This document shows, one piece after another, positions 1-64,000 of a stretch of 64,000 nt of DNA. Numbering within the stretch: the first letter of the stretch is position 1; every line of letters starts with the position of its first letter. The stretch is taken from positions 9,338-73,337 of the forward strand of contig MHWB01000013.1 in assembly GCA_001823925.1 (NCBI GenBank). The letters run 5' to 3'. The DNA is from Candidatus Zambryskibacteria bacterium RIFCSPLOWO2_01_FULL_39_39 (lineage in GTDB: Bacteria > Patescibacteriota > Minisyncoccia > Phycocordibacterales > WO2-35-19). The notes under the pieces are model-generated. The model searched no databases, was not told the DNA's origin, and worked only from the letters and a program-made list of their open reading frames with translations. Position numbers and translations under genes: made by a program.

Positions 1-1277
1 TCACCTTCTTTAAGGATGCTATGCATAGGAGAAAGTTTGCCGTTTATTTTTACTCCCGACATTTTGTTGCCTATATCTGAATGGATCAGATAAGCAAAAT
101 CAATAGCCGAAGATCCGACCGGCAAATCAACCACATCCCCTTTGGGTGTAAAAACGAATATTCTCTCGCTTAAAAAATCTTTCTTTATTTCTGTTACTGA
201 ATGTGGAAGCATAGATTCTATCCACGGCGTCAGATGCTTTCTGTCGCCTCCTTTATAAAGAGCGTGAGCGGCCACCCCATACTCTGATTCATGATGCATT
301 TCTTCTGTTCGTATTTGTATTTCTACTAAATCTCCGTTTCCGGTAAATACAGTGGTGTGCAAACTTTGGTAGCCATTTTGTTTTGGGCGGGCAATATAAT
401 CTTTGATCCTGCCAGGCAAAGGTTTCCAAGAAGAGTGAATGATGCCAAGTGCTCGGTAGCAATCCTCGGTTTTTTCAACAGTCAATCTAATTGCCAAAAT
501 ATCGTATATTTTTTCAATATCCTTTTTATTTTTTAAATATTTTTTGTACAGACTGTATAGACCTTTGACCCTGTAGTCAGAACGAAAATTGACGAAACTG
601 GCCTTGGCCAACTCCTTCATAACTGATTTCATAAATTTCTCTAGATTTTCAAGTCTCTCGCTATAATTTTCCTTGAAGACGGAAGATATTTCAGCATATC
701 CATCTTTGTAGACAAAGGGAAATGCCAAATCTTCAAGCTCGCGAGAAAGTTTGCGGATACCAAGGCGATAAGCAATAGGAGCATAAATCTCCAATGTTTC
801 TCTGGCGATTCTTTCTTGTTTTTCTAATGGTAAGAAAGAAAGAGTGCGCATATTGTGAAGACGGTCACAAAGTTTTACCATGAGGACTCGGATATCTTTT
901 GAAGTTGCCAAGAGTAATTTGCGCAATGATTCGTTGTGACGATCGGCTCCGTGGTATTTTAAAGCGCCAAGTTTAGAAACACCCAAGACTATAAACAAAA
1001 CTTCTTTACCAAATTCTTTCTCAATCATTTCAGGTGGGGTCTCTGTATCTTCTAAAATGTCGTGCAAAAATCCAGCCACGATAGTTGTAGTATCCATCCC
1101 CAACTCGGCAATATTTTTGGCTGTTTCAAAAAGGTGATTAAAATACGGCTCGCCACTCAGGCGTCTTTGTCCCTCATGCTTTACTCTGGCAAATTCATAT
1201 GCTTTTTTTATAAAATCCTTTTCCTCCTCGTCAGCTTTAATTAAGAGAGATATTAATTTTTCTAAGTCTTTTTCCAT
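1..1277 (-). CDS. relA: Bifunctional (p)ppGpp synthetase/hydrolase RelA/SpoT family, C-terminally truncated by window edge
   Basis: Minus-strand translation from ATG at 1277 (RBS GGAAGGAG) gives MEKDLEKLISLL...HD domain motif (HDILEDT), RelA/SpoT synthetase region (LHTTVF...EIQIRT) and TGS-like region. Runs off window start so absent from ORF track. Confidence 0.8.
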   Translation of the reverse strand, partial: MEKDLEKLISLLIKADEEEKDFIKKAYEFARVKHEGQRRLSGEPYFNHLFETAKNIAELGMDTTTIVAGFLHDILEDTETPPEMIEKEFGKEVLFIVLGVSKLGALKYHGADRHNESLRKLLLATSKDIRVLMVKLCDRLHNMRTLSFLPLEKQERIARETLEIYAPIAYRLGIRKLSRELEDLAFPFVYKDGYAEISSVFKENYSERLENLEKFMKSVMKELAKASFVNFRSDYRVKGLYSLYKKYLKNKKDIEKIYDILAIRLTVEKTEDCYRALGIIHSSWKPLPGRIKDYIARPKQNGYQSLHTTVFTGNGDLVEIQIRTEEMHHESEYGVAAHALYKGGDRKHLTPWIESMLPHSVTEIKKDFLSERIFVFTPKGDVVDLPVGSSAIDFAYLIHSDIGNKMSGVKINGKLSPMHSILKEG

Positions 1278-3580
1278 CTCCTTCCTATTTTTTTAGGCTC
1301 TTTTAATATTTCGAGAGCGCGTTCTAGAGTTATTTTATATACATCGTCTGTTTTGAGAGAACGAAAATCTTTTTGGTGGACGATATATGGTCCAAACCTG
1401 CCAATATTGGCAGAGATCATTTCTCCTGTTTCTGGCTGTGGCCCAAGCTCTCTTGGTAAACTCAAATATTTGAGTGCTTCATCCAAAGTAACACTATTTG
1501 GATCTTTATCTTTGGGGATACTTGATCTCCTTGGTTTTTCTTTCTTTTCTTTTTTAGTTTTTTCTTTTGGATTTGGTGCTTCGGATTTTGAATTTTGTCC
1601 CCCCAACTGTACATAAGGCCCAAACCTACCGTCCATTATAAAAACCGGAAGCCCTGTTGCACTGTCAACTCCAATAGGTTCTGCTTCCTTTATTTCAGAA
1701 CCGTCAATATTTCGCATACCCTTGCAATCTGGAAATTTTTCGCAACTCAAAAATTTGCCTCCCTTACCGAGCTTGATTATCATACCTGCGCCACAGATGG
1801 GGCATTTAAGTTTGGGATCGGCGTCTCCTAGGTTAGTGAGTTTGGCCGTCTTTTCCTTTTCTTTTACATCTTTCAAAAATGGTTTATAAAATTCTCGCAG
1901 AGTTGGTTCGTACTCTCTTTTACCTTCTGCAATTTGGTCAAGTTCATCTTCCATTTCGGCAGTGAAGGTGTCGCTTATATAATTTTCAAAATTATTTTCT
2001 AAAAATGTTGAGACGACATCGCCGGTGTCTGTCGGTTTAAGTGTCCGACCATCTTTATCTACATAACCTCTATCTATGATGGTACCGATGATAGAAGCAT
2101 AGGTGCTAGGTCTGCCAATACCCCTTTTTTCCAATTCTTTGATGAGCCCAGCTTCGCTATATCTGTTTGGTGGTTCGGTCTGTTTTTCTTCTTGTTTTAA
2201 ATCTAATAAGGAAAGATTATCTCCTTGTTTAACTTTTGGCAACAAGGTATCCTCACTCTTTGCTTCTGGGTCAGCCATGAGCCAGCCACTTTTTATAACT
2301 CGGGAGCCATTGGCTGCAAAATCTGGGACGGTGGCAATGTCAAAGACGGGCTTTTTGGAAATTTCTTCAAAGCCCGTCTTTGACATTGCGGACACCTGCG
2401 CCGTTATCTTGGTACGCATCATCAAGGCATCTTGCATTTGGGAGGCGACAGCTCTCTGCCATATCAGTTGGTACAACTTCTTTTGATCATCATTTGCGCC
2501 AGCATTCTCTTTTTCAAAATGAGTGGGCCTTATCGCTTCGTGAGCCTCCTGGGCATTTTTGGATTTAGTTTTATAAGTGCGAATTTGGTGAAGTTCTGCT
2601 CCAAATTTTTTTGTTACCACACTTTTTATTTGCCCCAATGCTACAGTCGCCATATTTAAACTATCAGTACGCATATAGGTGATGTGTCCAGCTTCATAAA
2701 GTTTTTGAGCCACCATCATCGTCCGCTTAGGACTAAACCCTAGTCTAGTACTTGCTACTTGTTGTAAAGTAGAGGTGGTAAAAGGGGCTTTGGGCGCTCT
2801 CTTTACTTCGGTCTCGGTCACATCTTTGACAGACCAAACTCCTTCTTTGGCTACATTATAAATTTTATCCGCCTCAATTTTTGTTTTTGGTTCTTCCTCG
2901 CAAAAAGCAGTGAAGGTAGCAATGTCAAGGGCGGGCTTTGAAGAAATTTCCAAAAAGCCCGCCCTTGACATTGCACCCACTTTCAAATTTGCAGAAATAA
3001 CGAAAAATGTCTCTGGTTTGAAAGCTCGTATCTCTCGCTCTTTTTCCATTAGTATTCGCAAAGCTGGGGATTGAACTCGGCCAGCCGAAAGACCGTATCT
3101 GACTTTTTTCCAAATAAGTCCCGATAAGTCATATCCCACCAGTCTATCAAGCACCCTTCTGGCTTCTTGGGCCTTTCTCAAATTTTGATCAATACTTCTG
3201 GGGTGTTTGAGAGCTTCCTCGATCGCTTCCTTGGTAATTTCGTGATAAGTAACTCTGCTAATCTTTTTCTTGCTTCCAAAATCATCTTTAATTATTTCAG
3301 CCAAGTGCCAAGCGATAGCCTCACCTTCTCGGTCGGGGTCGGTCGCGAGCAAAACTTCATCTGCCTTTTTTACAAGAGCTTTTATCTCTGCGACCACCTT
3401 TTCTTTACCCTTTGAAATTTCATAGTGGGGGATAAAGCCACCTTCTATGTCGATGGCTTTTTTATTACTTTTTGGCAGATCACGAATATGGCCGACGCTA
3501 GCTACAACCTCGTATTCACTTCCTATATATTTGCCAATAGTTTTTGCTTTGGCAGGGGATTCTACAATTAATAATTTCAT
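1262..3580 (-). CDS. topA: DNA topoisomerase I
   Basis: 772 aa; N-terminal TOPRIM MKLLIVESPAKAKTIGKYIG, C-terminal Zn-ribbon CPICGAGMII...CEKFPDC; carries two in-frame palindromic insertions (see repeats). Confidence 0.9.
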   Translation of the reverse strand: MKLLIVESPAKAKTIGKYIGSEYEVVASVGHIRDLPKSNKKAIDIEGGFIPHYEISKGKEKVVAEIKALVKKADEVLLATDPDREGEAIAWHLAEIIKDDFGSKKKISRVTYHEITKEAIEEALKHPRSIDQNLRKAQEARRVLDRLVGYDLSGLIWKKVRYGLSAGRVQSPALRILMEKEREIRAFKPETFFVISANLKVGAMSRAGFLEISSKPALDIATFTAFCEEEPKTKIEADKIYNVAKEGVWSVKDVTETEVKRAPKAPFTTSTLQQVASTRLGFSPKRTMMVAQKLYEAGHITYMRTDSLNMATVALGQIKSVVTKKFGAELHQIRTYKTKSKNAQEAHEAIRPTHFEKENAGANDDQKKLYQLIWQRAVASQMQDALMMRTKITAQVSAMSKTGFEEISKKPVFDIATVPDFAANGSRVIKSGWLMADPEAKSEDTLLPKVKQGDNLSLLDLKQEEKQTEPPNRYSEAGLIKELEKRGIGRPSTYASIIGTIIDRGYVDKDGRTLKPTDTGDVVSTFLENNFENYISDTFTAEMEDELDQIAEGKREYEPTLREFYKPFLKDVKEKEKTAKLTNLGDADPKLKCPICGAGMIIKLGKGGKFLSCEKFPDCKGMRNIDGSEIKEAEPIGVDSATGLPVFIMDGRFGPYVQLGGQNSKSEAPNPKEKTKKEKKEKPRRSSIPKDKDPNSVTLDEALKYLSLPRELGPQPETGEMISANIGRFGPYIVHQKDFRSLKTDDVYKITLERALEILKEPKKIGRRWKKT
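2335..2388. repeat. 54-bp palindromic element (TGTCAAAG stem) inserted in frame in topA, encodes MSKTGFEEISKKPVFDIAT
   Basis: tgtcaaagacgggcttt / aaagcccgtctttgaca perfect 17-bp stems around loop ttggaaatttcttcaa. Confidence 0.7.
2920..2973. repeat. Second copy of same palindromic element in topA, opposite orientation, encodes MSRAGFLEISSKPALDIAT
   Basis: tgtcaagggcgggcttt / aaagcccgcccttgaca stems; loop is reverse complement of loop of copy at 2335. Confidence 0.7.
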
Positions 3581-3688
3581 GACACGACACTAATTACGAA
3601 TAAGGAACGAATGACACAAATAAATTAAGAATAATAGGATAAGGATATGTTATAAAAATAAAAAAAGCAAAAATACCTCACCCCCCAA

Positions 3689-3714
3689 CCCCTCTCCTAG
3701 ATGTAGGAGAGGGG
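3689..3714. repeat. GC-rich hairpin cccctctcct-agatgt-aggagagggg (possible bidirectional terminator between topA and flp-like gene)
   Basis: perfect 10-bp inverted repeat in AT-rich intergenic DNA; member of CCCTC..GAGGG hairpin family. Confidence 0.5.
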
Positions 3715-3807
3715 AGGAAAATAATAAATTTGTAAATAAAAAACCACCCCATGGAGATCTGTGTGCCGTGTCGGCTCACAAATCTCCACGAGGTCGGCTG
3801 TTTTCCG

Positions 3808-4251
3808 TTACATCCCATCGTTTCTGTCGTTCTCAGCCCGCTCCTTCCGGCGCAGGACGATCAAACTAAGGAAAAGTGCTGCCAGAATGGCGGCTCCTAC
3901 TCTCACGATAAGCGTAGGTATGTCTCGCAGAGACAAAATTTTACCCACAATCGGGGTAACTGTTTCTGCCACTGAGCCGAAGGTTACCACGACGGCGACG
4001 GCGACAAAGCCGGCCATCAATGCGTATTCAACCAGATCCTGACCGCGAGTGTCCGCGGACATCGACCTGAAAAAGTCGTTGGTTGACCGGCAGATCACGC
4101 GTCGCCGGTAGTAAATCAAGAGTCCCGCCACAAAAATCAGCGGGAACACAACAACAAACAAAAGACCCATACCCATAACGTAACGCCTCCTATCCACAAG
4201 TATAGCATAGTTGGCACTTCCTGTCAAGATGTCAAGGTTCGACCTTGACAT
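3808..4251 (-). CDS. Flp/Fap-family type IVb pilin-like protein (true start probably internal GTG near 4130)
   Basis: Motif RGQDLVEYALMAGFVAVAVVV matches Flp prepilin G/xxxxEY cleavage motif plus hydrophobic helix; lies in a ~450-bp segment of markedly higher GC than flanks. Confidence 0.45.
   Translation of the reverse strand: MSRSNLDILTGSANYAILVDRRRYVMGMGLLFVVVFPLIFVAGLLIYYRRRVICRSTNDFFRSMSADTRGQDLVEYALMAGFVAVAVVVTFGSVAETVTPIVGKILSLRDIPTLIVRVGAAILAALFLSLIVLRRKERAENDRNDGM
4229..4251. repeat. Short palindrome atgtcaagg-ttcga-ccttgacat flanked by tgtcaag direct repeats
   Basis: perfect 9-bp stems; same TGTCAAGG family as 11970. Confidence 0.6.
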
Positions 4252-4255
4252 TGTG

Positions 4256-5146
4256 TCAAGAAAGCCTTATTTCACCGAGAGTTTCTTTGATGAGGCACTT
4301 GAGTTCCAAAAGAGAGAGTAGAGTTTGGGTTTCGCCGACTGATATCTGGTGTTCCAGATTTGCCTGTCTCAAAATCTCATCGCGTGGCAATGGTTCTATC
4401 AAAAGTTTTATAATGAGCATTTCTTTTTCCGAACAATCAAAATATTTTTCCTCGTCACTCTGAGACTTTGCGGAAGCAGACTCATCATTTTCCAAATGCA
4501 ACGCTTCCAATAAGTCGTCACTGTCCCTTATTGGTGTGGCTCCAAGACGAATGAGCATATGAGGACCTTGGCTTGTGGTATTAAAAATACTGCCAGGTAG
4601 AGCTAAGACATCTCTATTATATTCGGTCGCTAATCGCGCAGTGATTAAAGTACCTGACTTTTTTTCTGCTTCTATCACCAATGTGGCATGGCTCATACCA
4701 GCCATAATCCTATTTCTTTGAGGGAAGCTCCATTGGGTTGCTTTGAATTCTGAATCAAATTCGTTTAAGAGTGTGCCGCCTTTTTCTACGATTTCCTCTG
4801 CCAGACGAGTATGTGACTGAGGGTGTAAGACATCTAATGAAAGTCCCGAGCCGGGCACGGCGATGGTGGGCAAGTTGTTTTTGAGGGCGGCTCTATGAGC
4901 GATAGAGTCAATGCCTAAAGCCAGACCGGAAACGATAGTAATGGGATAATTTTTCAAACCTTCTATAAAAGTTTCGACCGCCTCCTTTCCATAACTTGTG
5001 TTTTTGCGAGCGCCGACTATGCACAAAAGCTTCCTCTCCCAGTCTGGTATTTTGCCCACATAAAGCAGTTTTTTTGGTAGTTGATTGATTTCTTCCAAGA
5101 GTGGCGGCCAATCTTTTCTCTCTAATTTTTTGATTTCATATTTCAT
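4256..5146 (-). CDS. dprA: DNA processing protein DprA (Smf)
   Basis: 296 aa; Rossmann-like DprA core LCIVGARKNTSYGKEAVE...SGLALGIDSIAHRAAL... Confidence 0.85.
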   Translation of the reverse strand: MKYEIKKLERKDWPPLLEEINQLPKKLLYVGKIPDWERKLLCIVGARKNTSYGKEAVETFIEGLKNYPITIVSGLALGIDSIAHRAALKNNLPTIAVPGSGLSLDVLHPQSHTRLAEEIVEKGGTLLNEFDSEFKATQWSFPQRNRIMAGMSHATLVIEAEKKSGTLITARLATEYNRDVLALPGSIFNTTSQGPHMLIRLGATPIRDSDDLLEALHLENDESASAKSQSDEEKYFDCSEKEMLIIKLLIEPLPRDEILRQANLEHQISVGETQTLLSLLELKCLIKETLGEIRLS

Positions 5147-5193
5147 CTTTTTTAAGCACTCGCATTTATTGTATCATTTGTTATTATTTAAAC

Positions 5194-6474
5194 ATGCTGG
5201 ATATTAAGTTTATAAGGGAAAACGCGGAGTTGGTGCAGGAAGGTGCTAAAAAGAAGCACATTCTTTTTGATGTTGCTAAACTCATAGAAGTTGACGATAA
5301 AAGAAAAATAATAAGTCAAAATTTGGAAGAAAAAAGGGCTAGACAAAACAAAGTAAGTATTGATGTATCTAAAGCGGGACAATCTGGAAATATTGAAGAA
5401 AAAGAAAAACTAATAAAAGAGATGCAACCATTGAAAGAGGAAATGCAAAAAATGGAAGAAGAATTGAAAGAGGTGATGATAGCGTGGCAAAAACTTATGG
5501 TTTCGGTACCAAATATTCCCGACATGTCGGTGCCAGAGGGTGACGACGATGGTACCAATATTGAAGTAAAGAAATGGGGGGAAATTCCAAAATTTAATTT
5601 TACATCAAAAGATCACATTGAACTCATGGAAAATCTTGACTTAGCTGATTTTGAGACTGGCGCTAAAGTTTCTGGCTTCCGAGGTTATTTCTTGAAAAAC
5701 GAGGGAGCGGAACTGGCTTTTGCTATTTGGCAACTGACCATGAATTTATTTAGAGAAAAACACAAAGATTATTCGGTAATGTTTGTGCCGTCACTGGTAA
5801 AAAGGGAGACTCTGCTTGGATCAGGGTATTTGCCACAAGGTGAAGATGATTTATATAAAACTCAAGATGGGGAATATCTTTCCGGTACAGCCGAAGTGGC
5901 TACCATGAGTTATTTTGCCGATAAAATTTTGGACAAGAAAAATTTACCAACGAAGGTCTTAGCTTTTTCCCCGGCCTTTAGAAAGGAAGCTGGGAGTTAT
6001 AGCAAAGACACCAAAGGTCTTTATCGAGTACATGAGTTTATGAAATTTGAGCAAGTGATTTTATGTGAAGCTAGTCACGAAGAAAGTGTAAAGCATCATG
6101 AAGAGTTGCTTTCAAACGCCGAAGAGATGTTACAAGCACTCGGTTTACCATATCATGTAGTTATAAATTGCGGAGGCGATCTGGGCTTAGGACAGGTCAA
6201 AAAATATGACATAGAGACATGGATGCCTTCAAAAGAAAAATACGGCGAGACTCATTCTTGTTCATACTTTCACGACTTCCAAACTCGTCGGCTCAATATA
6301 AAGTACAGAGATACAGATGGAAAATTAAAATTTGCTCATTCTTTAAACAATACAGCCATTGCTACTCCAAGAATACTTATTCAATTAGTTGAAAACAATC
6401 AGCAAGCCGACGGTTCTATCATTATTCCCGAAGTCCTGCGTCCTTATATGGGTGGCAAAAGCAAAATAGAATAA
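5194..6474 (+). CDS. serS: Seryl-tRNA synthetase
   Basis: 426 aa; N-terminal coiled coil then class II core (motifs FRKEAGS, GLYRVHEF, ...). Confidence 0.9.
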   Translation: MLDIKFIRENAELVQEGAKKKHILFDVAKLIEVDDKRKIISQNLEEKRARQNKVSIDVSKAGQSGNIEEKEKLIKEMQPLKEEMQKMEEELKEVMIAWQKLMVSVPNIPDMSVPEGDDDGTNIEVKKWGEIPKFNFTSKDHIELMENLDLADFETGAKVSGFRGYFLKNEGAELAFAIWQLTMNLFREKHKDYSVMFVPSLVKRETLLGSGYLPQGEDDLYKTQDGEYLSGTAEVATMSYFADKILDKKNLPTKVLAFSPAFRKEAGSYSKDTKGLYRVHEFMKFEQVILCEASHEESVKHHEELLSNAEEMLQALGLPYHVVINCGGDLGLGQVKKYDIETWMPSKEKYGETHSCSYFHDFQTRRLNIKYRDTDGKLKFAHSLNNTAIATPRILIQLVENNQQADGSIIIPEVLRPYMGGKSKIE

Positions 6475-6495
6475 CACCCTCGCGCTACGCGTCGA

Positions 6496-6516
6496 CCCCT
6501 CTTATATTAAGAGGGG
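6496..6516. repeat. GC hairpin cccctctta-tat-taagagggg after serS (possible left end of DUF559 element)
   Basis: perfect 9-bp inverted repeat; near-identical hairpin at 7252. Confidence 0.5.
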
Positions 6517-6539
6517 TAAAAACAAAAATAATAAAAAAT

Positions 6540-6866
6540 ATGAGACAGTCAAAAAATGTAAAAATAGTGGTATTTGTACCAGTATCCTATGCGGACGTAA
6601 TTAGAGAAGTAATTGGGAAAAGTGAAGCTGGAAAAATTGGCGACTGTACTCATTGCAGTTTTTCTTCACAGGGTATTGGAAGATTTATACCAAATAATGG
6701 TGCTCACCCAACAATTGGTCAGGTCGGAAAATTAGAATCTGTACAAGAAGAACGTATAGAGTTTATTTGTGGCCGTGATTTTGTAGAAAATGTTGTTGCA
6801 GAAATTAAAAAAGTTCATCCGTATGAGGAGGTTGCTTTCGATTTATATTCATTGGAGGAATTATAA
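6540..6866 (+). CDS. Small NIF3/YqfO-like (PII-fold) domain protein, uncertain
   Basis: 108 aa; pattern VVFVP...HCSF..QG.G.F.P..GA.P.IG...E...ER.E..C.R...E.V...IK.VHPYEEVAFD resembles C-terminal part of NIF3/YbgI family. Confidence 0.3.
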   Translation: MRQSKNVKIVVFVPVSYADVIREVIGKSEAGKIGDCTHCSFSSQGIGRFIPNNGAHPTIGQVGKLESVQEERIEFICGRDFVENVVAEIKKVHPYEEVAFDLYSLEEL

Positions 6867-6880
6867 AAAATGTAATATTA

Positions 6881-7267
6881 ATGAACTCTAAATTTCTTTA
6901 TAATAATAAAGTTTTGAGAGATCGCAGACAAGAGTTAAGAAATGGTGCGACTGAATCGGAAAAAATTCTTTGGAATAATTTGAAACACAGTAAACTCGGA
7001 GGTTTTAAATTTGTAAGACAGTATAGTGTTGGCCCTTATATTCTGGATTTTTATTGTCCAAAATTGCGATTGGCAATAGAATTAGATGGAAGCCAACATA
7101 GCGAGCGAGATGCAATTTTGTATGATAAAGATAGGAATGATTATTTGGACGCTGTGTATATAAAAGTTTTGAGATTTTGGAATATGGAGATAACAAAAAA
7201 TATAAAAGGGTCGATTGATAAAATTTTACAAGAAATACTTAAAGTAGCAGACCCCCTCTTAAAATAA
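6881..7267 (+). CDS. DUF559 (Vsr-like restriction-endonuclease fold) domain protein
   Basis: 128 aa; ILWNNL...FKFVRQYSVGPYILDFYCPKLRLAIELDGSQH...RNDYLD..YIKVLRFWN.EI matches DUF559 pattern; same domain is embedded inside tgt at 49915-50160. Confidence 0.75.
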   Translation: MNSKFLYNNKVLRDRRQELRNGATESEKILWNNLKHSKLGGFKFVRQYSVGPYILDFYCPKLRLAIELDGSQHSERDAILYDKDRNDYLDAVYIKVLRFWNMEITKNIKGSIDKILQEILKVADPLLK

Positions 7268-7274
7268 GAGGGGG
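7252..7274. repeat. GC hairpin ccccctctta-aaa-taagaggggg at 3' end of DUF559 gene
   Basis: perfect 10-bp inverted repeat followed by cagggggtg. Confidence 0.5.
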
Positions 7275-7295
7275 CAGGGGGTGATATGAAATAAT

Positions 7296-8102
7296 ATGCA
7301 TAATACCAGGTATAAAAAAGCCTCTTCTAGGATAAGCAGAAGAAGTGAAGTAAGAAGGTTTTTAAGTTTATTTTTTAAAATAGGGATACCCATCACTTTT
7401 TTGGTCTGTTTGATTTTTCTTTTGCGGGCGGATTTTTTGCAGGTAAAAACTTTTGAAATCTTGGGGGCAGAAGTTATCCAAGTGGCAGAAATCGAAAATA
7501 CTGCTTTGAACTTTACCCTGGGCAATCAGTTTTTTCTGATACCCAAATCAAATCTGTTTTTTTTGAATAAAGAAAAATTAGCATCTGTTTTATTATCAAA
7601 ATTTGGAAGATTAGAGGAAGTGTCCGTGAACAAACACTTTTTAAGTAAAAATATTGAATTAAAGATAGTAGAGAGAAAAGATGACTTTTTTTGGTGTTTG
7701 ATACAGACAGAGTGTTTTTTGATGAGCAAAGATGGGTTGGTCTTTGAATCCTATTCTGCAGAAGCTACGCGAGGCAAGGTAATTTTTGGCGGTATCTTGG
7801 ACGGAGATCCTTTAATGAAAAATTTTGCTACTCCAGAAAAAATGCAAAATTATTCAAATTTAATTAGAGTTTTCAAAGAAGCCGGTTTTGAAGTTTCCTC
7901 TATAAATATAGAATCTTCTGACAAGGCAGTGGCCAAAATTGAAATTGTAGACATAATATTTAATCCAGAGGAGGAGAATCTCTCTCTTACGGCTGAAAAT
8001 GTCGTACTTTTAATAAATGAATTAAAAAGTAAAAATTCCTCCACCACTTTCAATTATATAGATGCTCGTTTTAACAACAAAATTTTTTATAAACTCTACT
8101 GA
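7296..8102 (+). CDS. ftsQ: Cell division protein FtsQ/DivIB-like (POTRA domain)
   Basis: basic N-terminus, one TM helix, then POTRA-like pattern FEILGAEVI...LIPKSNLFFLNKEKLASVLLSKFGRLEEVSVNKHFLSKNIELKIVERK. Confidence 0.5.
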   Translation: MHNTRYKKASSRISRRSEVRRFLSLFFKIGIPITFLVCLIFLLRADFLQVKTFEILGAEVIQVAEIENTALNFTLGNQFFLIPKSNLFFLNKEKLASVLLSKFGRLEEVSVNKHFLSKNIELKIVERKDDFFWCLIQTECFLMSKDGLVFESYSAEATRGKVIFGGILDGDPLMKNFATPEKMQNYSNLIRVFKEAGFEVSSINIESSDKAVAKIEIVDIIFNPEEENLSLTAENVVLLINELKSKNSSTTFNYIDARFNNKIFYKLY

Positions 8103-8138
8103 TAATATTTTTTAGTAGAGTTTGCTATAATATAAGCT

Positions 8139-8540
8139 ATGTCTGAAGTTTACGAAAAGAGTCCATTTCTTTTGGCTTATATAAAGTGGCACTATGGCCG
8201 AGGGCTAAAAGAGCTTTTTGCAGTTTTTGGAAATTTTTTGTGGTTTGTGTCTAATTTTTTTTCATTCAAATTATTACTTAAGACTTTATTTTATCCATGG
8301 AAGAGATTGGGCGAAACTTATGAAGGAGGTCTCAATCTAAACGCTTTTGCCTCCACCCTGATAGTCAATGGACTCATGCGGGCGGTTGGTTTTTGTACCA
8401 AAACCTTAGTGATGCTAGTCGGCCTCGTCTCTTATGTTTTTTTACTTATTTTTTCTTTTTTTATTTTTGTTATCTGGGTTTTAGCACCCATTATACTTTT
8501 GGGTAGCGTCGCTCTGTCGGCAACCTTTTTTGTAATATGA
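8139..8540 (+). CDS. Hypothetical integral membrane protein
   Basis: 133 aa, several hydrophobic helices; stop overlaps next start (ATGA). Confidence 0.4.
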   Translation: MSEVYEKSPFLLAYIKWHYGRGLKELFAVFGNFLWFVSNFFSFKLLLKTLFYPWKRLGETYEGGLNLNAFASTLIVNGLMRAVGFCTKTLVMLVGLVSYVFLLIFSFFIFVIWVLAPIILLGSVALSATFFVI

Positions 8541-10954
8541 CATTTAAACAACTCAAAGAAATATCCGCGCCACATTTTTACTGCTTTTCTTTAGATAAGT
8601 TTTTTCCTAAAACTTTGCGTAATGTTTTAAGGAAGGCTGCGGCTTTGGCCGCTCTCGTCTCCTTTGCTTTTTCTTTTGATTCATTGCCACTTTACTTGGG
8701 ACTTGCTGATGGTTTGTTTTTCCTTTTTATTTTTATTTACCTCACACTTTCTTTTTTGGAATTTTTCTATAGATCAATGATAAATGAAGGCTTACAGACG
8801 AGGATCAACGAAAAACTTTTGGGTGGTGAAAAAAATATTGACTATGCCCTCTCCAGTATTTTATTTGCCACTTCCGAGATTGATGTCACGCTAGCTTTTT
8901 TTGAAACCAGAGTGGGTATAGAAACTTTGCTGAGGTCTGGTTTAGATTTGGCAGAATTAAAAAATTTTGTTTATTCCGAAAGAACTCCAATCGTAGCTTC
9001 TTCTCTAAACCTTCCGAATGATTTTGTCGATCTCCCAAGTTTCGCTAGTCTTGTTTATGAGGCCGACAAATCTTTGCGAGCCTTTCTCTCTAAAAATTCT
9101 ATAAATAAAGAAGAATTTATCGGAGCGGTAAATTGGGTGATGAATACGGAAAACCAAAAGATACATAAAGATAGATTTTGGAGCCGAGAAAATTTGGGAG
9201 CAATACCATCGATTGGCACTAGTTGGTCATATGGAGTCTCTGCCGATCTGGGTAAGTATGGGGTCTCTTTTGATCGCTTGAGTAATGTTTCCTCGCTTCT
9301 CATTGAAAATGGTTATCGCAATAGGGAAGTAACAGCTCTTGAAAATGTTTTACTTCGGAGAGAAGAGGCTAATGTCATCATTATCGATGATAGCGAAGAC
9401 GTGGTGAGGGACATTGTCGGTCGATTCTTAAAAAAAATTAGACTTGGTATCTCCCTCCCAGCTTTTGAGCATAAAAATATTATTGAACTAGATTGGACAT
9501 CTTTAACCACCTCTTATAAAAACAAAAGCGAACTTGAGGCCGAGATTTTAAAAATTTTAAATCAGTCTATTTCGGCCGGTAATATTATTTTATATATAAG
9601 AGATTTGTCTGGGTTTGTGTCGAGCGTCAAATCTTTGGGTGTAAATTTACCATCTCTTATCTCTCCTTATCTTTCTTCAAAAAATTTATCGGTGATTGCT
9701 TCAGCCACCAATGCTGATTTTCATTTTTTTATTGAAACCACACCCTCTCTTTTAGAAAAATTTGAGAGAATTGTGCCTGATGCTCTTGGAGCAGAAGCTT
9801 CGGTAGCTGTCTTATTGGAACAAATACCTTCTATTGAAAAACAGTATGGTTTAATTTTTTCTTTCCCAAGTATTTTGAGTTTAACCAAAACTGCTGATCG
9901 TTTTATAAGTTACGGTGAAATGCCCGGCAAAGCTCTTGATATGTTGATTGAGATAACTCCATGGGCTATTGAAAGAAATATAGAGGTCTTAAAAGAGAAT
10001 GATGTTTCGGTATTTGTCTCGGAAAAAACAGGCATTGTGACTGGAGACATTAAAGAAAAGGAGGCGGGCAAAATAGAGCATTTAGAAGAATTGTTGCATC
10101 AAAGAGTAGTCGGCCAAAATGAAGCCGTAGATAGTATTGCGGGCGCCGTGAGAAGAGCGCGTTCTGGCGTAGGCAACCCCAAACGGCCACTTTCTTCATT
10201 CCTCTTTATTGGACCGACAGGGGTTGGTAAGACAGAAGTCTCTAAAGCTTTGGCTGAGAGTTTTTTTGGTGATGAAAAAAAGATGATTCGTTTTGATATG
10301 TCTGAATATAATGGGCCCGAAGCAGCCAGCCAGCTTATTGGAGATTTTGCGATGAATAAAAGTGGTTTGCTTGCAAGTAAGGTCAGAGACAATCCATACA
10401 GCGTACTTTTGTTGGATGAATTTGAAAAGGCAGCAAGAGATGTCTTGGATTTGTTCCTTCAAATTTTAGATGAAGGTGTTTTCACTGATGCTTTGGGTAG
10501 ACAGGTTGGGTGTCGCAACCTTATCATCATCGCCACTTCAAATGCGGGGAGTTCTTTTATTTGGGAAAGTATAAAACAAGGAAAAAATTTAATACAAGAA
10601 AAAGATAAAATAATAAATAAAATTATAGAAGAAAAAATATTTAGACCAGAACTTATAAATCGTTTTGATGGAGTTATCCTTTTTCATCCTCTAGAAAAAA
10701 AGGAACTTGAAGATATTGCTCGCTTGGAACTTGAAAAATTAAGAAAGAGGCTCTCGGATCAGAATATTGAATTTGTAATAAATGAAGAAGTGATAAATTT
10801 TTTGGTTGAGAAGGGGAGTGACCCGGAGTTTGGTGGGCGTTCTGTGAATCGGGCGATTCAAGACAAGATAGAAAACCTTGTTGCCAGAAAGATCGTAAGC
10901 GGGGAGACTCTACCCGGAAGTAAAATTGAAATCAAAAAAGAGGAACTTCTATAA
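8537..10954 (+). CDS. Membrane-anchored Clp/Hsp100-family ATPase (ClpC/ClpB-like; degenerate NBD1, intact NBD2)
   Basis: 805 aa; N-terminal TM helices, Clp_N-like repeat, NBD1 lacking Walker A, NBD2 with FLFIGPTGVGKTE, LLLDEFEKA, sensor/arginine finger region and ClpB_D2-small. Confidence 0.7.
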   Translation: MTFKQLKEISAPHFYCFSLDKFFPKTLRNVLRKAAALAALVSFAFSFDSLPLYLGLADGLFFLFIFIYLTLSFLEFFYRSMINEGLQTRINEKLLGGEKNIDYALSSILFATSEIDVTLAFFETRVGIETLLRSGLDLAELKNFVYSERTPIVASSLNLPNDFVDLPSFASLVYEADKSLRAFLSKNSINKEEFIGAVNWVMNTENQKIHKDRFWSRENLGAIPSIGTSWSYGVSADLGKYGVSFDRLSNVSSLLIENGYRNREVTALENVLLRREEANVIIIDDSEDVVRDIVGRFLKKIRLGISLPAFEHKNIIELDWTSLTTSYKNKSELEAEILKILNQSISAGNIILYIRDLSGFVSSVKSLGVNLPSLISPYLSSKNLSVIASATNADFHFFIETTPSLLEKFERIVPDALGAEASVAVLLEQIPSIEKQYGLIFSFPSILSLTKTADRFISYGEMPGKALDMLIEITPWAIERNIEVLKENDVSVFVSEKTGIVTGDIKEKEAGKIEHLEELLHQRVVGQNEAVDSIAGAVRRARSGVGNPKRPLSSFLFIGPTGVGKTEVSKALAESFFGDEKKMIRFDMSEYNGPEAASQLIGDFAMNKSGLLASKVRDNPYSVLLLDEFEKAARDVLDLFLQILDEGVFTDALGRQVGCRNLIIIATSNAGSSFIWESIKQGKNLIQEKDKIINKIIEEKIFRPELINRFDGVILFHPLEKKELEDIARLELEKLRKRLSDQNIEFVINEEVINFLVEKGSDPEFGGRSVNRAIQDKIENLVARKIVSGETLPGSKIEIKKEELL

Positions 10955-10956
10955 AA

Positions 10957-10990
10957 TGGCTATTTTAAGCCATTTTGTGTCACGGCTACA
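10957..10990 (+). terminator. Intrinsic terminator after Clp-like gene
   Basis: aaaatggct-atttta-agccatttt hairpin followed by TTTT. Confidence 0.5.
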
Positions 10991-11018
10991 TACAAAATTA
11001 TTTTTCATGTCGAAATAC

Positions 11019-11046
11019 TTGACATATTTTGTGGTTGTGCTATATT
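11019..11046 (+). promoter_or_regulatory. Sigma70-like promoter TTGACA-16-TATATT
   Basis: consensus -35 at 11019-11024 and -10 at 11041-11046. Confidence 0.45.
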
Positions 11047-11052
11047 TGTATG

Positions 11053-11271
11053 CAGAAGGGTTGGGCTGAAACCTGACCCTCCGGGAGAAGAAAATGACCC
11101 ATTGTACCCATTCGGCTTCCACAGCCAAAAACTAATTGCACTCGCCGGCGCCGGCCGTCCCCAAATCTTCTAACGGAGACAAAGGACAACAAGCGTGAAA
11201 AGCCCCCATTTCTCAGTATCCTCTTAGATTCGTTCTTTGAGGCTCTACAGGAAGCGGGGGCTTTATTTTTT
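11053..11271 (+). ncRNA. Candidate small structured RNA (promoter + ~220-nt GC-rich transcript + intrinsic terminator); identity unknown
   Basis: GC-rich segment in AT-rich genome, terminal helix aaagccccc...gggggcttt closed by T-run at 11265-11271, immediately upstream of dusB start; no convincing ORF. Confidence 0.3.
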
Positions 11272-11287
11272 ATGTTAAGATAAAAAA

Positions 11288-12355
11288 ATGAATTTTTGGA
11301 ATGAAATGAAAAAGCCGATACTTTGTCTCGCGCCATTAGCAGATGTTACTGATGTGGCTTTTAGGCATATTATTGCTAAATATTCGAAAGAAATGTCAAA
11401 GGGCGCCTTCGAAATGCCCCGGTCCCAGAAGGCGCCCTTTGACATTTCTACCTACGTTACTTATACCGAATTTGTTTCGGCCGATGGACTTGTTTTGGCT
11501 CCGGAAACAGGTAGGAGAAGACTCTTAAAAGATTTGGAATATTCTGAAATAGAAAGGCCGATCGTGGCACAACTTTTTAGCAGTAATCCAGAGAATATGA
11601 AAAAAGTTGCTTCTCTTGTTATGGAATTAGGTTTTGATGGTGTAGATATAAATATGGGTTGTCCCGATAAAAGTGTAGAGAAGCAGGGAGCTGGTGCCGC
11701 CCTTATAAAGAACCCAAAGCTTGCAAGAGAAATAATAAGATATGCAAAGACAGGTATAAAAGAAGCAGCAGAGAGGCTGGGTAAAGAAGAAATACCGCTG
11801 TCAGTAAAAACCAGACTTGGTTATAACGATGATGAGTTAGAAAGTTGGTTGCCAGAATTATTGGCGGAAAATCCGGCAGCTATTATTATCCATGCTCGCA
11901 CAAGGAAAGAAATGTCTAAAGTCCCTGCTCGTTGGGAGCGTATCAGACGTGCCGTTGAGATAAGGGATGAAGTGTCAAGGTTCAACCTTGACACTCAAAA
12001 AACTTTAATAATTGGTAATGGAGATGTTTTAGATGTTGCAGATGCAATAAAAAAATGTGAAGAGAGTGGCGCAGACGGGGCCATGCTCGGGAGAGCAGTT
12101 TTTGGCAATCCTTGGCTCTTTTCTACCCACGTGCCGACCGCTTCCGAAAAATTAAAAGTCTTGCTGGAACATATTAAACTTTTTGAAGAAAAATTGGGTG
12201 GGGTAAAAAATTTTGCTGTTATGAAAAAACATTTCAAAGCTTACCTTTCTGGTTTTCCTGTTGGTAGTGATTTTAGACTAAAAGAATTAAGAGATAGGCT
12301 CATGCAAACAAAGGACGCTAAAGATGCGGAGATTTTGTTAAGCGAATACTTATAA
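11288..12355 (+). CDS. dusB: tRNA-dihydrouridine synthase (DusB-like) carrying two in-frame palindromic insertions
   Basis: 355 aa; LAPLADVTDVAFRHI...YTEFVSADGL...DINMGCPDK...IHARTR...GNGDV motifs of Dus family. Confidence 0.8.
   Translation: MNFWNEMKKPILCLAPLADVTDVAFRHIIAKYSKEMSKGAFEMPRSQKAPFDISTYVTYTEFVSADGLVLAPETGRRRLLKDLEYSEIERPIVAQLFSSNPENMKKVASLVMELGFDGVDINMGCPDKSVEKQGAGAALIKNPKLAREIIRYAKTGIKEAAERLGKEEIPLSVKTRLGYNDDELESWLPELLAENPAAIIIHARTRKEMSKVPARWERIRRAVEIRDEVSRFNLDTQKTLIIGNGDVLDVADAIKKCEESGADGAMLGRAVFGNPWLFSTHVPTASEKLKVLLEHIKLFEEKLGGVKNFAVMKKHFKAYLSGFPVGSDFRLKELRDRLMQTKDAKDAEILLSEYL
11391..11447. repeat. 57-bp palindromic element in dusB (20-bp perfect stems aaatgtcaaagggcgccttc, loop gaaatgccccggtccca), encodes MSKGAFEMPRSQKAPFDIS
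   Basis: insertion sits where Dus family has short KYG-to-TEMVSA linker; loop shared with elements at 21781 and 25994. Confidence 0.7.
11970..11994. repeat. Short palindrome agtgtcaagg-ttcaa-ccttgacact inside dusB (encodes VSRFNLDT)
   Basis: perfect 10-bp stems; family member of 4229 copy. Confidence 0.6.
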
Positions 12356-12866
12356 AAAGCCAAAAAAGTCCAACTGTATATCCAATCAAAACATCAGATA
12401 AATAGTGCACTCCCAAATACAGCCGACTTAAACCGATTAGTACAATCAAGACGGCAAGGAAAATAATAAATGGGTTTCGAAGATGGTGTTTGTCATGCTT
12501 CCAAATAACATAAAAAATAAATCCATATAAAGCCATCGCCACCGTCGCATGTCCACTTGGGAAAGAGAATGAATTTTCGATATAGATTGCCTCAACAGGC
12601 CTTGCCCTGTAAAAAATATTTTTAAGAATAAAAGTTGAAATGGTGCTACCAGCTACTGTCAAAAAAAGAGGCAAAATCCTGTATGTATGCTTGTGAATAT
12701 AGAAAGAGATTGCAGAAAGAAGGGAGAGACTGCCTGCGACCAAGTAGCTTCCGGCATAGGTGATAACAAGCATCAAAAAAGAGAGCCACTCTACTCTGTT
12801 GTTGGTGAAAAAATTTAAAACAGCTTGGTCAATCGCTTGCATGCAGATATTATACTTTATTTGCAT
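12318..12866 (-). CDS. PAP2-family phosphatase (undecaprenyl-diphosphatase / PgpB-like)
   Basis: 182 aa; KxxxxxxRP, PSGH (FPSGHATVA) and SRxxxxxHxxxD (SRLYLGVHYLSD) PAP2 motifs, 5 TM helices. Confidence 0.75.
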   Translation of the reverse strand: MQIKYNICMQAIDQAVLNFFTNNRVEWLSFLMLVITYAGSYLVAGSLSLLSAISFYIHKHTYRILPLFLTVAGSTISTFILKNIFYRARPVEAIYIENSFSFPSGHATVAMALYGFIFYVIWKHDKHHLRNPFIIFLAVLIVLIGLSRLYLGVHYLSDVLIGYTVGLFWLFISIRLTKSPHL

Positions 12867-12991
12867 AAATTTGTGTTTATGCTATTCTAAAAAAAGACAA
12901 GTACCACTGAAACTAAAAGAGAAAACTACAAAGTTTTTATATGCAGATTTCTCCTTTAGCTTCAAAAATAAAATAAGAAAGGATGCACTAA

Positions 12992-13387
12992 ATGATAAGA
13001 CGAGGATTAGTGGCTTTGACAATAATCGCCATCAGGACTTCTGATGCCTCCAAGCCCATGGCTTTGGGGGCGAAAGATATTCCTAGTTGTCAGATTTTGG
13101 GAGAGGCAGAGGTGACATATTATGGTGGAGATTTTCACGGCAGGCCAATGGCCAACGGGAAGGTTTTTGACAAAGAAGACCCAACCATTGTTGCTTCGCC
13201 GATTTTAGACATGGGCAGACGAGTGAGGATCACACACGTTGCAAACAGGAAGAGCATTGAAGTAGTGGTCCAAGACAGGATGCCCAAAGATGCTCCTCTC
13301 AACGCTTTGGATGTTTCTGAGGCAGCCGCTCGTAAGCTCGGGATTCAGACAGTTGGTCGAGCTAGGCTCTTTGTAGAAGCGTACTAA
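12992..13387 (+). CDS. RlpA-like double-psi beta-barrel (DPBB) domain protein
   Basis: 131 aa; TYYGGDFHGRPMANGKVFD...RVRITHVANRKSIEVVVQDRMPK...LDVSEAAARKLG matches RlpA/3D domain pattern; higher GC than neighbours. Confidence 0.65.
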   Translation: MIRRGLVALTIIAIRTSDASKPMALGAKDIPSCQILGEAEVTYYGGDFHGRPMANGKVFDKEDPTIVASPILDMGRRVRITHVANRKSIEVVVQDRMPKDAPLNALDVSEAAARKLGIQTVGRARLFVEAY

Positions 13388-13417
13388 GCTCGGAGAGTTT
13401 GTCTTCCTTTCAAATAC

Positions 13418-13476
13418 TGTGCTCCCAGATTTAGAGGCTCATCCTCTGATTTGGGAGTATTTTTTATATTTTGCTT
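13418..13476 (+). terminator. Long hairpin + T-run after rlpA-like gene
   Basis: ctcccagatttagagg-ctcat-cctctgatttgggag then tatttttt. Confidence 0.45.
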
Positions 13477-13547
13477 TCAGACTCTTTTTTGATACAATGG
13501 CGATGTTCTTTAAAAAAGTACGTTTGAAAATTAAATGATCATTTGGC

Positions 13548-13619
13548 TCCGGGATAGCTCAGCGGTAGAGCGATCGCCTGTTAAGCGATTGGTCGTAGGT
13601 TCGATCCCTACTCCCGGAG
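13548..13619 (+). tRNA. tRNA-Asn (anticodon GTT), no encoded CCA
   Basis: cloverleaf: acceptor TCCGGGA/TCCCGGA, D stem GCTC/GAGC, anticodon stem ATCGC/GCGAT with loop CTGTTAA, T arm GTAGG-TTCGATC-CCTAC, discriminator G. Confidence 0.9.
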
Positions 13620-13866
13620 CAAAGGTCGTGAATTGGACACAATGTGTTCGAGTCGTGGCTTAACTGAAGACTTTTTTGAGGTTCGAGAATCATCTCGGAG
13701 TTCCGAAGGTCTTAACGGATAATCAAGGTTCAATGAATGCAAATCACCGCTTGAAATAATCATTTCGGCGGTTTTTTGCACCGGTTCGAGAACTGCATTG
13801 ACCTTTGGCATCTGAGCTAATTGACGTCGAGTTGAGAATATACTAGTATCTTTACTGGAGGTTACC

Positions 13867-14145
13867 ATGCGAAAGTTGGAGATGCGTGAAGTAGAGACGG
13901 GATATTGCGACTTCTGTAAAGAAAAGGCGTCTCACCTGAAAAAATGTGCAATCTGTAAACGCGAAATGTGTGGAAGGGGTGGCTATAGCGAGCATTCTGC
14001 ATATGGCATGGAAGTCTACAGATACGGGGATGCAAACCGCCTGGTGAGTAGCCACATCTGCAAAGAGTGTGTCGACAAATCGCTTACCATCACGGTGGGT
14101 GAATTGTTTGAGGGAATATTGGGGCCTACCCCAATACAACTCTAG
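13867..14145 (+). CDS. Small zinc-ribbon (4x CxxC) protein
   Basis: 92 aa with CDFC...CAIC...C...CKEC; strong RBS GGAGGT 5 nt upstream. Confidence 0.5.
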   Translation: MRKLEMREVETGYCDFCKEKASHLKKCAICKREMCGRGGYSEHSAYGMEVYRYGDANRLVSSHICKECVDKSLTITVGELFEGILGPTPIQL

Positions 14146-14283
14146 TGGTGCTTGTCCGCCCGAGAGCCGCTCGCTTCTCGAGCGGTTTTCTTTATATAAT
14201 TTATTCAAACAATTCCTAAAAAATCATCTATTTACAAAAGAAAATAAAATACTCGATGCATTTGAGGTGCATCGAGCGTGTAT

Positions 14284-14733
14284 CTAAATAATAATGTTTT
14301 TTCGACGCAATCGTCGTAGCTGTTGAGAGATAGAATCAATTGACCTGCCAGGAAAGCGTTCATTCAAAAATAAGCTTCTGGCAGTGTAACCACATACACT
14401 GACCAAATGTATGAGATTTCTGACCTCTGCCGTTTTCCATTGATGGATGTGGCGCCTTTTCGGTTTCCATATCTCCGCTCGTATTGCCTTGTTTCTTATG
14501 GCAATTTTGGTTCTCCCGGGAATATCAATTTCCCAAGGTTTTTTACCTTCTGAAACTAATTTTTCAAGAATGGTCAACTCACTTCTCTTCCATCGTTTTA
14601 TATATAGACCAAGTTGGTACACCTGATAGCGAATTGATATGTGAGTACGATCTCCGATCTGAACTTCTTTGATCGGCACACCACTCCTCATTTGTTTTCG
14701 CAGTTTTCGTTTCTCTTGCGCGGTCCACAGCAT
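14284..14733 (-). CDS. Three-repeat Myb/SANT-like (W-x-E-x-L ... W) DNA-binding protein, hypothetical
   Basis: 149 aa; repeats WTAQEKRKLRK..., WKRSELTILEKLVSEGKKPWEI..GRT, WKTAEVRNLIHLV; RBS GGGAGGAAAG. Confidence 0.4.
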   Translation of the reverse strand: MLWTAQEKRKLRKQMRSGVPIKEVQIGDRTHISIRYQVYQLGLYIKRWKRSELTILEKLVSEGKKPWEIDIPGRTKIAIRNKAIRAEIWKPKRRHIHQWKTAEVRNLIHLVSVCGYTARSLFLNERFPGRSIDSISQQLRRLRRKNIII

Positions 14734-14916
14734 AAGTACTTTCCTCCCACACTTAAAGTATCATAAAGTAAATCAAGACTCAATCTGTTAAAACAAGGGC
14801 CAGTAAGCTCATTAAAGATATACCCAAGCCCTGTAGATATGGCAATAAATATGGTATACAATTATTGTTGTAACTGTTCTCTATATTATTTTATTATTTA
14901 AAAATTAAAAAATATT

Positions 14917-16458
14917 ATGAAAAAAATAATCACACTCTCTGTACTTGCATTTTTCTTAAGTTTCGTATCCTTGGTGTCTTTTGAAAGTGTAGAAGCACAG
15001 ACAGATAGTACCTGTCCTTCTATTGCGCCATATAGATGCAATAACGGATCTTGTACAAATGATGCCGCTCTTTGCGATCAGTCTTGGGGGGGTGGACTAA
15101 ATACAGACCCAGGAGGTACCACAACTGGTGGCACAACGACAGTTACTCCTCCTTCTACAAACAATAGTACTTTTGGTAGTCAGTGCACAGGAAATATAAG
15201 ATACGATGCCGCAACAGCAAAGGCTTGTGCAGACTTGGCAGAAGCTCAAGGTAAAGCTCTTGGCTATAATATAGATTGTTCAGTAGAAACTAGGTCAGAG
15301 CAATTGTCTTTAAATTCAAGTCCTACGGGAGAGACGGTCAATGCCTACTATGGCGCTTGTACAGTAAATGGTGTATCTGGATTTTATGATATAGACCTCG
15401 TAGGTTATACAGGTACAGGGGCTGCAGTTCAGAGATATCCAGGGAAAACTGGTTATGATGCCAATGATTATATTTTTGGAAGCAACTATCAAAGAAGTGC
15501 TGGTTGGAATATTTTGCCTTGTGATCTTGCGAACACTGCGTCTGGATCGGCTGGGGTAACGGCTGGTTCTGGTAATTGTGCTATTGGTGCAAGTAATTAT
15601 TTTGGCACTTCAAATCCTTCAGGCTGGAGTCCTAGGACCACAACTTCTATAAATAAACCGCTGGGTAGTATAACTTCTGGATCGGCCGGATCAGCTGGTG
15701 GTACAACAGTAGGAACCAACATCTACGGTAGCGCGGGTTCGGCTGGTGGCTATGTAAACCAACTTCTTGCTCTTCTAAATAAAATTATTGCCGACTTTAA
15801 ACAACTATCTTCTTCAATCACATTATCTACTCCAATTGTGGGTAGTAATAACACAACCAACACCACTAATACAACAATCCCGAACTCTTCTGACCCCAAT
15901 TACTATGCTCTGGGTGATCTTGTAACAGATAAAACAAGTTATTGCGTGGGAGACACACCAAGGTATACTCTCACAGGTGGTCCTGGTCTTGCGGGATATA
16001 AAATCCTTTGGACTTCTTACTTTAATAATGTAATTACAAAAGAAATAGACGCAGACTATGGGTTCAAACTTGCAAGTAATGGCACCGGTTCATCGTGGAC
16101 GGCTTATGGCTCTACTTGGGACTCTTCAAATATAGGTAATTGGGAAAAGGTAGCCAATGTTGGCGGCGGGTTAAAAAGAGCGAGCTTTACTGTAAAGAGT
16201 TGTAATGCTCCTACGGTCACCGTTACCACTTGTAGTCCTAAAATGCAAAGAAGAGGGACATTTTCTGTAGCCTCTTGGACAGGTAGCGGAGCAGGCCCTA
16301 CTTATGATTGGGTAGCACCAGGTAGTACTAAAGTATTTGGATCTGGCAGTAATTTTGGTACATCCTATGCAGTACTTGGCACTTACTATGTCACGGTGCT
16401 CAGTAATGGTAAAAGTGATACTTGTAGCATTGTTATTGATCAGCAAAATGCTCCCTAA
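14917..16458 (+). CDS. Secreted Cys-rich N-terminal, Gly/Ser/Thr-rich surface protein, hypothetical
   Basis: 513 aa; signal peptide MKKIITLSVLAFFLSFVSLVSFESVEA, SGSAG repeats, no recognisable catalytic motif. Confidence 0.55.
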   Translation: MKKIITLSVLAFFLSFVSLVSFESVEAQTDSTCPSIAPYRCNNGSCTNDAALCDQSWGGGLNTDPGGTTTGGTTTVTPPSTNNSTFGSQCTGNIRYDAATAKACADLAEAQGKALGYNIDCSVETRSEQLSLNSSPTGETVNAYYGACTVNGVSGFYDIDLVGYTGTGAAVQRYPGKTGYDANDYIFGSNYQRSAGWNILPCDLANTASGSAGVTAGSGNCAIGASNYFGTSNPSGWSPRTTTSINKPLGSITSGSAGSAGGTTVGTNIYGSAGSAGGYVNQLLALLNKIIADFKQLSSSITLSTPIVGSNNTTNTTNTTIPNSSDPNYYALGDLVTDKTSYCVGDTPRYTLTGGPGLAGYKILWTSYFNNVITKEIDADYGFKLASNGTGSSWTAYGSTWDSSNIGNWEKVANVGGGLKRASFTVKSCNAPTVTVTTCSPKMQRRGTFSVASWTGSGAGPTYDWVAPGSTKVFGSGSNFGTSYAVLGTYYVTVLSNGKSDTCSIVIDQQNAP

Positions 16459-16482
16459 CAAAATCTGCTATACTCTTTAAGT

Positions 16483-17349
16483 ATGAAAACAAAAGGTTCC
16501 GATAAGACCCTAGTTGTATTTGGGGTGATAATTGTATCTCTCTTAGGTTTTTTAATTTGGGGCTATAGTCAATATACCACTCTGGATAAATTACAAAAAG
16601 AATTAATCTTAGAAAAAAAGACAGTAGAAGAAGATTTAAAGGCTAAGACTGAAGAAAATGTATACATATTTTCTAAACTAACGGCAGAGCAACAAAAAAA
16701 TCTGAGCTTTGAGAATCAAATAAAAGATATAACAAGCCAAGTGGGAACACTGGACAAATTATCTAAAACTGACAAGGAACTTCTGCAAAAGTATTCTAAA
16801 GTATATTTCTTAAATGAAAATTATGTGCCAGAATCACTGGCTCCAGTTCCCAATGAGTTTATTTACGAAAAAGATAAACAAATACAAATTCATACCAAAG
16901 TTTTATCAAATCTTACAGATCTTCTCAGGTCGGCTCAAAATAATAGTATGGATCTAAAAATAATTTCTGGTTTTAGGTCGTTTGGAGAACAGAGTGTTTT
17001 AAAAGGTGCTTATACTGTAAGTTTTGGTAGTGATGCCAATAAATTTTCGGCTGATCAGGGATATTCAGAACATCAACTGGGCACAACTGTTGACTTTACT
17101 ACCGCTTCTGTCGGCGCCACTTTTTCTGGATTTTCTAAGACCAAAGAATATGAGTGGTTGCTTCAAAACGCTTACAAATACGGATTTATAATCTCATATC
17201 CAGAGGGAAATGCTTATTATCAATTTGAACCTTGGCACTTTCGTTTTGTTGGCAAGCAGTTGGCAGAAAGACTTTATGTAGAAAAGCAAAATTTTTATGA
17301 TTTAGATCAACGTAAGATAGACGCCTATCTTATAAATATTTTTGATTGA
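16483..17349 (+). CDS. D-alanyl-D-alanine carboxypeptidase, VanY / peptidase M15B family
   Basis: 288 aa; N-terminal TM, SGFRS...SEHQLGTTVDF...EPWHFRFVG zinc-ligand motifs. Confidence 0.8.
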   Translation: MKTKGSDKTLVVFGVIIVSLLGFLIWGYSQYTTLDKLQKELILEKKTVEEDLKAKTEENVYIFSKLTAEQQKNLSFENQIKDITSQVGTLDKLSKTDKELLQKYSKVYFLNENYVPESLAPVPNEFIYEKDKQIQIHTKVLSNLTDLLRSAQNNSMDLKIISGFRSFGEQSVLKGAYTVSFGSDANKFSADQGYSEHQLGTTVDFTTASVGATFSGFSKTKEYEWLLQNAYKYGFIISYPEGNAYYQFEPWHFRFVGKQLAERLYVEKQNFYDLDQRKIDAYLINIFD

Positions 17350-17418
17350 CTTTTTAGTATAAAAGATGGAATTCTGCTAGACTTAGCGTAGAGTTGTACT
17401 TTTGGAAAGGAGAAGCAA

Positions 17419-18243
17419 ATGCTCTTTGGTGTTTCTTTTGATCTATCTTCTTGGGTATCTTGGATCTCGGATTTGCCTGGGTGGTTTTGGTTTTGGTCGT
17501 ATGTCATTGTGACAGGACACATAACCACAGAGACGGTGACGATATATCTACATCGGTATCAAACTCACCGGTCGGTGTTGTATCTTGCTCCCCTAGTTGA
17601 ACATCTCTGCAGGTTTTGGGGATGGTTTTTTACGAGTATTAATACTCGGCAATGGGTCTCTGTCCATCGCAAACATCACCACTTAGTGGATAAAAAAGGA
17701 GATCCCCATTCTCCGTTTATGGAAGGGATATTCCCGATTCTTTTTGCTGGCGTCTGGTATTACCGACGTGAAGCTCACAATCCAGAGACAATAAAAAATT
17801 ACCAATTACCAACACTGCCAAATGACTGGATGGAAAAAAACATCTATGTTCCGTTTCAGTATGTTGGCGTTTTGGTACTTCTCGCAATCAATATCTCCTT
17901 CTGTGCTTGGAAATTTGATTGGTGGTGGGGGGTAGTGGCCTGGGCCCTCCAAATGATCTGGATTCCATTTTTTGCGGCAGGAGTGCTGAATGGTTTGGGG
18001 CATTACTTTGGTTATCGCAATTTTGAAACCAAAGACGCTTCCAGAAACATTCATATTTTTTCTTGGGTGTTTACTTTCTTGTTTATATTTACAGGAGGGG
18101 AGGAGCATCACAACAACCACCACGAGGAGACGAACTCGCCCAAATTTTCAGCCAAATGGTGGGAGTTTGATATAAGTTGGCTGTATTTGAAGTTGCTAGA
18201 AGCTTTTGGGCTAGCCAAACTTAGACCAGTGAGAATTATGTGA
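17419..18243 (+). CDS. Membrane fatty-acid desaturase (stearoyl-CoA delta-9 desaturase family)
   Basis: 274 aa; three histidine boxes HRYQTH, HRKHHH, HNNHH with SCD-like spacing; RBS AAGGAG. Confidence 0.75.
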   Translation: MLFGVSFDLSSWVSWISDLPGWFWFWSYVIVTGHITTETVTIYLHRYQTHRSVLYLAPLVEHLCRFWGWFFTSINTRQWVSVHRKHHHLVDKKGDPHSPFMEGIFPILFAGVWYYRREAHNPETIKNYQLPTLPNDWMEKNIYVPFQYVGVLVLLAINISFCAWKFDWWWGVVAWALQMIWIPFFAAGVLNGLGHYFGYRNFETKDASRNIHIFSWVFTFLFIFTGGEEHHNNHHEETNSPKFSAKWWEFDISWLYLKLLEAFGLAKLRPVRIM

Positions 18244-18273
18244 AGCGGGCGGAAGGTGGTTGTCGCAGATTGA

Positions 18274-18316
18274 CCCGGTTGCAAGAAAGGAGCTTGTCCT
18301 TGCAACCGGGTTTTTG
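18274..18316 (+). terminator. Intrinsic terminator after desaturase
   Basis: cccggttgcaag...cttgcaaccggg 12-bp stem followed by TTTTT. Confidence 0.7.
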
Positions 18317-18347
18317 CATAAAATTTTAGGAGAGTTATAATTAGGGT

Positions 18348-18713
18348 ATGAAGATAAACACAAAAGCTACTGGCATCTCGCTCACACCCGCGATATCTGA
18401 ATACATTGAAAAGAAAGTAAATATGCTCGATAAATTTTTTCGGGGAGAAGAAGCTTTAGTAAACATAGAAGTCGGTAGAACAACTAGGCACCATAAATCA
18501 GGAGATATTTTTAGAGCTGAAATCCGCGTCAATGTAAGCGGAGAAGAATATTATGCTGTAGCAGAGACTGAGGACTTATATGCCTCTATTGATAAAGTCA
18601 AAGATGAGATAATTCGTGAGCTCACTTCTCAAAGAAAAAGAGCTAAAAGACTTTTTCGCAAGGGTGCCGCTAAAATTAAAAACTTATTAAAAGGACTTAT
18701 AAGTAGAAAATAA
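18348..18713 (+). CDS. hpf: Ribosome hibernation promoting factor / RaiA (YfiA family)
   Basis: 121 aa; MKINTKATGISLTPAISEYIEKKV...VNIEVGRT...FRAEIRVNVSGEEYYAV. Confidence 0.8.
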   Translation: MKINTKATGISLTPAISEYIEKKVNMLDKFFRGEEALVNIEVGRTTRHHKSGDIFRAEIRVNVSGEEYYAVAETEDLYASIDKVKDEIIRELTSQRKRAKRLFRKGAAKIKNLLKGLISRK

Positions 18714-18716
18714 TTT

Positions 18717-19628
18717 TTATTTATTGCCCCGTAAAAAATCTTCGTAAAGCATTTCTTTTTTACCTTCTGGTATTATTTTTAATATTTTTAATTTATCATC
18801 TTCAATTGTGGCATCTGTTATTATAATGCGTTTTTCTTTATTAAAATAATAAGAAGTGGGCCACTCTTCAAAGGCTTTTATTTTAAGCAAATTTTTAAGT
18901 GGATTGTCACTTAAATCAAGAAAGCCATCTTCTTTTTTTATTTTTTGGCAATAAGTTGCTTTATCTTCATTTTGTATTATTGGATCTATTGCTCCCAAGA
19001 GCCATTCTGGTAAAATATGAGCAAATAGTCCTGCTCCCTCTATTGCTAAAATTTTTTCTAATTCTTTTCTGCCGACCTCACCCCATGCCCCTTTGGTGCC
19101 TTGCTCCTCCCCTTGACAAGGGGAGGGGTTGGGGAGAGGTTTTTGAATTACAATAGGTCCTGTATCCATTGCTTCTTCAATCTGCATAATACTTACCCCC
19201 ACTTCCGTATCGTTATTTAAAATCTGACTCTGGATAGGAGAAGCGCCACGATATTTTGGCAACAGAGAAGGGTGGATATTTAAAGTTTTGTGTTTTGGTA
19301 TTTCAAAAATTTCTTTAGGAATTATTTTGCCGTAAGAAGCGACTAAAAAGAGATCCCAATCTCCAAATTTTACTTCGGTATTACGAAGAAATTCTTCTGC
19401 ATTAGAGCCCCGCTCACTTCTTAAGGTTTCTGGATCAAAAACTTCTATATTATTTTTTTGACCCCATACCCTTACTTCATTTGGAGTAAGTATCATCTTT
19501 CTGCCTTTTGGTCTGTCAGGAATTGTTATCAAAAGGTTTGGCAACATACCATGTTGTTTCAATTCGTCCAAAACATAAACAGAAAATCTTGAACTGCCAA
19601 AGAATGCCCAATGTACTTTGTTTATCAT
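18717..19628 (-). CDS. fmt: Methionyl-tRNA formyltransferase with Pro/Gly-rich insertion
   Basis: 303 aa; formyl-transferase N and C domains; insertion PLPNPSPCQGEEQGTKGAWGEVG coded by GC hairpin at 19104-19139. Confidence 0.85.
   Translation of the reverse strand: MINKVHWAFFGSSRFSVYVLDELKQHGMLPNLLITIPDRPKGRKMILTPNEVRVWGQKNNIEVFDPETLRSERGSNAEEFLRNTEVKFGDWDLFLVASYGKIIPKEIFEIPKHKTLNIHPSLLPKYRGASPIQSQILNNDTEVGVSIMQIEEAMDTGPIVIQKPLPNPSPCQGEEQGTKGAWGEVGRKELEKILAIEGAGLFAHILPEWLLGAIDPIIQNEDKATYCQKIKKEDGFLDLSDNPLKNLLKIKAFEEWPTSYYFNKEKRIIITDATIEDDKLKILKIIPEGKKEMLYEDFLRGNK
19104..19139. repeat. GC hairpin ctcctcccctt-gaca-aggggagggg + ttggggagagg inside fmt
   Basis: inverted repeat of CCCTCCCC/GGGGAGGG family. 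Confidence 0.55.
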
Positions 19629-20197
19629 TTTAATTTTTCTTTTGTCGGAGGCACTTCTTTTAAATTACTTGCTTTGTCTGTAAAGAGTATACCGTTCAAA
19701 TGATCCGTCTCATGTTGAAATGCTTGGGATAAAAGTCCTGAACCACCTAAGGTAAACGACTTACCGTTTTCGTCGTAGGCTTTGATGAGTGTCTTTTTTG
19801 ATCTTTTAACTTTACCATAAAGCCAACGTACTGAGAGGCACCCCTCGTCAACAGTTATTTTTTCTTTTGAAATTTTTAATATTTCTGGATTTATAAAGAC
19901 CATATCTTTAAAATCTGTCTTTTTATTTTCAAATTTATCCAAGTTTTCTCTTTTAGATTTTTTACCTATTTTCTCATCTTCCATTATTTCAAATATTTTT
20001 TTAGAAACTATGAAAATACGCAAGTTTTCTCCGATCTGGGGTGCGGCGATAGCCACTCCGTCATCTTGACTGTTTAAAGCTTTGATCATTCTCCTTATTA
20101 TGGTTTCCACTTTACGGCTCCTAATGTTTTCAATTGGTACTTCTTTGGAAACTTTCCTCAAAATTTTATTTTCTTTTTGCACTATTTCACCACTCAT
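19625..20197 (-). CDS. def: Peptide deformylase
   Basis: 190 aa; GIAAPQIG, EGCLSV, QHETDHLNG motifs. Confidence 0.85.
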   Translation of the reverse strand: MSGEIVQKENKILRKVSKEVPIENIRSRKVETIIRRMIKALNSQDDGVAIAAPQIGENLRIFIVSKKIFEIMEDEKIGKKSKRENLDKFENKKTDFKDMVFINPEILKISKEKITVDEGCLSVRWLYGKVKRSKKTLIKAYDENGKSFTLGGSGLLSQAFQHETDHLNGILFTDKASNLKEVPPTKEKLK

Positions 20198-20229
20198 ATA
20201 TTTATTCTACAATAAAATTTCTTTTAAAT

Positions 20230-22224
20230 CTATAACAAATTATCTGGATCTGTCTTAATCTCAAAGTGGGGAGGTAAAGATTTTAAAATAGAAAAAAGAG
20301 CAGAATCTACCCATTTTTCTTTGGGTATTTTAATGACGGCATTTATGGCAGATTGCTCACCCCTTTTTTCATGAATGGATGGGAAAATGGTGGCGCTATA
20401 ATTTTTATTTTCGGAATTTTCAAACACATTCTTCAACACTTGAGTTTCTTTTCCGACAAAACTTTTAGTGCCTCTCACTGTTATTTTTATAAAAATACTA
20501 AAAGGTGGGTAACTTAAAACCGCGCGATCCTCTATTTCCTTTTTATAAAATTCTATTAAATTGCCACTTCTTGCAAATTCTACAGTTGAATCTTTTGGGT
20601 TTCTGGTCTGTATCAAAAGGTTTTCTTTGGCTATACTTTTGGTTTGTAAAATAAGACGGAAAATTTTTTCTCTGATACGAAAATCAGGAATAGAGAATAG
20701 GGAATCAAAAGAACAAATAGCACTACTTCCCACTTTTTTATAAATATAAGAGAGAGCCATCTCGGTACCCAAAAGTATTGAGCCTTTATTTTCATAAAAG
20801 TTTTTGATTACATTTAAGGCTTTGGCGTTTGTTTCAACAATATCTTTGTGTAATTCAAAAAGATTTATGTTTGGGACACTCTTTCTTAATTCTTCGGCTA
20901 CTCTGTCAATACCAGAACCAAATGCCGCAAGCTTCCAGCTGTGACAATTTTGACAAACTTCTGCCGCGTCTCGTGTTTCGCCACATTGATGACATTTAAA
21001 AACGGCGCCATTTTGGGTACTTTGGTCCGGAGATGTTTTAGTTTTATATAAGATCATAGGAGATGAGCAGTTGAAACATTTTACCTGTTCTCCGCAGTCA
21101 CGGCAGACAGTAACCGACGATAAGCCTTTTCTAGCCGCAAATATAAACATATTAGAACCTTTTTCTATGGTTTTTTTGATTAAATTTAGTAATTCTGGCG
21201 ATATGGTTTTGAATTCTTTTCCTTGCCCCAATTCTTTCAAGTCTATTATGGTCGTTTTGATTTCAAGAGGCATTCGCCATTTGACGTTTTCAAATTCAGA
21301 TACTTCCCCTTGTTTGTATCTGTATAAAGTTTCTATTCTCAAAAAAGAATCTCCAATCACGGTACGGATATTTTTTTTATTAGCCAAAATTTCAGCAAAA
21401 AATCGAAGGTCTATAAAAGGTCGCGATAAAGTTTTCCAACCAGTTTCATTTTCTTTATCTATAATAATGGTGCCGAAATCTAATCTTGGCAAAAATAACC
21501 ATTTGGCTGTGGCTATAATTAATACAGGATGCTTTGTTTCGCATGCCCTTTTCCATTCCTTGATTAAATCCTTTTTCTTCATTTCATTATGAAAAGTGCA
21601 GACAAAGGATTCTATACCACGTTCTAGTTTTTCCTGAGTTTTTCGCACGTTTTCATTTTGAGGTAAGCATAGAAAAACTGATTTTTTCTTAGCAAATTCT
21701 TCCCTGATAAGAGATTTATAAAGATCTAATCTTTCCTCGTTTGGAGCTTGTAAGATAGCAATTTCATTTTTAATACTGTCGTTGCCAAGGACAGTCCTTA
21801 AACTGCCCCGGTCCCAAAGGACTGTCCTTGGCAACTGAAGCAAGTTTGGGTTTTCTAAAATGAAAGAAGGAATAAGTTGGGGAATAATATTGCCTTCTGT
21901 GGCGACAAAATATTTGGCCGTCTCTCTCACCGCTTCCAAGAATTTTTTTTGTAAAAATGGTTTAGCAGTTACGGCTGAAATTTTTTTTAATTGAAAATTT
22001 GCGGATTTTATAGAAAGTTTTGCCTCTGTCACGTCCTTACTTTCTAAAACCAAAGCTGAAACACTTTTTCCTCTAATGTTTATTTTTAACAAAGAACCGG
22101 GCTCTAAATATTTAGGTCCAAAATATGACAGTGACTCTTTACTCAAACCTTTTGAAAGTGGTAGACATTCTATGATAAACATATGCTTTAAGTAAAAAGC
22201 AAAAAGCCTAAAGTAGCAAGTCAT
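20230..22224 (-). CDS. priA: Primosomal protein N' (PriA helicase) with in-frame palindromic insertion
   Basis: 664 aa; helicase core plus Cys4-Cys4 zinc module CRDCGEQVKCFNC...CHQCGE...CQNCHS. Confidence 0.85.
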   Translation of the reverse strand: MTCYFRLFAFYLKHMFIIECLPLSKGLSKESLSYFGPKYLEPGSLLKINIRGKSVSALVLESKDVTEAKLSIKSANFQLKKISAVTAKPFLQKKFLEAVRETAKYFVATEGNIIPQLIPSFILENPNLLQLPRTVLWDRGSLRTVLGNDSIKNEIAILQAPNEERLDLYKSLIREEFAKKKSVFLCLPQNENVRKTQEKLERGIESFVCTFHNEMKKKDLIKEWKRACETKHPVLIIATAKWLFLPRLDFGTIIIDKENETGWKTLSRPFIDLRFFAEILANKKNIRTVIGDSFLRIETLYRYKQGEVSEFENVKWRMPLEIKTTIIDLKELGQGKEFKTISPELLNLIKKTIEKGSNMFIFAARKGLSSVTVCRDCGEQVKCFNCSSPMILYKTKTSPDQSTQNGAVFKCHQCGETRDAAEVCQNCHSWKLAAFGSGIDRVAEELRKSVPNINLFELHKDIVETNAKALNVIKNFYENKGSILLGTEMALSYIYKKVGSSAICSFDSLFSIPDFRIREKIFRLILQTKSIAKENLLIQTRNPKDSTVEFARSGNLIEFYKKEIEDRAVLSYPPFSIFIKITVRGTKSFVGKETQVLKNVFENSENKNYSATIFPSIHEKRGEQSAINAVIKIPKEKWVDSALFSILKSLPPHFEIKTDPDNLL
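21781..21835. repeat. 55-bp palindromic element in priA (stems ttgccaaggacagtcctt, loop aaactgccccggtccca) encoding LPRTVLWDRGSLRTVLGN
   Basis: near-identical to intergenic copy 25994-26048. Confidence 0.75.
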
Positions 22225-22257
22225 CTAAATCACTAATTTTATGGTAAAATATCTATT

Positions 22258-23028
22258 ATGAATTTATCTTTTGATAAAAAACTAGCAGATAATTATACAA
22301 GTCAATCTCAAAAAATCAGAGTTTTAACTGAAGATTGGGTTGATAATCAAATTTTTTGCCCAAATTGTGGACATCTTAATATAGATAAATATGAAAATAA
22401 TAAACCAGTCGCCGATTTCTTCTGTTCAAATTGTAAGGAAGATTATGAATTAAAAAGTAAAAAAGAAACAATTGGCAATAAACTTGTTGATGGTGCATAC
22501 CACACGATGATTGAAAGATTGCAAAGTAGTAATAACCCTAATTTTTTTCTTCTTAATTATGATTTACAAAATTTTGAGGTTTTAAATTTTTTTGTCATTC
22601 CAAAACATTTCTTTATTCCAGATATTATAGAAGAACGCAAAGCATTATCCCAAACAGCAAGGCGTGCTGGTTGGATTGGTTGTAATATTTTACTACAGAG
22701 CATTCCGCAAAGCGGAAAAATATTTTTTGTAAAAAATCGTCAAATTGAGTCAAAAGAAAAAATTCTCGCAAAATGGCAAAAAACGCTATTTCTCCGAAAA
22801 GAAAAAGAAATTAGTGCAAAAGGTTGGCTTTTAGATATAATTAATTGTATTGAAAAATTAAAAAATAAAGAATTTACCATTGATGAAATTTATGTTTTTG
22901 AAAGTTTTTTATCCAAAAAACATCCTGAAAACAAATATATCAAAGACAAAATTCGTCAACAACTACAGATTTTGAGGGATAGGGGGTATTTATATTTTAT
23001 TAGCAGAGGAATTTATAAAATAAAATGA
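22258..23028 (+). CDS. DpnI-like Type IIM (methyl-directed, G-m6A-TC) restriction endonuclease / Dam-replacing protein family
   Basis: 256 aa; segments SQSQKIRVLTEDWV, CPNCGH, KPVADFFCSNC, ELKSKK, DGAYHTM, NNPNFFLL, RRAGWIGCNI, KIRQQLQILRDRGY match my recollection of DpnI/DRP family. Confidence 0.6.
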   Translation: MNLSFDKKLADNYTSQSQKIRVLTEDWVDNQIFCPNCGHLNIDKYENNKPVADFFCSNCKEDYELKSKKETIGNKLVDGAYHTMIERLQSSNNPNFFLLNYDLQNFEVLNFFVIPKHFFIPDIIEERKALSQTARRAGWIGCNILLQSIPQSGKIFFVKNRQIESKEKILAKWQKTLFLRKEKEISAKGWLLDIINCIEKLKNKEFTIDEIYVFESFLSKKHPENKYIKDKIRQQLQILRDRGYLYFISRGIYKIK

Positions 23029-23189
23029 CAATAAAAAAATTTATCAAAAAATTAGAAAGAATTGTAAAGGAACATGGACCATCTCTTGAGGTGAAAATGG
23101 CAGATGATATACCAGTAGTTAGTCCTGTTTGTACGAGAGATTTTATGGATAAAAAGGTGGTTGTCATAACAGATCAAGAAGGAGATGGA
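23025..23189 (+). CDS. Small hypothetical protein (54 aa) translationally coupled to DpnI-like gene (ATGA overlap)
   Basis: ORF MTIKKFIKKLERIVKEHGPSLEVKMADDIPVVSPVCTRDFMDKKVVVITDQEGDG read from sequence; below ORF-track length cutoff. Confidence 0.3.
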
Positions 23190-23226
23190 TAGGTTAGAGC
23201 TAAAATTTTAAAAAGTTACAGGTTCT

Positions 23227-23442
23227 GTGGATGAGAAACTGCAAACCTGTGATTTTAAGAAGAAACAATTTCGGAAACTTTTTGCAACTCTTAATATTGA
23301 AATTGAGTACATTTATATTCTAGGAGATTGGTTTAAATTACCAAAATATAAAGATGTTCTTGATTACGTCATCTCTGTTGGTTGTCAGTATTATTTTGGA
23401 TATTTACCTTTGCAAAAATTGGGGTTGCCTGTACCTAAATAA
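23227..23442 (+). CDS. Hypothetical protein
   Basis: 71 aa ORF in very AT-rich accessory segment. Confidence 0.25.
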   Translation: MDEKLQTCDFKKKQFRKLFATLNIEIEYIYILGDWFKLPKYKDVLDYVISVGCQYYFGYLPLQKLGLPVPK

Positions 23443-23445
23443 AAA

Positions 23446-24237
23446 ATGTCAGCGAAGAATTTAATAAAATGGTTGAAGAAATTAAAAATAAATAAAGAAA
23501 AATTACCAATTCTTCTTAGGATATTTGAGATAATTATTTTATTTTTAGTTCCTATTGTTTTCTATATAGCATGGTTTATATCTGAATATGAAGAGGTACA
23601 CATATTCAGCAATCTAGAAGTGATTGGAAATAAACTAACTTTTAATAACCGGCAAGAAATGATGGCTTTAAAAGATTCTATGTATGAAAATACAAAAAAT
23701 GATTTCCCAGTACAATTCTCAAAACAAAAAATTTCTGATTTTGATAACTTCAAATCACAAGTTTCTGAAAGGTTCATTGAGGAACTTAGTGTATTTTCAT
23801 CACTTCCTATTCATAGGGCATGTTTAATCAACAAAAACGAAATATTTATACTAGGCAATCTACAAGAAAATATTGGCCTTTCAACGGGGGGAGCTGCTAT
23901 AAACCAAAAAGATGGCTATAATTTCTATGCAGAGAGAAATGGTGAAGATTGCAAAAATATTTCCATAAGCAAATTTAGAGAAAGCCCATCTAGAGCAGAA
24001 TACGCATATCCTTTTACTACGATCATGAGCCAAGAAGAAGGTGTAAAATTCCAAAATGGAGAAAAATTTACGGCAGATATAGCAACTTCTTCTGTAATTG
24101 CTTCCGATACGATAATTAAAATCCGCCTAAATTATTGGACATTTGTTATTTTTTATTTTATCGTTCTTCCTGCATGGTCGGTTATCTTTTTTCAGTACAA
24201 GAAAATCTCTAGCTACTTAAAAAATCCCAGCAATTAA
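23446..24237 (+). CDS. Hypothetical membrane protein (N- and C-terminal TM helices)
   Basis: 263 aa; no recognised motif. Confidence 0.4.
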   Translation: MSAKNLIKWLKKLKINKEKLPILLRIFEIIILFLVPIVFYIAWFISEYEEVHIFSNLEVIGNKLTFNNRQEMMALKDSMYENTKNDFPVQFSKQKISDFDNFKSQVSERFIEELSVFSSLPIHRACLINKNEIFILGNLQENIGLSTGGAAINQKDGYNFYAERNGEDCKNISISKFRESPSRAEYAYPFTTIMSQEEGVKFQNGEKFTADIATSSVIASDTIIKIRLNYWTFVIFYFIVLPAWSVIFFQYKKISSYLKNPSN

Positions 24238-24345
24238 ACAAGTTTCAACTTCGTACTAGATGGCCAGCATTTATTTCATACAAAGATTGTGGCAGAGATT
24301 TGAAGTATTCTCAAGATTGCCGATTAGACGACTTCCTTGTAGTAT

Positions 24346-25365
24346 TTGGATATGTCATTTTTTTCTAAAAAATTGGGTATTGATTTGGGAACGGCCAACA
24401 CTCTGGTTTTTGTGCCGGGTAAGGGTGTAGTTTTAAACGAGCCTTCGGTGGTGGCTATTTCCCTTGAAGATAATAAAATTTTAGCAGTTGGTAATGAAGC
24501 AAAAATAATGATAGGCCGGACTCCTAAAGCTATTGTGGCTTATAGACCAATGAAAGATGGGGTAATCGCCGATTATAAAGTTACGGAAGCAATGCTTTCT
24601 TATTATATGAAAAAAGCTATGGGTGGCTGGGGTTTTATAAAACCAGAAGTGCTGATTAGTGTGCCAGCCGGAGTCACTTCTACCGAAAGAAGGGCGGTAA
24701 TAGAAGCGGCTATAAAAGCGGGGGCCAAGAATGCTTATGTCGTCAAAGAGCCCATTTTGGCGGCTATTGGAGCTGGTATCCCTATATATGAAGCCAGGGG
24801 ACATATGGTTGCTGATATTGGTGGGGGTACCACGGATGTGGCAGTGATCTCTTTGGGTGGTATTGTTTCAGCCACTTCGGTCAAATGTGCTGGTAACAAA
24901 ATTGACGAAAGTATAATTGATTACATCAAAAAAACTTTTAATTTGGCCATTGGAGATAAAACAGCGGAAGATATAAAAGTTAAAATAGGATCGGCATTAC
25001 CCATAGATGAAGAGCTTGTCATATCTATAAAAGGTAGAGATTTTATTTCAGGGCTCCCTAGATCAGTTGAAATCAAAACTAACGAAATAGTCAAAGCTAT
25101 TTCACGAGAACTTCGAGAGATAATAAAAGCGATCAAAGATGTCTTGCAAGAAACCCCACCCGAACTCGCTGCCGATATAATGGACCATGGTATTATCATG
25201 ACCGGAGGGACTTCCGCTCTCAGAAATCTTCCTGAACTGATCTTTAGAAGAGTTGGGGTAAAAGCAATCCTTGCAGAAAATCCTCTTTACTGCGTTGCAG
25301 AGGGTACTGGTATTGCTTTGGAACATTTGGGTGCCTACAAAAGAGTGGTGGCCTCTAAAAGATAA
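24346..25365 (+). CDS. mreB: Rod shape-determining protein MreB (paralog 1)
   Basis: 339 aa; actin-fold motifs GIDLGTANT, DIGGGTTDVAV, MTGGTS. Confidence 0.85.
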   Translation: MDMSFFSKKLGIDLGTANTLVFVPGKGVVLNEPSVVAISLEDNKILAVGNEAKIMIGRTPKAIVAYRPMKDGVIADYKVTEAMLSYYMKKAMGGWGFIKPEVLISVPAGVTSTERRAVIEAAIKAGAKNAYVVKEPILAAIGAGIPIYEARGHMVADIGGGTTDVAVISLGGIVSATSVKCAGNKIDESIIDYIKKTFNLAIGDKTAEDIKVKIGSALPIDEELVISIKGRDFISGLPRSVEIKTNEIVKAISRELREIIKAIKDVLQETPPELAADIMDHGIIMTGGTSALRNLPELIFRRVGVKAILAENPLYCVAEGTGIALEHLGAYKRVVASKR

Positions 25366-25373
25366 AATAAAAA

Positions 25374-25991
25374 ATGCATCACGCCAATATCATAATAAGC
25401 AGAGAAGATTGTCGGGATTATGTTTTTGATATTTTAGAAAAAGATTTAAATTTTAATATTAAAGCCAACCCCGATTTTTTGCTTGTAGAAACAGAATCTT
25501 TCAGTATAGATCATGCCAGGGATCTGATAAAATGGTCTATTGGCAAAGCCCTAGTGGGTGAAATAAAAGTTTCCTTGATTATCGTAAAATCTATAACCTT
25601 AGAAGCTCAAAATGCTCTGCTTAAAATTTTGGAAGAATCACCAGAAGGCACTTTTATTTTTATTAGTTTAGAAAATTTGGGGGGAATTTTGCCCACACTT
25701 GTTTCAAGAGTCAGGATTTTAAATTTACACAAGGAAGTTAACAATTTGGAAGATGATGCCCAAAAGTTTTTCTCTTCCAAGATTAAAGACAAACTTTCTG
25801 TCATACGCACTCTTTCAAAAAAAGAAGACAAGAGTGATATAAAAGAACTTATAAAAAATTTAGAGCAAATAGCTTATCAAAATAAGGCGTCGGCAAATCA
25901 TATAAAAAACGTATTAACCGCAAAGATTTTTGCTAGTACCAGGGGGTCTTCCCCCAAGATGCTTTTAGAATGGTTATCAGCCGTGTTATAA
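25374..25991 (+). CDS. holB: DNA polymerase III delta-prime-like subunit (short, no P-loop)
   Basis: 205 aa; QNALLKILEESPEGTFIFISLENLGGILPTLVSRVR resembles HolB sensor region. Confidence 0.55.
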   Translation: MHHANIIISREDCRDYVFDILEKDLNFNIKANPDFLLVETESFSIDHARDLIKWSIGKALVGEIKVSLIIVKSITLEAQNALLKILEESPEGTFIFISLENLGGILPTLVSRVRILNLHKEVNNLEDDAQKFFSSKIKDKLSVIRTLSKKEDKSDIKELIKNLEQIAYQNKASANHIKNVLTAKIFASTRGSSPKMLLEWLSAVL

Positions 25992-25993
25992 TA

Positions 25994-26048
25994 GTTGCCA
26001 AGGACAGTCCTTAAAATGCCCCGGTCCCAAAGGACTGTCCTTGGCAAC
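25994..26048. repeat. Intergenic copy of 55-bp palindromic element (holB-frr spacer)
   Basis: ttgccaaggacagtccttaaaatgccccggtcccaaaggactgtccttggcaa; 1 nt different from priA copy. Confidence 0.75.
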
Positions 26049-26052
26049 TTAA

Positions 26053-26601
26053 ATGTTTGATTTTTCGGAATTAAAAATAAAAAGCAAAGACATAGAAAAC
26101 TGGCTTAGCAAAGAGCTTTCGGTTATTCGTACTGGCAGAGCTACCCCGGTTATTCTTGATTTTGTACAAGTAGAAGCTTATGGCTCAAAGATGTCTATCA
26201 AAGAATTGGCCAATATTTTAGTGGAAGACGCTAAGACGGTGAGAATAGAGCCGTGGGATTTGAGCGTTGGCAGAAGTATTGAAAAGGCAATAGGTTCTTC
26301 CAACTTAGGACTTTCTGTTGCCCCATTTGAAAAAGGGTTAAGAATTATTTTTCCCGAGCTAACTGCCGAAAGAAGAGAGCAGTTTGTCAAAGTGGTTGGT
26401 AAACAACTTGAAGAGGCCAAAGTATCACTGCGAAATCTACGTGATAAAACTTGGAAGGCGATTGAAGAAAAAGAAAAATCTGGTGGTATGGGTGAAGACG
26501 ATAAGTTTAGAATGAAAGAAGAAATGCAGAAGATAATAGATGATACAAGTAGAAAGCTGGAAGAGTCGGCAGATAAAAAAGAGAAGGAGATAAAGATTTA
26601 A
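26053..26601 (+). CDS. frr: Ribosome recycling factor
   Basis: 182 aa; typical Frr sequence LSVIRTGRATPVILDFVQVEAYG. Confidence 0.9.
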   Translation: MFDFSELKIKSKDIENWLSKELSVIRTGRATPVILDFVQVEAYGSKMSIKELANILVEDAKTVRIEPWDLSVGRSIEKAIGSSNLGLSVAPFEKGLRIIFPELTAERREQFVKVVGKQLEEAKVSLRNLRDKTWKAIEEKEKSGGMGEDDKFRMKEEMQKIIDDTSRKLEESADKKEKEIKI

Positions 26602-26606
26602 AGCAA

Positions 26607-27794
26607 ATGACCTTTTTAATTTTTGTAATTATTTTAGGGATTTTAGTGTTTGTCCACGAGCTTGGACACTTTTTGGCTGCCAAAAAGGCCAATGTCCGTG
26701 TAGACGAATTTGGATTTGGTTATCCACCCAGAGCTTTAAAAATAGGTGAGAAGTGGGGGACGCTTTTTACTTTAAATTGGATTCCGTTTGGTGGTTTTGT
26801 TAAAATTTTTGGCGAGAATTATGAGAAAGATGAAATAAGCCCACAGGAAAGCTCTTCTTCAGAAAGTCCTCGGGTCTCCCCGCAGAGCGGGGCCAGACTT
26901 TCTTCAGAAGACTTTCCTGTGGGCAGGAATTTTACACAAGTTTCTAAGAAGTGGCAGGCTACTATATTGGTAGCTGGAGTTACTTTTAACATTATTTTTG
27001 CTTGGTTTCTTTTTTCTTTAGGATTCGTGATTGGTCTACCAACTTCGGTTGACAATGATTTTGGCGCTGTTGTCAAAAACCCAACTCTCACTGTCGTGGG
27101 GCTCATCCAAGATTTTCCAGCTCAAAAATCTGGTCTTAAAACTGGCGATAAAATAAAAGAAATTTCTCTTTCGAATGGCAAAATGTTGCAAAATTTAAAT
27201 CCAGAAGAAGTGTCTGATTTTATAAATAATTCTGAAGGTGAAATTGAAATACAGATTGATCGGGGAGGAGAAATTTTAAATTTTGGAATTACCCCAAAGA
27301 CAGAGATAGTAGAAAATCCCCCGAGCTCTTTAGGGCAGGAAAGGAAAATTATTGGTATCAATATGGATATGGTGGGCACTCTTTCTCTGCCAATTCATAA
27401 GGCTATTTATCAGGGTGGCAAAACCACTTTAAAACTTTCTTATCTCACAGTTTTTGGGATTGCAAATTTAATTCTTGACGCGGTGAAGGGTGAAGCCGAT
27501 ATTTCGGAAATAGCGGGTCCAGTGGGTATCGTCGGTTTGGTGGGGGATGCGACACGACTCGGTTTTTCATATCTCATCACTTTTACGGCTCTTATTTCTA
27601 TAAACTTGGCAATTATAAATTTAGTACCCTTTCCAGCACTCGACGGTGGTCGGATCCTTTTTGTGGCCATCGAAGGTATAACTAAAAGAAAAATTAACCC
27701 AAAAGTAGCCAACATTGCAAACACTGTCGGCTTTGCTCTCCTCATCACCCTAATGCTCATCGTCACCTACCGCGATATTTTGAAATTGTTTTGA
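26607..27794 (+). CDS. rseP: RIP metalloprotease RseP (site-2 protease, M50) with PDZ domain and in-frame palindromic insertion
   Basis: 395 aa; HELGHF, PDZ region, NLVPFPALDGGRIL. Confidence 0.85.
   Translation: MTFLIFVIILGILVFVHELGHFLAAKKANVRVDEFGFGYPPRALKIGEKWGTLFTLNWIPFGGFVKIFGENYEKDEISPQESSSSESPRVSPQSGARLSSEDFPVGRNFTQVSKKWQATILVAGVTFNIIFAWFLFSLGFVIGLPTSVDNDFGAVVKNPTLTVVGLIQDFPAQKSGLKTGDKIKEISLSNGKMLQNLNPEEVSDFINNSEGEIEIQIDRGGEILNFGITPKTEIVENPPSSLGQERKIIGINMDMVGTLSLPIHKAIYQGGKTTLKLSYLTVFGIANLILDAVKGEADISEIAGPVGIVGLVGDATRLGFSYLITFTALISINLAIINLVPFPALDGGRILFVAIEGITKRKINPKVANIANTVGFALLITLMLIVTYRDILKLF
26839..26925. repeat. ~87-bp imperfect palindrome inside rseP encoding Ser-rich peptide ISPQESSSSESPRVSPQSGARLSSEDFPVG
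   Basis: cccacaggaaag...tcttcttcagaaagtc...ctcccc / ggggcc...gactttcttcagaagactttcctgtggg arms. Confidence 0.6.
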
Positions 27795-27840
27795 TACAAA
27801 ACTTTTTGCTCAAAATGGTGATTTAGGATATTATTTAGAA

Positions 27841-29085
27841 ATGAGACAATCACAACTTTTTACAAAGACAAGAAGAGAAGCGCCAAGTGATGAGACAAGC
27901 AAGAATGCCCAGCTTTTGATACGGGCTGGTTTTATAAATAAAGAAATGGCCGGAGTTTATTCCCTTTTGCCTCTAGGTTTTAAAGTAGTAAATAATATAA
28001 AAAAAATAGTTTCTGAAGAAATGGAGAGGATTGGTTCTGAGGAGATAATAATGTCTACACTTCAAAATAAAGAAACGTGGAAAAAAACTGACAGGTGGAG
28101 TGATGAAAAAGTAGATGTTTGGTTTAAATCAGAATTGAAAAATGGAAATGATGTTGGTTTTGGCTGGTCTCATGAAGAGCCCATTACAGAGATGATGAAA
28201 TCTTTTATTGCTAGTTATAATGATTTGCCAAGATATGTTCATCAGTTTCAAAATAAATTAAGAAATGAAGTAAGGGCCAAAAGTGGCATTATAAGATGTA
28301 GAGAATTTTTGATGAAAGATATGTATGCTTTCTGTGCTACTGATGAAGATAATATGGATTTCTATAAAAAATCAACCAATGCCTACATGAATGTATTTAA
28401 ACGAATTGGACTTGGAGATATCACATTCATTACTTCAGCGTCGGGTGGTTTTTTCACAGATAAATTTAGTCATGAATTCCAAACTATTTGTGAGACGGGC
28501 GAAGATATTATTTATATAAATAAAGAAAAAAAAGTTGCTGTAAATAAAGAAATTTACAACAAGGAAACAGTAGAAAAAATGGGGATGGTTCTAGAAGATT
28601 TTGGAGAAAAGAAAGCAGCAGAAGTTGGAAATATATTTAATTTCGGGACAGGTAAATGTGAACAGATGGGACTTTATTTTAGTGATAAGGATGGAGTTAA
28701 AAAACCAGTACACCTGAGTTCTTATGGTATTGGTATAACAAGACTCTTGGGAGTGTTGGTTGAGGTATTTGCTGATGATAAGGGTATTGTTTGGCCAGAG
28801 TTTGTGGCACCATTCAAATTGCATTTGATTGAAATTCTTAGTGGCAAACCGGAAGTGAAAGAAAAAGCAGAAAAAATTTATAAAAAAATGGGTGAAGCAA
28901 ACGTTTTGTATGACGACAGGGACGCGCGAGCGGGGGAGAAATTTGCAGATGCAGATCTAATCGGTATTCCTTATCAAGTGATAGTGAGCGAGAAAAATTT
29001 GTTAGAGGGAAAACTAGAACTAAAAAATAGGAAAACTGGTGAAATTAAAATGATTAAAGAAGACGAACTCCAGGATTTGTGCTAG
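27841..29085 (+). CDS. proS: Prolyl-tRNA synthetase (short form)
   Basis: 414 aa; N-terminus MRQSQLFTKTRREAPSDE...LLIRAGFI..AGVYSLLPLG parallels ProRS; class II motifs; C-terminal anticodon-binding YGIGITRLLG. Confidence 0.75.
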   Translation: MRQSQLFTKTRREAPSDETSKNAQLLIRAGFINKEMAGVYSLLPLGFKVVNNIKKIVSEEMERIGSEEIIMSTLQNKETWKKTDRWSDEKVDVWFKSELKNGNDVGFGWSHEEPITEMMKSFIASYNDLPRYVHQFQNKLRNEVRAKSGIIRCREFLMKDMYAFCATDEDNMDFYKKSTNAYMNVFKRIGLGDITFITSASGGFFTDKFSHEFQTICETGEDIIYINKEKKVAVNKEIYNKETVEKMGMVLEDFGEKKAAEVGNIFNFGTGKCEQMGLYFSDKDGVKKPVHLSSYGIGITRLLGVLVEVFADDKGIVWPEFVAPFKLHLIEILSGKPEVKEKAEKIYKKMGEANVLYDDRDARAGEKFADADLIGIPYQVIVSEKNLLEGKLELKNRKTGEIKMIKEDELQDLC

Positions 29086-29094
29086 ATTATCTCT

Positions 29095-30162
29095 ATGTTC
29101 AAAGAGAAATTGGAAGAGTGGAAACGTGTTTTGCGCAATGATATAGGTATTGATTTAGGGACGGCCAACATGCTTGTTTATGTTCGTGATAAAGGTATTA
29201 TTTTAAACGAACCTTCAGTGGTGGCGGTCAATCAAAAAACAGGACAAGTAGTCGCTGTTGGGACGGAAGCTAAAAATATGCTTGGTCGAACACCGCCACA
29301 TATTGTTGCAGTGCGACCCATTGTTGATGGGGTTATATCTGATTTCGAAGTGACAGAAGAAATGCTTCACTATCTTTTAAACAAAGCCCAATCAGTGTCA
29401 AAAAAAATATTGGGACCTAGGGTAGTGGTAGGAGTGCCTTCCGGTATAACCAATGTAGAAACTAGAGCAGTCCGTGACGCTACCAAAAATGCAGGAGCAA
29501 GTGAAGTGCATATAGTAGAAGAGCCAATGGCAGCTGCTATAGGGATGCATTTACCGATAAATGAACCAACAGGTAATATGGTAATCGATATGGGCGGAGG
29601 CACGGCAGACATTGCAGTTATTTCTTTAAGTGGAGTTATTAGTTCTAAAAATGTCCGCATAGCGGGTGATAAATTAAGTAATGACATTGCCGCCTACATA
29701 AGAAGTGAATTCAAAATAGTAATCGGAGAAAAGACTGCTGAAAATATAAAAATAGCAATATGTTCACTCTTACCAGAAGAGGATCCATTAGAGACAGAAG
29801 CTAGGGGGCGAGATCTAATAACCGGATTGCCACGAGAGGTTGTGGTCACTGACTCTGATATGAGAGATGCGGTGTCACATTCGATCGAGAGGTTGGTAGA
29901 AGCTACCAAAGAAGTGTTGGAAATCACTCCACCAGAAATACTTTCTGATATTATGCATCGTGGTATTCATTTGGCTGGCGGAGGGGCTCTTATAAAGGGG
30001 TTTGCTAAAGTTTTGGAAAGAGAAATAAAAATACCAGTTTATATTGCCGATGACCCTTTGACCTGTGTTGTTCGTGGTACTGGTATAATTTTGGAAAAAC
30101 TTGAACAATTTAGAGAGGTTTTAATAGCTGATGAAAATGACATTTCAAATAAAACACACTAA
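29095..30162 (+). CDS. mreB: Rod shape-determining protein MreB (paralog 2)
   Basis: 355 aa; GIDLGTANMLVYV, DMGGGTADIAV, LAGGGA. Confidence 0.9.
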   Translation: MFKEKLEEWKRVLRNDIGIDLGTANMLVYVRDKGIILNEPSVVAVNQKTGQVVAVGTEAKNMLGRTPPHIVAVRPIVDGVISDFEVTEEMLHYLLNKAQSVSKKILGPRVVVGVPSGITNVETRAVRDATKNAGASEVHIVEEPMAAAIGMHLPINEPTGNMVIDMGGGTADIAVISLSGVISSKNVRIAGDKLSNDIAAYIRSEFKIVIGEKTAENIKIAICSLLPEEDPLETEARGRDLITGLPREVVVTDSDMRDAVSHSIERLVEATKEVLEITPPEILSDIMHRGIHLAGGGALIKGFAKVLEREIKIPVYIADDPLTCVVRGTGIILEKLEQFREVLIADENDISNKTH

Positions 30163-30943
30163 ACACAGCTCATTTGGTAGAAATTTTTTAAAAATACTTA
30201 CAATATTTTTATTAATTTTGATATTTGTTTTAGTATTTAACTTTTCTATTTCAGCGCGTTCTTTAGCTCTTGATTTTTTTACTGTTTTTTTAAAAGGTGG
30301 GGATTATTTTTATAAAAATATTGGTCAAGTATCAAAGGTTTTTTCTAGTAAAGATAAATTGATAGAAGAGAACAAAGACCTTAGAGATAAAGTAGAAAAA
30401 GACTATCTTGATTTGATTGACTATGAATCAATAAAATACGAAAATCAAAAGTTACGCGAGACTCTAAAAATAAAGCCAGCAGAAAATTTTATTGTTGCGA
30501 GTATCATAGCCAGATCTCCTCAAATACCGATGGACTCTTTATTTTTAGATAAAGGTATTAGTGATGGTGTAAAAGAGGGGGATCTGGTACTTATTGGTGA
30601 AAGGGTGCTCATTGGTAAAATTGTTGAAACATCCAAAAATAAATCAATCGCCTCTCTCACCTCTTTTGCTGACCTTGTTTCTTATGGATTTGTAGATAGG
30701 ACAGAAGAATCTCTGGAAATCAAAGGAACGGGTGGTGGCAGTATGGGCATGAAGGTGCCCATTGATTTTGATATTATCGTTGGAGACAAAATAATGCTTT
30801 CCGGCGTCTTCACTTATTTGGCGGCTGTTGTTGGGATAGTCGAAGAAGACCAATCGTCCGGTTTTAAAAATATTTTGATGTCTTTGCCAGTGAGTATCTC
30901 TAAAATAAATATGGTTTTTATAGAACCCCGCATCAATGAATAG
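30131..30943 (+). CDS. mreC: Rod shape-determining protein MreC-like
   Basis: 270 aa; N-terminal TM, coiled coil, C-terminal beta domain; follows mreB. Confidence 0.55.
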   Translation: MKMTFQIKHTKHSSFGRNFLKILTIFLLILIFVLVFNFSISARSLALDFFTVFLKGGDYFYKNIGQVSKVFSSKDKLIEENKDLRDKVEKDYLDLIDYESIKYENQKLRETLKIKPAENFIVASIIARSPQIPMDSLFLDKGISDGVKEGDLVLIGERVLIGKIVETSKNKSIASLTSFADLVSYGFVDRTEESLEIKGTGGGSMGMKVPIDFDIIVGDKIMLSGVFTYLAAVVGIVEEDQSSGFKNILMSLPVSISKINMVFIEPRINE

Positions 30944-31196
30944 AGTTTTGTATTTTTTAACAATTATTTTTGTTCCAGTTATTTTTAGTTGGTGGCTTTT
31001 TATACCAATGGCGCTACTTTCGGTTTATCTTATTAAATTGCCATTTGAAATTGTAGTAGTTGGTTTTTTGCTTGATTTTCTTTATTATTTTGGAGATGGT
31101 TTTTTTGCCAAACATTTACTCACTCTATTTTCTCTAATTTTAATTATTTTGGCCTTATTTTTAAATAAGAAAGTCCATTGGCAAAAAACTATATAA
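30936..31196 (+). CDS. mreD: MreD-like small membrane protein
   Basis: 86 aa polytopic membrane protein between mreC and PBP2. Confidence 0.4.
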   Translation: MNRVLYFLTIIFVPVIFSWWLFIPMALLSVYLIKLPFEIVVVGFLLDFLYYFGDGFFAKHLLTLFSLILIILALFLNKKVHWQKTI

Positions 31197-31203
31197 AATT
31201 AAT

Positions 31204-32916
31204 ATGCTTGGAATTTTAAAAAGAACACTAAATAAGTGGAAAAGAAGGGGCTATGAGGATATTGCTCCGGATGAAATTTTTCTTGATTCAAAAAACTTAC
31301 CAGAATTTGATATTTATCAATTTGAAGGTAGATTAGAAAAACCTATTTCTAGTAAAGCCTTTTCGATTTTTAATTTAATTTGTATTTCGGTGGTTGTTAT
31401 CTTTTTGATAAAATTGGGCTCTTTACAAATCGTCCACGGATCTTTTTATAAAAATAAGAGCGAAAACAACAAGTTAAAGCAAATTTTAATAGTGGCTCCC
31501 CGAGGTGCCATTTATAGTCGAGAGGGAGAACCTTTGGCTTGGAATCAAAAATCAGAAGTAGAAAATGATTATCCTTTGCGTAAATATATAAAAAATGTTG
31601 GCTTCTCCAATCTCTTGGGATTTATAAAATATCCAGCCAAAGATAGGGCGGGGTTTTATTATGAAGAAGAATTTTTGCCCAAAGATGGAGCAGAACTTTA
31701 TTTAAATGAAATTCTTTTTGGTAAAAATGGTTTAAAACTTATAGAAACTTCAGTAGATGGAGAAGTCATTTCTGGCAGCGTTATTGAATCACCCAAAAGT
31801 GGAGAAAGTGCGGTCCTCTCGATTGATAGTAGGGTACAGAGTAAATTTTTTAGCATAATTCAAAATTTGTCTGGCTCGGTAGGATTTCAAGGTGGGGCGG
31901 GGATAATTATGGATGTTAATTCTGGAGAAGTGCTTTCTATGGTGAGTTTCCCCGAGTATAGTTCGGAAGTGATGACCGAAGGAGTAGATGTCCAAAAAAT
32001 AGAGGATTATTATAAAGATCCAGATAACCCATTTTTAAATAGAAGTCTTTCCGGACTTTATACGCCGGGTTCGATCATTAAACCATTTTTGGCCTTTGCT
32101 GCTTTAGAAGAAAAAATTATTTCTCCAGAGAAAGAAATAATAAGTACCGGCAAAATCGAAATACCTAATCCTTATAATCCAGACAAACCTTCCATTTTTA
32201 AAGACTGGAAAGCTCATGGGGCGGTAGATATGAGAAGGGCAATTGCTGTTTCTTCGGATGTTTATTTTTATGAAATAGGTGGTGGCTTTGGAAGTCAAAA
32301 AGGTTTGGGTATTTTAAATATCAAGAAATATTTGGAGATGTTTGGTTTTACCAAAAAGACAGGCTTTGATACTCAAAAAGAAGCGATTGGTGTCATCCCA
32401 GATCCGGATTGGAAAGCAGAAACTTTTGATGGGGAGATATGGCGATTGGGAGACACTTATAATACCGCCATTGGTCAATATGGAATGCAAATCAGCCCAA
32501 TACAAGTGGTGGTCGCTACTGCCGCCTTGGCAAATGGAGGCAACTTAATTACACCTTCAATACTTTTTACTTCCACTAGTACGACAGTGGCGGGTACAAA
32601 AATAAAAGGTTCACTAGAAAGTTTTCAAATACCCAGAGAGGGGATGCGGCGATCTGTCCTAGAAGGTACCGCTGCAGGATTAAACATAGGTGTTGTGCAA
32701 ATAGCTGGTAAAACCGGTACTGCCGAACTTGGCGCAAGGAAGCAATTTGTCAATTCTTGGGTGATTGGTTTTTTCCCTTATGAAAAACCAAAATATGCTT
32801 TTGTAGTGGTGATGGAGAGAGGTCCCGTCAAAAATCTTACTGGCGCCACTTATGTTATGAGACAGTTATTAGATTGGATGGCCATAAATACTCCTGAATA
32901 TTTAAAAAATGAATAA
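31204..32916 (+). CDS. mrdA: Penicillin-binding protein 2 (elongasome transpeptidase)
   Basis: 570 aa; N-terminal TM, SxxK (GSIIKP), KTG (KTGTAE) motifs. Confidence 0.8.
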   Translation: MLGILKRTLNKWKRRGYEDIAPDEIFLDSKNLPEFDIYQFEGRLEKPISSKAFSIFNLICISVVVIFLIKLGSLQIVHGSFYKNKSENNKLKQILIVAPRGAIYSREGEPLAWNQKSEVENDYPLRKYIKNVGFSNLLGFIKYPAKDRAGFYYEEEFLPKDGAELYLNEILFGKNGLKLIETSVDGEVISGSVIESPKSGESAVLSIDSRVQSKFFSIIQNLSGSVGFQGGAGIIMDVNSGEVLSMVSFPEYSSEVMTEGVDVQKIEDYYKDPDNPFLNRSLSGLYTPGSIIKPFLAFAALEEKIISPEKEIISTGKIEIPNPYNPDKPSIFKDWKAHGAVDMRRAIAVSSDVYFYEIGGGFGSQKGLGILNIKKYLEMFGFTKKTGFDTQKEAIGVIPDPDWKAETFDGEIWRLGDTYNTAIGQYGMQISPIQVVVATAALANGGNLITPSILFTSTSTTVAGTKIKGSLESFQIPREGMRRSVLEGTAAGLNIGVVQIAGKTGTAELGARKQFVNSWVIGFFPYEKPKYAFVVVMERGPVKNLTGATYVMRQLLDWMAINTPEYLKNE

Positions 32917-32932
32917 AGTATAATTATAAATT

Positions 32933-33703
32933 ATGAAAATTTTGATAAATAATTTGGTTACAGAATATGAAGATGTTTACCCGAATGGTGAAGCTGGGCG
33001 GGAAGGTAAGACTATTTTGATGTTGCATGGGTGGTGGAGAGATATGTCTGACTTTGATAAAATAACAGAAATTTTAAAAAATAATTATAGGGTAGTAAGG
33101 CTAGACTTACCGGGATTTGGAGGAACAGAAATGCCCCTAAAGACTTGGAAACTTAATGATTATGTAGATTTTGTAAAAGATTTTATTTTAAAATTAGAAA
33201 TAAAACCAGAGGTACTTTTAGGACATTCATTTGGTGGCAGGATTATTATAAAAGGAGTTGGGGAAAATAAATTAGAAGCGGGGAAATTGGTTTTGGTGGC
33301 AGCTGCCGGAGTAAAGGTAGATGTATTTAGGAAGAAAATATTTCAACTTCTCGCCAAGATTGGAGACGTAGTCTCTTTTATTCCACCACTTATATTTGTG
33401 CGTAGAAAATTAAAAAATAAATTTTATAAAATTATCGGTAGCGACTACCTTGAATCTGGTAATTTGAAAGAGATTTTTAAGGCGGTGGTGGAAGAAGATT
33501 TGGCCACTTTTGCAAAAAAAATAAAAAAAGAGACGCTATTTATTTGGGGAGAAAAAGATATGGCGACTCCACTCAAAGATGGGAAACTCTTACACTCTCT
33601 CATCGCTAATTCCAAACTAGAAGTTATAAAAGACTCTGGACATTTTATTCATATAGAAAAATCAGAAGAAGTAGCAGAAAAAATTTCCAAATTTGTGGGA
33701 TAA
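32933..33703 (+). CDS. Alpha/beta-fold hydrolase
   Basis: 256 aa; nucleophile elbow GHSFGG, catalytic His near C-terminus. Confidence 0.65.
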   Translation: MKILINNLVTEYEDVYPNGEAGREGKTILMLHGWWRDMSDFDKITEILKNNYRVVRLDLPGFGGTEMPLKTWKLNDYVDFVKDFILKLEIKPEVLLGHSFGGRIIIKGVGENKLEAGKLVLVAAAGVKVDVFRKKIFQLLAKIGDVVSFIPPLIFVRRKLKNKFYKIIGSDYLESGNLKEIFKAVVEEDLATFAKKIKKETLFIWGEKDMATPLKDGKLLHSLIANSKLEVIKDSGHFIHIEKSEEVAEKISKFVG

Positions 33704-35189
33704 TATTGAAATGAAAAAGTTTTTATCAAAATATAGCCTTAAATATCCAAGGAGTTTGGTCTATATGCTTCAGGCGAGTGAATATAACATTGTCGAATTT
33801 TTAGACTGGTTTAGGCGAGTAAAAGATTTTGCTAAAGTAGAAGAGAGGAAAACGCTTGTAAAAACAATCAAAGCGAGTCTTTTGTATGCTATTGCTTGGA
33901 ATCTTTTTATACTTTCTTTTGCTATTGCGATTGCTTCTTTGTGGTTTTTTGAAGGAGTGAGGAGTCTTCTTGTTTTCCTTGTTATCTTTTTATTTGCCCC
34001 GTATCTTACTTTGTATTTGCTCTCGCTCTGCACTTTTCTCTTGAATTCCGTCCAGAGACCAATTGAAAGGATAATTATAAATAAAGCAAAAGAAAAACTT
34101 CAAAATCACAAAGCGTTGAAAATTGGCATAGCGGGATCTTTTGGAAAGACTACCATGAAAGAAATCATTAAGACTGTTTTGGAAGGAAGTAAAAACGTAG
34201 CAGCCACTCCAGATAATAAAAACACACCACTGGGTATAGCCAGATTTGTCGAAAGTTTAGATGGGGATGAAGAGATTTTAATTTTTGAGATGGGTGAATA
34301 TTATGAGGGAGATATTAAAAAACTTTGCGAGATAATAAGTCCAGATATAGGGGTTATCACTGGAGTAAACGAAGCCCATCTGGATAAATTTAAAAATATA
34401 GAAAGAACGGCTAAGACTATTTTTGAACTAGCAGATTTTCTTTCAAAAAAAGAGGGTACGAAAGTGTATGTCAACAAAGAAAGTAGGAGTGCATCTGAGT
34501 CGGCGGCTCATATTAAAAATGAAAATAAACCGTTTCCCAAAGTTATCTATTATGGACATGGTGGCATAGAGGAGGGTGGTGGTAATTGGAAAGTAGAGGG
34601 GGCAGAAACAAATCTCTCTGGTACGAGCTTTATATTAAAAAATAACAAAGAAGAAGGAGTAGTAGTAAGGTCTAAACTTTTGGGATTGCATCAGATAGGG
34701 CCTCTTGCCGTTGCTTCTCATATTGCGCAAAGTTTGGGTATCAAATTGGAAAAGATAGAATTAGGTTTGAAAAATACCAAACCTTTTAAACATAGGATGG
34801 AGCCCAGAGAAGATGCCGGAGGAGTGCTTGTGATAGACGATAGTTACAACGGCAATCCCGATGGGGTAAAAGTTGCTATAGAATTTCTAAAAGAAATTAA
34901 AGATAAAAGAAGGTTTTTTATAACTCCAGGTCTTGTTGAGATGGGTAGAAAGACAGAAGAAGTACACAGAGAAATAGGAAAAGAACTTGCAAATACTGGA
35001 ATAGAGAAGGTTGTACTAATCAGGAATTCTGTAACTCCGTTTATAGAAGCCGGACTCAAAGAAAATAATTTTAAAGGTGAAGTAATTTGGTTTGAGTCTA
35101 GCTTAGAGTGTTTCTCTTCTCTCCCCAAGCGCACCATAAACAACGATCTGCTCTTATACCAAAACGACTGGCCAGATAATTACTCATAA
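33693..35189 (+). CDS. murF: Mur ligase family protein, probable UDP-MurNAc-pentapeptide synthetase MurF with ~130-aa membrane N-terminal extension
   Basis: 498 aa; P-loop IGIAGSFGKTT, Mur ligase middle/C domains. Confidence 0.65.
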   Translation: MWDNIEMKKFLSKYSLKYPRSLVYMLQASEYNIVEFLDWFRRVKDFAKVEERKTLVKTIKASLLYAIAWNLFILSFAIAIASLWFFEGVRSLLVFLVIFLFAPYLTLYLLSLCTFLLNSVQRPIERIIINKAKEKLQNHKALKIGIAGSFGKTTMKEIIKTVLEGSKNVAATPDNKNTPLGIARFVESLDGDEEILIFEMGEYYEGDIKKLCEIISPDIGVITGVNEAHLDKFKNIERTAKTIFELADFLSKKEGTKVYVNKESRSASESAAHIKNENKPFPKVIYYGHGGIEEGGGNWKVEGAETNLSGTSFILKNNKEEGVVVRSKLLGLHQIGPLAVASHIAQSLGIKLEKIELGLKNTKPFKHRMEPREDAGGVLVIDDSYNGNPDGVKVAIEFLKEIKDKRRFFITPGLVEMGRKTEEVHREIGKELANTGIEKVVLIRNSVTPFIEAGLKENNFKGEVIWFESSLECFSSLPKRTINNDLLLYQNDWPDNYS

Positions 35190-35201
35190 AGTTGTGGTAA
35201 T

Positions 35202-36380
35202 ATGTGGGGTATGAAAAAGACTATTGGGGTGGTATTTGGGGGGAGGAGTGTGGAGCATGAGGTCTCCATTATTACTGCTCACAATCCAATAATTGACTCA
35301 CTACTTGCTACGGGCAAGTATAATGTCGTACCGATTTATATTGGCAAAGATGGAAGCTGGTATTCCGACCCAGCTATGAACGATATAAACTTTTTCCGAA
35401 ATGATCTGGAAGAAAAATTAAAGAAATTAAAAAAGCTTCAGTTGGATCTAAATAATGGCCTGCAAATAATGATTCCTGGATCTTTGGGTAGTAAGAAGAT
35501 TAATATAGATATTGTTTTCCCTGCAATGCACGGTACATACGGAGAAGACGGTTCTCTTATGGGTTTACTCCGAATGGCAAATGTTCCCTTTGTTGGTTGT
35601 GATCTTTTTGCCTCTGCTGTTGCAATGGACAAGGTGCTTACAAAGCAGATTCTGAAAGCGGAGGGTGTGCCGGTAGTAAGTGATGTCTGGTTTACAAAAG
35701 AAGATTGGGAGTCAAAAAGAGAAGGATATTTACACAAAATAAAAAATCTCAGGTATCCTCTGTTTATAAAACCAGTACACTTGGGTTCTAGTATAGGAAT
35801 TACAAAAATAAATCCGTTAGCTGATCAAGAAAAAAATTTAATCAACGCAATAGAAGTTGCTCTACACTATGATGAGAAGGTGCTTGTAGAAGAAGGAGTA
35901 GAGAATCTAGTAGAAGTTACTTTACCTATAATGGGCAATGACGAACCAATATTAGCCAGTATTGAAAGACCACTGAACAAGACAGAGTTTTTTGATTTTC
36001 AGGACAAGTATCTTTCTGGTAGTAAAAAAGTTGGAGGAGTAAATAATAATTATAGTGAGATACCAGCAAACATTGAGCCATCTCTTGCAGAAAAAGTAAA
36101 AGAATTGGGAGAAAAAACATATAAAATTTTGGGCTGTTCCGGTATTGCACGAGTAGACTTTCTTATTGATAGTGTCTTGAATCAGGTTTTTGTAAATGAG
36201 GTAAATACTTTGCCCGGAAGCATATATCAGCACAACTGGAAGAAGAGCGGGGTCTCAAATATTGATTTGGTGGAAAGACTTATAAAATTTGCAGAAGGAA
36301 GATTTGAAAACCAAAAAAATACTACCTATTCTTTCAACTCTGAAATATTAAATCAATATAAATCATCTAAAAATCAATAG
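35202..36380 (+). CDS. ddl: D-alanine--D-alanine ligase
   Basis: 392 aa; IGVVFGGRSVEHEVSI, ATP-grasp motifs, with lineage-specific insertions. Confidence 0.85.
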   Translation: MWGMKKTIGVVFGGRSVEHEVSIITAHNPIIDSLLATGKYNVVPIYIGKDGSWYSDPAMNDINFFRNDLEEKLKKLKKLQLDLNNGLQIMIPGSLGSKKINIDIVFPAMHGTYGEDGSLMGLLRMANVPFVGCDLFASAVAMDKVLTKQILKAEGVPVVSDVWFTKEDWESKREGYLHKIKNLRYPLFIKPVHLGSSIGITKINPLADQEKNLINAIEVALHYDEKVLVEEGVENLVEVTLPIMGNDEPILASIERPLNKTEFFDFQDKYLSGSKKVGGVNNNYSEIPANIEPSLAEKVKELGEKTYKILGCSGIARVDFLIDSVLNQVFVNEVNTLPGSIYQHNWKKSGVSNIDLVERLIKFAEGRFENQKNTTYSFNSEILNQYKSSKNQ

Positions 36381-36445
36381 AGTTAAAAGATTGACTTTTG
36401 GCTCAAATAGTCTACAATAGAGCATACTATTTTAATTTTTAAAAC

Positions 36446-36910
36446 ATGGAAGAAAAAGAATATTTAACAAAAGAAAAATTTAAGGCGCTTGGAGATGAAC
36501 TTGAATATCTCAAAAAAGTTAAGCGTAAAGAAGTTGCCGAACAACTGGAATATACCAAGTCTTTGGGTGATTTGTCAGAAAATGCCGAATATCACGAGGT
36601 GCGTGATATGCAGGGGGTGGTAGAAGATAGAATTCAAAAAGTAGAATCCATTCTTAAAAATGCTACCATTGTTTCTTCACATGGAAACGAAGCTGTTGTT
36701 GTTGGCTCGGTGGTGACTGTAGCTAAAAATGGAGACAAAGATCATAAAATTTATACTATTGTTGGTGGCGAAGAGTCGGATCTTTCCTCTAATAAAATCT
36801 CGGTGCACTCTCCTTTTGGTGAGGCGGTGATGAGTAAGAAAAAAGGTGACTCTTTTACCTACAATGCACCCTCTGGCCCTATCACTTATAAAATAATTGA
36901 GATAAAATAA
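36446..36910 (+). CDS. greA: Transcription elongation factor GreA
   Basis: 154 aa; coiled-coil N domain with DLSENAEY, FKBP-like C domain. Confidence 0.9.
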   Translation: MEEKEYLTKEKFKALGDELEYLKKVKRKEVAEQLEYTKSLGDLSENAEYHEVRDMQGVVEDRIQKVESILKNATIVSSHGNEAVVVGSVVTVAKNGDKDHKIYTIVGGEESDLSSNKISVHSPFGEAVMSKKKGDSFTYNAPSGPITYKIIEIK

Positions 36911-36914
36911 TCGA

Positions 36915-38507
36915 GTGAGACTAGATATAGAAAAAGAAAGTAAACCAGGAGAACATTGGAGTGAAACGGTGGCGCAACAAGTAAAAAAAATATTTCCCAA
37001 CTCTCCGACTTATACCACTGCTGCCGGCATTAGTCCTTCCGGAGTGGTTCATTTTGGCAACTTTAGAGATGTGATAACCTCTTACGCCGTTTATCTACAA
37101 CTAAAATCTCAAGGACTCAACGCTAAATTTATTTTTTCTTGGGACAATTTTGATCGTCTTCGTAAGGTGCCGGCAGGTGTTCCAGAAAATTTTAGCCAAT
37201 ATATTGGTATGCCTCTCTCGGCGATCCCAAGTCCCAAGGAGGGATACAGTTCTTATGCAGAATATTTTCAAAAACCCTTTGAAGAAGCTATGAAAGAATT
37301 AAGTATTGATCTTGAATACAGATATCAAACTGATGAATATAAAAGTGGCCGATATGACGAATTTATTTTTTTGGCCTTAAAAAAAAGAAAAGAAATTGCC
37401 AAAATTTTACTATCTTTAATGACTGAAAAAGGCAAACAAGAAGGAGGAATAGTGGAAGCTGAATATATAGAAAATTATTATCCGATTTCAGTTTATTCCC
37501 ATTTTACCGGTAAAGACTCAACTAAAGTACTTTCTTTTGATGGGAAAAGTTCTATCACTTATCATTGTATAGAAAGTAATAAAACTGAAACTATAGATTT
37601 ATCAAGAGATAGAATTGTCAAACTGGCATGGAAAGTTGACTGGCCGATGAGATGGGGGGTTGAAAACATTGTTTTTGAACCTGGTGGCCATGATCATGCT
37701 TCACCGGGTGGCAGTTTCGATGTTTCTAGTGTTATTGCTAAAGAGATTTTTGGTATTAAGGAGCCAATTTTTGCTGAATATAAATTTGTCGGCATTCAAG
37801 GTGGCGGAGTAAAGATGTCTGGTTCTAAAGGTAATGCCATTTCTCCGACTGAACTTTTGGAAATATATGAGCCGACACTTTTAAAATGGCTTTATATGCG
37901 GAAAAATCCGAGTCAAGCTTTTAGTTTGGCTTTTGATACCGAAATTTATCGACAGTATGATGAGTTTGATAAAGGGGTAAGTTTACCAGAGGAAAGTATG
38001 GCTCTCAAATTGAGTAAAAATCCAAAATATAATAATCCCATTCCTTTTAAGCAGGCAGTGGCTTTAGGCCAGATCACTCAATGGAATGAAGAAAAAATAA
38101 AACATTTAATTTCTGATTTAGGCGTCAATTATGATGAAAAATCGATTCAAGTTAGATTACCTCGTGCTAAAAATTGGCTAGAAAAATATAATCCAGAGGA
38201 AGTCATAAAATTGTTGGATGTTATTAATGTATCTTATATTGTCACTTTGGATGAAAAAACTAAAGAGCAAATAAAAAAATTAAAAAAAGAATTAACCAAA
38301 GAATATTCCTCTATTAAGGAGCTAGAGCTTTTGGTTTATTCTATTCCTAAAGATCCGACTAAAACTGATAAAGAAAATGCGCCGGCTCAAAAAGAATTTT
38401 TCAAACACATCTACAACCTCCTTATCGGTCGTGATGCTGGTCCTAGACTTTCTACTTTCCTCTGGGCGGTTGATCGCGAAAAAGTTTTGAAGTTATTAAA
38501 TATTTAA
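36915..38507 (+). CDS. lysK: Class I lysyl-tRNA synthetase (LysK-type)
   Basis: 530 aa; HFGN (HIGH-like), SWDNFDRLRKVP, KMSGSKGN (KMSKS). Confidence 0.7.
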   Translation: MRLDIEKESKPGEHWSETVAQQVKKIFPNSPTYTTAAGISPSGVVHFGNFRDVITSYAVYLQLKSQGLNAKFIFSWDNFDRLRKVPAGVPENFSQYIGMPLSAIPSPKEGYSSYAEYFQKPFEEAMKELSIDLEYRYQTDEYKSGRYDEFIFLALKKRKEIAKILLSLMTEKGKQEGGIVEAEYIENYYPISVYSHFTGKDSTKVLSFDGKSSITYHCIESNKTETIDLSRDRIVKLAWKVDWPMRWGVENIVFEPGGHDHASPGGSFDVSSVIAKEIFGIKEPIFAEYKFVGIQGGGVKMSGSKGNAISPTELLEIYEPTLLKWLYMRKNPSQAFSLAFDTEIYRQYDEFDKGVSLPEESMALKLSKNPKYNNPIPFKQAVALGQITQWNEEKIKHLISDLGVNYDEKSIQVRLPRAKNWLEKYNPEEVIKLLDVINVSYIVTLDEKTKEQIKKLKKELTKEYSSIKELELLVYSIPKDPTKTDKENAPAQKEFFKHIYNLLIGRDAGPRLSTFLWAVDREKVLKLLNI

Positions 38508-38515
38508 TATAAAAT

Positions 38516-38535
38516 GTAGCGATTAATCGCTACAA
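38516..38535. promoter_or_regulatory. Perfect 20-bp palindrome TGTAGCGATTAATCGCTACA (copy 1), candidate operator
   Basis: exact self-complementary 20-mer; identical copy at 42459-42478. Confidence 0.45.
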
Positions 38536-38569
38536 AAGGAAGAAAAATAGCCTAAATCCGGGCTGTTTT

Positions 38570-38670
38570 TAGTTATCCACTTATCCACAGGTCAAAGTGG
38601 TAGACGAACATAATGAGGTGGTATAAGATGGAACCAAGTGGGAAAAAGTGGATAAGTATTTTAGGTGGTA
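38570..38670 (+). promoter_or_regulatory. mraZ promoter/operator region with phased GTGG(G/T) repeats and GTGGATAAGT repeats
   Basis: GTGG at 38597, 38618, 38638, 38648, 38666 (10-21 bp spacing) as expected for MraZ autoregulatory boxes. Confidence 0.45.
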
Positions 38671-39120
38671 AAAATCAATCAGATGCTCATAGGAGAATAT
38701 ACACACACTATAGATGACAAGAACAGAGTTTCTCTGCCATCTAAGTTTAGATCTCTTATGGGCAAAAAGATTGTGATTACTCCGGGGTTGGATCAGTGTT
38801 TGTTTGCCTTCACCGTCAAAGAATGGGAAAAGATTGCAGGCAAACTATCGGAGAATTCATCAATACTTTCTTCTGATATGCGTAGTTTTGGAAGATATAT
38901 GTTTGGTGGAGCAAGTGAGGTTGAGGTAGATAATATCGGACGAATTTTGGTTCCGGATTTCCTAAGGGAGCGCGCTAATCTCAAAACTAAAGTAGTTTTG
39001 ATAGGGGTGCAAAATCGATTGGAAATATGGAACGAGAAATCGTGGACCGATTATAAGAGACAAGTAGAAAAAAGTGCCGATGGTCTGGCAGAAAAATTAT
39101 CAGGTCTAGGCATAATGTGA
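38665..39120 (+). CDS. mraZ: Transcriptional regulator MraZ (true start likely MLIGEY at ~38683)
   Basis: two MraZ repeats with DxxxR motifs (DDKNRVSLP, DNIGRILVP). Confidence 0.85.
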   Translation: MVKINQMLIGEYTHTIDDKNRVSLPSKFRSLMGKKIVITPGLDQCLFAFTVKEWEKIAGKLSENSSILSSDMRSFGRYMFGGASEVEVDNIGRILVPDFLRERANLKTKVVLIGVQNRLEIWNEKSWTDYKRQVEKSADGLAEKLSGLGIM

Positions 39121-39129
39121 TCCACCACG

Positions 39130-40029
39130 ATGGCTCATGTAAGTGTTCTTTTAAAAGAAGCTATAGACGGACTCTCTCTGGAAGACGGTGATATCTATTT
39201 GGATGCGACCGTCGGGAGTGGTGGCCACATGGAAGAGGTCTGGCAAAGGATGCAAGGAAGAGTAACTCTTACCGGCATTGATGCCGATCTCATGTCTATA
39301 ACAATAACTGAAGAGAAGTTAGCTCTTTCCGGAGCCAAGCCGAAACTTAGGGTGCTCAATTTTAGAAATATTGATAAAGCTCCTGAAATTTTGGACATCA
39401 AAAATCCAACAAAAATCTTATTTGATCTTGGTTGGAGCACTGACCAGTTTGACGAAGGGGGTAGAGGCTTTAGTTTCCAAAAAGATGAACCTCTCATTAT
39501 GACTTTCGCTAGCAAAGCTACTCTAGACGAAACTACTGCTTATGATGTGGTAAATGTCTGGGGTGAAGAAAATCTGGCCGACGTTATTTACGGATACGGT
39601 GAAGAAAGGTACGCCAGAAGAATTGCTAAAGCTATAGTAGAGGCAAGAGGAGAGAAACCGATTGAAACCTCAAAGGAGTTGGCAGAGGTGGTAAAAGCTT
39701 CGGTACCGATATTTTATCGCTTTGGGAGGATTCACCCAGCCACCAGGACTTTCCAAGCCATAAGAATAGCCGTCAATGACGAACTTCAGGCTCTCAGGGG
39801 AGGTTTGGAAAAGGGGTTTGAGATTTTGAAAGAAGGGGGCAAGATGGCCGTGATCTCATTTCATAGCTTGGAAGACAGAATAGTTAAAAACTTCTTCAAA
39901 CAGCAAGTGGCCATGAATAGAGGAAAACTTCTAAACAAAAAGCCAATTGTACCAAGTGAGGAAGAGATAGGTAACAACCCAAGATCTAGAAGTGCCAAAC
40001 TAAGAATACTTCAAAAAATCTCAGCATAA
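39130..40029 (+). CDS. rsmH: 16S rRNA (cytosine1402-N4)-methyltransferase RsmH
   Basis: 299 aa; HVSVLLKEAI, DATVGSGGH SAM motif. Confidence 0.9.
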   Translation: MAHVSVLLKEAIDGLSLEDGDIYLDATVGSGGHMEEVWQRMQGRVTLTGIDADLMSITITEEKLALSGAKPKLRVLNFRNIDKAPEILDIKNPTKILFDLGWSTDQFDEGGRGFSFQKDEPLIMTFASKATLDETTAYDVVNVWGEENLADVIYGYGEERYARRIAKAIVEARGEKPIETSKELAEVVKASVPIFYRFGRIHPATRTFQAIRIAVNDELQALRGGLEKGFEILKEGGKMAVISFHSLEDRIVKNFFKQQVAMNRGKLLNKKPIVPSEEEIGNNPRSRSAKLRILQKISA

Positions 40030-40059
40030 ATACTTCAAAAAATTTCAATATAAATAAAA

Positions 40060-40386
40060 ATGGCCGATATTATAAAACAAAAAACCAAGTCTCTAGTGAT
40101 GCACAAGATCACCAATTATGCGCTAGCTTTTTTTATCTTTGCTCTCGCTTTTTCTTATATATATTTTGCCAATCTGGCTGTCCGCAACCTAACTATCTTA
40201 GAGAAAACAAAAGACAAGAAGCAGTCTTTAAGTGTGACAGTAAGCGAAATGGAATCAAAACGTCTTTCAATAGAAAACACCATGAATATGGAAAAGACGC
40301 TAAGTTTGGGTTTTGTGGAAGTAGAAAATCCTATTTTTATAATGAAGTCTGCTAAAAAGACTACTCTTTCTCTTAAAATAGATTAA
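40060..40386 (+). CDS. ftsL: FtsL-like small bitopic division protein
   Basis: 108 aa, single TM, position between rsmH and ftsI. Confidence 0.4.
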   Translation: MADIIKQKTKSLVMHKITNYALAFFIFALAFSYIYFANLAVRNLTILEKTKDKKQSLSVTVSEMESKRLSIENTMNMEKTLSLGFVEVENPIFIMKSAKKTTLSLKID

Positions 40387-40395
40387 AATAAATAA

Positions 40396-42117
40396 ATGAC
40401 CGGCAGGATTCGTTTTTTATCCATTATTATAATCATGGTGGCGCTCATCATGTCTATTCGTTTGTATTTTGTGCAAATAGTACATGGTAAGTCCTTCACA
40501 ACTCTCGCCGAGAGACAAAATATAAACGAAAATACTATTTCTTATGATAGGGGAGATATTTATTTTGAAAGCAAAGATGGAGAAGTGATACCAGCGGCAG
40601 TTTCTAGGTCTGGTTTTACTGTTGCCATAAATCCTAAAATAATAAAAGATCCAGAAGAGATTTATAAAAATTTGAGTAAGGTTTTGGTCTTGGACAAAGA
40701 AGAGTTTATCACCAAAACTTCAAAGAAGACCGACTCTTATGAAGAAATTGCAAAACATTTAAATACAGAAACAGCTGACAAAATAAAAGCTTTAAATATT
40801 TATGGTGTTACCATTGCAACCGATAAATGGCGTTTCTATCCTGGGGGCAAATTGGCCTCTAGCATTATCGGTTTTGTGGCCTACAACGAAGACGAATTGG
40901 CTGGTCGGTATGGGTTGGAAAGATACTATGAAGATATTTTAAAAAAAGATCCTTCCAAAGCTTATAACAATTTTTTTGCTGAATTTTTTTCTAATGTTAA
41001 AGAATCCCTGTCGCAGTATCCACAAGAGGAAGGTAATATCATCACTTCTATTGAACCGGCAGTGGAGCTTTTCCTTGAAGATGAACTGAAAAATGTCAGG
41101 GAAAAGTGGGGAAGCAATGGGGCGGGTGGCATAATCATAAATCCAATGAATGGAGAGATTGTGGCGATGGCTTGGAACCCGTCTTTTGATTTAAACAATT
41201 TTAAAGAAAGTGATGTCAGTCTTTTCAATAATCCCTTAGTGGAAAATAGATACGAAATGGGTTCTATCATAAAACCTCTCACTATGGCGTCTGGTATTGA
41301 CTTGGGTACAGTTTCGGCAACTAGCACTTATTACGATGCCGGCTTTTTATTTTTAAACAACAAGCGTATTTCAAACTATGACAATAAAGGTAGGGGCACG
41401 GTTAGTATGCAAGAAGTCTTAAATCAATCTTTAAACACAGGCGCTGCCTTTGTGGCGATGAAAATGGGCAATGAAAAATTTAGAGATTATATGAAAAATT
41501 TTAGCGTTGGCACAGAAACTGGTATTGATCTGCCAAATGAAGGTATTGGTCTCACCAACAACCTAGATAGCAAAAGAGATATTGAAATTGTCACCGCCTC
41601 TTATGGTCAAGGAGTGGCTTTTACCCCTATCGCTACCGTCAGGGCTCTCTCGAGTTTGGCCAATGGTGGAGTACTCATCACTCCCCACTTAGTTAAAAAA
41701 ATAGAATACGAAACAGGTCTTTCAAAAAAAGTCTCTTTTGCTCCGGGTAAACAGGTGATCAAAAAAGAGACTTCAGAAGAGATTACTCGAATGTTGGTGG
41801 GGGTCGTCGACAAAGCTTTGCGGGGCGGTACCGCCAAAATACCGGGCTACTCGGTGGCGGCCAAAACTGGTACTGCCCAGATGACAGATGAAGGCAGGGC
41901 GGGCTATGTAGAAGGCAAGTATTTGCATTCTTTCTTTGGATATTTCCCAGCTTATAAGCCTAAGTTTTTAGTTTTTCTTTTTCATATTTATCCCAAAGAT
42001 GTTCGCTATGCTTCTGAGACTCTAACCGACCCATTTTTAAACATTACCAAATTTCTTATAAATTATTACCAAATCCCTCCTGATCGGCCGGAAGATCTCA
42101 GTACTAAACCACAATAA
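40396..42117 (+). CDS. ftsI: Penicillin-binding protein FtsI-like (class B transpeptidase)
   Basis: 573 aa; N-terminal TM, SxxK (GSIIKP), SxN, KTG (KTGTAQ). Confidence 0.85.
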   Translation: MTGRIRFLSIIIIMVALIMSIRLYFVQIVHGKSFTTLAERQNINENTISYDRGDIYFESKDGEVIPAAVSRSGFTVAINPKIIKDPEEIYKNLSKVLVLDKEEFITKTSKKTDSYEEIAKHLNTETADKIKALNIYGVTIATDKWRFYPGGKLASSIIGFVAYNEDELAGRYGLERYYEDILKKDPSKAYNNFFAEFFSNVKESLSQYPQEEGNIITSIEPAVELFLEDELKNVREKWGSNGAGGIIINPMNGEIVAMAWNPSFDLNNFKESDVSLFNNPLVENRYEMGSIIKPLTMASGIDLGTVSATSTYYDAGFLFLNNKRISNYDNKGRGTVSMQEVLNQSLNTGAAFVAMKMGNEKFRDYMKNFSVGTETGIDLPNEGIGLTNNLDSKRDIEIVTASYGQGVAFTPIATVRALSSLANGGVLITPHLVKKIEYETGLSKKVSFAPGKQVIKKETSEEITRMLVGVVDKALRGGTAKIPGYSVAAKTGTAQMTDEGRAGYVEGKYLHSFFGYFPAYKPKFLVFLFHIYPKDVRYASETLTDPFLNITKFLINYYQIPPDRPEDLSTKPQ

Positions 42118-42124
42118 AAAAAGG

Positions 42125-42334
42125 CTTCCAGGGTGCTCTGCTACGTGCACCCCGGGTAGCCTTAGTGACTGACTCAACGAAAGGGCACCACTCCTTTCGT
42201 GCTGAGGATAGTGGGATCGGTACCTCAACATCCAGCGATTATGACCCGTAGTATCCTGCAAAACAGGACCCTTCGTTGGCTGATTATTATTATGCACGAT
42301 ATTTAAATAATTGCAAATGTGTGCCTAAAACACT
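42125..42334. ncRNA. GC-rich structured segment of unknown identity next to tRNA-Glu (candidate small RNA)
   Basis: ~50% GC with multiple hairpins (e.g. acgaaagg-gcaccact-cctttcgt); on minus strand ends in hairpin + T8; no ORF; could not match to SRP, RNase P, tmRNA or 5S consensus. Confidence 0.2.
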
Positions 42335-42336
42335 TG

Positions 42337-42408
42337 TGACGCTACGGGGGATCGGACCCCGATTCCAGCCTTGAGAAGGCTGTGTCCTAACCATTAGACG
42401 ATAGCGCC
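42337..42408 (-). tRNA. tRNA-Glu (anticodon CTC), no encoded CCA
   Basis: minus-strand GGCGCTATCGTCTAATGGTTAGGACACAGCCTTCTCAAGGCTGGAATCGGGGTCCGATCCCCCGTAGCGTCA; D arm GTCTA..GGTTAGGACA is Glu-like; anticodon loop TTCTCAA. Confidence 0.85.
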
Positions 42409-42458
42409 TCAAGTAAAAATAATAACACTAAAATCCATTTATACAAATTTTTTAAACT

Positions 42459-42478
42459 TGTAGCGATTAATCGCTACA
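42459..42478. promoter_or_regulatory. Perfect 20-bp palindrome TGTAGCGATTAATCGCTACA (copy 2)
   Basis: identical to 38516-38535 including 3' AAA flank. Confidence 0.45.
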
Positions 42479-42617
42479 AATAGATAGTATTGCTTTCTGT
42501 TAGTTTTTTTAATTATTATTATACACACCCTCTATTTTATTTCAAAAAATTACGTTGTATAATTTTGGTGTGAATAAATGGTCGAGTAAACTTAATAAAT
42601 ATTAAAAATTAAATCAA

Positions 42618-42806
42618 ATGGGTAAATTAGCACACTGGCTCCTCATTATTGGAGGCCTCAATTGGCTCCTAGTTGGTCTATTGGGTTGGGATATAGGTAA
42701 TTTGTTTGGTGGACAAGAAGCCGTTGTTTCAAGAATTATCTACATTCTAGTTGGTCTCTCGGCTCTCCTCGCTTTGAAACCAAAATCTTCTGCTCCTCAG
42801 ATGTAA
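42618..42806 (+). CDS. DUF378-like small membrane protein
   Basis: 62 aa; LLIIGGLNWLLVGL..D motif and two TM helices. Confidence 0.5.
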   Translation: MGKLAHWLLIIGGLNWLLVGLLGWDIGNLFGGQEAVVSRIIYILVGLSALLALKPKSSAPQM

Positions 42807-42831
42807 ATAAAAATAAATCGGGACTAATTAT

Positions 42832-42892
42832 TTTGCCCCTTACCTTAGACAAGGTGAGGGGCAGTTCCGCTTTAGCGGAACGGGGTGGGGTC
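42832..42892. repeat. Structured GC-rich element: ccccttacctt-agac-aaggtgagggg + cag + gttccgc-ttta-gcggaac + ggggtggggtc
   Basis: same two-hairpin architecture and conserved single-stranded tracts as element at 55089-55140, with compensatory changes in second stem. Confidence 0.5.
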
Positions 42893-42923
42893 TGAAAAGA
42901 TGGGATAAAACTTTGAAGGTGAC

Positions 42924-42977
42924 CTTTTGGAGCAGGGGACAGTTTAAAGGTCACCTTCTCAAAAAAATTTGCTATAA
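42924..42977 (+). promoter_or_regulatory. 13-bp inverted repeat gaaggtgaccttt/aaaggtcaccttc followed by TATAAT (-10), upstream of T4CP-like gene
   Basis: perfect IR with 18-nt loop at 42924-42967, -10 hexamer at 42972-42977, ATG at 42987. Confidence 0.35.
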
Positions 42978-42986
42978 TAAACGGGT

Positions 42987-45743
42987 ATGGAATATAAATT
43001 CCCATTGCCAAAAGAACCTTTTAAAAATAGAGAAGATGAGATCTCTCATTTACGCAAATTGATTGCCGAAAAAGAAAAGAATTTAGAAAACATTGGTTTA
43101 AAAAAAGATTTTTTAACACCAGCCAAAGAGGCTATCACAGAATACAAGACGGCTCCCACCACTTCAGCGCTCCATCCTGAATATGAAATAAAAAAAGAAG
43201 AAATAGACAAAATCGTACTCAAACTTTCTCCCGAAGAGCACGACAAACAAATAAATGAACTGGTAAATTTGGCCAAAGAAAAGGGCATCAAAAACGCTCT
43301 CTCGGTAGTAGAAAAAATGGGTAATTTCCATATTACCGATGATTTCCATCGTTTTATTGCTGAGTATTTGAAAGAAGGTGCTACTCTCCCCGGTATAAAT
43401 ATTAAAGAGAAAATTTCCAAAGGTTTAAATATGTCTCTTTATGAAATTTTAATACCGGAAGAAAATGATAAGAGCGGTGTTAAAAATACTTTAGAAGAAG
43501 TGATCTCCGGAATGGAGCAATTTTATGCTGGCATGCTCTCTATCTCGGACAGCAGTAAGCAAGAGGAAAATTGGATATCTTTAGAGATAGCTAACGCCAA
43601 TTTTTCTCAAGAAATAATTTTTTATGTGGCGGTACCGTCTTTGCGCAAAAGTCTTTTTGAAAAACAAATTCTCTCTATTTTTCACAATGCTAAAATCACC
43701 GAAAAACCAGATGACTACAATATTTTCAATGAAAAAGGTGTGACTTCTGGCGCTTTTGCCTCTTTTTCCAAAAACCCAATTTACCCTATCAAAACTTATG
43801 AAAGCTTTATCCACGATCCGCTCAATGTGATACTTTCTGGTTTTTCAAAAGTAAACAGAGATGGGGAAGGGGCGGCTATCCAACTCATTTGGTCACCCTC
43901 GGGAGACAAATATGTCAAAAAATATAAAAGCGCTTTAGGTAAACACCAAAAGGGCACACCACTCAAAGAGGCCATCGATATCCCCGATGGTGTTTCGGAA
44001 GAAATTTTACACACCTTTAAAGATGTATTCTTCTCGTCTTCAAAGTCTGGAAAGAAAGATGATTTAGATAAAAAAAGAGAAGGCATCGATGAAGGTGCTG
44101 TAGCCGAAATAAACAAAAAAATAACAGCGCCAATCGTTAGGTGCAACTTGCGCCTTCTTACATCTTCAAATACTAAAGAGGAAGCCGAAGAAATCTTAAA
44201 CAGCTTAAAATCGAGTTTCAATCAGTTTGATAATACTTTGGGCAATGCTTTTGAATGGAAAAAGGCAGAAAAGGGTGATTTGCGAAACTTAGTCAAAAAT
44301 TTTAGTTTTCGTATTTTTGATGACTCTTCTGCTTTGCCGATGAACTTGCGAGAAGTGACTTCAATCATGCATTTCCACACCAAAGCTTTGAGCGCTTCCG
44401 AGGGCCTGCGCCAATCTAGATCGGCTACTGCTCCGGCGCCACTCGATATTGGCAAGGAGGGGATACTGCTTGGTGTAAACAACCACCGTAATGAGAAGAC
44501 AGAGATAAAAATAACTGCTGATGATAGGCTGAGGCACTTCTATTGTATCGGACAGACTGGTACTGGTAAGACGACTCTGCTTAAAGAGATGATTATTCAA
44601 GATATGCAAATGGGTCACGGTGTTTGTATGATCGACCCTCACGGCTCTGACCTGCAATCTGTTTTGGCCAATGTGCCACCCGAGCGTTTCGAAGATGTCA
44701 TCTATTTTGATCCGGCATATACCGCGAGGCCCTCGGCTTTAAATATGCTTGAATATGATGAAAATTTCCCAGAGCAAAAAACTTTTGTGGTCAATGAGCT
44801 TTTTAGTATTTTTAGAAAATTATATGGCAATGTCCCAGAATCAATGGGTCCAGCTTTTGAACAATATTTTAGAAACTCGGCGCTTTTGGTGATGGACGAT
44901 CCAAGTTCAGGTAATACTCTAGTTGATATGTCGCGGGTGCTGTCAAACAAAGCTTACAGAGACCTCAAAATATCTAAATGTAAAAATCCTCTGGTGAAGC
45001 AGTTTTGGGTCAATGCCGAAAAGACGACCGGCGAGCAAGGTTTGTCCAACTATGTACAGTATGTTACCAACAAATTTGATGTCTTTTTGGCAAACGATAT
45101 TATGCGACCAGTTATTGCTCAAGAAAAATCTTCTTTTAATTTCCGCGATATTATGGACAATAAAAAAATACTTCTGGTCAATCTTTCTAAAGGCAGGCTG
45201 GGGGATATCAATGCAAATTTAATAGGACTTATTTTGGTGGGTAAGATACTCATTGCCGCCCTTTCTAGGGTGGATAGTTTTGGCAAAGATTTTCCGCCTT
45301 TCTATCTATATATAGATGAGTTTCAAAATATTACTACCGACTCCATCTCCACCATTTTATCTGAAGCCAGAAAATATAAACTTTCTTTAAACATTGCTCA
45401 CCAATTTATTGCTCAATTGGAAAAGGGTATTAGCGATGCCGTCTTTGGCAACGTCGGCTCCATATGCGCCTTCAGAGTAGGAGCCGAAGATTCTGAGACT
45501 TTGGAGAGTCAATTTGTACCCACTTTCTCTAGTAACGACCTAATGAATATAGACAATTATAATGCTTACTTGAGACTTCTGGTAAATGGCAAACCGGCCA
45601 AACCCTTCAATATAGAAGTGCCACCACCACCCTCGGGGGACATAAATCAGGTAGAAAAACTTAAAGAAATGTCATATCTCAAATACGGCAAACCTCGCGA
45701 AGAGATAGAGAAGCTCGTAATGGAAAAATATAAAATAGCCTAA
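42987..45743 (+). CDS. Soluble TraD/VirD4/TrwB-like P-loop NTPase with ~500-aa non-ATPase N-terminal region
   Basis: 918 aa; Walker A IGQTGTGKTT followed by MIDPHGSDL, Walker B YLYIDEFQN, C-terminal KYKLSLNIAHQF...FRVGAEDSETL like coupling-protein all-alpha/TraM-recognition region; no TM helices. Confidence 0.5.
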   Translation: MEYKFPLPKEPFKNREDEISHLRKLIAEKEKNLENIGLKKDFLTPAKEAITEYKTAPTTSALHPEYEIKKEEIDKIVLKLSPEEHDKQINELVNLAKEKGIKNALSVVEKMGNFHITDDFHRFIAEYLKEGATLPGINIKEKISKGLNMSLYEILIPEENDKSGVKNTLEEVISGMEQFYAGMLSISDSSKQEENWISLEIANANFSQEIIFYVAVPSLRKSLFEKQILSIFHNAKITEKPDDYNIFNEKGVTSGAFASFSKNPIYPIKTYESFIHDPLNVILSGFSKVNRDGEGAAIQLIWSPSGDKYVKKYKSALGKHQKGTPLKEAIDIPDGVSEEILHTFKDVFFSSSKSGKKDDLDKKREGIDEGAVAEINKKITAPIVRCNLRLLTSSNTKEEAEEILNSLKSSFNQFDNTLGNAFEWKKAEKGDLRNLVKNFSFRIFDDSSALPMNLREVTSIMHFHTKALSASEGLRQSRSATAPAPLDIGKEGILLGVNNHRNEKTEIKITADDRLRHFYCIGQTGTGKTTLLKEMIIQDMQMGHGVCMIDPHGSDLQSVLANVPPERFEDVIYFDPAYTARPSALNMLEYDENFPEQKTFVVNELFSIFRKLYGNVPESMGPAFEQYFRNSALLVMDDPSSGNTLVDMSRVLSNKAYRDLKISKCKNPLVKQFWVNAEKTTGEQGLSNYVQYVTNKFDVFLANDIMRPVIAQEKSSFNFRDIMDNKKILLVNLSKGRLGDINANLIGLILVGKILIAALSRVDSFGKDFPPFYLYIDEFQNITTDSISTILSEARKYKLSLNIAHQFIAQLEKGISDAVFGNVGSICAFRVGAEDSETLESQFVPTFSSNDLMNIDNYNAYLRLLVNGKPAKPFNIEVPPPPSGDINQVEKLKEMSYLKYGKPREEIEKLVMEKYKIA

Positions 45744-45777
45744 TAAAAAAGCGTCCACCAAACTTTCTGGTGGGACG

Positions 45778-46149
45778 CTAGCCGGGGTAAGGATGAGTGT
45801 CGATGAGTTTCATCTGCTCTTCCATACTCACGGCTCGGTGTTTTGAGGTTCGCTCTATGGCGCTTTGTCGCACCATTTTGTTTCGGCGCCTGATCCCCGA
45901 TCTGATACCGAGTCTTTCCCCGATAAGCTTTTTGGCTTCATCGATCTCAAATTCACAAAAGTAATCCCCGGTTACTTCCGTGAATGCCTCATGAAATCCC
46001 ATCCTCTGTCGCATCAAATCTGCGATCCCACTTACGTGAGATGTAAGGATCTTCATCTTCACCTCCATTTCTACTACCATTATACCATGCCTACATTTCT
46101 TGTCAACCAGCAGTTGTGGATATCTCACTCCCTCATTATAAACAAACAA
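45778..46149 (-). CDS. Hypothetical protein in higher-GC islet
   Basis: 123 aa ORF, no motif recognised. Confidence 0.3.
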   Translation of the reverse strand: MFVYNEGVRYPQLLVDKKCRHGIMVVEMEVKMKILTSHVSGIADLMRQRMGFHEAFTEVTGDYFCEFEIDEAKKLIGERLGIRSGIRRRNKMVRQSAIERTSKHRAVSMEEQMKLIDTHPYPG

Positions 46150-46215
46150 GCCTTGCTCTTTAACTATTTATTGTTATAAAATCATTATAATGGTTTATTA
46201 ACTAATTTAAATATT

Positions 46216-46467
46216 ATGGATTGGCAAAATTTTTATGCAGGTCCTGTCTCCTCTGGTTTTATGGGGGTAGCGGGGTTACTCCTAGTCTTGGTTGTCCTCT
46301 GGACACTTGTCTGGAAAGGGATGGCACTTTGGAAAGCAGCTAAAGAGGGGAGTAAGGGTTGGTTTGTTGTTTTGCTTTTAGTAAATACTCTTGGAATCTT
46401 GGAGATTTTGTATCTGTATGTCTTCAGCAAAAAATCTGGGCAATCAGTAGAAGCACCAAGGCTTTAA
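46216..46467 (+). CDS. Small two-TM membrane protein
   Basis: 83 aa, two hydrophobic helices. Confidence 0.35.
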   Translation: MDWQNFYAGPVSSGFMGVAGLLLVLVVLWTLVWKGMALWKAAKEGSKGWFVVLLLVNTLGILEILYLYVFSKKSGQSVEAPRL

Positions 46468-46516
46468 TAAGTGCAAATAATTTCACAATAAAAAGACCCA
46501 CTCTGTAGGTGGGTTC

Positions 46517-46792
46517 TCAGCGATGGGCCGATGCTTGTTGTTGCACTCGGTACACGGTTTTAACCAGCTTTGCTCCGCGATTGGGTGTCGGGTCGATAAG
46601 GATGACAATTCGTATCCCTTCCCGTTCTCGCCAGATGACATCTTGGCCGTCTGGGATGTCTGAGCCTGTCGGGCTGAGTAAAACCTTTTGAAACAATGAT
46701 TCAGAGATGTCTCCTTTTTGCATTTGCTCTTGAGCGTGGCGACTCACAGCCACATTGCCCAATCCCGGCACATCCCTATAAAAGTGCTCCAT
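46517..46792 (-). CDS. DUF4258-like small protein (toxin-like fold)
   Basis: 91 aa; VSRHAQEQMQKGDISE...IVILID....LVKTVYRV fits DUF4258 pattern (HA.EQM..R.I...IVTVY). Confidence 0.45.
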   Translation of the reverse strand: MEHFYRDVPGLGNVAVSRHAQEQMQKGDISESLFQKVLLSPTGSDIPDGQDVIWREREGIRIVILIDPTPNRGAKLVKTVYRVQQQASAHR

Positions 46793-46897
46793 ATCGATAT
46801 CGCCTCCATTTCTAATTTAATTAATGTCTATAATACAGAATACACTTAATGTCTCAATCTGTCAAATTTATATTAAATTTGACTTTGTACATAAGAC

Positions 46898-47191
46898 ATG
46901 ATAATATTCTTAGCAGAAGGAGTTTCAACAACAGTGTCTAAAAAAATTAGAATAAGTAAAACAAGGATTCAGTTAGAAGTCGGGCCAGAACGTATCAAAG
47001 AGCTCGAGACTCTCATGTCACAGACAGGTCTTCGAACGAAGGCTGATTTACTAGAGAGTGCTCTCGCATTATTTGAGTGGGCAATTCACGAGAGAAGTTC
47101 GGGTAATGTTATTGCCTCCTTGGATGAAGCATCACACGAATTTAAACAGGTTTGTGTACCCAGCATTGAGCGTGTCGCACCAAAGAAATGA
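46898..47191 (+). CDS. Ribbon-helix-helix (CopG/Arc-like) DNA-binding protein; start probably GTG ~46937 after AGGAG
   Basis: KTRIQLEVGPERIKELETLMSQTGLRTKADLLESALALF = beta-strand + two helices typical of RHH. Confidence 0.4.
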   Translation: MIIFLAEGVSTTVSKKIRISKTRIQLEVGPERIKELETLMSQTGLRTKADLLESALALFEWAIHERSSGNVIASLDEASHEFKQVCVPSIERVAPKK

Positions 47192-47383
47192 CAATGGGGA
47201 GTGCGCACTTATCTGGATCAACCTGCCGCCGTATCAACAGGGATTCCTGCTTGCTTCGGTTGGCGGGTTTTTAATTTTTATATAATTTCAATTCCATCTT
47301 ATGATACTAAATTACCAACAAATCATAAATCAGATTGTATTTTGGTGTGGTTATTGTAAGATGGTGGTGGAGAGGAGACTTTA

Positions 47384-47773
47384 ATGCACCAATCTTGGCA
47401 GACACCAAAAGAGTGGCAGGTAACGGTTGGGCGGTCATTGGGGAAAGTCTTGGAAAATGTTTTAGTCCATGCTGGTGTGTCTCAATACTTTGAACTTGTC
47501 TCTTTCCCCGATGAAGAGACATATCAGATCAAGATTTTCAGACTTGACCCAATGGGAATAAGTTTTTATGAGGGAACAAAAAGTAGAGGGTTTGAATTTT
47601 TGAGAGTTGGCATAAAACACCCAGATATTATCACCATCACTATTTTTGACCATTTGGGGGAAAGGAAAGCTGAATTAAGATTTTATAAGAGCCCCAAAAA
47701 ACTCACAAAAAAAGTAAAAAAAGTATTGGAAGAGAGTCTTTGTGTTTTTTGGATGGAACACATACGAAGCTGA
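47384..47773 (+). CDS. Hypothetical protein
   Basis: 129 aa ORF in higher-GC islet. Confidence 0.3.
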   Translation: MHQSWQTPKEWQVTVGRSLGKVLENVLVHAGVSQYFELVSFPDEETYQIKIFRLDPMGISFYEGTKSRGFEFLRVGIKHPDIITITIFDHLGERKAELRFYKSPKKLTKKVKKVLEESLCVFWMEHIRS

Positions 47774-47807
47774 AAGTGACCTTTCGGCTTTTTATTTTAA
47801 AATTTAC

Positions 47808-48608
47808 TTACCAACTAATCTTTTTAAAAAGACCACTTAAAGGTCCGTGATCATTTTGAGAAGAATCACTTGTTTTTACCTTTTCTAAATTTTCATCATA
47901 TTTAAGACCCATGCGTATCGGCGCTCGTTTTATGATTTCCAAAATTTCGTCTTCATTGTCGGTTATGGTGTATAAAGAAAGATCATTTTCTTCAATTGAC
48001 ATATTTTGTAGAAGCACTTCTCTAAAAAAAAGTTCTAAATGATTCCAAAAAGAGGTACCAATTAAAATAATTGGAGCTTTAGGAATTTTATTAGTTTGAA
48101 CTAGGGTCAAGATTTCCAAAAATTCATCTAAGGTGCCAAAACCGCCTGGGAAGAAAATATAAGCTTCGGCACTAAACGCCAGACAGACCTTCCGGCTAAA
48201 AAAATAATGAAAGTCTTCTTTATCGGTTAAGTATTGGTTGGTAAGTTGTTCGTGGGGCAAGTCAATCGTCAGTCCTAAGGAATTGCCACCAGCTTCAAAA
48301 GCACCACGGTTGGCGGCCTCCATTATGCCCGGTCCGCCACCGGTGGTAACAGAATAATGAAGCTCTTTTACAATTCTGCTCGCAAGTCCTTCAGCTTTTT
48401 TGTAATACAGGTCGTCTTCTTTAATTCTGGCTGAACCAAAAAAAGTGACAGAGCGAGGATAATTTTTTATAAACTCAAAACCATTTTCAAATTCTTTGGA
48501 TATAAAAGTAACTCGCCTCCTAGCGGCCTCGCTTATTTCAAGTAGAGTTAAGGGTTTAATATTGTTGTCCATATATCTACATTTTAATGGTTTTAAATAA
48601 TAAGGCAA
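47808..48608 (-). CDS. LOG-family (TIGR00730) cytokinin riboside 5'-monophosphate phosphoribohydrolase-like protein
   Basis: 266 aa; GGGPGIMEA and PGGFGTLDE motifs. Confidence 0.85.
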   Translation of the reverse strand: MPYYLKPLKCRYMDNNIKPLTLLEISEAARRRVTFISKEFENGFEFIKNYPRSVTFFGSARIKEDDLYYKKAEGLASRIVKELHYSVTTGGGPGIMEAANRGAFEAGGNSLGLTIDLPHEQLTNQYLTDKEDFHYFFSRKVCLAFSAEAYIFFPGGFGTLDEFLEILTLVQTNKIPKAPIILIGTSFWNHLELFFREVLLQNMSIEENDLSLYTITDNEDEILEIIKRAPIRMGLKYDENLEKVKTSDSSQNDHGPLSGLFKKISW

Positions 48609-48609
48609 T

Positions 48610-49149
48610 ATGCTATATTGTGAGGGTTATAAACTAAGAGTAAATCAGATGAAAAATTTATCTAAAAAAGAATGGGTTGCAGTAAGTGTTGGAGTCATTT
48701 TTGTTGGTTATACTTTGTTTGGCGCTGATATTATGAGTTTATTTCAAAAAAATACAATGAGTGACGATTCTTTGGCGGCGACCGTAGCTTCTAATTTTTC
48801 TAATAACGGGGTGATTATAAATGATATCGTGGTTGGGCAAGGCGCTTTGGTTAGACAAGGACAACTTATTTCGGTCCATTATATACTTTCTCTTTCTGAC
48901 GGTACGGTTATTCAAAATTCAAAAGATTTCGGTGTTCCTTTTCAATTTACTTTGGGGGCTGGTGAGGTTATTCCCGGCTGGGAACAGGGCTTTACTAGTA
49001 TGAAAGTTGGTGGGGTGCGCACTATTGTAATACCCCCAGAACTTGCTTATGGGTCACAACAAGCGGGACCAATACCCCCAAATTCTACTTTGGTATTTAC
49101 CATTGAGCTTTTGGATGCGACTGATGTGACTCCTCAGTTGATCCAGTAA
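48610..49149 (+). CDS. FKBP-type peptidyl-prolyl cis-trans isomerase with signal/TM anchor (start likely MKNLSKKEW)
   Basis: VHYILSLSDGTVIQNS...FQFTLGAGEVIPGWEQG...GGVRTIVIPPELAYG. Confidence 0.85.
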   Translation: MLYCEGYKLRVNQMKNLSKKEWVAVSVGVIFVGYTLFGADIMSLFQKNTMSDDSLAATVASNFSNNGVIINDIVVGQGALVRQGQLISVHYILSLSDGTVIQNSKDFGVPFQFTLGAGEVIPGWEQGFTSMKVGGVRTIVIPPELAYGSQQAGPIPPNSTLVFTIELLDATDVTPQLIQ

Positions 49150-49155
49150 TTTATA

Positions 49156-50778
49156 ATGTTTAAAATAGAGCAAAAAATCTCGAAGTCACTGGGTCGAGCT
49201 GGTGTTTTAATTACTCCACATGGGGAGGTACAAACACCTAGCTTTGTAGCTGTCGGTACTAAAGCAACGGTCAAATCTCTCTCACCCGAACAGGTCAAAG
49301 AGGCTGGGTCGCAAATAGTTTTGGCCAATACCTATCATCTTTATTTAGAACCCGGAGAAAAAATTGTGAAAGAAGCGGGGGGCTTGGGTAAGTTTATGAA
49401 TTGGCAAGGTCCAACTATGACAGACTCGGGCGGTTTTCAAGCTTTTTCTTTGGGGGTGGCTTATGGAAGTAAGCTTAGTAAATTTATTGGCAATGAGTCT
49501 CCAAAACAAGAAGAGATAGACGAAGCTTATAGAGAAGAGCGAGATAAGAAAGCAAAGATTACCGAAGATGGGGTGGAATTTAAATCTATTATAGATGGTA
49601 GCAAACATTTTTTTACTCCAGAAAAATCAATGCAAATTCAAAGTGACCTAGGAGCTGATATTATTTTTGCTTTTGATGAGTGTACTTCACCACATGCACC
49701 CAAGGAGTATTTGAAGGAAGCTTTGGCGCGGACTCATCGTTGGGCAGAAAGGTGTTTGATTGAATACAGAAAAAATCACCCCACCCCGACCCTCCCCGAA
49801 GGGGAGGGTGCCCAAAGGGGAACTTTCGGTTATCACACAACAGATTCGGTTACTTGGAAAAATCTTCAACAAAGAGTTTTAGAAATGAGAGAAAAACCTA
49901 CTCCCGCTGAAAATATGCTATGGCAACATTTAAGAAAAAATTCAACAAAATATCATTTTAGAAGACAACATATAGTGGGAAATTTTATTGTTGATTTTGT
50001 TTGCCTAGAAAAATCATTAGTAATTGAAGTTGATGGAGATATCCATGATTACCAAAAGGAAGAAGATAAATCCAGAACAGAGTTTTTAAATAAATTAGGT
50101 TTTTATATTTTAAGATTTAAGAACGAAGAGGTAGTAGAGAATATTTTAAAAGTATTAGAGGGTATAAAGGTTGGTCTTAAAGCCCTCCCCTTTGGGGAGG
50201 GTTTGGGTGGGGTTTCTTCCCAAGCTCTCTTTGGCATAGTCCAAGGTGGCAGGTATGAAGATTTGAGGAAAGAAAGCGCTAAGGTGATAGGAGAGATGGA
50301 TTTTGATGGTTTTGGCATTGGAGGCTCCTTTGTTAAAGAAGATATGGCGACAGCGGTCAAATGGGTGAGTGGAATTTTGCCAACTGATAAACCTAGGCAT
50401 CTTTTGGGGGTGGGAGAGCCTGTTGACATTATTTTTGGTGTTGAAAACGGATGCGACACATTTGACTGTGTCGCCGCGACACGTATGGCGCGCAATGGCA
50501 CACTCTATACCAAACGAGGTAAAATAAATATCAACAACGCCAAGTATAAAAATATTTTTGAGCCGATTGAAGAGGGGTGCAAGTGTTATACTTGTAAAAA
50601 TTATACCTGTTGCTACCTTTCCCACCTTTTTCGCTCCAAAGAAATGTTGGCCGCTACTTTAGCATCTATTCATAATCTTTATTTTATAAATTCTCTGGTT
50701 GCAGAGATGAGAGAATCAATTTTAAACGAAAATTTTTTTGATTTTAAAGAAAATTTTTTAAGAGATTATAAAGTTTAG
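49156..50778 (+). CDS. tgt: Queuine tRNA-ribosyltransferase carrying an in-frame ~145-aa insertion that contains a DUF559 endonuclease domain
   Basis: 540 aa; TGT N-terminal (LITPHGEVQTPSFVAVGT, LANTYHL, TDSGGFQ), then insertion between ERCLIEYRKN and QALFGIVQGG, then zinc site CKCYTCKNYTCCYLSH. Confidence 0.8.
   Translation: MFKIEQKISKSLGRAGVLITPHGEVQTPSFVAVGTKATVKSLSPEQVKEAGSQIVLANTYHLYLEPGEKIVKEAGGLGKFMNWQGPTMTDSGGFQAFSLGVAYGSKLSKFIGNESPKQEEIDEAYREERDKKAKITEDGVEFKSIIDGSKHFFTPEKSMQIQSDLGADIIFAFDECTSPHAPKEYLKEALARTHRWAERCLIEYRKNHPTPTLPEGEGAQRGTFGYHTTDSVTWKNLQQRVLEMREKPTPAENMLWQHLRKNSTKYHFRRQHIVGNFIVDFVCLEKSLVIEVDGDIHDYQKEEDKSRTEFLNKLGFYILRFKNEEVVENILKVLEGIKVGLKALPFGEGLGGVSSQALFGIVQGGRYEDLRKESAKVIGEMDFDGFGIGGSFVKEDMATAVKWVSGILPTDKPRHLLGVGEPVDIIFGVENGCDTFDCVAATRMARNGTLYTKRGKININNAKYKNIFEPIEEGCKCYTCKNYTCCYLSHLFRSKEMLAATLASIHNLYFINSLVAEMRESILNENFFDFKENFLRDYKV
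49777..50212 (+). mobile_element. DUF559-encoding insertion element with ~35-bp GC-rich hairpin terminal inverted repeats, integrated in frame within tgt
   Basis: left end accccaccccgaccctccccgaaggggaggg is approx reverse complement of right end ccctcccctttggggagggtttgggtggggt; internal 49915-50160 encodes MLWQHLRKNSTKYHFRRQHIVGNFIVDFVCLEKSLVIEVDGDIH...LRFKNEEV (DUF559). Confidence 0.55.
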
Positions 50779-50783
50779 ATAAT

Positions 50784-51635
50784 ATGATTTACAATCTTTA
50801 TAAACAGCGGGGGGAGACACCACTAGAATGTATCCAAAGATTTGCCAGAAAAACTCCAGAATTAAAGGGAGAGAAGATGACCTATTTGGGGAGGTTGGAC
50901 CCTTTGGCCGAAGGGGTTTTGCTTATGGCTAGTGGCATTGACGTAAAGAGGAAAGAGGAGTTTTTGGGGTTGGATAAGGAATATGATTTTATTTCTATTT
51001 TTGGCTTTGCTACCGACACCTATGATGTGCTTGGTAAAATTGTAAGAGTAGAAAAAGTGCCCATTCGACAAGCTCAGGGTGAAAATGCTAATACCATTTT
51101 CGAAAATGAAATTAGGAAAGTGGCGTTAATTTATGAAGGAGAAAGAGAACAGAAATACCCAACGTATTCTTCTAAAATTATAGCCAATAAAAAAACCTCA
51201 CCCCTCGCTTCGCGTAGCCCTCTCCTTGTTCAGGAGAGGGAAGGCGTGGAGTCAGGGTCTTTGGGTTTTCCCTCCCCTGAGCAAGGGGAGGGTGGGGTGG
51301 GGTTTTCTAAAAAAATTACTATACATAAAATTCAATTTCATAAATTAGAAACTCTAAACAATAAAGAACTTTTTGGTAGGCTTCTTTCAGATATTTCAAA
51401 AGTAAATGGTGATTTCAGACAGCATGAAATTTTGATTTTATGGAAAGAAATTTTACTTAATTCGGGTGCGCCCCGGAGTTATTTTTTGGGTAGGTTTAGC
51501 GCTCATGTCTCAAGTGGCACTTATATCCGCGGTTTGGTAAACGATATAGGCAATACTTTGGGTTGTGGGGCCACCACTCTTTCTATCAAAAGGACAAGGG
51601 TTGGGGATTACAAAATTGAAGACAGTATAAAATAA
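50784..51635 (+). CDS. truB: tRNA pseudouridine(55) synthase TruB-like with Pro/Gly-rich hairpin-encoded insertion
   Basis: 283 aa; LGRLDPLAEGVLLMA catalytic Asp motif, C-terminal SSGTYIRGLVNDIGNTLGCGATTLSIKRTRVG. Confidence 0.7.
   Translation: MIYNLYKQRGETPLECIQRFARKTPELKGEKMTYLGRLDPLAEGVLLMASGIDVKRKEEFLGLDKEYDFISIFGFATDTYDVLGKIVRVEKVPIRQAQGENANTIFENEIRKVALIYEGEREQKYPTYSSKIIANKKTSPLASRSPLLVQEREGVESGSLGFPSPEQGEGGVGFSKKITIHKIQFHKLETLNNKELFGRLLSDISKVNGDFRQHEILILWKEILLNSGAPRSYFLGRFSAHVSSGTYIRGLVNDIGNTLGCGATTLSIKRTRVGDYKIEDSIK
51199..51306. repeat. Tandem GC hairpins (ccctctcc-ttgttca-ggagaggg and ccctcccc-tgagcaa-ggggaggg) + ggtggggtggggtttt inside truB
   Basis: encodes SPLASRSPLLVQEREGVESGSLGFPSPEQGEGGVGF; same family as tgt TIRs. 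Confidence 0.6.
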
Positions 51636-52085
51636 TTAATTTAAAACTTCTTCAACTATCTTTTTGACCAAAGTGCCATCAGCTTCTCCCTTACATTCTT
51701 TCATAACAGCACCCATAAATTGGCCCATTTTACTTTTGTCTACCTCTCCCATTTCTGATTTTTTCTTAATTACAATTTCTCTTATTTTGTCTTCTGACAT
51801 TTGAGCTGGCAAAAATTCTTCTAGTATTTTGAGTTCGGATTTTTCGTTATCTGCTAGATCTTTACGGTCGCCTTTCAAAAATTGCTCAATGGAATCTTTC
51901 CTTTGTTTAACTAATCTGCGGATTACTACAGTAGCCTCTTCGTCTGAGAGTCTGTCTTGAGGTTTTCGTTTTAGAGCCACTGCTTCATTTGTAAAAGAAG
52001 CCAAAACACCACGCAAGGTAGTAAGTTTTACCTCGTCCTTAGCCCGCATCGCGTCTTTAATTTGATCTTGAATTTGATTGTGCAT
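51636..52085 (-). CDS. yqeY: GatB/YqeY domain protein
   Basis: 149 aa; characteristic YqeY sequence MKAKDEVKLTTLRGVLASF... Confidence 0.85.
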   Translation of the reverse strand: MHNQIQDQIKDAMRAKDEVKLTTLRGVLASFTNEAVALKRKPQDRLSDEEATVVIRRLVKQRKDSIEQFLKGDRKDLADNEKSELKILEEFLPAQMSEDKIREIVIKKKSEMGEVDKSKMGQFMGAVMKECKGEADGTLVKKIVEEVLN

Positions 52086-52121
52086 AAAGAAAGTCTACCA
52101 AATTTCTGATATAATTTCCAT

Positions 52122-53168
52122 ATGCAAAATGTAGCCTTAATAATATTAGCGGTTGGGCTTTTGGTGGCCGTTTTTGCTTTGCTTAAGAGAAAAACAGAGT
52201 CAAAAACAGACGATGGTGCTATGAAGCTTCTTTTGGAGCAGATGAACGAACTCTCTCGAGTCGTGGATAGAAAAATAGGAGAAACAACCAAACAAGTAAA
52301 TGAATCAATGAAAGATCAATTCAGAGAATCAAGCAAGCTTATTCGTGATGTGACTCAAGGCTTGACCAAGCTTGATGAGACCAATAAACAAGTGATCTCT
52401 TTTGCTGATCAGCTTCAAAATTTGCAAGATATTTTAAAAAATCCAAAACAGCGAGGGATTTTGGGTGAATATTATTTGGAAACACTTTTAAAAAATGTTT
52501 TGGCGCCGGCTCAATATCAAATGCAGTATGTATTTGGAAATGGCGAAATCGTAGATGCGGTAGTATTTGTCAAAGACAAAATAATTCCGATCGATTCCAA
52601 ATTTTCTCTTGAAAATTATAATCGTCTGATAGAAGCCAAAGACCCGATAGAAAAAGAGAGACTGGAGAAGATCTTTATAAATGATCTTAAACTACGCATT
52701 ACCGAAACATCAAAATATATCAAACCCTCAGAAGGCACTATGGATTTTGCCTTTATGTTTATCCCGCACGAGGCTATTTATTATGATTTGCTTATAAACA
52801 AAATAGGAGCAGTGGTTGAAGATACCGAAAATCTGATCCAAAGAGCGGCTGGCAAATATAAAGTGATTATTGTCTCGCCCACCTCTTTCTTGGCCTATCT
52901 TCAGACTGTCTTACAGGGTCTCAAAGCTATGCAAATAGAAGAAACGGCCAAAGATATTGTGAAGCGTGTCGGTGAGCTGTCCGAACACCTCAAAAAATAC
53001 GAAACATATCATAATAAACTCGGAAATTCACTAGAGACGGTGGTCAACCATTTCAATGCTTCCAGTAAAGAATTTAAAAAAGTAGACAAAGATGTGGTGC
53101 GCATCACTGGCGTCTCTCAGTCCTTTGATGTGCCTGTTTTGGATAAACCTGACAACGATTCTATATAG
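52122..53168 (+). CDS. rmuC: DNA recombination protein RmuC
   Basis: 348 aa; N-terminal TM, coiled coil, RmuC nuclease-like C-terminal (RGILGEYYLE, VDAVVF, IDSKF, FMFIPHEA). Confidence 0.75.
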   Translation: MQNVALIILAVGLLVAVFALLKRKTESKTDDGAMKLLLEQMNELSRVVDRKIGETTKQVNESMKDQFRESSKLIRDVTQGLTKLDETNKQVISFADQLQNLQDILKNPKQRGILGEYYLETLLKNVLAPAQYQMQYVFGNGEIVDAVVFVKDKIIPIDSKFSLENYNRLIEAKDPIEKERLEKIFINDLKLRITETSKYIKPSEGTMDFAFMFIPHEAIYYDLLINKIGAVVEDTENLIQRAAGKYKVIIVSPTSFLAYLQTVLQGLKAMQIEETAKDIVKRVGELSEHLKKYETYHNKLGNSLETVVNHFNASSKEFKKVDKDVVRITGVSQSFDVPVLDKPDNDSI

Positions 53169-53189
53169 AAAAATGATAGAAAAACTTTC

Positions 53190-53690
53190 TTGATGTTTTT
53201 CTTGCAATATTTTGATAAATCCTGTAGAGTAGTCTCTGTTATGCCAGAAACAAAAGAGACCAAAAAAGAATCAAAAAAGAGCCTCCCAAAGGCCAAGAGT
53301 ATCCCAAGTAAAGTCCCGACGCCCAAGGTCGGAGCGAAACCTAGCGATGGATCTTTCGCTATTATTGAGACAGGGGGCAAGCAATACAGGGTGGCCATAG
53401 GAGATACTATAAAAATAGAAAAGTTAAAAGCCGACTCCGCCAAAGGCTCCGCCCTGCCAAAGGAAGGGGATGTAATAGTTTTTGATAAGGTCCTTTTGAT
53501 TGATAATGGTACCGACTCTACTGATATTGGTACCCCGTATATTGAGGGAGCCAAAGTTTCTGCTACTCTAGTTGAGATTGCTCGCAATGCTAAAATTATT
53601 GTTATCAAATACAAACAAAAAAGCCGTTACTTCAAAAAAAATGGCCACCGTCAGCCATACTTCAAAGTTCAAATAAACAAAATTTCATAA
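53190..53690 (+). CDS. rplU: 50S ribosomal protein L21 with Lys-rich N-terminal extension
   Basis: FAIIETGGKQYRVAIGDTIKIEKL ... NGHRQPYFKVQINKI. Confidence 0.85.
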   Translation: MMFFLQYFDKSCRVVSVMPETKETKKESKKSLPKAKSIPSKVPTPKVGAKPSDGSFAIIETGGKQYRVAIGDTIKIEKLKADSAKGSALPKEGDVIVFDKVLLIDNGTDSTDIGTPYIEGAKVSATLVEIARNAKIIVIKYKQKSRYFKKNGHRQPYFKVQINKIS

Positions 53691-53724
53691 TAAAAAATAA
53701 AACCGGATCATTTCCGATTTTATT

Positions 53725-54318
53725 TTAACTAAAGAAGAAATCGCGGAATTGGAAGAGGATGAGGAAGATTATTATGAGATACCAAGTGGAGAGGATTTGA
53801 AAATGATTTTTCGATATAAAATGACCTAAAGTGTCAATTATTTTTTGTTGTTTTACTTTTAAAGATTGTAGGACAAAATGGTTTTCTCTAAAATTCCAAA
53901 TGGTGGTGTAGAGGAAGAGTGGCCAAGTGACTGTCCAGACGATCATACAATAAATACAGAGTGAACCAATATTGTAAACGCTTTGATAGAAAAACCACAT
54001 TATAAAAATCATAGAAGCCAAAGTGCCCAAATTAACCAATAGCCAAAGAGGTTTGCGAGAGCGACCACCAGAATAAAGCATTATACCGATAGAGAGGAGC
54101 ATACTGAAAGCAACAATCCCTAAAAGAGAATTGGGAAATCCAAACACTTCTCCCTGCCAAGCTGTTGCGACACTTGTACAACTTACGAATGGGTTTATGT
54201 TGCAGGGTAGACTTACATTAGGATTTTTTATAAGTTTTATAGTGTCTAGTGTGAGTAAAAAGGAAGCCAAAAGACCGATAATACTACCGACTATTAAAAT
54301 GTATGGATAAGATTTCAT
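53725..54318 (-). CDS. Vitamin K epoxide reductase (VKOR)-like membrane oxidoreductase
   Basis: 197 aa; loop cysteines LPCNINPFVSCTSV, TM CxxC (CIYC). Confidence 0.6.
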   Translation of the reverse strand: MKSYPYILIVGSIIGLLASFLLTLDTIKLIKNPNVSLPCNINPFVSCTSVATAWQGEVFGFPNSLLGIVAFSMLLSIGIMLYSGGRSRKPLWLLVNLGTLASMIFIMWFFYQSVYNIGSLCIYCMIVWTVTWPLFLYTTIWNFRENHFVLQSLKVKQQKIIDTLGHFISKNHFQILSTWYLIIIFLILFQFRDFFFS

Positions 54319-54442
54319 AATTTCTAATTGTTCTAATTATACTAATTATTCTAAATAAGTACCAATCTACAATTCCTAAATTTTAAAATTGGGATTTGTT
54401 TAGGTTAATTAGAGTAATTAGGAATTAGGTTAATTCAAGCTT

Positions 54443-55081
54443 TTAGCTTCTATTTTGCAGGGCGTTCCTCAATGTATCCTGATCTGCGTATTCAAGCTCT
54501 GTACCCATGGAAAGTCCCTTACCTAAATGAGTTATTTTTGTCTTATTTTTTTCTACTAGTGGTATCAAAAGTTTTTCTACATAATCTGCCGTATTTTCCC
54601 CATCTGGATTCCAGTTAACGCCCAAAATTATTTCTCTTAGTCGTGCCGAAGCATTCTGCGAAGGCGGGTTTATCCTCCTCTCAATAAAAATTTTAAGTTC
54701 TTTTACTCTTATCCTTTTTTCTGGTTCTTTTTCTAAGATGGGGACTGAGCCTCCAAGCACAAAATAGATGCCTCTGTAGCCTCCATTTTTCTCTACCGAT
54801 TCCAAATCCACATCTCTTTGTACCAACATAAGCACGGAGCTATCCCTAGTCTGGTCGGAACAAATTTTACATAAACTTGTTTTATTATTATTTTTTTGAA
54901 AAAATCTCCTGCAATCGGCACACATCACTACATCGTTTTTTAATTCCAAAATATTTTGAGAGAGATCTTCTAAGGTGCCATTGGCGCGAGTAAGTAGATA
55001 GTAGACAAAGCGTCTAGCCTGCCGAGGCCCTATCCCCGGAAACTCTGAAAATATTTTTATTAATTTTTCTATAGAATTCAT
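54443..55081 (-). CDS. recR: Recombination protein RecR
   Basis: 212 aa; HhH FPGIGPRQARR, C4 zinc finger, Toprim. Confidence 0.9.
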   Translation of the reverse strand: MNSIEKLIKIFSEFPGIGPRQARRFVYYLLTRANGTLEDLSQNILELKNDVVMCADCRRFFQKNNNKTSLCKICSDQTRDSSVLMLVQRDVDLESVEKNGGYRGIYFVLGGSVPILEKEPEKRIRVKELKIFIERRINPPSQNASARLREIILGVNWNPDGENTADYVEKLLIPLVEKNKTKITHLGKGLSMGTELEYADQDTLRNALQNRS

Positions 55082-55088
55082 TTTTTTC

Positions 55089-55140
55089 TTTTTCCCTTCA
55101 CCTTCGCAAGGTGAGGGGCAGTTTTCCGTAAGGAAAACGA
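55089..55140. repeat. Second copy of structured GC-rich element: cccttcacctt-cgc-aaggtgagggg + cag + ttttccg-taa-ggaaaac + gaggtggggtc
   Basis: architecture and single-stranded tracts identical to 42832 element; second stem differs by compensatory substitutions. Confidence 0.5.
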
Positions 55141-55150
55141 GGTGGGGTCG

Positions 55151-56539
55151 TTAAAACTCCCTAAACTCACTCTCAGCGCCACTAAATTGCGCTTTTTCTA
55201 GAGGCAGGAATGTGGCCTTCTTTTCATCAAAGAAGAGCTCCACTTTGCCAGTCGCGCCGTTTCGGTGCTTCTCAATCAATATTTCGGCGATGTTGGTCTT
55301 CTCTGATGCTTCTGTGTTTTTAGCTTTATCCTCTCGGTGGATAAACATAACCACATCAGCATCTTGCTCAATCGACCCAGAGTCCCGCAGGTCAGAGAGT
55401 TTAGGCTTACCACCTCGCTGTTCAATGGCGCGAGAAAGTTGGGAAAGGGCAAGGACGGGTACTTCTAGTTCGCGCGCCAAATTTTTAAGTGACCTTGAAA
55501 TTTCGGTCACTTGGTTGACCATTGAATCATAATTTTTGGTGGTGATCATGAGCTGTAAATAGTCTACTACAATTAGACCAAGACCTTTTTCATTTTTAAG
55601 TCTTCTGGCGACCGAACGCATTTTTAAAATATTATTACCAGGTTGGTCGTCTATAAAAATAGGCGCTTTAGATAAAACGTCCAAAGATTGGCGAATGGCC
55701 GCAAAGTCATCCTCCCTATTTAATTTGCCGGTACGCAGTTTCCAAGCATCTACATTTGACTGGCTTGCGAGCATACGATCCACAAGTTGTTGGGAACTCA
55801 TCTCAAGTGAAAATATGCCGACTGGCACATTGTGATAGACGGCCGCTTGGCGAGCGATGTCTAGAGCTAGTGCAGTTTTACCGACGGAGGGCCTAGCGGC
55901 CAAAATTATAAGATCTGATTTTTGAAGACCGGAGAGCTTTTCATCCAGCTCTTTAAAGCCAGTTGGTACGCCCCGCAGACCGTCTCCGGAATTATGAAGT
56001 CTGTCCAATCTCTCCCATGCTTCCGAGAGCTCTTCTTTAAGTTCTACAAATTTGTGGATACTGGATACATTGGTCACGTCATATATTTTCTTTTGAGCTT
56101 GATCCAAAAGTTCTTCTAACTCTGCGACTTCGTCATAACCCAAAGAGGAAATAAAATCAGCCGCTCCTATCAAATTGCGGGCGATGTGTTTCTTTTGGAT
56201 TATTTGTGCGTAATAAGAAGCGTTGGCCGCCGAAGGTACTGAATTTATTATTTCCCCTAGATAAGTATTGCCACCAGTTTCTTCCAAAAGATTCTTTTCT
56301 TTAAGTCTAGCCGAAACGGTGAGCAGATCCGTAGGGTTTCTCTTGCTGAAAAGCTCAAGCATCGTCTCAAATATCAGACGGTGTCTTTCAGAATAAAATG
56401 AGCTGGAGTGAGTGAGGTCGGTGATTTCAAACATTACCTCTGGCCGGAGCATTATAGAGCCGAGCAAAGCTCTTTCGGCCTCGGTGTTGTTGGGTGGGAT
56501 CCTTAAATGAGTTTTTTTCTGTTCCATGCTGATCATCAT
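55151..56539 (-). CDS. dnaB: Replicative DNA helicase DnaB
   Basis: 462 aa; N-terminal domain, Walker A ARPSVGKTALALD, RecA-like core. Confidence 0.9.
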   Translation of the reverse strand: MMISMEQKKTHLRIPPNNTEAERALLGSIMLRPEVMFEITDLTHSSSFYSERHRLIFETMLELFSKRNPTDLLTVSARLKEKNLLEETGGNTYLGEIINSVPSAANASYYAQIIQKKHIARNLIGAADFISSLGYDEVAELEELLDQAQKKIYDVTNVSSIHKFVELKEELSEAWERLDRLHNSGDGLRGVPTGFKELDEKLSGLQKSDLIILAARPSVGKTALALDIARQAAVYHNVPVGIFSLEMSSQQLVDRMLASQSNVDAWKLRTGKLNREDDFAAIRQSLDVLSKAPIFIDDQPGNNILKMRSVARRLKNEKGLGLIVVDYLQLMITTKNYDSMVNQVTEISRSLKNLARELEVPVLALSQLSRAIEQRGGKPKLSDLRDSGSIEQDADVVMFIHREDKAKNTEASEKTNIAEILIEKHRNGATGKVELFFDEKKATFLPLEKAQFSGAESEFREF

Positions 56540-56620
56540 ATCTTATACAAACAAGACTTCAAAATAAAACTATTAAAAAACTGTTTAGAAAAAGGGGATA
56601 ACTTATGCTAAAATATAAAT

Positions 56621-57508
56621 ATGGCCACTGCCTATACTCACCAAAGTTCAAACGTCTTCAAAACCTATATTTTGATGGGTTTATTTTTGGTCTGTCTGGC
56701 TGGTCTAGGGTATTTTGTTTCTGTTTATTATGATAATCCGGCCCTGTTTTATATCGCGATTATTTTTAGTTTAGTCATGAATTTTGCCAGTTTTTGGTTT
56801 TCTGACAAAATAGTGCTCTCTATATCCAAAGCTCGCGAGGCAAAGCGACAAGAATTTTTTGACCTTTATACAGTGACCGAAAATCTTTCTATCACAGCTG
56901 GACTACCAATGCCCAAAATTTATATTATTGATGACAGAGCTCCCAACGCTTTTGCGACCGGCAGAGATAAGGAGCATGCTGTTGTTGCTGTCACGACTGG
57001 CCTCCTTCAAAAATTAGAAAAGTCCGAGCTCGAAGGAGTGATCGCTCACGAACTTTCTCATATTGGTAATCGGGATATTTTGCTTATGAGCGCCGTGGTG
57101 GTGCTGGTCGGATTTGTTTCTATTATTTCTGATATGTTTTTGAGGGGTTTTATGTTTAGAGGTGGCAGTAGAGACAATAAAAGCGGGGGAGCCTTGGCTA
57201 TTGTTGGCATTGTTCTCATAATCCTATCGCCGATTATTGCTACTTTGATAAAACTTGCAATTTCTCGTCGGCGCGAATATCTAGCTGACGCCTCTGGAGC
57301 ACTGCTTACGAGATACCCGGAAGGTTTGGCTAAAGCACTAGAAAAAATTGCAAGTTTCAATATACCCATGAAAACGGCAAGTACTGCTACTGCCCATCTT
57401 TTTATTTCCAATCCGTTTGGCAGTAAAGGCACATCAATCTCAAATCTTTTCCAGACTCACCCACCCATAACAGAGAGGATAAAAATTTTACGCGGGCTGG
57501 ACAATTAA
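56621..57508 (+). CDS. htpX: Protease HtpX (M48 zinc metalloprotease)
   Basis: 295 aa; HELSHIGNRD HExxH, TM helices, last gene before GC shift. Confidence 0.85.
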   Translation: MATAYTHQSSNVFKTYILMGLFLVCLAGLGYFVSVYYDNPALFYIAIIFSLVMNFASFWFSDKIVLSISKAREAKRQEFFDLYTVTENLSITAGLPMPKIYIIDDRAPNAFATGRDKEHAVVAVTTGLLQKLEKSELEGVIAHELSHIGNRDILLMSAVVVLVGFVSIISDMFLRGFMFRGGSRDNKSGGALAIVGIVLIILSPIIATLIKLAISRRREYLADASGALLTRYPEGLAKALEKIASFNIPMKTASTATAHLFISNPFGSKGTSISNLFQTHPPITERIKILRGLDN

Positions 57509-57510
57509 AA

Positions 57511-57759
57511 ATGATGTATACTTTATTGCAGAGGTGGTCCGTGAATAACCAACTTCGTTTTCCACCCGATTGTCATGTGGTCGGGGAGGTTTCTGTCTCC
57601 AGACAAGGAGAATTAGAAACCAGTAACGTGTACGTTGAAGGTATTCACCCAGAGTTACACCTTTATGGTCCAGTCTCGTACCAACAAAAAGGGGATGGTA
57701 GTTTGGAAACGATAGTGAGAGTTGTTACGGGGTTGCCGCCGGAGGTATTTTTGGGATGA
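57511..57759 (+). CDS. Hypothetical protein at edge of high-GC island
   Basis: 82 aa ORF starting 3 nt after htpX stop. Confidence 0.25.
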   Translation: MMYTLLQRWSVNNQLRFPPDCHVVGEVSVSRQGELETSNVYVEGIHPELHLYGPVSYQQKGDGSLETIVRVVTGLPPEVFLG

Positions 57760-57876
57760 AGAATATGAGTATGGGATGGCACAATCCTCGTTGTCGTCCC
57801 TTTTTATATATAAATTATTTTGGAAATGAAAATGGCTCTATCCAATTGGATAAAGCCATGGTACTACGTATATTGC

Positions 57877-59289
57877 CTACAGATTGGCAAGACGATCAAG
57901 GTAAGGTTTGGCCTCAGGGCCAAAAGCTTTCCTTATCCTCACCGCGAACATTCTTCGGAAACCACCACTGGTACGCGAGAGCACTGCTCTCAGGGAACTA
58001 CCAAGAGCGGGCTTGTAGTAACCGAAATCTTTCTTCAGCAACTTCTCCCAAGTCCCGTTTTTCCACTTACCGCCCTGGGACTTCTTTAACTCAAGAGTCT
58101 TGAGTGCCCATGTGACTTGCTCGCGCGCATCAAGATCTTCCCACTTTCTCCGTTTCAGTGGCTTTCCGAGTGCCGGTTCCGCTGTTTTTGTCGGTTCTGT
58201 CTCTGCGATCGATGACTCCTGGGTGGGGGCGGGAGTTTCCTTTTCAACAACCTCATCAACATTTACCTCACCAACCACTCCCTTCAGGGATTCGATGATG
58301 GTGTCGAGCCTCTGGCTCTTTAGCAAAAGATCGTTATACTCTATCAATACATCTCCTCCGACCATGCTCGCGAGCGTAGCGAGTTTTGATGTCTGTGGTG
58401 TCATAGCCACTTCTCCTTTCACAACTTTTTCGGTTTTCTGAACAATTGGTGTTGCATCAATGGCAGATTTGACTTCAATAAAGTCATCTCCATTGGCAAA
58501 AAATAGTGGACTCTTTGTCCAGACTCTTGCGAAAGCTAGTTCTTCTCCTTTGCGACCCCCTGGTTTGAATTCGAAGCGGAAAAAATACGTCCGCATCCTA
58601 AATGGCCGCTCTTTATAGCGACTCACGTACACGTATCTCTCCACGATTACTGGTATCCAAGGGAAACCTCGGATCTTCAATAATTCTGTAAGTTCTACGA
58701 GTAAGCCGAATTCACGCTTTGCTCCTTTCTCAGGATCGAAAGGCTTGATAAAAGCTCGGGTATTCTTTCTGGTTGGAATAAGTCGCTGTTGGTAGAGGAT
58801 ATCTTCAAAGATATTTTCTGTTTGACTCCCAAAAATTTTTTTAGCGCGTCTTTGGAAATCTGGCCACTTCTCAAGCGCCGGGTTTCTGCGAGCGTCGGCA
58901 ATTGTAATCGCTAAGCATCGCCCTTTACTTTTGAGGACAAGGGGTAGCGCTGGAGCAAAGTTTGCAATTGTTGAATTAGAGAAAGTGCCGCACAAGTCCA
59001 GATGAAATCCATCCACAAATGCGTGGTCTTCTCCATGACCCGCCAAGATCTGATCGAAGGTGCCTAGTTGGTTCTGAGTTCTGTACCGATGACCTCCGAT
59101 CAACTTAGCGCTAAGTTTGCGATTGCGCTCGATGAGCCAACCATTTCCGTCGGGGATACCGAGCTCTGACCAAATCTTGGCTTCGAGTCCGTGCCCTCCA
59201 AGAGTTGCAAGTTGTGCCTCCTTCAGAGGAAGATACCGTGAGACTAATTCTAAAAATGACCTGACAACTTGCCCCTTAAGACTTTCCAT
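57877..59289 (-). CDS. Hypothetical 470-aa protein; N-terminal ~170 aa possibly Rossmann/ParB-like (GGHG..., LIGGHRYRT), basic C-terminus
   Basis: long ORF with coding-like composition in ~50% GC island; no confident family assignment. Confidence 0.45.
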   Translation of the reverse strand: MESLKGQVVRSFLELVSRYLPLKEAQLATLGGHGLEAKIWSELGIPDGNGWLIERNRKLSAKLIGGHRYRTQNQLGTFDQILAGHGEDHAFVDGFHLDLCGTFSNSTIANFAPALPLVLKSKGRCLAITIADARRNPALEKWPDFQRRAKKIFGSQTENIFEDILYQQRLIPTRKNTRAFIKPFDPEKGAKREFGLLVELTELLKIRGFPWIPVIVERYVYVSRYKERPFRMRTYFFRFEFKPGGRKGEELAFARVWTKSPLFFANGDDFIEVKSAIDATPIVQKTEKVVKGEVAMTPQTSKLATLASMVGGDVLIEYNDLLLKSQRLDTIIESLKGVVGEVNVDEVVEKETPAPTQESSIAETEPTKTAEPALGKPLKRRKWEDLDAREQVTWALKTLELKKSQGGKWKNGTWEKLLKKDFGYYKPALGSSLRAVLSRTSGGFRRMFAVRIRKAFGPEAKPYLDRLANL

Positions 59290-59370
59290 AAGATTTCCCC
59301 CTTTCCTCCATAGTATGTCAAAAATCTACTTGAGATTTCTGAGGGGTATTATAACTAAGTGGATTATTTT

Positions 59371-59408
59371 TGTCAATACATTGACATTGTAATAAAAAAA
59401 TATATAAT
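59371..59408 (+). promoter_or_regulatory. Consensus sigma70 promoter TTGACA-16-TATAAT overlapped by palindrome TGTCAATACATTGACA (candidate operator)
   Basis: -35 59381-59386, -10 59403-59408, RBS AAGGGAG before ATG 59436. Confidence 0.55.
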
Positions 59409-59435
59409 ACAGATAGAAAAAAGGGAGAACATTTC

Positions 59436-60170
59436 ATGATACCAAAGAAAAAAAATACTTCATCGTCGGGTGAATCTCTGCCCAAAGTTACAGAATTGCG
59501 CAACGAAAAAGAAATTGTCCGCGCTGTTTCGTACACTGAAGAAGAGCTGGCTACACACCTAGATCCAGAAACTTCAGATACGGCAGATTCAGAATCAAAG
59601 AGTTTAATTTTGCGTGGTTTACTTGGGGTGGTGAAAAATATCGGTCTCGGGCAAACCAATTATGAGCTCTCTTTAAGCATTGACGGATTAATCCACATCA
59701 TAACTGAACTTGATAGAGCTGCTCTCGATTTGGTAGCTGGCGCAGAGGCGCAGGTGGCAGAATTTGCAACAGAGCTCGAAAAATCTCAGGAGAAGAAGTT
59801 GACTCTGCCGACGCTGTCTCTCGCCGAGATTACCGTCGAACTCAAGCGCCGCGACGAGATACGAGAAAGAGTCTCTTCTATCCAAGAGGGGCTCGAGAAC
59901 GAGTGTGATTCGATAATTGAGGAGATCAGAACATTTGATCAGCTCCTGCAGCATAATGTGTCAAGCGATCCTAAAATCACGAAGATGAGAAGGGATCAAT
60001 TGGGGCAAAAGCTACAGAGTTTGAGCAAGACTGTTGATGGTATCGTCGGAGCCATATCCGATAACGATCGTAAAGTCGAAGCTCTGCTTGCTTACGAAAA
60101 CGCTGTAAAGCTCGTGAGTGAAGGGCTACCGGAAGGCATTATCGGCGAAGAGATCAGTCTCGGAAAGTAA
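59436..60170 (+). CDS. Hypothetical coiled-coil protein
   Basis: 244 aa, acidic, helical heptads; strong promoter and RBS. Confidence 0.5.
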   Translation: MIPKKKNTSSSGESLPKVTELRNEKEIVRAVSYTEEELATHLDPETSDTADSESKSLILRGLLGVVKNIGLGQTNYELSLSIDGLIHIITELDRAALDLVAGAEAQVAEFATELEKSQEKKLTLPTLSLAEITVELKRRDEIRERVSSIQEGLENECDSIIEEIRTFDQLLQHNVSSDPKITKMRRDQLGQKLQSLSKTVDGIVGAISDNDRKVEALLAYENAVKLVSEGLPEGIIGEEISLGK

Positions 60171-60230
60171 CCGAGTAGAAAACAACCCCAAGACCATATG
60201 GCCCTGGGGTTTTTGTATCCATCTAGGAAA

Positions 60231-61742
60231 TTACTTGAGGAACTCGCTCCGAATCTTGTTTGCAAACAGAGTCGCTTCGTTCGGATCGCGAGGGAACTTG
60301 CTTTTGCCGATCGCAGCCAGCACCTGCATGAGGCAGTGTTCGCGTCGGGCCTGCTTGGTTTCTGGCAACGCCTTGTACCCACCCCGCACGTTGGTGAAGA
60401 TCACCTTCGGATTGTTGGGGTTGACTTGGGCAAAAACGAACGGATGGAGAGTTTGTCCACGATAGAGATTATAAATCTCATCATGAACTCTGATCGAGAT
60501 ATACCGACGATACTTATCACCTGCCGGCGTGGGTTCTCCACCACCACTGGGCTTCGGACCATCGGTCGGCTCCTTGGGTTTTGGATCCCGCGGTTTCCTG
60601 GTGCCCCCCTCAGAGATATTCTCTCCGTCGGGTTCACCGAATCGATCATTGAACATCTCCGCGAGTTCGTCGAGCGTCTCCGCGGCATTACCACGGATAG
60701 CATCGCGCTCGATAAGCTGCTTCGAGACTGGAGCGACTTGGCTGATCAAAAACATCAAGAGCTTTGACCACTCCTTATTGCCCTTGCGAGTGAACTCCTT
60801 CGCCAAAGTGCTTCGCGCCGTATTCTGGTAGCGAAGCAATCCTGGAGCAAAGATGTCACCTACAAGATCGGGGTACCATAGCGGGTCGGGCAAAAGTCGC
60901 CCGAGCTTTTGGCAGCTTGCAACACGAAACCCAGTCTCGTCATCGCAAAGCCACACGCCATCGCTCTCGGTATTACCTACTCCAAGTCGGGCGCGATAAC
61001 GTCCGTCCTGGGAGGTAATGTTGATGTCCATCTCAAGTGGCGGAGGCCCATAAGTTTTACCACCGATGAGAAGATCGAACATCTTATCCTGTTCGCGAGG
61101 CAAGAGCCATTTCACAGCATCGTAAATTTCGCCGTGGCTCTGGAAGATCGGGGTCGGAATGATAATCGAAGTAAACGAGCCCGGAATATTCTTCAGCGAA
61201 CCCATTTCCGTCGAAGTCGGGGAAATGAAACGCTCGGTCTCAAATCCCTGCTCCGTCTCCGCTCTCTCCGGGATAACCGGTACAAACCTGACTTCACCGG
61301 ACTTGGAAGTTCGGGAAAGTAGATAGTAACCATGTTTGATCCGGGTCATGATGTCGTCATGCAAGCAGTTCTCATTCAGGGCAAGAGCGGCAAGCCGTCC
61401 GATACCTTTTTGAGAAGCTCCATTGTAGGAGCCATTTTGATGCTGCCTGAGTTGGGCAAGTGGCGTACCAAGCCAATTAAAATATCGCTCGAGTGCCGGA
61501 TCGGTGAGACCGCATCCGTGATCGAGGATAACGAGTGCTACACCCTTGCTCGGGGACAGTGGATGATTCGGAACGAGCGAAACTTCAATCTTCGCCCGCT
61601 TCGGCTCCCACTTGTTGGTTGGCATGCTGGCCACCAGCGAGTTGCGGATGAGTTCCATCACTCGCTGGCCTTCGCTCTCATAGAGACCGGTAGCCAGGTT
61701 GTCCACCATGTGGAAAGCCGTCACTTTCATTTGAAGCTTCAT
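60231..61742 (-). CDS. GHKL-superfamily (HATPase_c-like) ATPase with ~250-aa unknown C-terminal domain
   Basis: 503 aa; N-box ELIRNSLVA, G1 box VILDHGCGLT, G2 box SQKGIGRLAALAL; 3rd gene of operon (ATGA overlap with upstream ORF). Confidence 0.5.
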   Translation of the reverse strand: MKLQMKVTAFHMVDNLATGLYESEGQRVMELIRNSLVASMPTNKWEPKRAKIEVSLVPNHPLSPSKGVALVILDHGCGLTDPALERYFNWLGTPLAQLRQHQNGSYNGASQKGIGRLAALALNENCLHDDIMTRIKHGYYLLSRTSKSGEVRFVPVIPERAETEQGFETERFISPTSTEMGSLKNIPGSFTSIIIPTPIFQSHGEIYDAVKWLLPREQDKMFDLLIGGKTYGPPPLEMDINITSQDGRYRARLGVGNTESDGVWLCDDETGFRVASCQKLGRLLPDPLWYPDLVGDIFAPGLLRYQNTARSTLAKEFTRKGNKEWSKLLMFLISQVAPVSKQLIERDAIRGNAAETLDELAEMFNDRFGEPDGENISEGGTRKPRDPKPKEPTDGPKPSGGGEPTPAGDKYRRYISIRVHDEIYNLYRGQTLHPFVFAQVNPNNPKVIFTNVRGGYKALPETKQARREHCLMQVLAAIGKSKFPRDPNEATLFANKIRSEFLK

Positions 61743-62398
61743 AAACTTTTTCTCCTTTTCAATGTTTTAAATCCGAGATCTCGCAAATCTTCGCGAGTCA
61801 CCGGCTGGCTACGAGTCATATCTGGCTCAGGAAAAACTGCTTTGATACCGAACGCCTTGCAAGTGCGCGTGAGCGCATCACAAATTTGCATCCGGTCGCC
61901 GTCGTAAACATCGGAAGGCCTGACGCCCGTCTCGATGATGAGACCTACAAGTGAATTGAACAATGTGATGGTGTGGTCGATTAGTTTTCGAGCCGCACCA
62001 GAAGTGCTTGGCTCACTCATTTGCCTCTCCCGATAAATCTCTTCCGGAATTTTTTCGATCGGTTTTTCAATTTCTACTTTCAGAGTGCCGTTTGCGATTT
62101 GACTCAATGTCCTGAGGACTAGTCGGATGTCGTCTGCTCTCATTGGCTCGCCGTTAAGCCAGCCTCTTACTTTTTGAAATCCTTCGCCTTGTATTTTCAA
62201 ACAATGGCGAGTGAATTTTCTCACAGCATTACGACTGTTGACCGCATTGTGCGGGGAGATCACTTGGATTGCCCGCCTCAACTGCTCCATCATTTTAGAG
62301 AAATCCCAATCGAACATATTTTCACTGATCTCGTGCGCAACAGATTCTTTGGCGTCTTCAAACACTTCTGTTTGGCTTCTAGTTTGTTCGTTTTCCAC
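61739..62398 (-). CDS. Hypothetical protein (operon partner 2)
   Basis: 219 aa; stop overlaps start of GHKL ATPase gene. Confidence 0.45.
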   Translation of the reverse strand: MENEQTRSQTEVFEDAKESVAHEISENMFDWDFSKMMEQLRRAIQVISPHNAVNSRNAVRKFTRHCLKIQGEGFQKVRGWLNGEPMRADDIRLVLRTLSQIANGTLKVEIEKPIEKIPEEIYRERQMSEPSTSGAARKLIDHTITLFNSLVGLIIETGVRPSDVYDGDRMQICDALTRTCKAFGIKAVFPEPDMTRSQPVTREDLRDLGFKTLKRRKSL

Positions 62399-62558
62399 GT
62401 TTACCTCCTAGCATTGTGGATTGTAAAATAACATTCTCAAGTCCAGCTTGAGTTATTGCACGATATACTATTTCACACACAATGTCAACTCTCAAAATTT
62501 ATATAAAAATAAGCCGTGGATTCTGTGATCCACGGCCGTCTTGCACTCCTTACTCAAC

Positions 62559-63356
62559 TTATTTGGTCTGGGCGCCTCTAATTAAGGTACCCAAATTATT
62601 AATGGTGCTGGTGAGACGTTCAACTTCTCCATTCAGTCTCACGTTCTCCTCTGTCAGGGCCTTGTTTTCTCTGGCGATCAAATGTGCTTTCCGAAGCAAC
62701 TCTTCGGTTTCCGCAAGTTTTTCACCCTTTACCCTGAGCTCTTCGCGTAGCCTGTCGCATTCGATAGTTGTCGCCCTGACTTCGTCGGCAATGACGAGGA
62801 CAGCCAGTTGAGCTCCCTCCACAACACTGTTGAAGTTATTAAGTGCATCAAGTGCCGCCGCAACATTTTCGGGATTTTGAGGAGCTGGAGTGGGTGTATC
62901 GTCTGAACTTGAAGCTGGACTCTCCGAGACCTCAAATCTTTCAACTGGTGGGGGAGGGGTTGCTTCAAAAACTACCTCAGCGGGGGTGGAAGAACTTTTC
63001 CCATTATTTCCATTATTCTTTTCTCTCACCTGAGCAAGCAGGTTGAGGACCGCCTTGGCCTCACCAACAGCAAGGGCTTGTTGTATGCAGAGCACCCTTG
63101 AATTTTCTGCTGATTGGCGGACATTTGCCAAAGTTCCCGGAACAAGCCCCGCCATAGTTAGAACAATGGTGGCTTTGCTTGGGACGCTGGTTACGTGTGC
63201 ACGCCACTCAGCTCTGATCCAGTCGCCCTCTCGATTCAGTTCTTTTACTAGGCTTTTCAGTTGACCTATCCCTCTTTCATCATCTTTACCAACTAAGAAG
63301 ACGATGTCGTCTTTTGATAGGGAAGTTGGTAGTTGGTCTAAGATTCCTGGTCTCAT
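62559..63356 (-). CDS. Hypothetical protein: ~110-aa N-domain, Pro-rich linker, C-terminal coiled coil (operon partner 1)
   Basis: 265 aa; RBS GAGAGGAG before ATG. Confidence 0.45.
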   Translation of the reverse strand: MRPGILDQLPTSLSKDDIVFLVGKDDERGIGQLKSLVKELNREGDWIRAEWRAHVTSVPSKATIVLTMAGLVPGTLANVRQSAENSRVLCIQQALAVGEAKAVLNLLAQVREKNNGNNGKSSSTPAEVVFEATPPPPVERFEVSESPASSSDDTPTPAPQNPENVAAALDALNNFNSVVEGAQLAVLVIADEVRATTIECDRLREELRVKGEKLAETEELLRKAHLIARENKALTEENVRLNGEVERLTSTINNLGTLIRGAQTK

Positions 63357-63478
63357 TTATTTCTCCTCTCTGATTCCAGAGCCAATATAACTTACGTATC
63401 TTTATTTGTCAACAATGTGAATCATTTGATATTATGGTATAAAATCATTGGAAGCTCAGGAGTTATAAGGAGAAATCT

Positions 63479-63706
63479 ATGTCTCATTTTGTTTCCGGAT
63501 CATGCGAAGGAGAAAAGTGTCGAATGTGCAAAGATCCTACTCCCGCGACCCACAAAGTGGGGGAGGAAATCTTGTCAGACGATCCGAATCCAATTCGCCA
63601 CAATCTTACGGCATATGTCTGCTGTTTGCACTTTGGCCAGATCTTCGGGCCGGTTGCTCAGCAAGCTTGTTTAGAAAACAAAATATTGTGGGATTTCAAA
63701 GGATAG
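63479..63706 (+). CDS. Small Cys/His-rich (putative zinc-binding) protein
   Basis: 75 aa; CEGEKCRMC...H...H...CC.H; extended -10 TGGTATAAAAT and RBS AGGAG upstream; divergent from operon. Confidence 0.4.
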   Translation: MSHFVSGSCEGEKCRMCKDPTPATHKVGEEILSDDPNPIRHNLTAYVCCLHFGQIFGPVAQQACLENKILWDFKG

Positions 63707-63787
63707 AATTACAAAAAGGCGTTGCCAACAGAAGGCGACGCCGGATTTTTTATAGATATTCCTTAACTTACACAGAATACCTATATT

Positions 63788-64000
63788 TTACCTTCCCCAA
63801 AATCCATAGTCTTTGTGAAGTCTCTGTAGAGCATCGTGCATCACGCAAAATCCCTCATTACTCAAACCTGCTCGACGAAGCGCTTCCAGTTTTGCAAAAC
63901 TATGTCTATTCATTCCCGCTCGTAATTCACTGGATTTCCAATAAATACTTGAGTAGATGTAGTAGGGTAGGAAAATCGTCGACTTGATCAGATTACACAT
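63788..64000 (-). CDS. Hypothetical small protein
   Basis: 70 aa ORF starting at the last base of the window. Confidence 0.2.
   Translation of the reverse strand: MCNLIKSTIFLPYYIYSSIYWKSSELRAGMNRHSFAKLEALRRAGLSNEGFCVMHDALQRLHKDYGFWGR

Follow-up and report, generated by a model that had tools for sequence, protein, structure and literature searches.

In-frame selfish palindromes in essential genes are a textbook curiosity of Rickettsia and Wolbachia. Known cases are the Rickettsia palindromic elements (RPE-1 to RPE-10; Ogata et al. 2000, 2002) and, in Wolbachia, protein-coding palindromic repeats (Ogata et al. 2005), both summarised in PMC2229807 and PMC10969869. Short hairpin repeats that persist in a lineage are also described for the REP/REPIN-RAYT system (Bertels and Rainey 2011; PMC3116915, PMC3337134, PMC5581495), and small intragenic MITEs (ERIC/RU-1, Correia, BOX; PMC2759123, PMC2229807) may contain an open frame and now and then become joined in frame to a gene. 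Template switching is a mutational process and not an element family. In inverted repeats it makes the two arms uniform, flips the spacer and lengthens the repeat itself (PMC8604942, PMC8794818, PMC13100816).

We analysed a 64 kb stretch of Patescibacteria DNA (the window), in which palindromes lie in frame in the essential topoisomerase I gene topA and in other genes. The family resembles RPEs in behaviour. Its members are palindromic and predicted to form long stable stem-loops (in topA, 21-bp stems at -42.5 and -48.9 kcal/mol); intergenic copies occur together with in-frame copies in unrelated housekeeping genes (topA, dus, priA, miaA and an aminotransferase gene); and the genome is small and gene-dense, with one reading frame used and the inserts tolerated in the protein. 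RPEs, however, measure 105-146 bp (PMC2229807) and have imperfect stems, whereas the present long forms span 48-63 bp, stubs have 21 nt and pairing is 100% Watson-Crick. The family is much smaller than RPEs, probably unrelated to them and found in a very different lineage; the Patescibacteria host, in another phylum, makes common descent unlikely. The preliminary description had likened the behaviour of the topA inserts to that of RPEs. The likeness is one of behaviour only: the elements are perfect palindromes two to three times smaller and cannot be classed as RPE family members. Several features seen here go unmentioned for RPEs in PMC2229807 and PMC10969869: orthologs fill the same two loops again and again, the loops occur in flip/flop form, intergenic copies too come in multiples of three, and the element contains its own slippage repeat. 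Our literature search found no earlier description of such elements in CPR bacteria. That the same behaviour appears in Patescibacteria, where the element is far smaller and its mechanism cleaner, suggests that it recurs in tiny gene-dense genomes with almost no intergenic refuge.

Two in-frame palindromes in topA

The host gene and its two elements are as follows.

1262..3580, minus strand: host gene topA, 772 aa, with Toprim, Topoisom_bac, Zn ribbon and C-terminal repeats (ORF list and Pfam)
2919..2974, minus strand: element at TopA site S1, aa 203-221 (AMSRAGFLEISSKPALDIAT), with a 21-bp perfect stem and the coding-strand 14-nt loop TTGGAAATTTCTTC
2334..2389, minus strand: element at TopA site S2, aa 398-416 (AMSKTGFEEISKKPVFDIAT), with the coding-strand loop flipped (GAAGAAATTTCCAA)

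Matches of the gene product to TopA entries in the PDB reach E=8.5e-141. The two palindromes had been placed at 2335-2388 and 2920-2973 as 54-bp units; both exist, but each extends one base further on either side, to 56 nt. Each consists of 21 perfect pairs, GCAATGTCAA[A/G]G[A/G]CGGGCTTT, around a 14-nt loop, so that the symmetry proposed for the TGTCAA(A/G)G..CYTTGACA stems is exact (21/21 pairs per copy). The S2 stem equals the S1 stem except for two differences, both compensated on both arms. The S2 copy agrees with the reverse complement of the S1 copy at 52/56 positions (93%), against 46/56 in direct alignment; the copies therefore lie in opposite orientations and their loops are mutual reverse complements, as first reported. 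A 20-mer of the stem arm has four matches in the window where 0.01 would be expected, and the predicted RNA folds have z-scores of about -9.5.

Both inserts keep the topA frame, leaving the 772-aa ORF intact, and their peptides agree at 14/20 residues. The mirrored peptide is found, as described, in the plus-strand shadow ORF 2103-2486.

Among 120 TopA orthologs (67-100% identity), the loop is at or near its short modal length in 68/120 at S1, 67/120 at S2 and 43/120 at both sites, leaving 52 orthologs filled at S1 and 53 at S2. The TopA tree requires at least 34 gain or loss steps at S1 and at least 24 at S2. At the DNA level both sites are empty in the related loci L083, L002 and L003, the first belonging to the close relative P0010, whose topA lacks any palindrome, and alignment with E. 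coli TopA shows a gap at the S2 insert. In the AlphaFold model, the S1 insert lies between strands 191-201 and 222-227 and the S2 insert between strands 385-397 and 421-430, both with pLDDT < 50 at low-confidence β-hairpin tips. Since most orthologs have short loops and the inserts sit at such tips, the two segments are lineage-specific insertions; the surface-loop position anticipated in the preliminary description agrees with the predicted structure. Native loop residues seem to be replaced and not merely interrupted, so the exact insertion boundaries are not definable. From the conservation of the frame, the inserts are probably translated as disordered surface loops. The two sites may carry matching inserts: where S1 holds a member of the SK..FD family, S2 carries SK..FD too in 7/10 cases against about one expected, and the S1 and S2 stems of L082 are identical. 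Such elements are a source of rapid variation in loop length and sequence in conserved CPR proteins, with consequences for sequence alignment, for phylogenomic markers, and for structure prediction and annotation by length.

A dispersed family in a single coding phase

Six long copies, plus stubs, occur in the 64 kb. The members outside the topA coding sequence are listed below; further hosts are the dus, miaA and class-V aminotransferase genes of relatives. These copies favour the preliminary interpretation, which had called for a count of the element elsewhere in the genome.

11389..11449, plus strand: long member in frame in dus, aa 34-54 (KEMSKGAFEMPRSQKAPFDIS), with a 22-bp perfect stem and the 17-nt loop GAAATGCCCCGGTCCCA
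11971..11995, plus strand: short stub in frame in dus, aa 228-236, with the 21-nt core TGTCAAGGTTCAACCTTGACA
21781..21835, minus strand: long member in frame in a PriA-like gene (QLPRTVLWDRGSLRTVLGN), with a TTGCCAAGG-type stem and a flipped 17-nt loop
25993..26049, no strand: long member in the intergenic stretch that separates a DNA pol III delta'-like gene from frr
42915..42958, no strand: intergenic related member with stem GAAGGTGACCTTT and an 18-nt loop related to the 17-nt class
4218..4262, no strand: composite short palindrome upstream of topA, with the core …TGTCAAGGTTCGACCTTGACA…

The family is defined by the terminal motif TGTCAARG or TGCCAARG (TGTCAARG…CYTTGACA), a variable inner stem and a semi-conserved loop of 14 or 17 nt; the loop is more conserved than the stem. 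From TG to CA, the elements measure exactly 21, 48 or 51 nt, all multiples of three. The stem reaches one to six variable yet complementary bases beyond TGTCAAAG. Overall, long forms measure 48-63 bp and stubs 21-25 bp. All 16 coding copies (16/16) use a single phase (xTG-TCA-AAG…TTT-GAC-Axx), open in both orientations. This is phase 1, which is free of stops in 26/26 element-orientation combinations, while phase 2 meets a stop in 23/26; phase 0 is open in 21/26, yet no copy uses it.

The 17-nt loop and terminal motif recur at unlinked loci (dus, priA, intergenic, topA) and across genomes. The intergenic copy at 25993..26049 lies 4.2 kb from the priA copy, in an unrelated context; their stems (19-20 bp) are identical, and their loops differ by 1 nt and lie in opposite orientation. 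The site of the long dus copy is empty in L083 and differently filled in L002, L014 and L086, and the dus stub occupies the position of a full-length element in dus of L084. A long dus copy and two stubs (dus, miaA) in L002 have the genome-specific core GGCAT/ATGCC in common, and the aminotransferase gene of a member of the Nomurabacteria has the same TGTCAAAGACGGGC arm. Palindromes of 21 nt orthologous to the one upstream of topA are present in L084, L085 and L086.

Perfect-stem hairpins of at least 14 bp number 64 in 1.1 Mb, against 0 in shuffles. Most copies in the window's clade are intragenic, whereas the related CAAGG-type palindromes of a more distant CPR genome, L034, all lie strictly between genes. 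Patescibacteria of the Zambryskibacteria/Paceibacteria type carry the family in dispersed form. The related DNA sampled was centred on topA, and the enrichment of topA and dus as hotspots is partly an ascertainment effect. The exact topA stem pattern, present in two copies in the window, gave one related match, at a single locus, among 185,579 species-representative genomes; the stems are too variable for this figure to serve as a genome-wide copy count, and the genome-wide copy number may be low. A search for decayed copies with a loop and no stem gave none, the loop being present only in intact elements. Outside palindromes, isolated copies of the terminal 8-mer occur at chance level, and the idea of an uptake-signal-like dispersed 8-mer was dropped on this ground. 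A 40-column concatenated peptide profile gave no matches at E<=10 in a database of 5.8 billion proteins, and an Rfam scan of the window returned only two tRNAs.

Arm perfection, loop inversion and shortening

In the covariation alignment, whose copies are related and in part orthologous, so that the events are not independent, 221/221 stem cells are Watson-Crick with no wobble pairs. Nine of 17 stem pairs vary (9/17), each changed on both sides, without a single one-sided change or G-T pair. Arm homogenisation, that is, multi-base compensatory change without intermediates, is a feature of template switching and is present here. So is loop inversion, which distinguishes S1 from S2 in the window, S1 from S2 in L082, and L047 from L052. 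L088 and L084 have equal inner stems and loops and different but compensated outer bases, which may reflect expansion of the repeat into its flanks. The family offers natural data on how template switching keeps palindromes perfect.

Over 6.5 kb, L088 and L089 differ by one SNP and one 27-nt indel flanked by the 8-nt repeat GACTTTGA, and represent long and short alleles of a within-species polymorphism (Hainich). This 27-nt difference is probably a slippage deletion. The Hainich alleles provide a tractable population-level polymorphism for measuring rates in the environment.

Mobility and competing explanations

Near-identical copies at unrelated sites of one genome indicate that sequence was copied between sites. 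We consider it probable that the palindromes form an RPE/REPIN-like hairpin family that is copied between sites, survives in coding DNA only at permissive in-frame loops, is perfected by template switching and decays by slippage. In this scheme, hairpin elements of non-coding origin would be copied by transposition or ectopic conversion, and the inserts would be neutral or slightly deleterious passengers that persist only where the protein permits; the genome is ~88% coding. Template switching between arms during replication would yield perfect arms, flipped loops and variable outward stem extension, slippage between direct repeats within the element (CTTTGA… or AAAG…) would leave an in-frame 21-nt stub, and old stubs may attract new copies and so create recurrent hotspots. 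It counts against this reading that none of the ORFs in the 64 kb window was recognised as a transposase or as another mobilising gene.

An extended version is tentative: the elements may be coding-adapted REPIN-like replicators that reside mainly in ORFs of an ultra-compact genome, are translatable in the same phase in both orientations, come in multiples of three, delete themselves in frame, have arms renewed by templating without imperfect intermediates and use stubs as landing pads, perhaps with a domesticated RAYT-like Y1 protein as the motor. Were this true, the TopA D2 hairpin tips and several Dus loops would be places where new peptide sequence keeps arising throughout the Patescibacteria.

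The copying between sites could be the work of a RAYT-like Y1 (HUH) tyrosine transposase that mobilises the elements in trans, as single-stranded hairpins exposed at the replication fork; we regard this specific mechanism as conceivable but doubtful. As in REP/REPIN systems, close relatives carry a syntenic, hairpin-flanked Y1 (IS200-like) gene: a Y1_Tnp gene (PF01797, E=8e-11) of 229-231 aa occupies a conserved slot between topA and relA (L085, L002, L088, L089), apparently once per locus, as reported for RAYTs (PMC5581495). Its best NCBIfam match is the REP-associated tyrosine transposase, but its REP_Tyr_transpos score of 55 bits falls below the 80-bit equivalog cut-off. Hairpins without target-site duplication and with a conserved stem-base motif and loop are expected of a structure-specific ssDNA enzyme, and the palindromes of the distant CPR genome L034 are confined to intergenic DNA like classical REPs, though they adjoin housekeeping genes only and no transposase. 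Unlike RAYTs, the candidate (L085, L002, L003, L088, L089) is flanked by a different hairpin of its own, TACAATGGCYGTCATTGTA, with a 7-bp stem (TACAATGG…CCATTGTA), and not by TGTCAAAG elements; these flanking repeats do not support a link between the gene and the elements, and it is only a candidate mobiliser. Moreover, the 64 kb window has no Y1 homolog, and L084, L082 and L087 contain elements with no Y1 gene within the visible flanks. The elements also differ from REPs/REPINs in being mostly intragenic, in frame and perfectly palindromic, and they lack the GTAG/CGTC tag, the feature of the main REP super-families (PMC3733652), beginning instead with variable bases followed by TGTCAARG or TGCCAARG. 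REP systems comprise tens to hundreds of extragenic copies per genome.

An origin that involves no mobile element is unlikely. Under this account, palindromes arose and grew in situ at tolerant loops by template switching, with local conversion causing the similarity between sites. Quasipalindrome mutagenesis, which includes coding DNA (PMC8604942, PMC8794818, PMC7202029), accounts for one-step compensatory changes, perfect arms, spacer inversion and repeat growth, and its marks can be seen here, in that arms are perfect, loops are inverted and stems seem to have grown into the flanks; in distant CPR genomes, unrelated palindromes occupy the same TopA loops (S2 in L012, L033, L047, L048 and L052; S1 in L078). 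Template switching alone, however, leaves the same ~50-nt sequence at unlinked loci unexplained. Independent in-situ origins could not yield common 50-nt sequences, and the recurrence of one 17-nt loop with the terminal motif at unlinked loci and in different genomes, the identical stems of the priA and intergenic copies and the TGTCAAAGACGGGC arm shared with Nomurabacteria count against this account.

We likewise judge it improbable that the hairpins are kept for their usefulness, whether as mRNA structure (an RNase III site or translational pause), as part of an operator or promoter, or as a protein loop. The hairpins are predicted to be very stable in the mRNA (-36 to -49 kcal/mol), loops are conserved above stems, and the short palindrome upstream of topA supplies its TTGACA as the -35 hexamer of a near-consensus promoter-like site (11/12 matches). 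Yet many close orthologs do without inserts and turnover is very fast; the peptides vary with orientation and stem variant, so that nothing is conserved at the protein level; and the complete absence of G-T/G-U pairs favours DNA-level templating over selection on an RNA fold. The elements have no Rfam match, the terminal 8-mer shows no excess outside palindromes, and predictions flagged the topA hairpins as neither terminator-like nor promoter-like, so a terminator or promoter role was discarded for them.

Derivation as a MITE from a DDE transposase is very unlikely, even though the element forms an inverted repeat over its entire length, its termini are conserved and in-frame intragenic MITEs are known (PMC10969869). 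MITEs have terminal inverted repeats and target-site duplications (often TA), whereas no direct-repeat target duplication was found at the S1/S2 junctions in the window, L082, L084, L085 or L087; at 48-63 bp, the elements are far below the usual ~100-200 bp (PMC2229807); intragenic MITE copies are exceptional, while here they are the rule in the window's clade; and the window holds neither an IS with matching ends nor a DDE transposase.

A metagenome assembly or scaffolding artefact, which only the metagenomic origin of the sequence could suggest, is practically excluded, because topA is 100% identical in independent NCBI and ENA assemblies, with the exact TopA encoded by 23 contigs, the reading frame is kept and the same architecture appears in many independently assembled relatives. 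The contigs of the window's species that were compared are 100% identical over 13.6 kb and show no strain polymorphism. Separately, the DUF559 copies had been considered as recent duplicates and were set aside as such at an identity of only 36%.

Perfect palindromes in topA and their family

The topA gene of this bacterium, a member of the Patescibacteria, is a minus-strand ORF of 772 aa (1262–3580) that contains two palindromes of 56 nt, each with 21 stem pairs, all perfect, and a 14-nt loop; the preliminary description of them holds as a whole, except that it gave their length as 54 nt. With one copy reverse-complemented, the two are identical at 52/56 positions, compared to 46/56 in direct alignment, which indicates that the loop is flipped between them. 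The stems differ twice, each time with a compensating change on the opposite arm. The arm sequence occurs four times in the window (0.01 expected), the folds are extreme (z ~ −9.5), independent NCBI and ENA assemblies contain the palindrome DNA at 100% identity, and exactly this TopA is encoded by 23 contigs. As had been claimed, both copies are in frame and encode similar peptides, which share 14 of 20 residues. The topA palindromes are members of a wider family that is not peculiar to topA, and further copies were found in dus, a PriA-like gene and intergenic DNA.

Members of the palindrome family in the window
2919–2974, minus strand: 56 nt, inside topA (loop site S1)
2334–2389, minus strand: 56 nt, inside topA (loop site S2)
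11389–11449: long member, in frame in dus, perfect hairpin of the same architecture
21781–21835: long member, in frame in the PriA-like gene, perfect hairpin of the same architecture
25993–26049: between genes, perfect hairpin of the same architecture
42915–42958: between genes, perfect hairpin of the same architecture
11971–11995: short 21-nt form (stub), in dus
4218–4262: short 21-nt form, in a composite palindrome upstream of topA

Across ~1.2 Mb of related DNA, comprising topA loci taken from metagenomes and assemblies, we found 64 perfect hairpins with stems of at least 14 bp (0 in shuffles) and ~100 with stems of at least 13 bp (1 in shuffles). Both numbers are far above chance. The consensus architecture of the family is 1–6 variable bases, TG[T/C]CAA[A/G]G, 6–7 variable bases and TT[T/C], followed by a 14- or 17-nt loop and the mirror arm. 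The 17-nt loop, (A/G)AAATGCCCCGGTCCCA, is common to elements of quite different stems and was found only within intact elements. Pfam-confirmed host genes are topA (three sites), dus (at least three sites), priA, miaA and a class-V aminotransferase gene. Related CAAGG-type palindromes also occur in a CPR genome of 50% GC (L034), where all are intergenic and neighbour housekeeping genes. A further 29-nt stub (AAAGTGTCAAAGGCGCCCTTTGACACTTT) lies in miaA of the window's species, just beyond the window's left edge (L090 15638–15666, equal to L092 12753–12781), at ~aa 261 as against ~aa 246 in locus L002.

Occupancy, turnover and reading frame

In an alignment of 120 TopA orthologs (67–100% identity), the short loop is the modal state at both sites; 52 have S1 filled, 53 have S2 filled and 43 are short at both, in agreement with the proposal that the segments are lineage-specific insertions. 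At the DNA level, the locus of a close ortholog (L083; P0010, ~81% identical) has no palindrome at S1 or S2, and S1 is empty in L002 and L003; E. coli TopA aligns to the window's TopA with a gap at S2. In the AlphaFold model (mean pLDDT 75.8), insert 1 lies between strands 191–201 and 222–227 and insert 2 between strands 385–397 and 421–430, both with pLDDT <50, so both are predicted to sit at beta-hairpin tips, matching the expected surface loops. By E. coli Topo I domain boundaries, we take both tips to belong to domain D2.

Near-identical copies occur within one genome at unrelated positions (S1 and S2 of the window's topA, its priA and intergenic copies, and S1 and S2 of L082), and in L002 the long dus copy and two stubs have that genome's own core in common. 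Orthologous sites of different genomes carry different variants, while S1 and S2 of one genome tend to the same family (7/10, ~1 expected). On the ortholog tree, presence and absence require at least 34 changes at S1 and at least 24 at S2. Unrelated perfect palindromes occupy the same TopA loops in more distant CPR (L012, L033, L047, L048, L052, L078); the hotspot enrichment of these loops is partly an ascertainment effect, because sampling was centred on topA. Many orthologs have a solo GTGTCAAAG ('VSK') remnant upstream of S2, and L082 and L084 have it in tandem (GTGTCAAAG-GTGTCAAAG), which suggests that new copies land beside old ones.

All 16 coding copies of the TGTCAARG-type family, representing at least seven independent sites, use one phase (xTG-TCA-AAG … TTT-GAC-Axx), and all elements, intergenic ones included, measure exactly 21, 48 or 51 nt from TG to CA. 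The used phase is open in 26/26 element-orientation combinations; the second is open in 21/26 yet never used, and the third is closed in 23/26. Since removal at the RNA level would impose no frame rule, this one-phase rule argues, from sequence, that the inserts are translated. One-frame copies within genes match the published behaviour of Rickettsia palindromic elements (RPEs; PMC10969869, PMC2229807).

Proposed template switching, decay and mobilisation

Among 13 aligned elements, which are related to each other so that cell counts are not independent events, 221/221 stem cells are Watson-Crick. Nine of 17 stem pairs vary, each changed on both sides, with neither one-sided changes nor G-T pairs. 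Identical stems carry loops in both orientations, the stem reaches 1–6 variable, complementary bases past the conserved motif, and L088 and L084 have the same inner stem and loop with different, compensated outer bases. Published work on template switching between inverted-repeat arms describes three signatures, namely homogenised arms, inverted spacers and expanded repeats (PMC8604942, PMC8794818, PMC13100816); the perfect arms and flipped loops are two of these, and the stem extension would be the third. That wobble pairs are absent speaks for templating at the DNA level rather than for selection on the RNA fold, and template switching between arms during replication would keep the palindromes perfect.

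Elements would also decay, long forms becoming stubs by deletion between built-in direct repeats. In Hainich groundwater, two alleles of a single species (L088, L089) are distinguished over 6.5 kb by one SNP and, at S2, one 27-nt indel, which converts the 48-nt form to a 21-nt stub. An 8-nt direct repeat, GACTTTGA, borders the deleted segment; this repeat is part of the element design, since the CTTT that ends the stem and the GA that opens the loop together match the terminal CTTTGA. In L002, too, the stubs are what remains of the long form once the segment between AAAG or CTTT repeats is taken out. As L084 has the long form with the core and loop of the L088/L089 element, the stub probably derives from the long form.

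A selected function of the hairpins is unlikely: the topA copies are neither terminator-like nor promoter-like, no Rfam family was found at palindrome positions in the window, the terminal 8-mer shows no dispersal on its own, and the encoded peptides show no conservation between orientations or between variants. At the mRNA level, hairpins of such high stability could still cause side effects.

As to a mobilising enzyme, no ORF of the 64-kb window has a transposase domain. In four related loci, a conserved slot between topA and relA holds a Y1_Tnp gene of 229–231 aa, which the window lacks there; among NCBIfam models the gene matches REP-associated tyrosine transposase (RAYT) best, with a score under the cut-off.

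RAYT-like Y1 (IS200-like) genes in the topA–relA slot
L085 12816–13505
L002 12310–12960
L003 6298–6930
L088 3468–4163
L089 3671–4366

The REP–RAYT arrangement, with the enzyme gene flanked by the repeat it mobilises, was not found: the Y1 gene has a different small hairpin of its own (TACAATGGCYGTCATTGTA, 7-bp stem) on either side. No target-site duplication was seen at the junctions inspected, which speaks against a DDE-type MITE and would fit HUH enzymes or conversion. In behaviour the elements resemble RPEs (PMC2229807, PMC10969869), with palindromic repeats inserted in frame into conserved genes of a small genome, but their size is outside the RPE range. They differ from REP/RAYT systems in tag and flanking rule and, in this clade, where most copies are intragenic, in location, and from MITEs in lacking target duplication; mechanistically closest are REPIN-like hairpin repeats shaped by template switching. 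In the full-text literature searched, which lacks many subscription journals, no account of such elements in Patescibacteria was found.

Other palindromes and neighbouring genes

Within 4199–4262, a promoter-like site on the minus strand (11/12 matches, TG-extended), directed toward topA, takes its TTGACA from the composite palindrome upstream of topA. The ORF 3808–4251 (147 aa), which overlaps the palindrome, matches no Pfam family and is possibly not a genuine gene.

Another palindrome family, unrelated to the first (CCCTCYCCT-N3-5-AGGRGAGGG; 'PSP…GEG' peptides), occurs between genes and in frame in fmt, tgt and truB, both truB copies lying within an extra segment of ~100 aa. It also occurs in Dus of L086 (1905–1930) and at TopA S1 of other species (orthologs P0045, P0055, P0094, P0097, P0103).

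CCCTCYCCT family in the window
3689–3714
19106–19126
51218–51240
51270–51292
four hairpins flanking Tgt-borne and free-standing DUF559 (coordinates in the following text)

The Tgt (queuine tRNA-ribosyltransferase) ORF 49156–50778 contains a complete DUF559 (Vsr-like endonuclease) domain in frame at aa 236–339, with GC-rich palindromes on both sides (49789–49809 and ~50183–50203; peptides TLPEGEG, ALPFGEG), and therefore resembles a nuclease cassette, flanked by hairpins, that has been fused into an essential gene. A free-standing DUF559 ORF (6881–7267), only 36% identical to the Tgt-borne copy, is bracketed together with a 108-aa ORF by the Tgt-type hairpin (6495–6517 and 7252–7274) and is syntenic in L084 and L090–L093.

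A 30-nt palindrome, TATTCTCTAATTCG..CGAATTAGAGAATA (peptide LFSNSxELEN), is kept at one Dus position in three lineages (L014 3797–3826; L063 5232–5261; L085 1722–1751), with a stem identical in all three, unlike the fast-turnover elements. A DpnI-like endonuclease gene (22258–23028; methyl-directed, Dam-replacing family) directly adjoins priA. Just downstream of the intergenic palindrome 42915–42958 and a tRNA (42337–42408) lies a 918-aa ORF (42987–45743) with weak TraG/TrwB/HerA-type coupling-ATPase matches.

Follow-up and report, generated by a model that had tools for sequence, protein, structure and literature searches.

I-Bth0305I is a homodimeric EDxHD homing endonuclease that cuts pseudopalindromic targets, and the EDxHD homing endonucleases form a selfish family whose members are also found as free-standing genes (PMC3239194). 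Short palindromes of another kind, the Rickettsia palindromic elements, are reviewed in PMC10969869 (Ogata et al. 2000 cited there) and lie in frame in conserved housekeeping genes, where they are translated as extra loops. The window analysed here, a stretch of 64,000 nucleotides from Candidatus Zambryskibacteria bacterium RIFCSPLOWO2_01_FULL_39_39, holds between serS and an ftsQ-like gene a small gene of the DUF559 family that is flanked by palindromes. DUF559 is a large family with thousands of members and no known function; no autonomous partner gene is known for the Rickettsia palindromic elements. We propose that the DNA between about 6472 and 7288 is probably one copy in a family of selfish palindrome-bounded nuclease cassettes, long resident at this locus. 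We consider it very likely that it was inserted block-wise as a discrete element and that the DUF559-hairpin family to which it belongs is insertion-polymorphic.

Architecture of the serS-ftsQ element

The features of the element are as follows.

6472..6480, + strand: 5' outer arm (C-arm) TAACACCCT, the inverse of the 3' G-arm
6481..6491, + strand: small CG-clamp hairpin CGCG-cta-CGCG, between the C-arm and the 5' main hairpin
6495..6517, no strand assigned: 5' main hairpin A-CCCCTCTTA-tat-TAAGAGGGG-T
6524..6872, + strand: putative passenger cassette, comprising an A-rich leader, a YqfO-like ORF (6540-6866, 108 aa) and a few trailer bases
6881..7267, + strand: predicted DUF559 (Vsr/EDxHD-fold) endonuclease gene, 128 aa (Pfam PF04480)
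7252..7274, no strand assigned: 3' main hairpin CCCCCTCTTA-aaa-TAAGAGGGGG
7277..7288, + strand: 3' outer arm (G-arm) GGGGGTG, then AT and ATG

The pair of near-identical hairpins that an earlier note on this DNA had placed at the two ends of the segment was borne out, and all of its coordinates and sequences matched on re-check: the 5' hairpin CCCCTCTTA-tat-TAAGAGGGG at 6496-6516 gains one extra A:T pair, which extends it to 6495-6517, and its counterpart lies at 7252-7274. The two hairpins are direct repeats of each other as well as inverted repeats. The pattern CCCCTCTTANNNTAAGAGGGG has two matches in the window, both at this element, and none in 100 dinucleotide shuffles; a search with the 9-mer stem and one mismatch was uninformative (15 matches versus 14.3 expected), and specificity belongs to the exact full hairpin only. 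Folded as single-stranded DNA, the 5' end reaches -13.5 kcal/mol (z = -4.9) and the 3' end -10.3 kcal/mol (z = -3.5). Against a relative with about 70% identity in the flanking genes, the 5' main hairpin is about 98% conserved.

The arms and hairpins are interlaced with the ends of the neighbouring genes. The first three bases of the C-arm TAACACCCT are the stop codon TAA of serS, and the arm is kept as TAACACCCCC in relatives L187, L006 and L183. At the other end, the DUF559 stop codon (7265-7267) falls within the 3' arm of the 3' main hairpin, which is followed by ca-GGGGGTG-at-ATG (7275-7288). The ATG behind the G-arm is the start codon of the ftsQ-like gene in relatives; in the window a 2-codon mini-ORF (7286-7294) starts there instead, just ahead of the ftsQ-like start at 7296. 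The outer flanks had been described earlier as mutually inverted; inverted they are, but the window copy shares only 5-6 nt (CACCC / GGGTG), and we accept the outer arms as real because relatives show them. Relative L185 has a perfect pair, ATAACACCCCC / GGGGGTGTTAT, and a second DUF559 element in the window, in tgt, repeats the arm-plus-hairpin layout with the arms CACCCCACCCC / GGGTGGGGTT. Where the window element has the CG-clamp hairpin, L187 carries ACTCCGC-taac-GCGGAGT, another sequence in which pairing is retained, and a gene-less copy in truB carries CGC-ttc-GCG.

A nuclease gene of the Vsr fold

The 128-aa ORF is a DUF559 member, as had been noted from its translation (PF04480, E = 3e-32; 111 bits versus a cut-off of 20.6), and DUF559 and MTES_1575 are the only Pfam matches in the protein. 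Its sequence matches PDB 3HRL with E = 2e-20. The AF2 model (pLDDT 83) comprises one nuclease domain and two N-terminal helices, and Foldseek searches with it retrieved 3HRL (4e-8), 3R3P (1.5e-4) and 1VSR (0.085), so that a Vsr-type alpha/beta nuclease fold is predicted. By the same model, the closest characterised structural relative would be the catalytic domain of I-Bth0305I (3R3P), against which the sequence profile gave E = 0.038. Residues D56, E67, D69, H73 and D82 are invariant in 26 sequences, and E67, D69, H73 and D82 among them are consistent with the EDxHD composite motif E-D-x-H-D. A dN/dS of 0.16-0.20 versus relatives indicates that the predicted nuclease gene is under purifying selection. 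Most close DUF559 homologues end in PLLK, TPS or PPLKIRGGRG, which are the 3' main hairpin DNA read in its three frames. Defence-system identification by PADLOC returned only weak domain-level nuclease similarity.

The locus in related genomes

The relatives compared were recovered via exact-protein look-ups, and the closest ones are not among the DUF559 scan matches listed. The earlier note had suggested looking for serS directly followed by the ftsQ-like gene, and relative L154 shows this arrangement: it keeps the topA-dprA-serS-ftsQ synteny, its ftsQ-like gene begins 13 nt after serS, and hairpins, DUF559 and YqfO are all absent from the junction. The DUF559 element of L154 is placed in the dprA-serS spacer, which is reciprocally empty in the window. 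This empty junction, together with the layout of arm and hairpin at one end and hairpin and arm at the other, supports the discrete inserted unit proposed earlier; at given sites, related genomes either have the whole unit or lack all of it, and its bounds lie exactly at the arms. Every closer relative recovered has the element at the same locus with both hairpins present (DUF559 identity 65-99%), and the window copy has not moved recently.

The interior and the flanks of the element differ in divergence, with nucleotide identity of about 0.65-0.75 in the flanks and 0.84-0.97 within the element. Nucleotide identity between the window and L006 is 0.84-0.97 over 6442-7026 and 0.61-0.75 in the flanks; between the window and L187 it is 0.84-0.91 over 6876-7325, falling to about 0.76 in serS and to 0.55-0.71 in the ftsQ-like gene. 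The edges of these islands are sharp and are placed at the two arms, the left edge at the C-arm (6472..6480) and, versus L187, the right edge at the G-arm. Synonymous differences (pS) amount to 0.27 for YqfO and 0.22-0.55 for DUF559 versus 0.70-0.78 (saturated) in the flanks. Judged from these comparisons, the element interior is mosaic and has a younger history than its flanks. Target-site duplications, for which the earlier note had proposed a search, were not found: no direct repeat lies outside the arms at the serS, tgt, truB and fmt copies, although divergence of the empty sites limits this comparison.

A variable slot beside the 5' hairpin

The 108-aa ORF had been labelled NIF3/PII-like, and this label is right, since the ORF aligns with residues 162-261 of 2GX8, a NIF3-related protein from B. 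cereus (E = 3.5e-27), and its homologues are named 'YqfO family protein' by NCBI. The identity to this PII-like insert domain is about 50%; the ORF differs from NIF3/YqfO proteins in standing alone, without the NIF3 dinuclear-metal core, and a Pfam search with it returned no match, including none to PF01784 (NIF3 core). The single-domain YqfO gene is widely conserved in Parcubacteria in other gene contexts; it lies within the hairpin bounds at serS-ftsQ and is an ordinary chromosomal gene unlinked to DUF559 in distant relatives.

Three relatives have a compact state, hairpin-DUF559-hairpin, in which the DUF559 ATG follows the hairpin after only 12-23 nt (L187, L190 and L184, with DUF559 82%, 76% and 65% identical to that of the window). 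The slot is occupied by YqfO in the window and in L006 (DUF559 78% identical), by an unrelated 135-aa ORF in L182/L183 (73%) and by a CYTH gene on the P0128 contig (77%). Slot content is at odds with the DUF559 tree, because the DUF559 proteins of L006 and L182 are 88% identical and their slot genes differ. On the best reading of these arrangements, YqfO would be a secondary passenger that sits in the short spacer (12-23 nt) separating the 5' hairpin from the start of DUF559; in exchange between lineages, whatever fills the slot seems to move together with the element's 5' half. The boundaries of the passenger cassette are approximate because its junctions are A-rich. The earlier description of YqfO as cargo therefore holds in part: its occupancy of a variable slot and the low synonymous divergence that it shares with the element interior favour it, but the complete hairpin-YqfO-DUF559-hairpin unit was never seen at a second locus in the relatives examined. 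A functional YqfO-DUF559 gene pair was rejected, as DUF559 is found without YqfO at the same locus in relatives and, in three more distant contexts, YqfO stands beside SecA/NUDIX or PNPOx/LysE with no DUF559.

Related copies in the window and across the family

Further copies with related ends lie elsewhere in the window.

49777..50214, + strand: tgt copy, an in-frame DUF559 element of 438 nt (146 codons) with hairpin ends and arms
51197..51304, + strand: truB copy, a gene-less double hairpin (MITE-like), in frame in a truB-like ORF
19077..19139, no strand assigned (fmt on the minus strand): fmt copy, a solo unit (C-arm, spacer, hairpin, G-arm), in frame
3676..3714, no strand assigned: intergenic solo C-arm and hairpin, CCTCACCCCCC-aa-CCCCTCTCCTA-gatg-TAGGAGAGGGG

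The ends of the tgt element are formed by a C-arm and hairpin (49777-49809) and by a hairpin and G-arm (50183-50214). The serS-ftsQ element had been taken for a possible copy of the same mobile family, and the architecture is indeed shared; however, the window's two DUF559 proteins share just 36% identity and their elements have different hairpin stems (CCCCTCTTA versus CCCTCCCC); they belong to different subfamilies of one superfamily and are not copies of one element. Across the best 120 Tgt homologues the loop is empty or holds a solo unit, a gene-less double hairpin or a DUF559 element; it is empty in most, and the DUF559 element is present in 12 of these 120 closest homologues. The DNA order of the solo unit in relatives is C-arm, hairpin, G-arm. 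Among the Tgt homologues DUF559 identity tracks Tgt identity, a pattern that would fit old vertical inheritance with losses equally well as repeated homing. An intein in tgt was rejected, the element being a plain in-frame read-through that lacks splicing junction residues. The peptide-coding gene-less element of truB is also found in the tgt loop of relative P0256. Non-flanking units number 4 in the 64 kb; gene-less and solo-hairpin derivatives do exist, some of them in frame in housekeeping genes.

We surveyed 160 DUF559 loci from many phyla (at least 8). Hairpin units occur at 3.8 per kb beside DUF559 versus 0.17 per kb elsewhere, a 22-fold enrichment; the possibility raised earlier that the hairpins are scattered at random, unlinked to the gene, is contradicted by this figure. 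Among the 142 loci whose flanks are complete, 132 show one or more units, and in 72 units lie on each side. Members of the family are found in many contexts, a single locus of the 160 being near serS. The DUF559 start codon is supplied by an equivalent of the G-arm, GGGG(G)AGTTATG, in 32/160 other loci. The window-type topology, with the arms outside the hairpins, accounts for 8-13 of the 160 loci, and distant members most often show an arms-inside order (hairpin, G-arm, ORF, C-arm, hairpin; at least 36/160). No gene other than DUF559 recurs with hairpin units in the loci examined.

Proposed mechanism and alternatives

The mobility mechanism that we infer starts from a cassette in which a C-arm, a GC-rich hairpin, a short spacer, the DUF559 gene, a second copy of the hairpin and an inverse G-arm follow one another. 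A dimeric nuclease would recognise the long interrupted palindrome formed by arm, hairpin and arm, and would cut gene-less copies or new sites; repair of the break, templated on a gene-bearing copy with the conserved units as homology, would then copy in all sequence between both hairpins, and hairpin-hairpin recombination could delete the gene again and leave a solo unit. The window copy would be an old resident of the serS-ftsQ spacer in a Zambryskibacteria clade, whose G-arm may have come to provide the ribosome-binding site and start codon for the ftsQ-like gene. That the DUF559 nuclease itself drives the spread through its action on palindromic units is to us nearly an even question. Several observations constrain this scheme. 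The protein, at 128 aa, has no counterpart of the additional DNA-binding region found in I-Bth0305I. The sharp edges of the identity islands count against classical homing, because homing would co-convert the flanks. Because there are two arm topologies, a single split-target model fails to cover both, and the single split-palindrome target model was rejected since it leaves the arms-inside topology dominant in other phyla without account. Fixation of the copy at serS-ftsQ down to 65% DUF559 divergence is counted against active mobility, and the spread of solo units to new, non-homologous sites is left unexplained by the scheme.

An alternative that we consider unlikely takes the units as MITE-like ends moved in trans by an unseen and unrelated transposase or recombinase, with DUF559 as a mere frequent passenger (for instance a restriction-like or addiction nuclease), comparable to YqfO. 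Terminal inverted repeats, an internal gene and gene-less derivatives do make up the classic picture of autonomous and non-autonomous transposons, the slot accepts unrelated genes, and we know of no strand-transfer activity for a 128-aa Vsr-fold nuclease. A passenger role accords poorly, however, with the 22-fold linkage to DUF559 across at least 8 phyla and with DUF559 start and stop codons built into the arms in many copies; moreover, no target-site duplications were seen, and the units are found without any other recurrent gene in the loci examined.

Less plausible again is a REP/RAYT-like arrangement, in which the palindromes would be semi-domesticated repeats (mRNA stabilisers or translation-initiation modules) and DUF559 a host nuclease, inherited vertically, by which the flanking repeats are maintained or spread, as RAYT does with REPs. 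Insertion polymorphism of the gene at tgt, serS-ftsQ and dprA-serS argues against this reading, as do two divergent DUF559 copies in 64 kb, solo units that are few (4 in 64 kb) rather than in the hundreds, and an element interior younger than its flanks, even though palindromes flanking the gene in inverted or direct orientation, solo units elsewhere in the window, a long stay at one locus under purifying selection and a downstream start region given by the G-arm would all be expected of it. An ordinary immobile operon, with DUF559 as a housekeeping Vsr-type repair nuclease and the hairpins as regulatory elements or terminators, is already disfavoured and very improbable: the genes from serS to clpB all lie on the same strand, the hairpins sit at intergenic or gene-end positions and the locus is conserved in close relatives, but intrinsic terminators were rejected (no T-run follows the hairpins, and a terminator scan was negative at both), an Rfam search found no known RNA motif at the locus and no intron-model match anywhere in the window, L154 has the empty junction, the in-frame tgt copy has the same ends, the arms bound identity islands and no dcm-like partner was seen beside DUF559.

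Returning to the selfish cassette, we tentatively extend it, with more doubt than conviction: DUF559 with its C-arm/hairpin and hairpin/G-arm ends could represent an unrecognised class of autonomous mobile elements in many bacterial phyla, in which a Vsr-fold nuclease of about 120 aa, the sole encoded protein, acts on its own ends, and which is marked by in-frame survival, derivatives and a one-gene slot. If so, such elements would persist inside essential genes by in-frame translation with neither intron nor intein, would shed solo and double-hairpin derivatives, and through the one-gene slot by the 5' hairpin would shuffle YqfO, CYTH and other small housekeeping genes between CPR lineages.

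Significance

DUF559 thereby gains a concrete candidate role, that of a nuclease tied to the palindromes around its own gene, and such a nuclease gene can reside inside an essential gene (tgt) without a self-splicing vehicle. Insertions in CPR proteins that resemble Rickettsia palindromic elements are linked to a candidate autonomous partner, and a small recurrent insertion slot may pass housekeeping genes from one lineage to another. A consequence for annotation is that the P/L/G/E-rich tails and extensions in many DUF559 proteins, and in host proteins, are translated hairpin units rather than protein features. We could not find this arrangement described in the literature on DUF559, I-Bth0305I, Vsr-like mobile elements or palindromic and MITE elements in CPR; coverage of that search was incomplete, so the widespread family is apparently undescribed, its novelty being unproven.

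Comparison with known systems

Elements of the IS200/IS605 type are likewise small, and hairpins, not long terminal inverted repeats, define their ends. The DUF559 element differs in lacking TnpA and TnpB and in having ends that are inverted copies of each other, where IS200/IS605 has dissimilar left and right ends; the arms of the DUF559 element also form a second inverted-repeat layer. With REP/RAYT systems it shares one small nuclease-type gene between palindromes presumed to be its substrate, as well as gene-less dispersed repeats. The nuclease is, however, of the PD-(D/E)xK / Vsr fold and not an HUH/Y1 transposase, the repeats are few per genome region (4 non-flanking in 64 kb; 0.17 per kb) and the DUF559 gene itself is insertion-polymorphic. 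MITEs are short, non-coding, bounded by terminal inverted repeats and absent from orthologous sites; the serS-ftsQ copy, which carries two genes, does not fit this type, and the gene-less copies in truB, fmt and relatives' tgt do. In behaviour, the Rickettsia palindromic elements are matched by the solo and double-hairpin copies of fmt, truB and relatives' tgt; the DUF559 family is distinguished from them by copies that have the same ends and carry a nuclease gene, by shorter units (about 45-110 nt) with an extreme C/G-strand bias, and by the intergenic position of the serS-ftsQ copy.

EDxHD homing endonucleases share with the DUF559 element the nuclease fold (Foldseek 3R3P E = 1.5e-4, profile 0.038) and occupied and empty alleles in relatives (serS-ftsQ, tgt loop). 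The element lies outside any group I intron or intein, its tgt copy being translated through; the serS-ftsQ copy is intergenic, and therefore among the settings of homing endonuclease genes only 'free-standing' applies to it. The 128-aa DUF559 protein is without the extended N-terminal DNA-binding region of I-Bth0305I, whose footprint is about 60 bp, and homing endonuclease genes as described are without the duplicated GC-rich hairpins and inverted arms seen around DUF559. The element is further set apart from them by its slot for unrelated genes.

An arm-bounded element between serS and the ftsQ-like gene

The spacer between serS and the ftsQ-like gene (about 6472-7288) holds, in order, a C-arm, a hairpin, two short ORFs, a second hairpin and a G-arm. 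All genes around it, from serS to clpB, lie on the plus strand, with dprA and topA upstream on the minus strand, in a window of 38.7% G+C.

5194-6474, plus strand: serS
6540-6866, plus strand: 108-aa ORF, YqfO-like
6881-7267, plus strand: 128-aa DUF559 ORF
7296-8102, plus strand: ftsQ-like gene (weak POTRA match)
3' of the ftsQ-like gene, plus strand: 133-aa ORF, then clpB

The 108-aa product is the stand-alone PII-like insert domain of NIF3/YqfO proteins (it matches 2GX8 residues 162-261, E = 3.5e-27), so that the earlier name of NIF3-like was right, and the 128-aa product is a clear DUF559 match. The two bracketing hairpins are likewise where the earlier note placed them; the two hits to the full pattern CCCCTCTTANNNTAAGAGGGG in the 64 kb are both at the element, 100 shuffles gave no hit, and both element ends fold far more strongly than shuffled controls. 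Three parts make up the 5' end: TAACACCCT, with the serS stop codon as its TAA; the small hairpin CGCG-cta-CGCG; and the main hairpin. The DUF559 stop codon lies inside the 3' hairpin, after which comes ca-GGGGGTG-at-ATG.

At 7286-7298 the window has bases added after the G-arm ATG relative to the loci L187, L006, L183 and L184, so that this ATG opens a two-codon mini-ORF (ATG AAA TAA). It overlaps the true ftsQ-like start (TAATATG), which suggests translational coupling or re-initiation. The G-rich strand of the unit, that is, hairpin plus outer arm (TAAGAGGGGG..GGGGGTGAT; 6495-6517, 7252-7288 and units generally), is similar to a strong Shine-Dalgarno region (TAAGGAGGTGAT), and the C-rich strand to the 16S rRNA 3' tail, the sequence of which is GATCACCTCCTTA.

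Occupied, empty and variable sites in relatives

Relatives at serS|ftsQ, recovered by exact-protein look-ups, form a graded series in which a one-gene slot between the 5' hairpin and the DUF559 start has variable content.

DUF559 identity to the window and slot content at serS|ftsQ
L187: about 82-84%; nothing (compact)
L004-L011: 78%; YqfO, like the window
P0128 contig: 77%; 188-aa CYTH gene, 8 nt from DUF559
L190: 76%; nothing (compact)
L182/L183: 73%; unrelated 135-aa ORF
L184: 65%; nothing (compact)

In the three compact relatives (L187, L190 and L184) the spacer measures 12-23 nt, and the order is serS, C-arm, hairpin, short spacer, DUF559, hairpin, G-arm and ftsQ-like ATG; aligned with L187, the window carries its YqfO cassette of about 350 nt within this spacer. 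The DUF559 tree is not matched by slot content: L006 and L182 have DUF559s 88% identical despite different slot genes (YqfO and the 135-aa ORF), and the window with YqfO and L187 with no passenger are about 82-84% identical. In distant Parcubacteria YqfO is an ordinary chromosomal gene, conserved at 60-85% identity in a SecA-YqfO-NUDIX or PNPOx-YqfO-LysE context without DUF559. Two of the related loci, L185/L186, also carry, at about 800-2200, a diversity-generating-type retroelement in the form of a reverse transcriptase (RVT_1) with a bAvd accessory gene; about 1.3 kb separates it from the DUF559 element. The P0128 contig has a bAvd gene near its element too.

Of 160 DUF559 loci at greater distance, taken from the matches listed, one is close to serS. 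This Hainich groundwater contig, L154, retains the synteny topA-dprA-serS-ftsQ-like (ftsQ-like match full length, E = 3e-14), and comparing it answers the earlier suggestion that serS-ftsQ synteny be checked in relatives: the ftsQ-like gene follows serS directly after 13 nt, with hairpin, DUF559 and YqfO all absent between. Instead, an element of the same arms-outside layout, with a DUF559 sharing 53% identity with that of the window, sits in its dprA|serS spacer, which in the window is 47 nt, AT-rich and empty. The two spacers are reciprocal occupied and empty sites, and the element is present or absent as a block whose boundaries are the arms.

Nucleotide identity between the window and L006 is 0.61-0.75 over dprA, serS, ftsQ and clpB, and 0.84-0.97 over the stretch that starts at the serS stop, includes YqfO and reaches into the first half of DUF559; at base level there are 8 differences in the final 35 nt of serS and 3 in the following 86 nt. 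Against L187, an island of 0.84-0.91 spans DUF559 and the 3' unit and stops at the G-arm/ftsQ start, beyond which identity is 0.55-0.71. The proportion of synonymous differences is 0.27 in YqfO and 0.22-0.55 in the DUF559 halves, as against a saturated 0.70-0.78 in flanking codons. The interval between the arms is therefore younger than its flanks and mosaic relative to them, with YqfO sharing the younger history. DUF559 evolves under purifying selection (dN/dS 0.16-0.20). The serS|ftsQ copy is a long-term resident and not a recent insertion. The cargo claim of the earlier note holds insofar as YqfO is a passenger; the unit with YqfO did not turn up at a second locus among the loci compared, and that it moves in one piece is suggested by the divergence patterns.

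Hairpin units across the DUF559 family

Most of the 120 closest DUF559 homologues end in PLLK/PLLR, TPS/NPS or PPLKIRGGRG, which are the window's 3' hairpin and G-arm read in three frames. Pyrimidine-arm hairpins with a stem of at least 8 bp were counted in the 160 loci (among matches listed, DUF559 41-64% identical to the window's), drawn from Patescibacteria, Nitrospirota, Desulfuromonadales, Myxococcota, Bacteroidota, Chloroflexota, Acidobacteriota, Planctomycetota and others. They number 3.8 per kb near DUF559 (-200/+150 nt) versus 0.17 per kb elsewhere in the same loci; at least one unit is present in 132 of the 142 loci with complete flanks, and both sides have one in 72. Hairpins are thus an attribute of DUF559 family-wide. 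The unit is asymmetric (hairpin plus G-arm or, reversed, C-arm plus hairpin). Most often the loci are arranged as hairpin, G-arm, ORF, C-arm, hairpin, where the G-arm adjoins the start codon (GGGGGAGTTATG) in 32 loci and the stop codon falls within a TAAC-C-run in 27. The window's own order, C-arm, hairpin, ORF, hairpin, G-arm, belongs to a minority type, direct repeats of the unit are present too, and we could derive neither the arms-inside nor the arms-outside topology from the other.

The tgt insertion and gene-less copies

The following further copies and units lie in the window.

49777-50214: DUF559 element in the tgt ORF (49156-50778), 438 nt (146 codons) inserted in frame into a Tgt surface loop
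about 51197-51304: gene-less double-hairpin (MITE-like) element, in frame in a truB-like ORF (50784-51635)
about 19077-19139: solo unit, in frame in the fmt ORF (18717-19628, minus strand), peptide PLPNPSPCQGEEQGTKGAWGEVG
3676-3714: C-arm plus hairpin, intergenic between topA and the next ORF

The tgt element, which makes Tgt 540 aa long, begins with CACCCCACCCC-ga-hairpin and closes with hairpin-ttt-GGGTGGGGTT. A comparison with the 120 closest homologues of Tgt (62-82% identity) shows the loop empty in most, some of them 82% identical; it holds a DUF559 element in 12 and in some a solo unit, e.g. GPTPNPYPKERGKGGVS. The DNA of the solo unit, CCCCACCCCC-aa-hairpin-aaa-GGGTGGGG, is the window's tgt element less one hairpin and all sequence between the hairpins. 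In the homologue P0256 the loop carries the same double-hairpin element as the window's truB, which translates there as ...KKTSPLASRSPLLVQEREGVESGSLGFPSPEQGEGGVGF... and in P0256 as a near-identical peptide, so that one element sits in different genes of different genomes. One site therefore occurs in gene-bearing, gene-less and solo states. The L182 genome has tgt empty and serS|ftsQ occupied, both states being assignable to it because P0277 and L182 share one 173,941-nt contig. Within Tgt proteins DUF559 identity follows Tgt identity, which indicates an old tgt insertion that has since been lost repeatedly, regained repeatedly, or both.

The earlier note had also proposed that the tgt and serS|ftsQ elements belong to the same mobile family. 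The latter is indeed a discrete element and shares the architectural family of the tgt insertion, but it is of a different subfamily, the two DUF559s being 36% identical; the small CG hairpin common to the truB copy and the serS element ties the two subfamilies architecturally. With YqfO as passenger, the first interpretation was largely right. The fmt solo unit and the 3676-3714 unit share the C-arm CCTCACCCC.

The Tgt loop is a general in-frame insertion hotspot: in P0252-P0346 it holds inserts some 30 aa long from at least four more families (HSLEQPEYFSAEKSP..., KKSSREQLSERDWRESE..., SSCSESPRISSLRSARLSS..., FRPLHPIAWDPHGPKF...), unrelated to hairpin units. Residues 101-133 (49456-49554; VAYGSKLSKFIGNESPKQEEIDEAYREERDKKA), about 33 aa, are the second stretch that Tgt has beyond the solved Tgt structures; they are not coded by a hairpin. 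Five near-perfect palindromes of 55-61 nt belong to other families unrelated to the units (GCAATGTCAA..., AGAAATGTCAAAGGGCGCC..., GTTGCCAAGGACAGTCCTT...); three share the loop ATGCCCCGGTCCCA, and four lie within ORFs with the frame unbroken. Palindromes that code for protein seem to pervade the genome.

2334-2389 and 2919-2974: palindromes inside topA
11389-11449: palindrome inside ORF 11288-12355
21781-21835: palindrome inside ORF 20230-22224
25993-26049: intergenic palindrome

Proposed mechanism and relation to known systems

We propose that cleavage by the nuclease, at units or at empty sites, is repaired on a gene-bearing copy with the conserved units as homology. Such repair would copy in everything between the hairpins and so account for the history that YqfO has in common with the element. 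The two hairpins, being direct as well as inverted repeats, may recombine, deleting the interior and leaving a solo unit. The Shine-Dalgarno-like G-arm (GGGGGTGAT) with its ATG might serve as start region for the downstream gene and so limit polar damage.

A sequence search with the 128-aa protein matched 3HRL, an uncharacterised Neisseria DUF559 protein, and nothing else; the family profile weakly reaches the I-Bth0305I catalytic domain (E = 0.038), and the AF2 model (pLDDT 83) has 3HRL as its best match, followed by I-Bth0305I (E = 1.5e-4) and Vsr. The homing endonuclease I-Bth0305I works as a homodimer, has a footprint of about 60 bp and favours a pseudopalindromic core (PMC3239194). Arm, hairpin and arm together form an interrupted palindrome of 45-50 bp, which could be a natural substrate for a symmetric dimer.

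No description of hairpin-bracketed DUF559 cassettes was found in the literature searched, coverage of which was incomplete. Among described systems, those closest to the element are EDxHD homing endonucleases, Rickettsia palindromic elements or in-frame MITEs, and REP/RAYT, and it departs from each in a defining feature. Unlike EDxHD homing endonucleases, which are free-standing or intron- or intein-borne, it has no intron, intein or extended DNA-binding region; it carries genes, whereas in-frame MITEs such as Rickettsia palindromic elements (PMC10969869) are gene-less; and REP/RAYT depends on an HUH transposase, of which the element has none. We rate it as a variant on known kinds, in an arrangement that is new as far as the literature searched shows.

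Follow-up and report, generated by a model that had tools for sequence, protein, structure and literature searches.

A family of short hairpin repeats lodged in frame in the genes of Parcubacteria

In a 64,000-nucleotide stretch of DNA from an ultra-small groundwater bacterium, here called the window, the gene for a tRNA-dihydrouridine synthase (dusB, PF01207; 11306-12355, + strand) contains a long palindrome within its reading frame. The encoded DusB is 100% identical to the orthologue P0001 of Parcubacteria bacterium GW2011_GWA1_38_7. An initial annotation had described 20-bp perfect stems; a hairpin with perfect arms was indeed found, but the arms are 22 nt long. Two perfectly complementary 22-nt arms (11389-11410 and 11428-11449) flank a 17-nt loop (11411-11427, GAAATGCCCCGGTCCCA) in an element that spans 11389-11449 on the + strand and scores 80.3 bits. 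The copy is translated in frame as E-MSKGAFEMPRSQKAPFDIS, with a net gain of 19 aa (57 nt). The proposal that these residues were inserted where Dus proteins have a short linker held up: the site is empty in 49 of 120 close DusB orthologues (~41%), which read ...AKYSK-IP-YVTYTE, and the dusB copy is therefore a real insertion. The other DusB orthologues have inserts of various kinds at the same few hot spots, and orthologue lengths range from 309 to 416 aa. In a structural model of DusB (overall pLDDT 86), the insert is predicted as a low-confidence surface coil (pLDDT 53-64) in a variable loop between helix 17-33 and strand 51-58.

The loop core TGCCCCGGTCCCA was found in three hairpins in the window, and the initial observation that dusB shares it with priA and with an intergenic copy was thus confirmed at 21781-21835 and 25993-26049 (both + strand; covariance model 77.6 and 81.6 bits, respectively). 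The first of these copies lies inside priA (primosomal protein N', 20230-22224, - strand), so that its loop is antisense; its in-frame reading is LPRTVLWDRGSLRTVLGN, and its site is a hypervariable PriA linker that holds many element-type peptides. The second exactly fills the gap between the stop codon of a holB-like gene (25989-25991) and the start codon of frr (ATG, 26053). This junction is also occupied in loci L126, L139, L141 and L145, hence in at least five genomes, and in L145 a complete element stands beside what is left of a second, truncated one. The priA and holB-frr copies have identical stems and loops 1 nt apart, making them near-identical over 55 nt at unrelated loci. Furthermore, the window contains a diverged copy of the same class (class A; 42915-42958, - strand; 35.7 bits) with a 13-bp perfect stem and the loop AAACTGTCCCCTGCTCCA on the - strand, which is probably intergenic, upstream of a VirD4/TraG-like gene at 42987. 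Two copies with another loop (class B) were found in topA (1262-3580, - strand; named from its topoisomerase I-like translation). The first (2334-2389, 43 bits) has 21-bp arms, GCAATGTCAAAGACGGGCTTT, and the loop TTGGAAATTTCTTC, and reads as AMSKTGFEEISKKPVFDIA in the gene; the second (2919-2974, 46.6 bits) has the loop GAAGAAATTTCCAA, the reverse complement of the first, and encodes AMSRAGFLEISSKPALDIA. A degenerate class-A loop remnant (TGCCACCGTCCCA, 2 mismatches; 2324-2336, - strand) directly adjoins the first topA copy in a compound arrangement. Outward-facing TTGACA hexamers, which resemble a -35 element, were seen in the dusB and topA stems and are confined to a subset of stem variants.

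Two further palindromes in the window appear as collapsed elements, or solo arms. One, at 11971-11995 in dusB (AGTGTCAAGGTT-C-AACCTTGACACT; covariance model E 0.011), encodes EVSRFNLDT and occupies a second DusB hot spot, at which orthologues carry full elements. The other, at 4218-4262, is a solo-arm-type palindrome of TGTCAAG / CTTGACA units (E 0.13) that overlaps the start (MSRSNLD...) of an ORF at 3808-4251 (- strand), just downstream of dprA. The exact loop 13-mer occurs three times in the 64-kb window; with two mismatches allowed, 100 shuffled sequences gave 0.6 matches on average and none gave four or more. Folded as single-stranded DNA, the hairpins of the window reached -22 to -27 kcal/mol, with z values of about -8 to -10 relative to shuffles.

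The dusB palindrome is one member of a large hairpin-repeat family in the ultra-small groundwater bacteria of the Parcubacteria/CPR, for which we found no description of such in-frame hairpins in the literature. The class-A element measures ~57 nt (43-65 nt among the copies measured). From the outside inwards it consists of an outer stem [TG][TC]C, a 13-nt arm AARG-N5-CYTT and a 17-nt asymmetric loop with the consensus GAAMTGCCCCGGTCCCA, and is completed by the inverted arm and outer stem. The 13-nt arm is a mini-palindrome by itself, and the element is in effect two inverted copies of a palindromic unit, a build like that of a miniature REPIN. With a covariance model, about 50 copies were recovered across 241 kb of related loci, and six confident ones in the window; the hairpin was also present in 34 further Patescibacteria loci. 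The initial annotation had called for a genome-wide check of motif enrichment and stem complementarity, and the outcome spoke for the family. All 31 motif matches across 30 metagenome loci lay within hairpins, as did all four Patescibacteria matches among at least 117 matches listed in a genome-collection scan with a 16-mer. The remaining 113 listed matches, in other phyla, were stemless chance occurrences, mostly in GC-rich genomes, and served as a negative control. None of six motif matches in viral contigs had a stem. In a scan of the window against Rfam only tRNAs passed the gathering score, and a permissive scan of the dusB copy gave only sub-threshold matches to generic hairpins. Since the loci of the main sample were collected by means of the loop pattern, loop conservation in that sample is partly ascertainment. 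In copies not selected on the loop, the loop drifts, shortens or swaps class while the stems stay perfect; the conserved loop described initially is thus a family consensus and not an invariant feature.

We next consider the distribution of the copies over genes and reading frames. According to the ORFs annotated in the fetched loci, 25 of 30 unique copies lie within ORFs of at least 200 codons, in housekeeping genes. Their hosts are unrelated and include TatD, KsgA, Dus, RecG, RNase R, ComEC, LepA, an aaRS, the Pol III delta-prime subunit and RRF. Most copies end up in genes because these genomes are ~94% coding. Homologous copies at non-homologous sites, together with orthologues whose sites are empty, indicate that copies arise by insertion. 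No flanking direct repeat was found in 23 of the 30 copies, compared with about 21 expected from permuted flanks, giving no sign of a target-site duplication. Presence and absence were seen only between orthologues about 55-75% identical, which counts against regarding recent mobility as established. The copies within ORFs occur in both orientations and use every reading frame but one, five in all; the remaining frame contains a T[GA]A stop in every copy and is never used. Each surviving ORF copy preserves the reading frame in one of the five stop-free frames, which implies ordinary translation. Peptides are similar within one frame (SKGxFEMPRSQKxPFD), but the five series read from one DNA are unrelated, and a protein-database search with the five concatenated peptide frames yielded only two candidates. 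Conservation does not lie in the peptide, as the initial annotation had rightly supposed, because one and the same DNA is translated in five frames and in either orientation. That the 19-aa peptide might nonetheless be a functional unit selected as a protein module is scarcely credible. The constant preservation of frame and the resemblance of peptides within one frame would suit such a module, but the multiple frames contradict it, and copies between genes, the modelled coil of low confidence and the many orthologues that lack the insert count against it as well. Tryptic junction peptides of the elements include, for example, GAFEMPR and SQKAPFDISTYVTYTEFVSADGLVLAPETGR.

The stems of the dusB and the priA/intergenic copies differ while each remains self-complementary, and the compensatory changes noted at the outset proved general: among 28 distinct copies from many genomes, both sides had changed in 14 of 20 stem pairs. 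Core stem pairs were Watson-Crick in 373 of 377 cases (2 G:T), although the N5 centre is hypervariable. Stem cells were paired in 92% of cases, compared with 72% in shuffles, and 0 of 500 shuffles reached this value; in slid-register controls the pairing collapsed. Pairing within single arms amounted to 87%, compared with 78% in shuffles, and columns 12, 20, 42 and 50 covaried four ways with no exception. The loop matches the invariant arm ends in its degree of conservation, whereas the arm centre is conserved in structure only. Conservation is lowest at the outermost ends of the element, the feet reading [TG][TC]CAA in the column composition of 29 copies. Relative to transcription, 14 loops are sense and 16 antisense, and relative to GC skew the ratio is likewise 14:16, so that neither comparison shows a bias. 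The loop was found flipped between orthologous sites in L122 and L134, whose flanks are 88% identical, and further in-place flips distinguish the window copy at 25993 from L139, and L146 from L154 at the dusB site. The near-pure Watson-Crick stems, the loops that flip in place and the missing strand bias favour a mechanism at the level of DNA rather than RNA, and the RNA processing suggested in the initial annotation became unlikely on the same grounds (14 sense and 16 antisense loops, in-place flips, 2 of 377 pairs of the G:U type). Its broader proposal of selection on the hairpin stood in part: the hairpin is maintained with strong covariation, but perfect arms need not mean selection, given that arm-to-arm conversion by template switching explains the missing intermediates equally well or better.

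Solo arms occur both in the window and in L155, and decayed copies exist. Loop remnants beside elements were seen in 2 of 84 flanks, compared with 0.32 expected; they are real but occasional, and their small number does not justify the claim that the loop of one element is a target for another. Homogenisation of stems within a genome by gene conversion between copies was likewise unsupported (4.03 vs 3.79 mismatches per 13). Stem variants form a discrete repertoire common to several genomes, which simple within-genome bursts do not predict. Between L042 and L125, orthologous copies showed 0 differences in 65 positions at a flank divergence of 18%, and between L119 and L131 2 in 65. Such orthologous copies, better conserved than their flanks, could reflect purifying selection for a host function, and the occupation of the same sites in diverged genomes (DusB site 1, holB-frr) could reflect function or target specificity beyond tolerance.

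These last observations speak for a host-functional cis hairpin, which might act in mRNA, as an RNase III site, a ribosome or polymerase pause or a stability element, or in DNA, as a site where a dimeric host protein binds the two AARG-N5-CYTT palindromes with centres 30 bp apart. The invariant arm ends, the discrete stem repertoire and the sites filled across diverged genomes, the holB-frr junction included, would fit, and a symmetric stem would form in RNA whichever the orientation. We nevertheless consider both versions, taken together, improbable. About 41% of DusB orthologues have no insert at the site, which in others contains decayed remnants or unrelated inserts, the host genes share no feature, and loop orientation is random relative to transcription. 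G:U-type pairs are nearly absent, unlike in functional RNA helices, there is no match to an Rfam family, and a 20-bp perfect helix in essential coding DNA would more probably be a cost than a regulatory device. If, on the other hand, the hairpins formed and diversified in place, by template-switch mutagenesis at fragile or permissive sites, their similarity would be convergence. Template switching can make and perfect palindromes and invert spacers (PMC6649704), and hot spots do recur in orthologues; but the identical 17-nt asymmetric loop and the shared arm ends recur in dozens of sites and genomes that are unrelated, and an independent origin of these is impossible. As copies at non-homologous sites share sequence, an origin solely in place is effectively refuted, and we give it next to no weight.

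Two known types of mobilisation were weighed. A classical MITE, that is, a deletion derivative of an insertion sequence with a DDE transposase, mobilised in trans via its terminal inverted repeats, would likewise be small, repeated, built of inverted repeats and devoid of a transposase gene. It is very unlikely here: target-site duplication does not exceed chance, the whole element is one hairpin instead of two terminal repeats around an unrelated core, its outermost ends are the least conserved, and a related insertion sequence was not seen in the window or the loci. Mobilisation of the REPIN/RAYT type, a specific version of the explanation that we prefer and akin to the RAYT/IS200 mobilisation raised initially, is possible, if doubtful. 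The doublet of inverted, individually palindromic units with a spacer, and solo units as remnants, are defining features of REPINs (PMC3116915). Target-site duplications are lacking, as this type would have it, and a conserved loop and arm ends around a structure-only arm centre suit an enzyme that recognises hairpins. Against it, a PF01797-type protein was not found among 50 scanned ORFs of the window, the element has about half the described REPIN size, and the copies lie in genes, while REPs by definition lie outside them. REPs have a conserved GTAG-type tetranucleotide at the 5' foot, of which the column composition gave no sign in 29 copies. IS200/IS605-type transposition, moreover, favours one replication strand, but no strand bias relative to GC skew was observed (14:16).

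We therefore favour the explanation that the dusB palindrome belongs to a family of about 57-nt hairpin repeats which, as selfish or neutral DNA, has spread through the gene-dense Parcubacteria/Patescibacteria genomes, and assign it a probability of roughly 0.68. The shared loop and arm ends would probably be the recognition target of a mobilising activity that acts on folded single-stranded DNA. This activity could be a HUH/Y1-type enzyme supplied in trans or a host replication or repair route; no transposase or HUH family matched among the 50 scanned window ORFs. After insertion, arm-to-arm conversion, by replication template switching at the quasi-palindrome, would keep the arms complementary, and the same conversion may flip the loop in place. 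Copies would decay through drift or shortening of the loop. Short direct repeats in the arms may also allow slippage that deletes 30 nt in frame, namely the loop and one arm, so that a solo arm remains, which would finally become an ordinary linker. A bolder version, which we rate as rather unlikely, is that the elements are previously unrecognised, Patescibacteria-specific, ultra-short mobile hairpins that spread transposase-free via host replication and repair template switching, the loop serving as break or priming site, and are a major source of length and linker variation in CPR proteins.

Small selfish hairpins thus seem to have settled in essential genes (topA, priA, dusB, recG, lepA, rnr, comEC and an aaRS gene, among others) in a major group of ultra-small bacteria whose genomes are usually deemed streamlined and poor in mobile DNA. 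They account for some of the insertions and length differences that had no explanation in CPR proteins, and such inserts would mislead annotation, alignment and structure prediction. With a hypervariable stem centre, essentially no mismatched intermediates, in-place loop inversion and collapse to solo arms, the family is a natural data set on the persistence of perfect palindromes in coding DNA that bears on template switching at quasi-palindromes. REPIN-like doublets in genes imply either REP/RAYT biology in a new setting or a different mobilising activity. The covariance model and the motif, furthermore, provide a simple metagenome marker for these lineages.

Among known systems, integron attC sites are conserved in their outer R''/R' boxes (RYYYAAC ... 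GTTRRRY) but variable in the middle, and they have extrahelical bases; they were rejected, as the elements here have a conserved centre and perfect bulge-free stems, and the GTTGCC...GGCAAC ends of two copies are oppositely arranged. Dif/Xer sites, DNA uptake sequences, terminators and CRISPR repeats were rejected on anatomy. Short proliferating hairpins are familiar from organelles, where the GC clusters of yeast mitochondria are hairpin-forming repeats of this kind. The repetitive hairpin-forming elements of sponge mitochondria are also short, proliferate in compact genomes and lie sometimes in coding regions (PMC2800124), and the bypass ('byp') elements of Magnusiomyces, as cited in PMC6649704, are another mitochondrial parallel. 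Mitochondrial hairpin elements are, however, organellar and mostly intergenic or skipped by translational bypassing, whereas the copies here preserve the frame and are stop-free. Closer in one respect are the coding palindromes of Nematomorpha mitochondria, which are also translated perfect inverted repeats in protein genes and whose 'binary', mismatch-free arm identity was read by the authors as active arm conversion, possibly by template switching, and as parasitic (PMC6649704). Those repeats reach 284 bp, and both arms encode conserved native protein instead of belonging to one dispersed element; the elements here all belong to one short family and were inserted as additional sequence.

Bacterial MITEs such as Correia, ERIC and RUP are also small, non-autonomous inverted-repeat elements with occasional in-frame fusions (PMC10969869). 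They have terminal inverted repeats, target-site duplications and a parent insertion sequence, and are usually intergenic and AT-rich, whereas the present elements are GC-richer than the genome and mostly intragenic, with neither target-site duplications nor, in the window and the loci, a parent insertion sequence. REPINs, which act as non-autonomous selfish DNA, share the inverted doublet of palindromic units that folds into a long hairpin or clover, with singlets as defunct remnants (PMC3116915). REPs and REPINs are extragenic, with units about 71 bp apart in the type example, and cluster beside a RAYT gene; in the present family, ORFs contain 25 of 30 copies, and the spacer is 17 nt long and as conserved as the arm ends. 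The elements also resemble Rickettsia palindromic elements (RPEs), which are about 150 bp long and form ten families, each with a conserved peptide in one frame (PMC10969869). Both are repeated palindromic DNA in reduced, gene-dense genomes, with many in-frame insertions into unrelated housekeeping genes, and both are tolerated as extra peptide segments without a known transposase (PMC10969869). RPEs measure about 100-150 bp, in contrast to 43-65 nt, five frames, both orientations and unrelated peptides here, and their arms lose identity over time (PMC6649704), whereas the present elements keep near-perfect arms. The elements further differ from RPEs in their conserved asymmetric loop and the phylum of their hosts; in view of size and phylum, sequence homology to an RPE family would be unexpected.

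An inverted-repeat scan located the dusB copy at 11389-11449, where a 17-nt loop (GAAATGCCCCGGTCCCA) separates perfectly complementary 22-nt arms. Further hairpins with this loop core were found at 21781-21835 and 25993-26049, confirming the three hairpins of the initial annotation: a palindromic insertion in dusB sharing its loop core with a priA and an intergenic copy. The exact 13-mer of the loop occurred three times in the window; when up to two mismatches were allowed, shuffled windows yielded a mean of 0.6 matches and never four or more. Folded as ssDNA, the family hairpins reached –22 to –27 kcal/mol (z ≈ –8 to –10). The dusB copy is translated within its ORF as EMSKGAFEMPRSQKAPFDIS; the priA ORF, which lies on the other strand, reads through its own copy as LPRTVLWDRGSLRTVLGN. 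The scan and a hairpin census also revealed two additional 56-nt palindromes inside topA, which have the stem end AATGTCAAAG in common with the dusB copy but a different loop, their two loops being reverse complements of one another. A covariance model built on 28 copies and searched against the window with filters off returned six confident loci, namely 25991, 11389 and 21778 (78-82 bits), 2918 and 2333 in topA (43-47 bits) and 42908 on the minus strand (36 bits), as well as weak matches at the short palindromes 11968 and 4225. No Rfam family was matched by the window hairpins. The window is ~38% GC and ~94% coding, the host genes of its intragenic copies are topA, dusB and priA, and its DusB matches a protein of Parcubacteria group bacterium GW2011_GWA1_38_7 at 100% identity.

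A scan for a 16-mer in one genome per species gave at least 117 matches. Among the matches listed, only four had flanking stems, all in Patescibacteria MAGs; the remainder were stemless chance matches in GC-rich genomes, which thus served as a built-in control. A more specific pattern retrieved 30 metagenome loci, most of them from 0.1-µm fractions of groundwater, and every match sat in a hairpin, while viral contigs contained stemless chance matches only.

Alignment of 29 unique copies showed that the 13 bp adjoining the loop were Watson-Crick paired in 373 of 377 cells (two G:T, two mismatches), with pairing dropping beyond ~19 bp. The arm reads CAARG-N5-CYTT, with invariant or two-state ends and five hypervariable but always compensated central positions. 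As first noted from the sequence alone, stems differ between copies yet stay self-complementary through compensatory changes: 14 of 20 pairs varied on both sides, none of 500 shuffles reached the observed pairing or covariation, and pairing collapsed in slid-register controls. Each arm is also palindromic by itself (intra-arm pairing 87% vs 78% in shuffles), several being perfect 13-nt palindromes centred on one base, and columns 12/20/42/50 showed four-way covariation in every copy (A,T,A,T in 15 copies; G,C,G,C in 13). Since the arms are individually palindromic and inverted, the family hairpin is a doublet of inverted palindromic units with a 17-nt spacer.

Twenty-five of 30 unique copies lay within open frames of at least 200 codons; relative to the gene, the element was sense in 12 cases and antisense in 13. 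Five different frames were in use, giving five unrelated peptide series; the sixth, the sole frame never seen, has T[GA]A where stem and loop meet in every case. Thus, as initially proposed, the encoded peptide is not the conserved object. By annotation, the hosts are unrelated housekeeping genes encoding TatD, KsgA, Dus, RecG, RNase R, cysteine desulfurase, ComEC, LepA (two copies within one gene), a class-I aaRS, Pol III delta-prime, RRF and an MBL-fold protein.

Among the 120 closest DusB orthologues (57-72% identity by search, 309-416 aa), the site was empty in 49 (AKYSK-IP-YVTYTE); in the others, inserts of great diversity occupied this site and two or three further hot spots. In the AlphaFold model of the window DusB (pLDDT 86, pTM 0.87 overall) the insert is a coil (pLDDT 53-64) between helix 17-33 and strand 51-58. 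Longer inserts of 23-48 aa at the hot spots of orthologues P0010, P0018, P0022, P0039, P0042 and others form other recurring families, e.g. FSPSAGFADFSSKNTASVETFSA and ...SSLSTDISLLGNSSARLSQPAQGTLE..., which suggests that further families of insertion elements use these permissive sites. The priA copy falls in a hypervariable PriA linker, where many orthologues have peptides of the element type whose loops drift (WDRG, WGRG, WNRD, WDRD, MPQSQ, LPQSQ and others) and some an unrelated Lys-rich linker instead. This drift makes the exact loop a consensus rather than an invariant. At the holB-frr junction (25989-26053), the hairpin leaves no space for a conventional Shine-Dalgarno sequence before frr, and in loci L126 and L141 the holB-like ORF reads through it instead, so that the element alters the gene ends there. 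The hairpins spread by insertion, as shown by homologous copies at unrelated positions in combination with orthologous sites that are empty. Across 30 copies there was no target-site duplication beyond chance at the insertion ends, and no transposase or HUH protein was detected among the 50 window ORFs scanned.

Orthologous Patescibacteria loci displayed two divergence behaviours. Elements differed at 0/65 positions in L042/L125 (18% flank divergence over 578 nt) and at 2/65 in L119/L131 (19%), whereas L139/L145 differed at 21/65, with largely different but fully compensated stems at 84.5% flank identity. The loop was often inverted relative to the flanks, as in L122/L134 (88% flank identity), L127 vs L135/L147, window 25993 vs L139, and at the dusB site itself, where L146 and L154 have the same arms and flanks but opposite loops. 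Loop orientation showed no strand bias (14:16 against both transcription and GC skew). Stem variants form a discrete set that recurs across genomes and combine with different loop classes; a search for within-genome homogenisation of stems found none. Eroded copies were present, as were solo arms at window 11971-11995, 4218-4262 and in L155. Palindromic arms inherently contain direct repeats, and slippage between these would delete the loop and one arm (30 nt, in frame). Occasional compound arrangements (L145; window 2324-2336 abutting 2334) affected 2/84 flanks vs 0.32 expected.

The near-absence of G:T pairs and mismatched intermediates despite the hypervariable stem centre, the loop flips in place and the missing strand bias indicate that the structure matters in the DNA rather than the RNA, and point to active arm-to-arm conversion. 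Of the roles initially suggested for the hairpin, RNA processing is unlikely. A host function could draw on the strong conservation of some orthologous copies and the recurrent occupation of the same sites; it is disfavoured, however, by inserts that are dispensable among orthologues, random loop orientation and unrelated host genes. Arm-to-arm conversion would proceed by template switching at quasi-palindromes, a process that has also been put forward for Nematomorpha mitochondria with their 'binary' coding palindromes (PMC6649704).

The window also contains an RmuC-family gene (52122-53168). RmuC, which is widespread, is linked in E. coli to the inversion rate at short inverted repeats, and the gene could have a bearing on loop flipping. 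A DpnI-family (methyl-directed) restriction endonuclease gene (22258-23028) directly adjoins priA; no connection with the hairpins is apparent for this gene or for a DUF559 gene (6881-7267, Vsr-like endonuclease fold). The diverged hairpin copy and a tRNA-Glu are closely followed by 42987-45743, which encodes a 918-aa protein with weak TraG/TraD/VirD4-type coupling-protein and HerA-type ATPase matches; this protein could be part of a mobile or secretion-related module. Region 57000-64000 (GC 0.43-0.48 vs ~0.38 elsewhere), where most ORFs have no Pfam match and 60231-61742 a weak HATPase_c_3 match, is possibly an island acquired horizontally or devoted to defence. An AT-rich, near-perfect 59-nt hairpin between the PAP2 gene and ORF 12992-13387 (12907-12965; RNA fold –27 kcal/mol; weak family covariance match, E 0.007) is probably an unrelated terminator-like structure. 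Another unrelated hairpin, CCCCTCTCYT-N3-8-ARGAGAGGGG (11-bp stem), recurs intergenically on several Patescibacteria contigs: at window 3689-3714 between ORF 3808-4251 and topA, in L120 (8920, 10000), L122 (8648), L136 (7874) and L139 (4948), and at both ends of comEC in L128 (1556, 3116). It could be a conserved terminator-like element or a second repeat family. GC-rich perfect palindromes of 21-22 bp and yet another type (gcccaacgtcggacatagggcg|cgccctatgtccgacgttgggc) occur on two different contigs (L131 948-991, L142 5129-5174).

Full-text literature searches turned up no account of such elements in CPR/Patescibacteria, although absence from the searchable literature is no proof of novelty, and a 2026 cross-genome hairpin survey leaves CPR/Patescibacteria unmentioned. 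The family hairpins resemble REPINs (PMC3116915) as doublets of palindromes with solo remnants and no target-site duplication, but are intragenic, with no RAYT among the 50 window ORFs scanned. With Rickettsia palindromic elements (RPEs; PMC10969869) they share the in-frame colonisation of housekeeping genes, yet differ in their length of 57 nt and in the use of five reading frames. As defining features of both families fail here, the hairpins belong to neither and are distinct from both.
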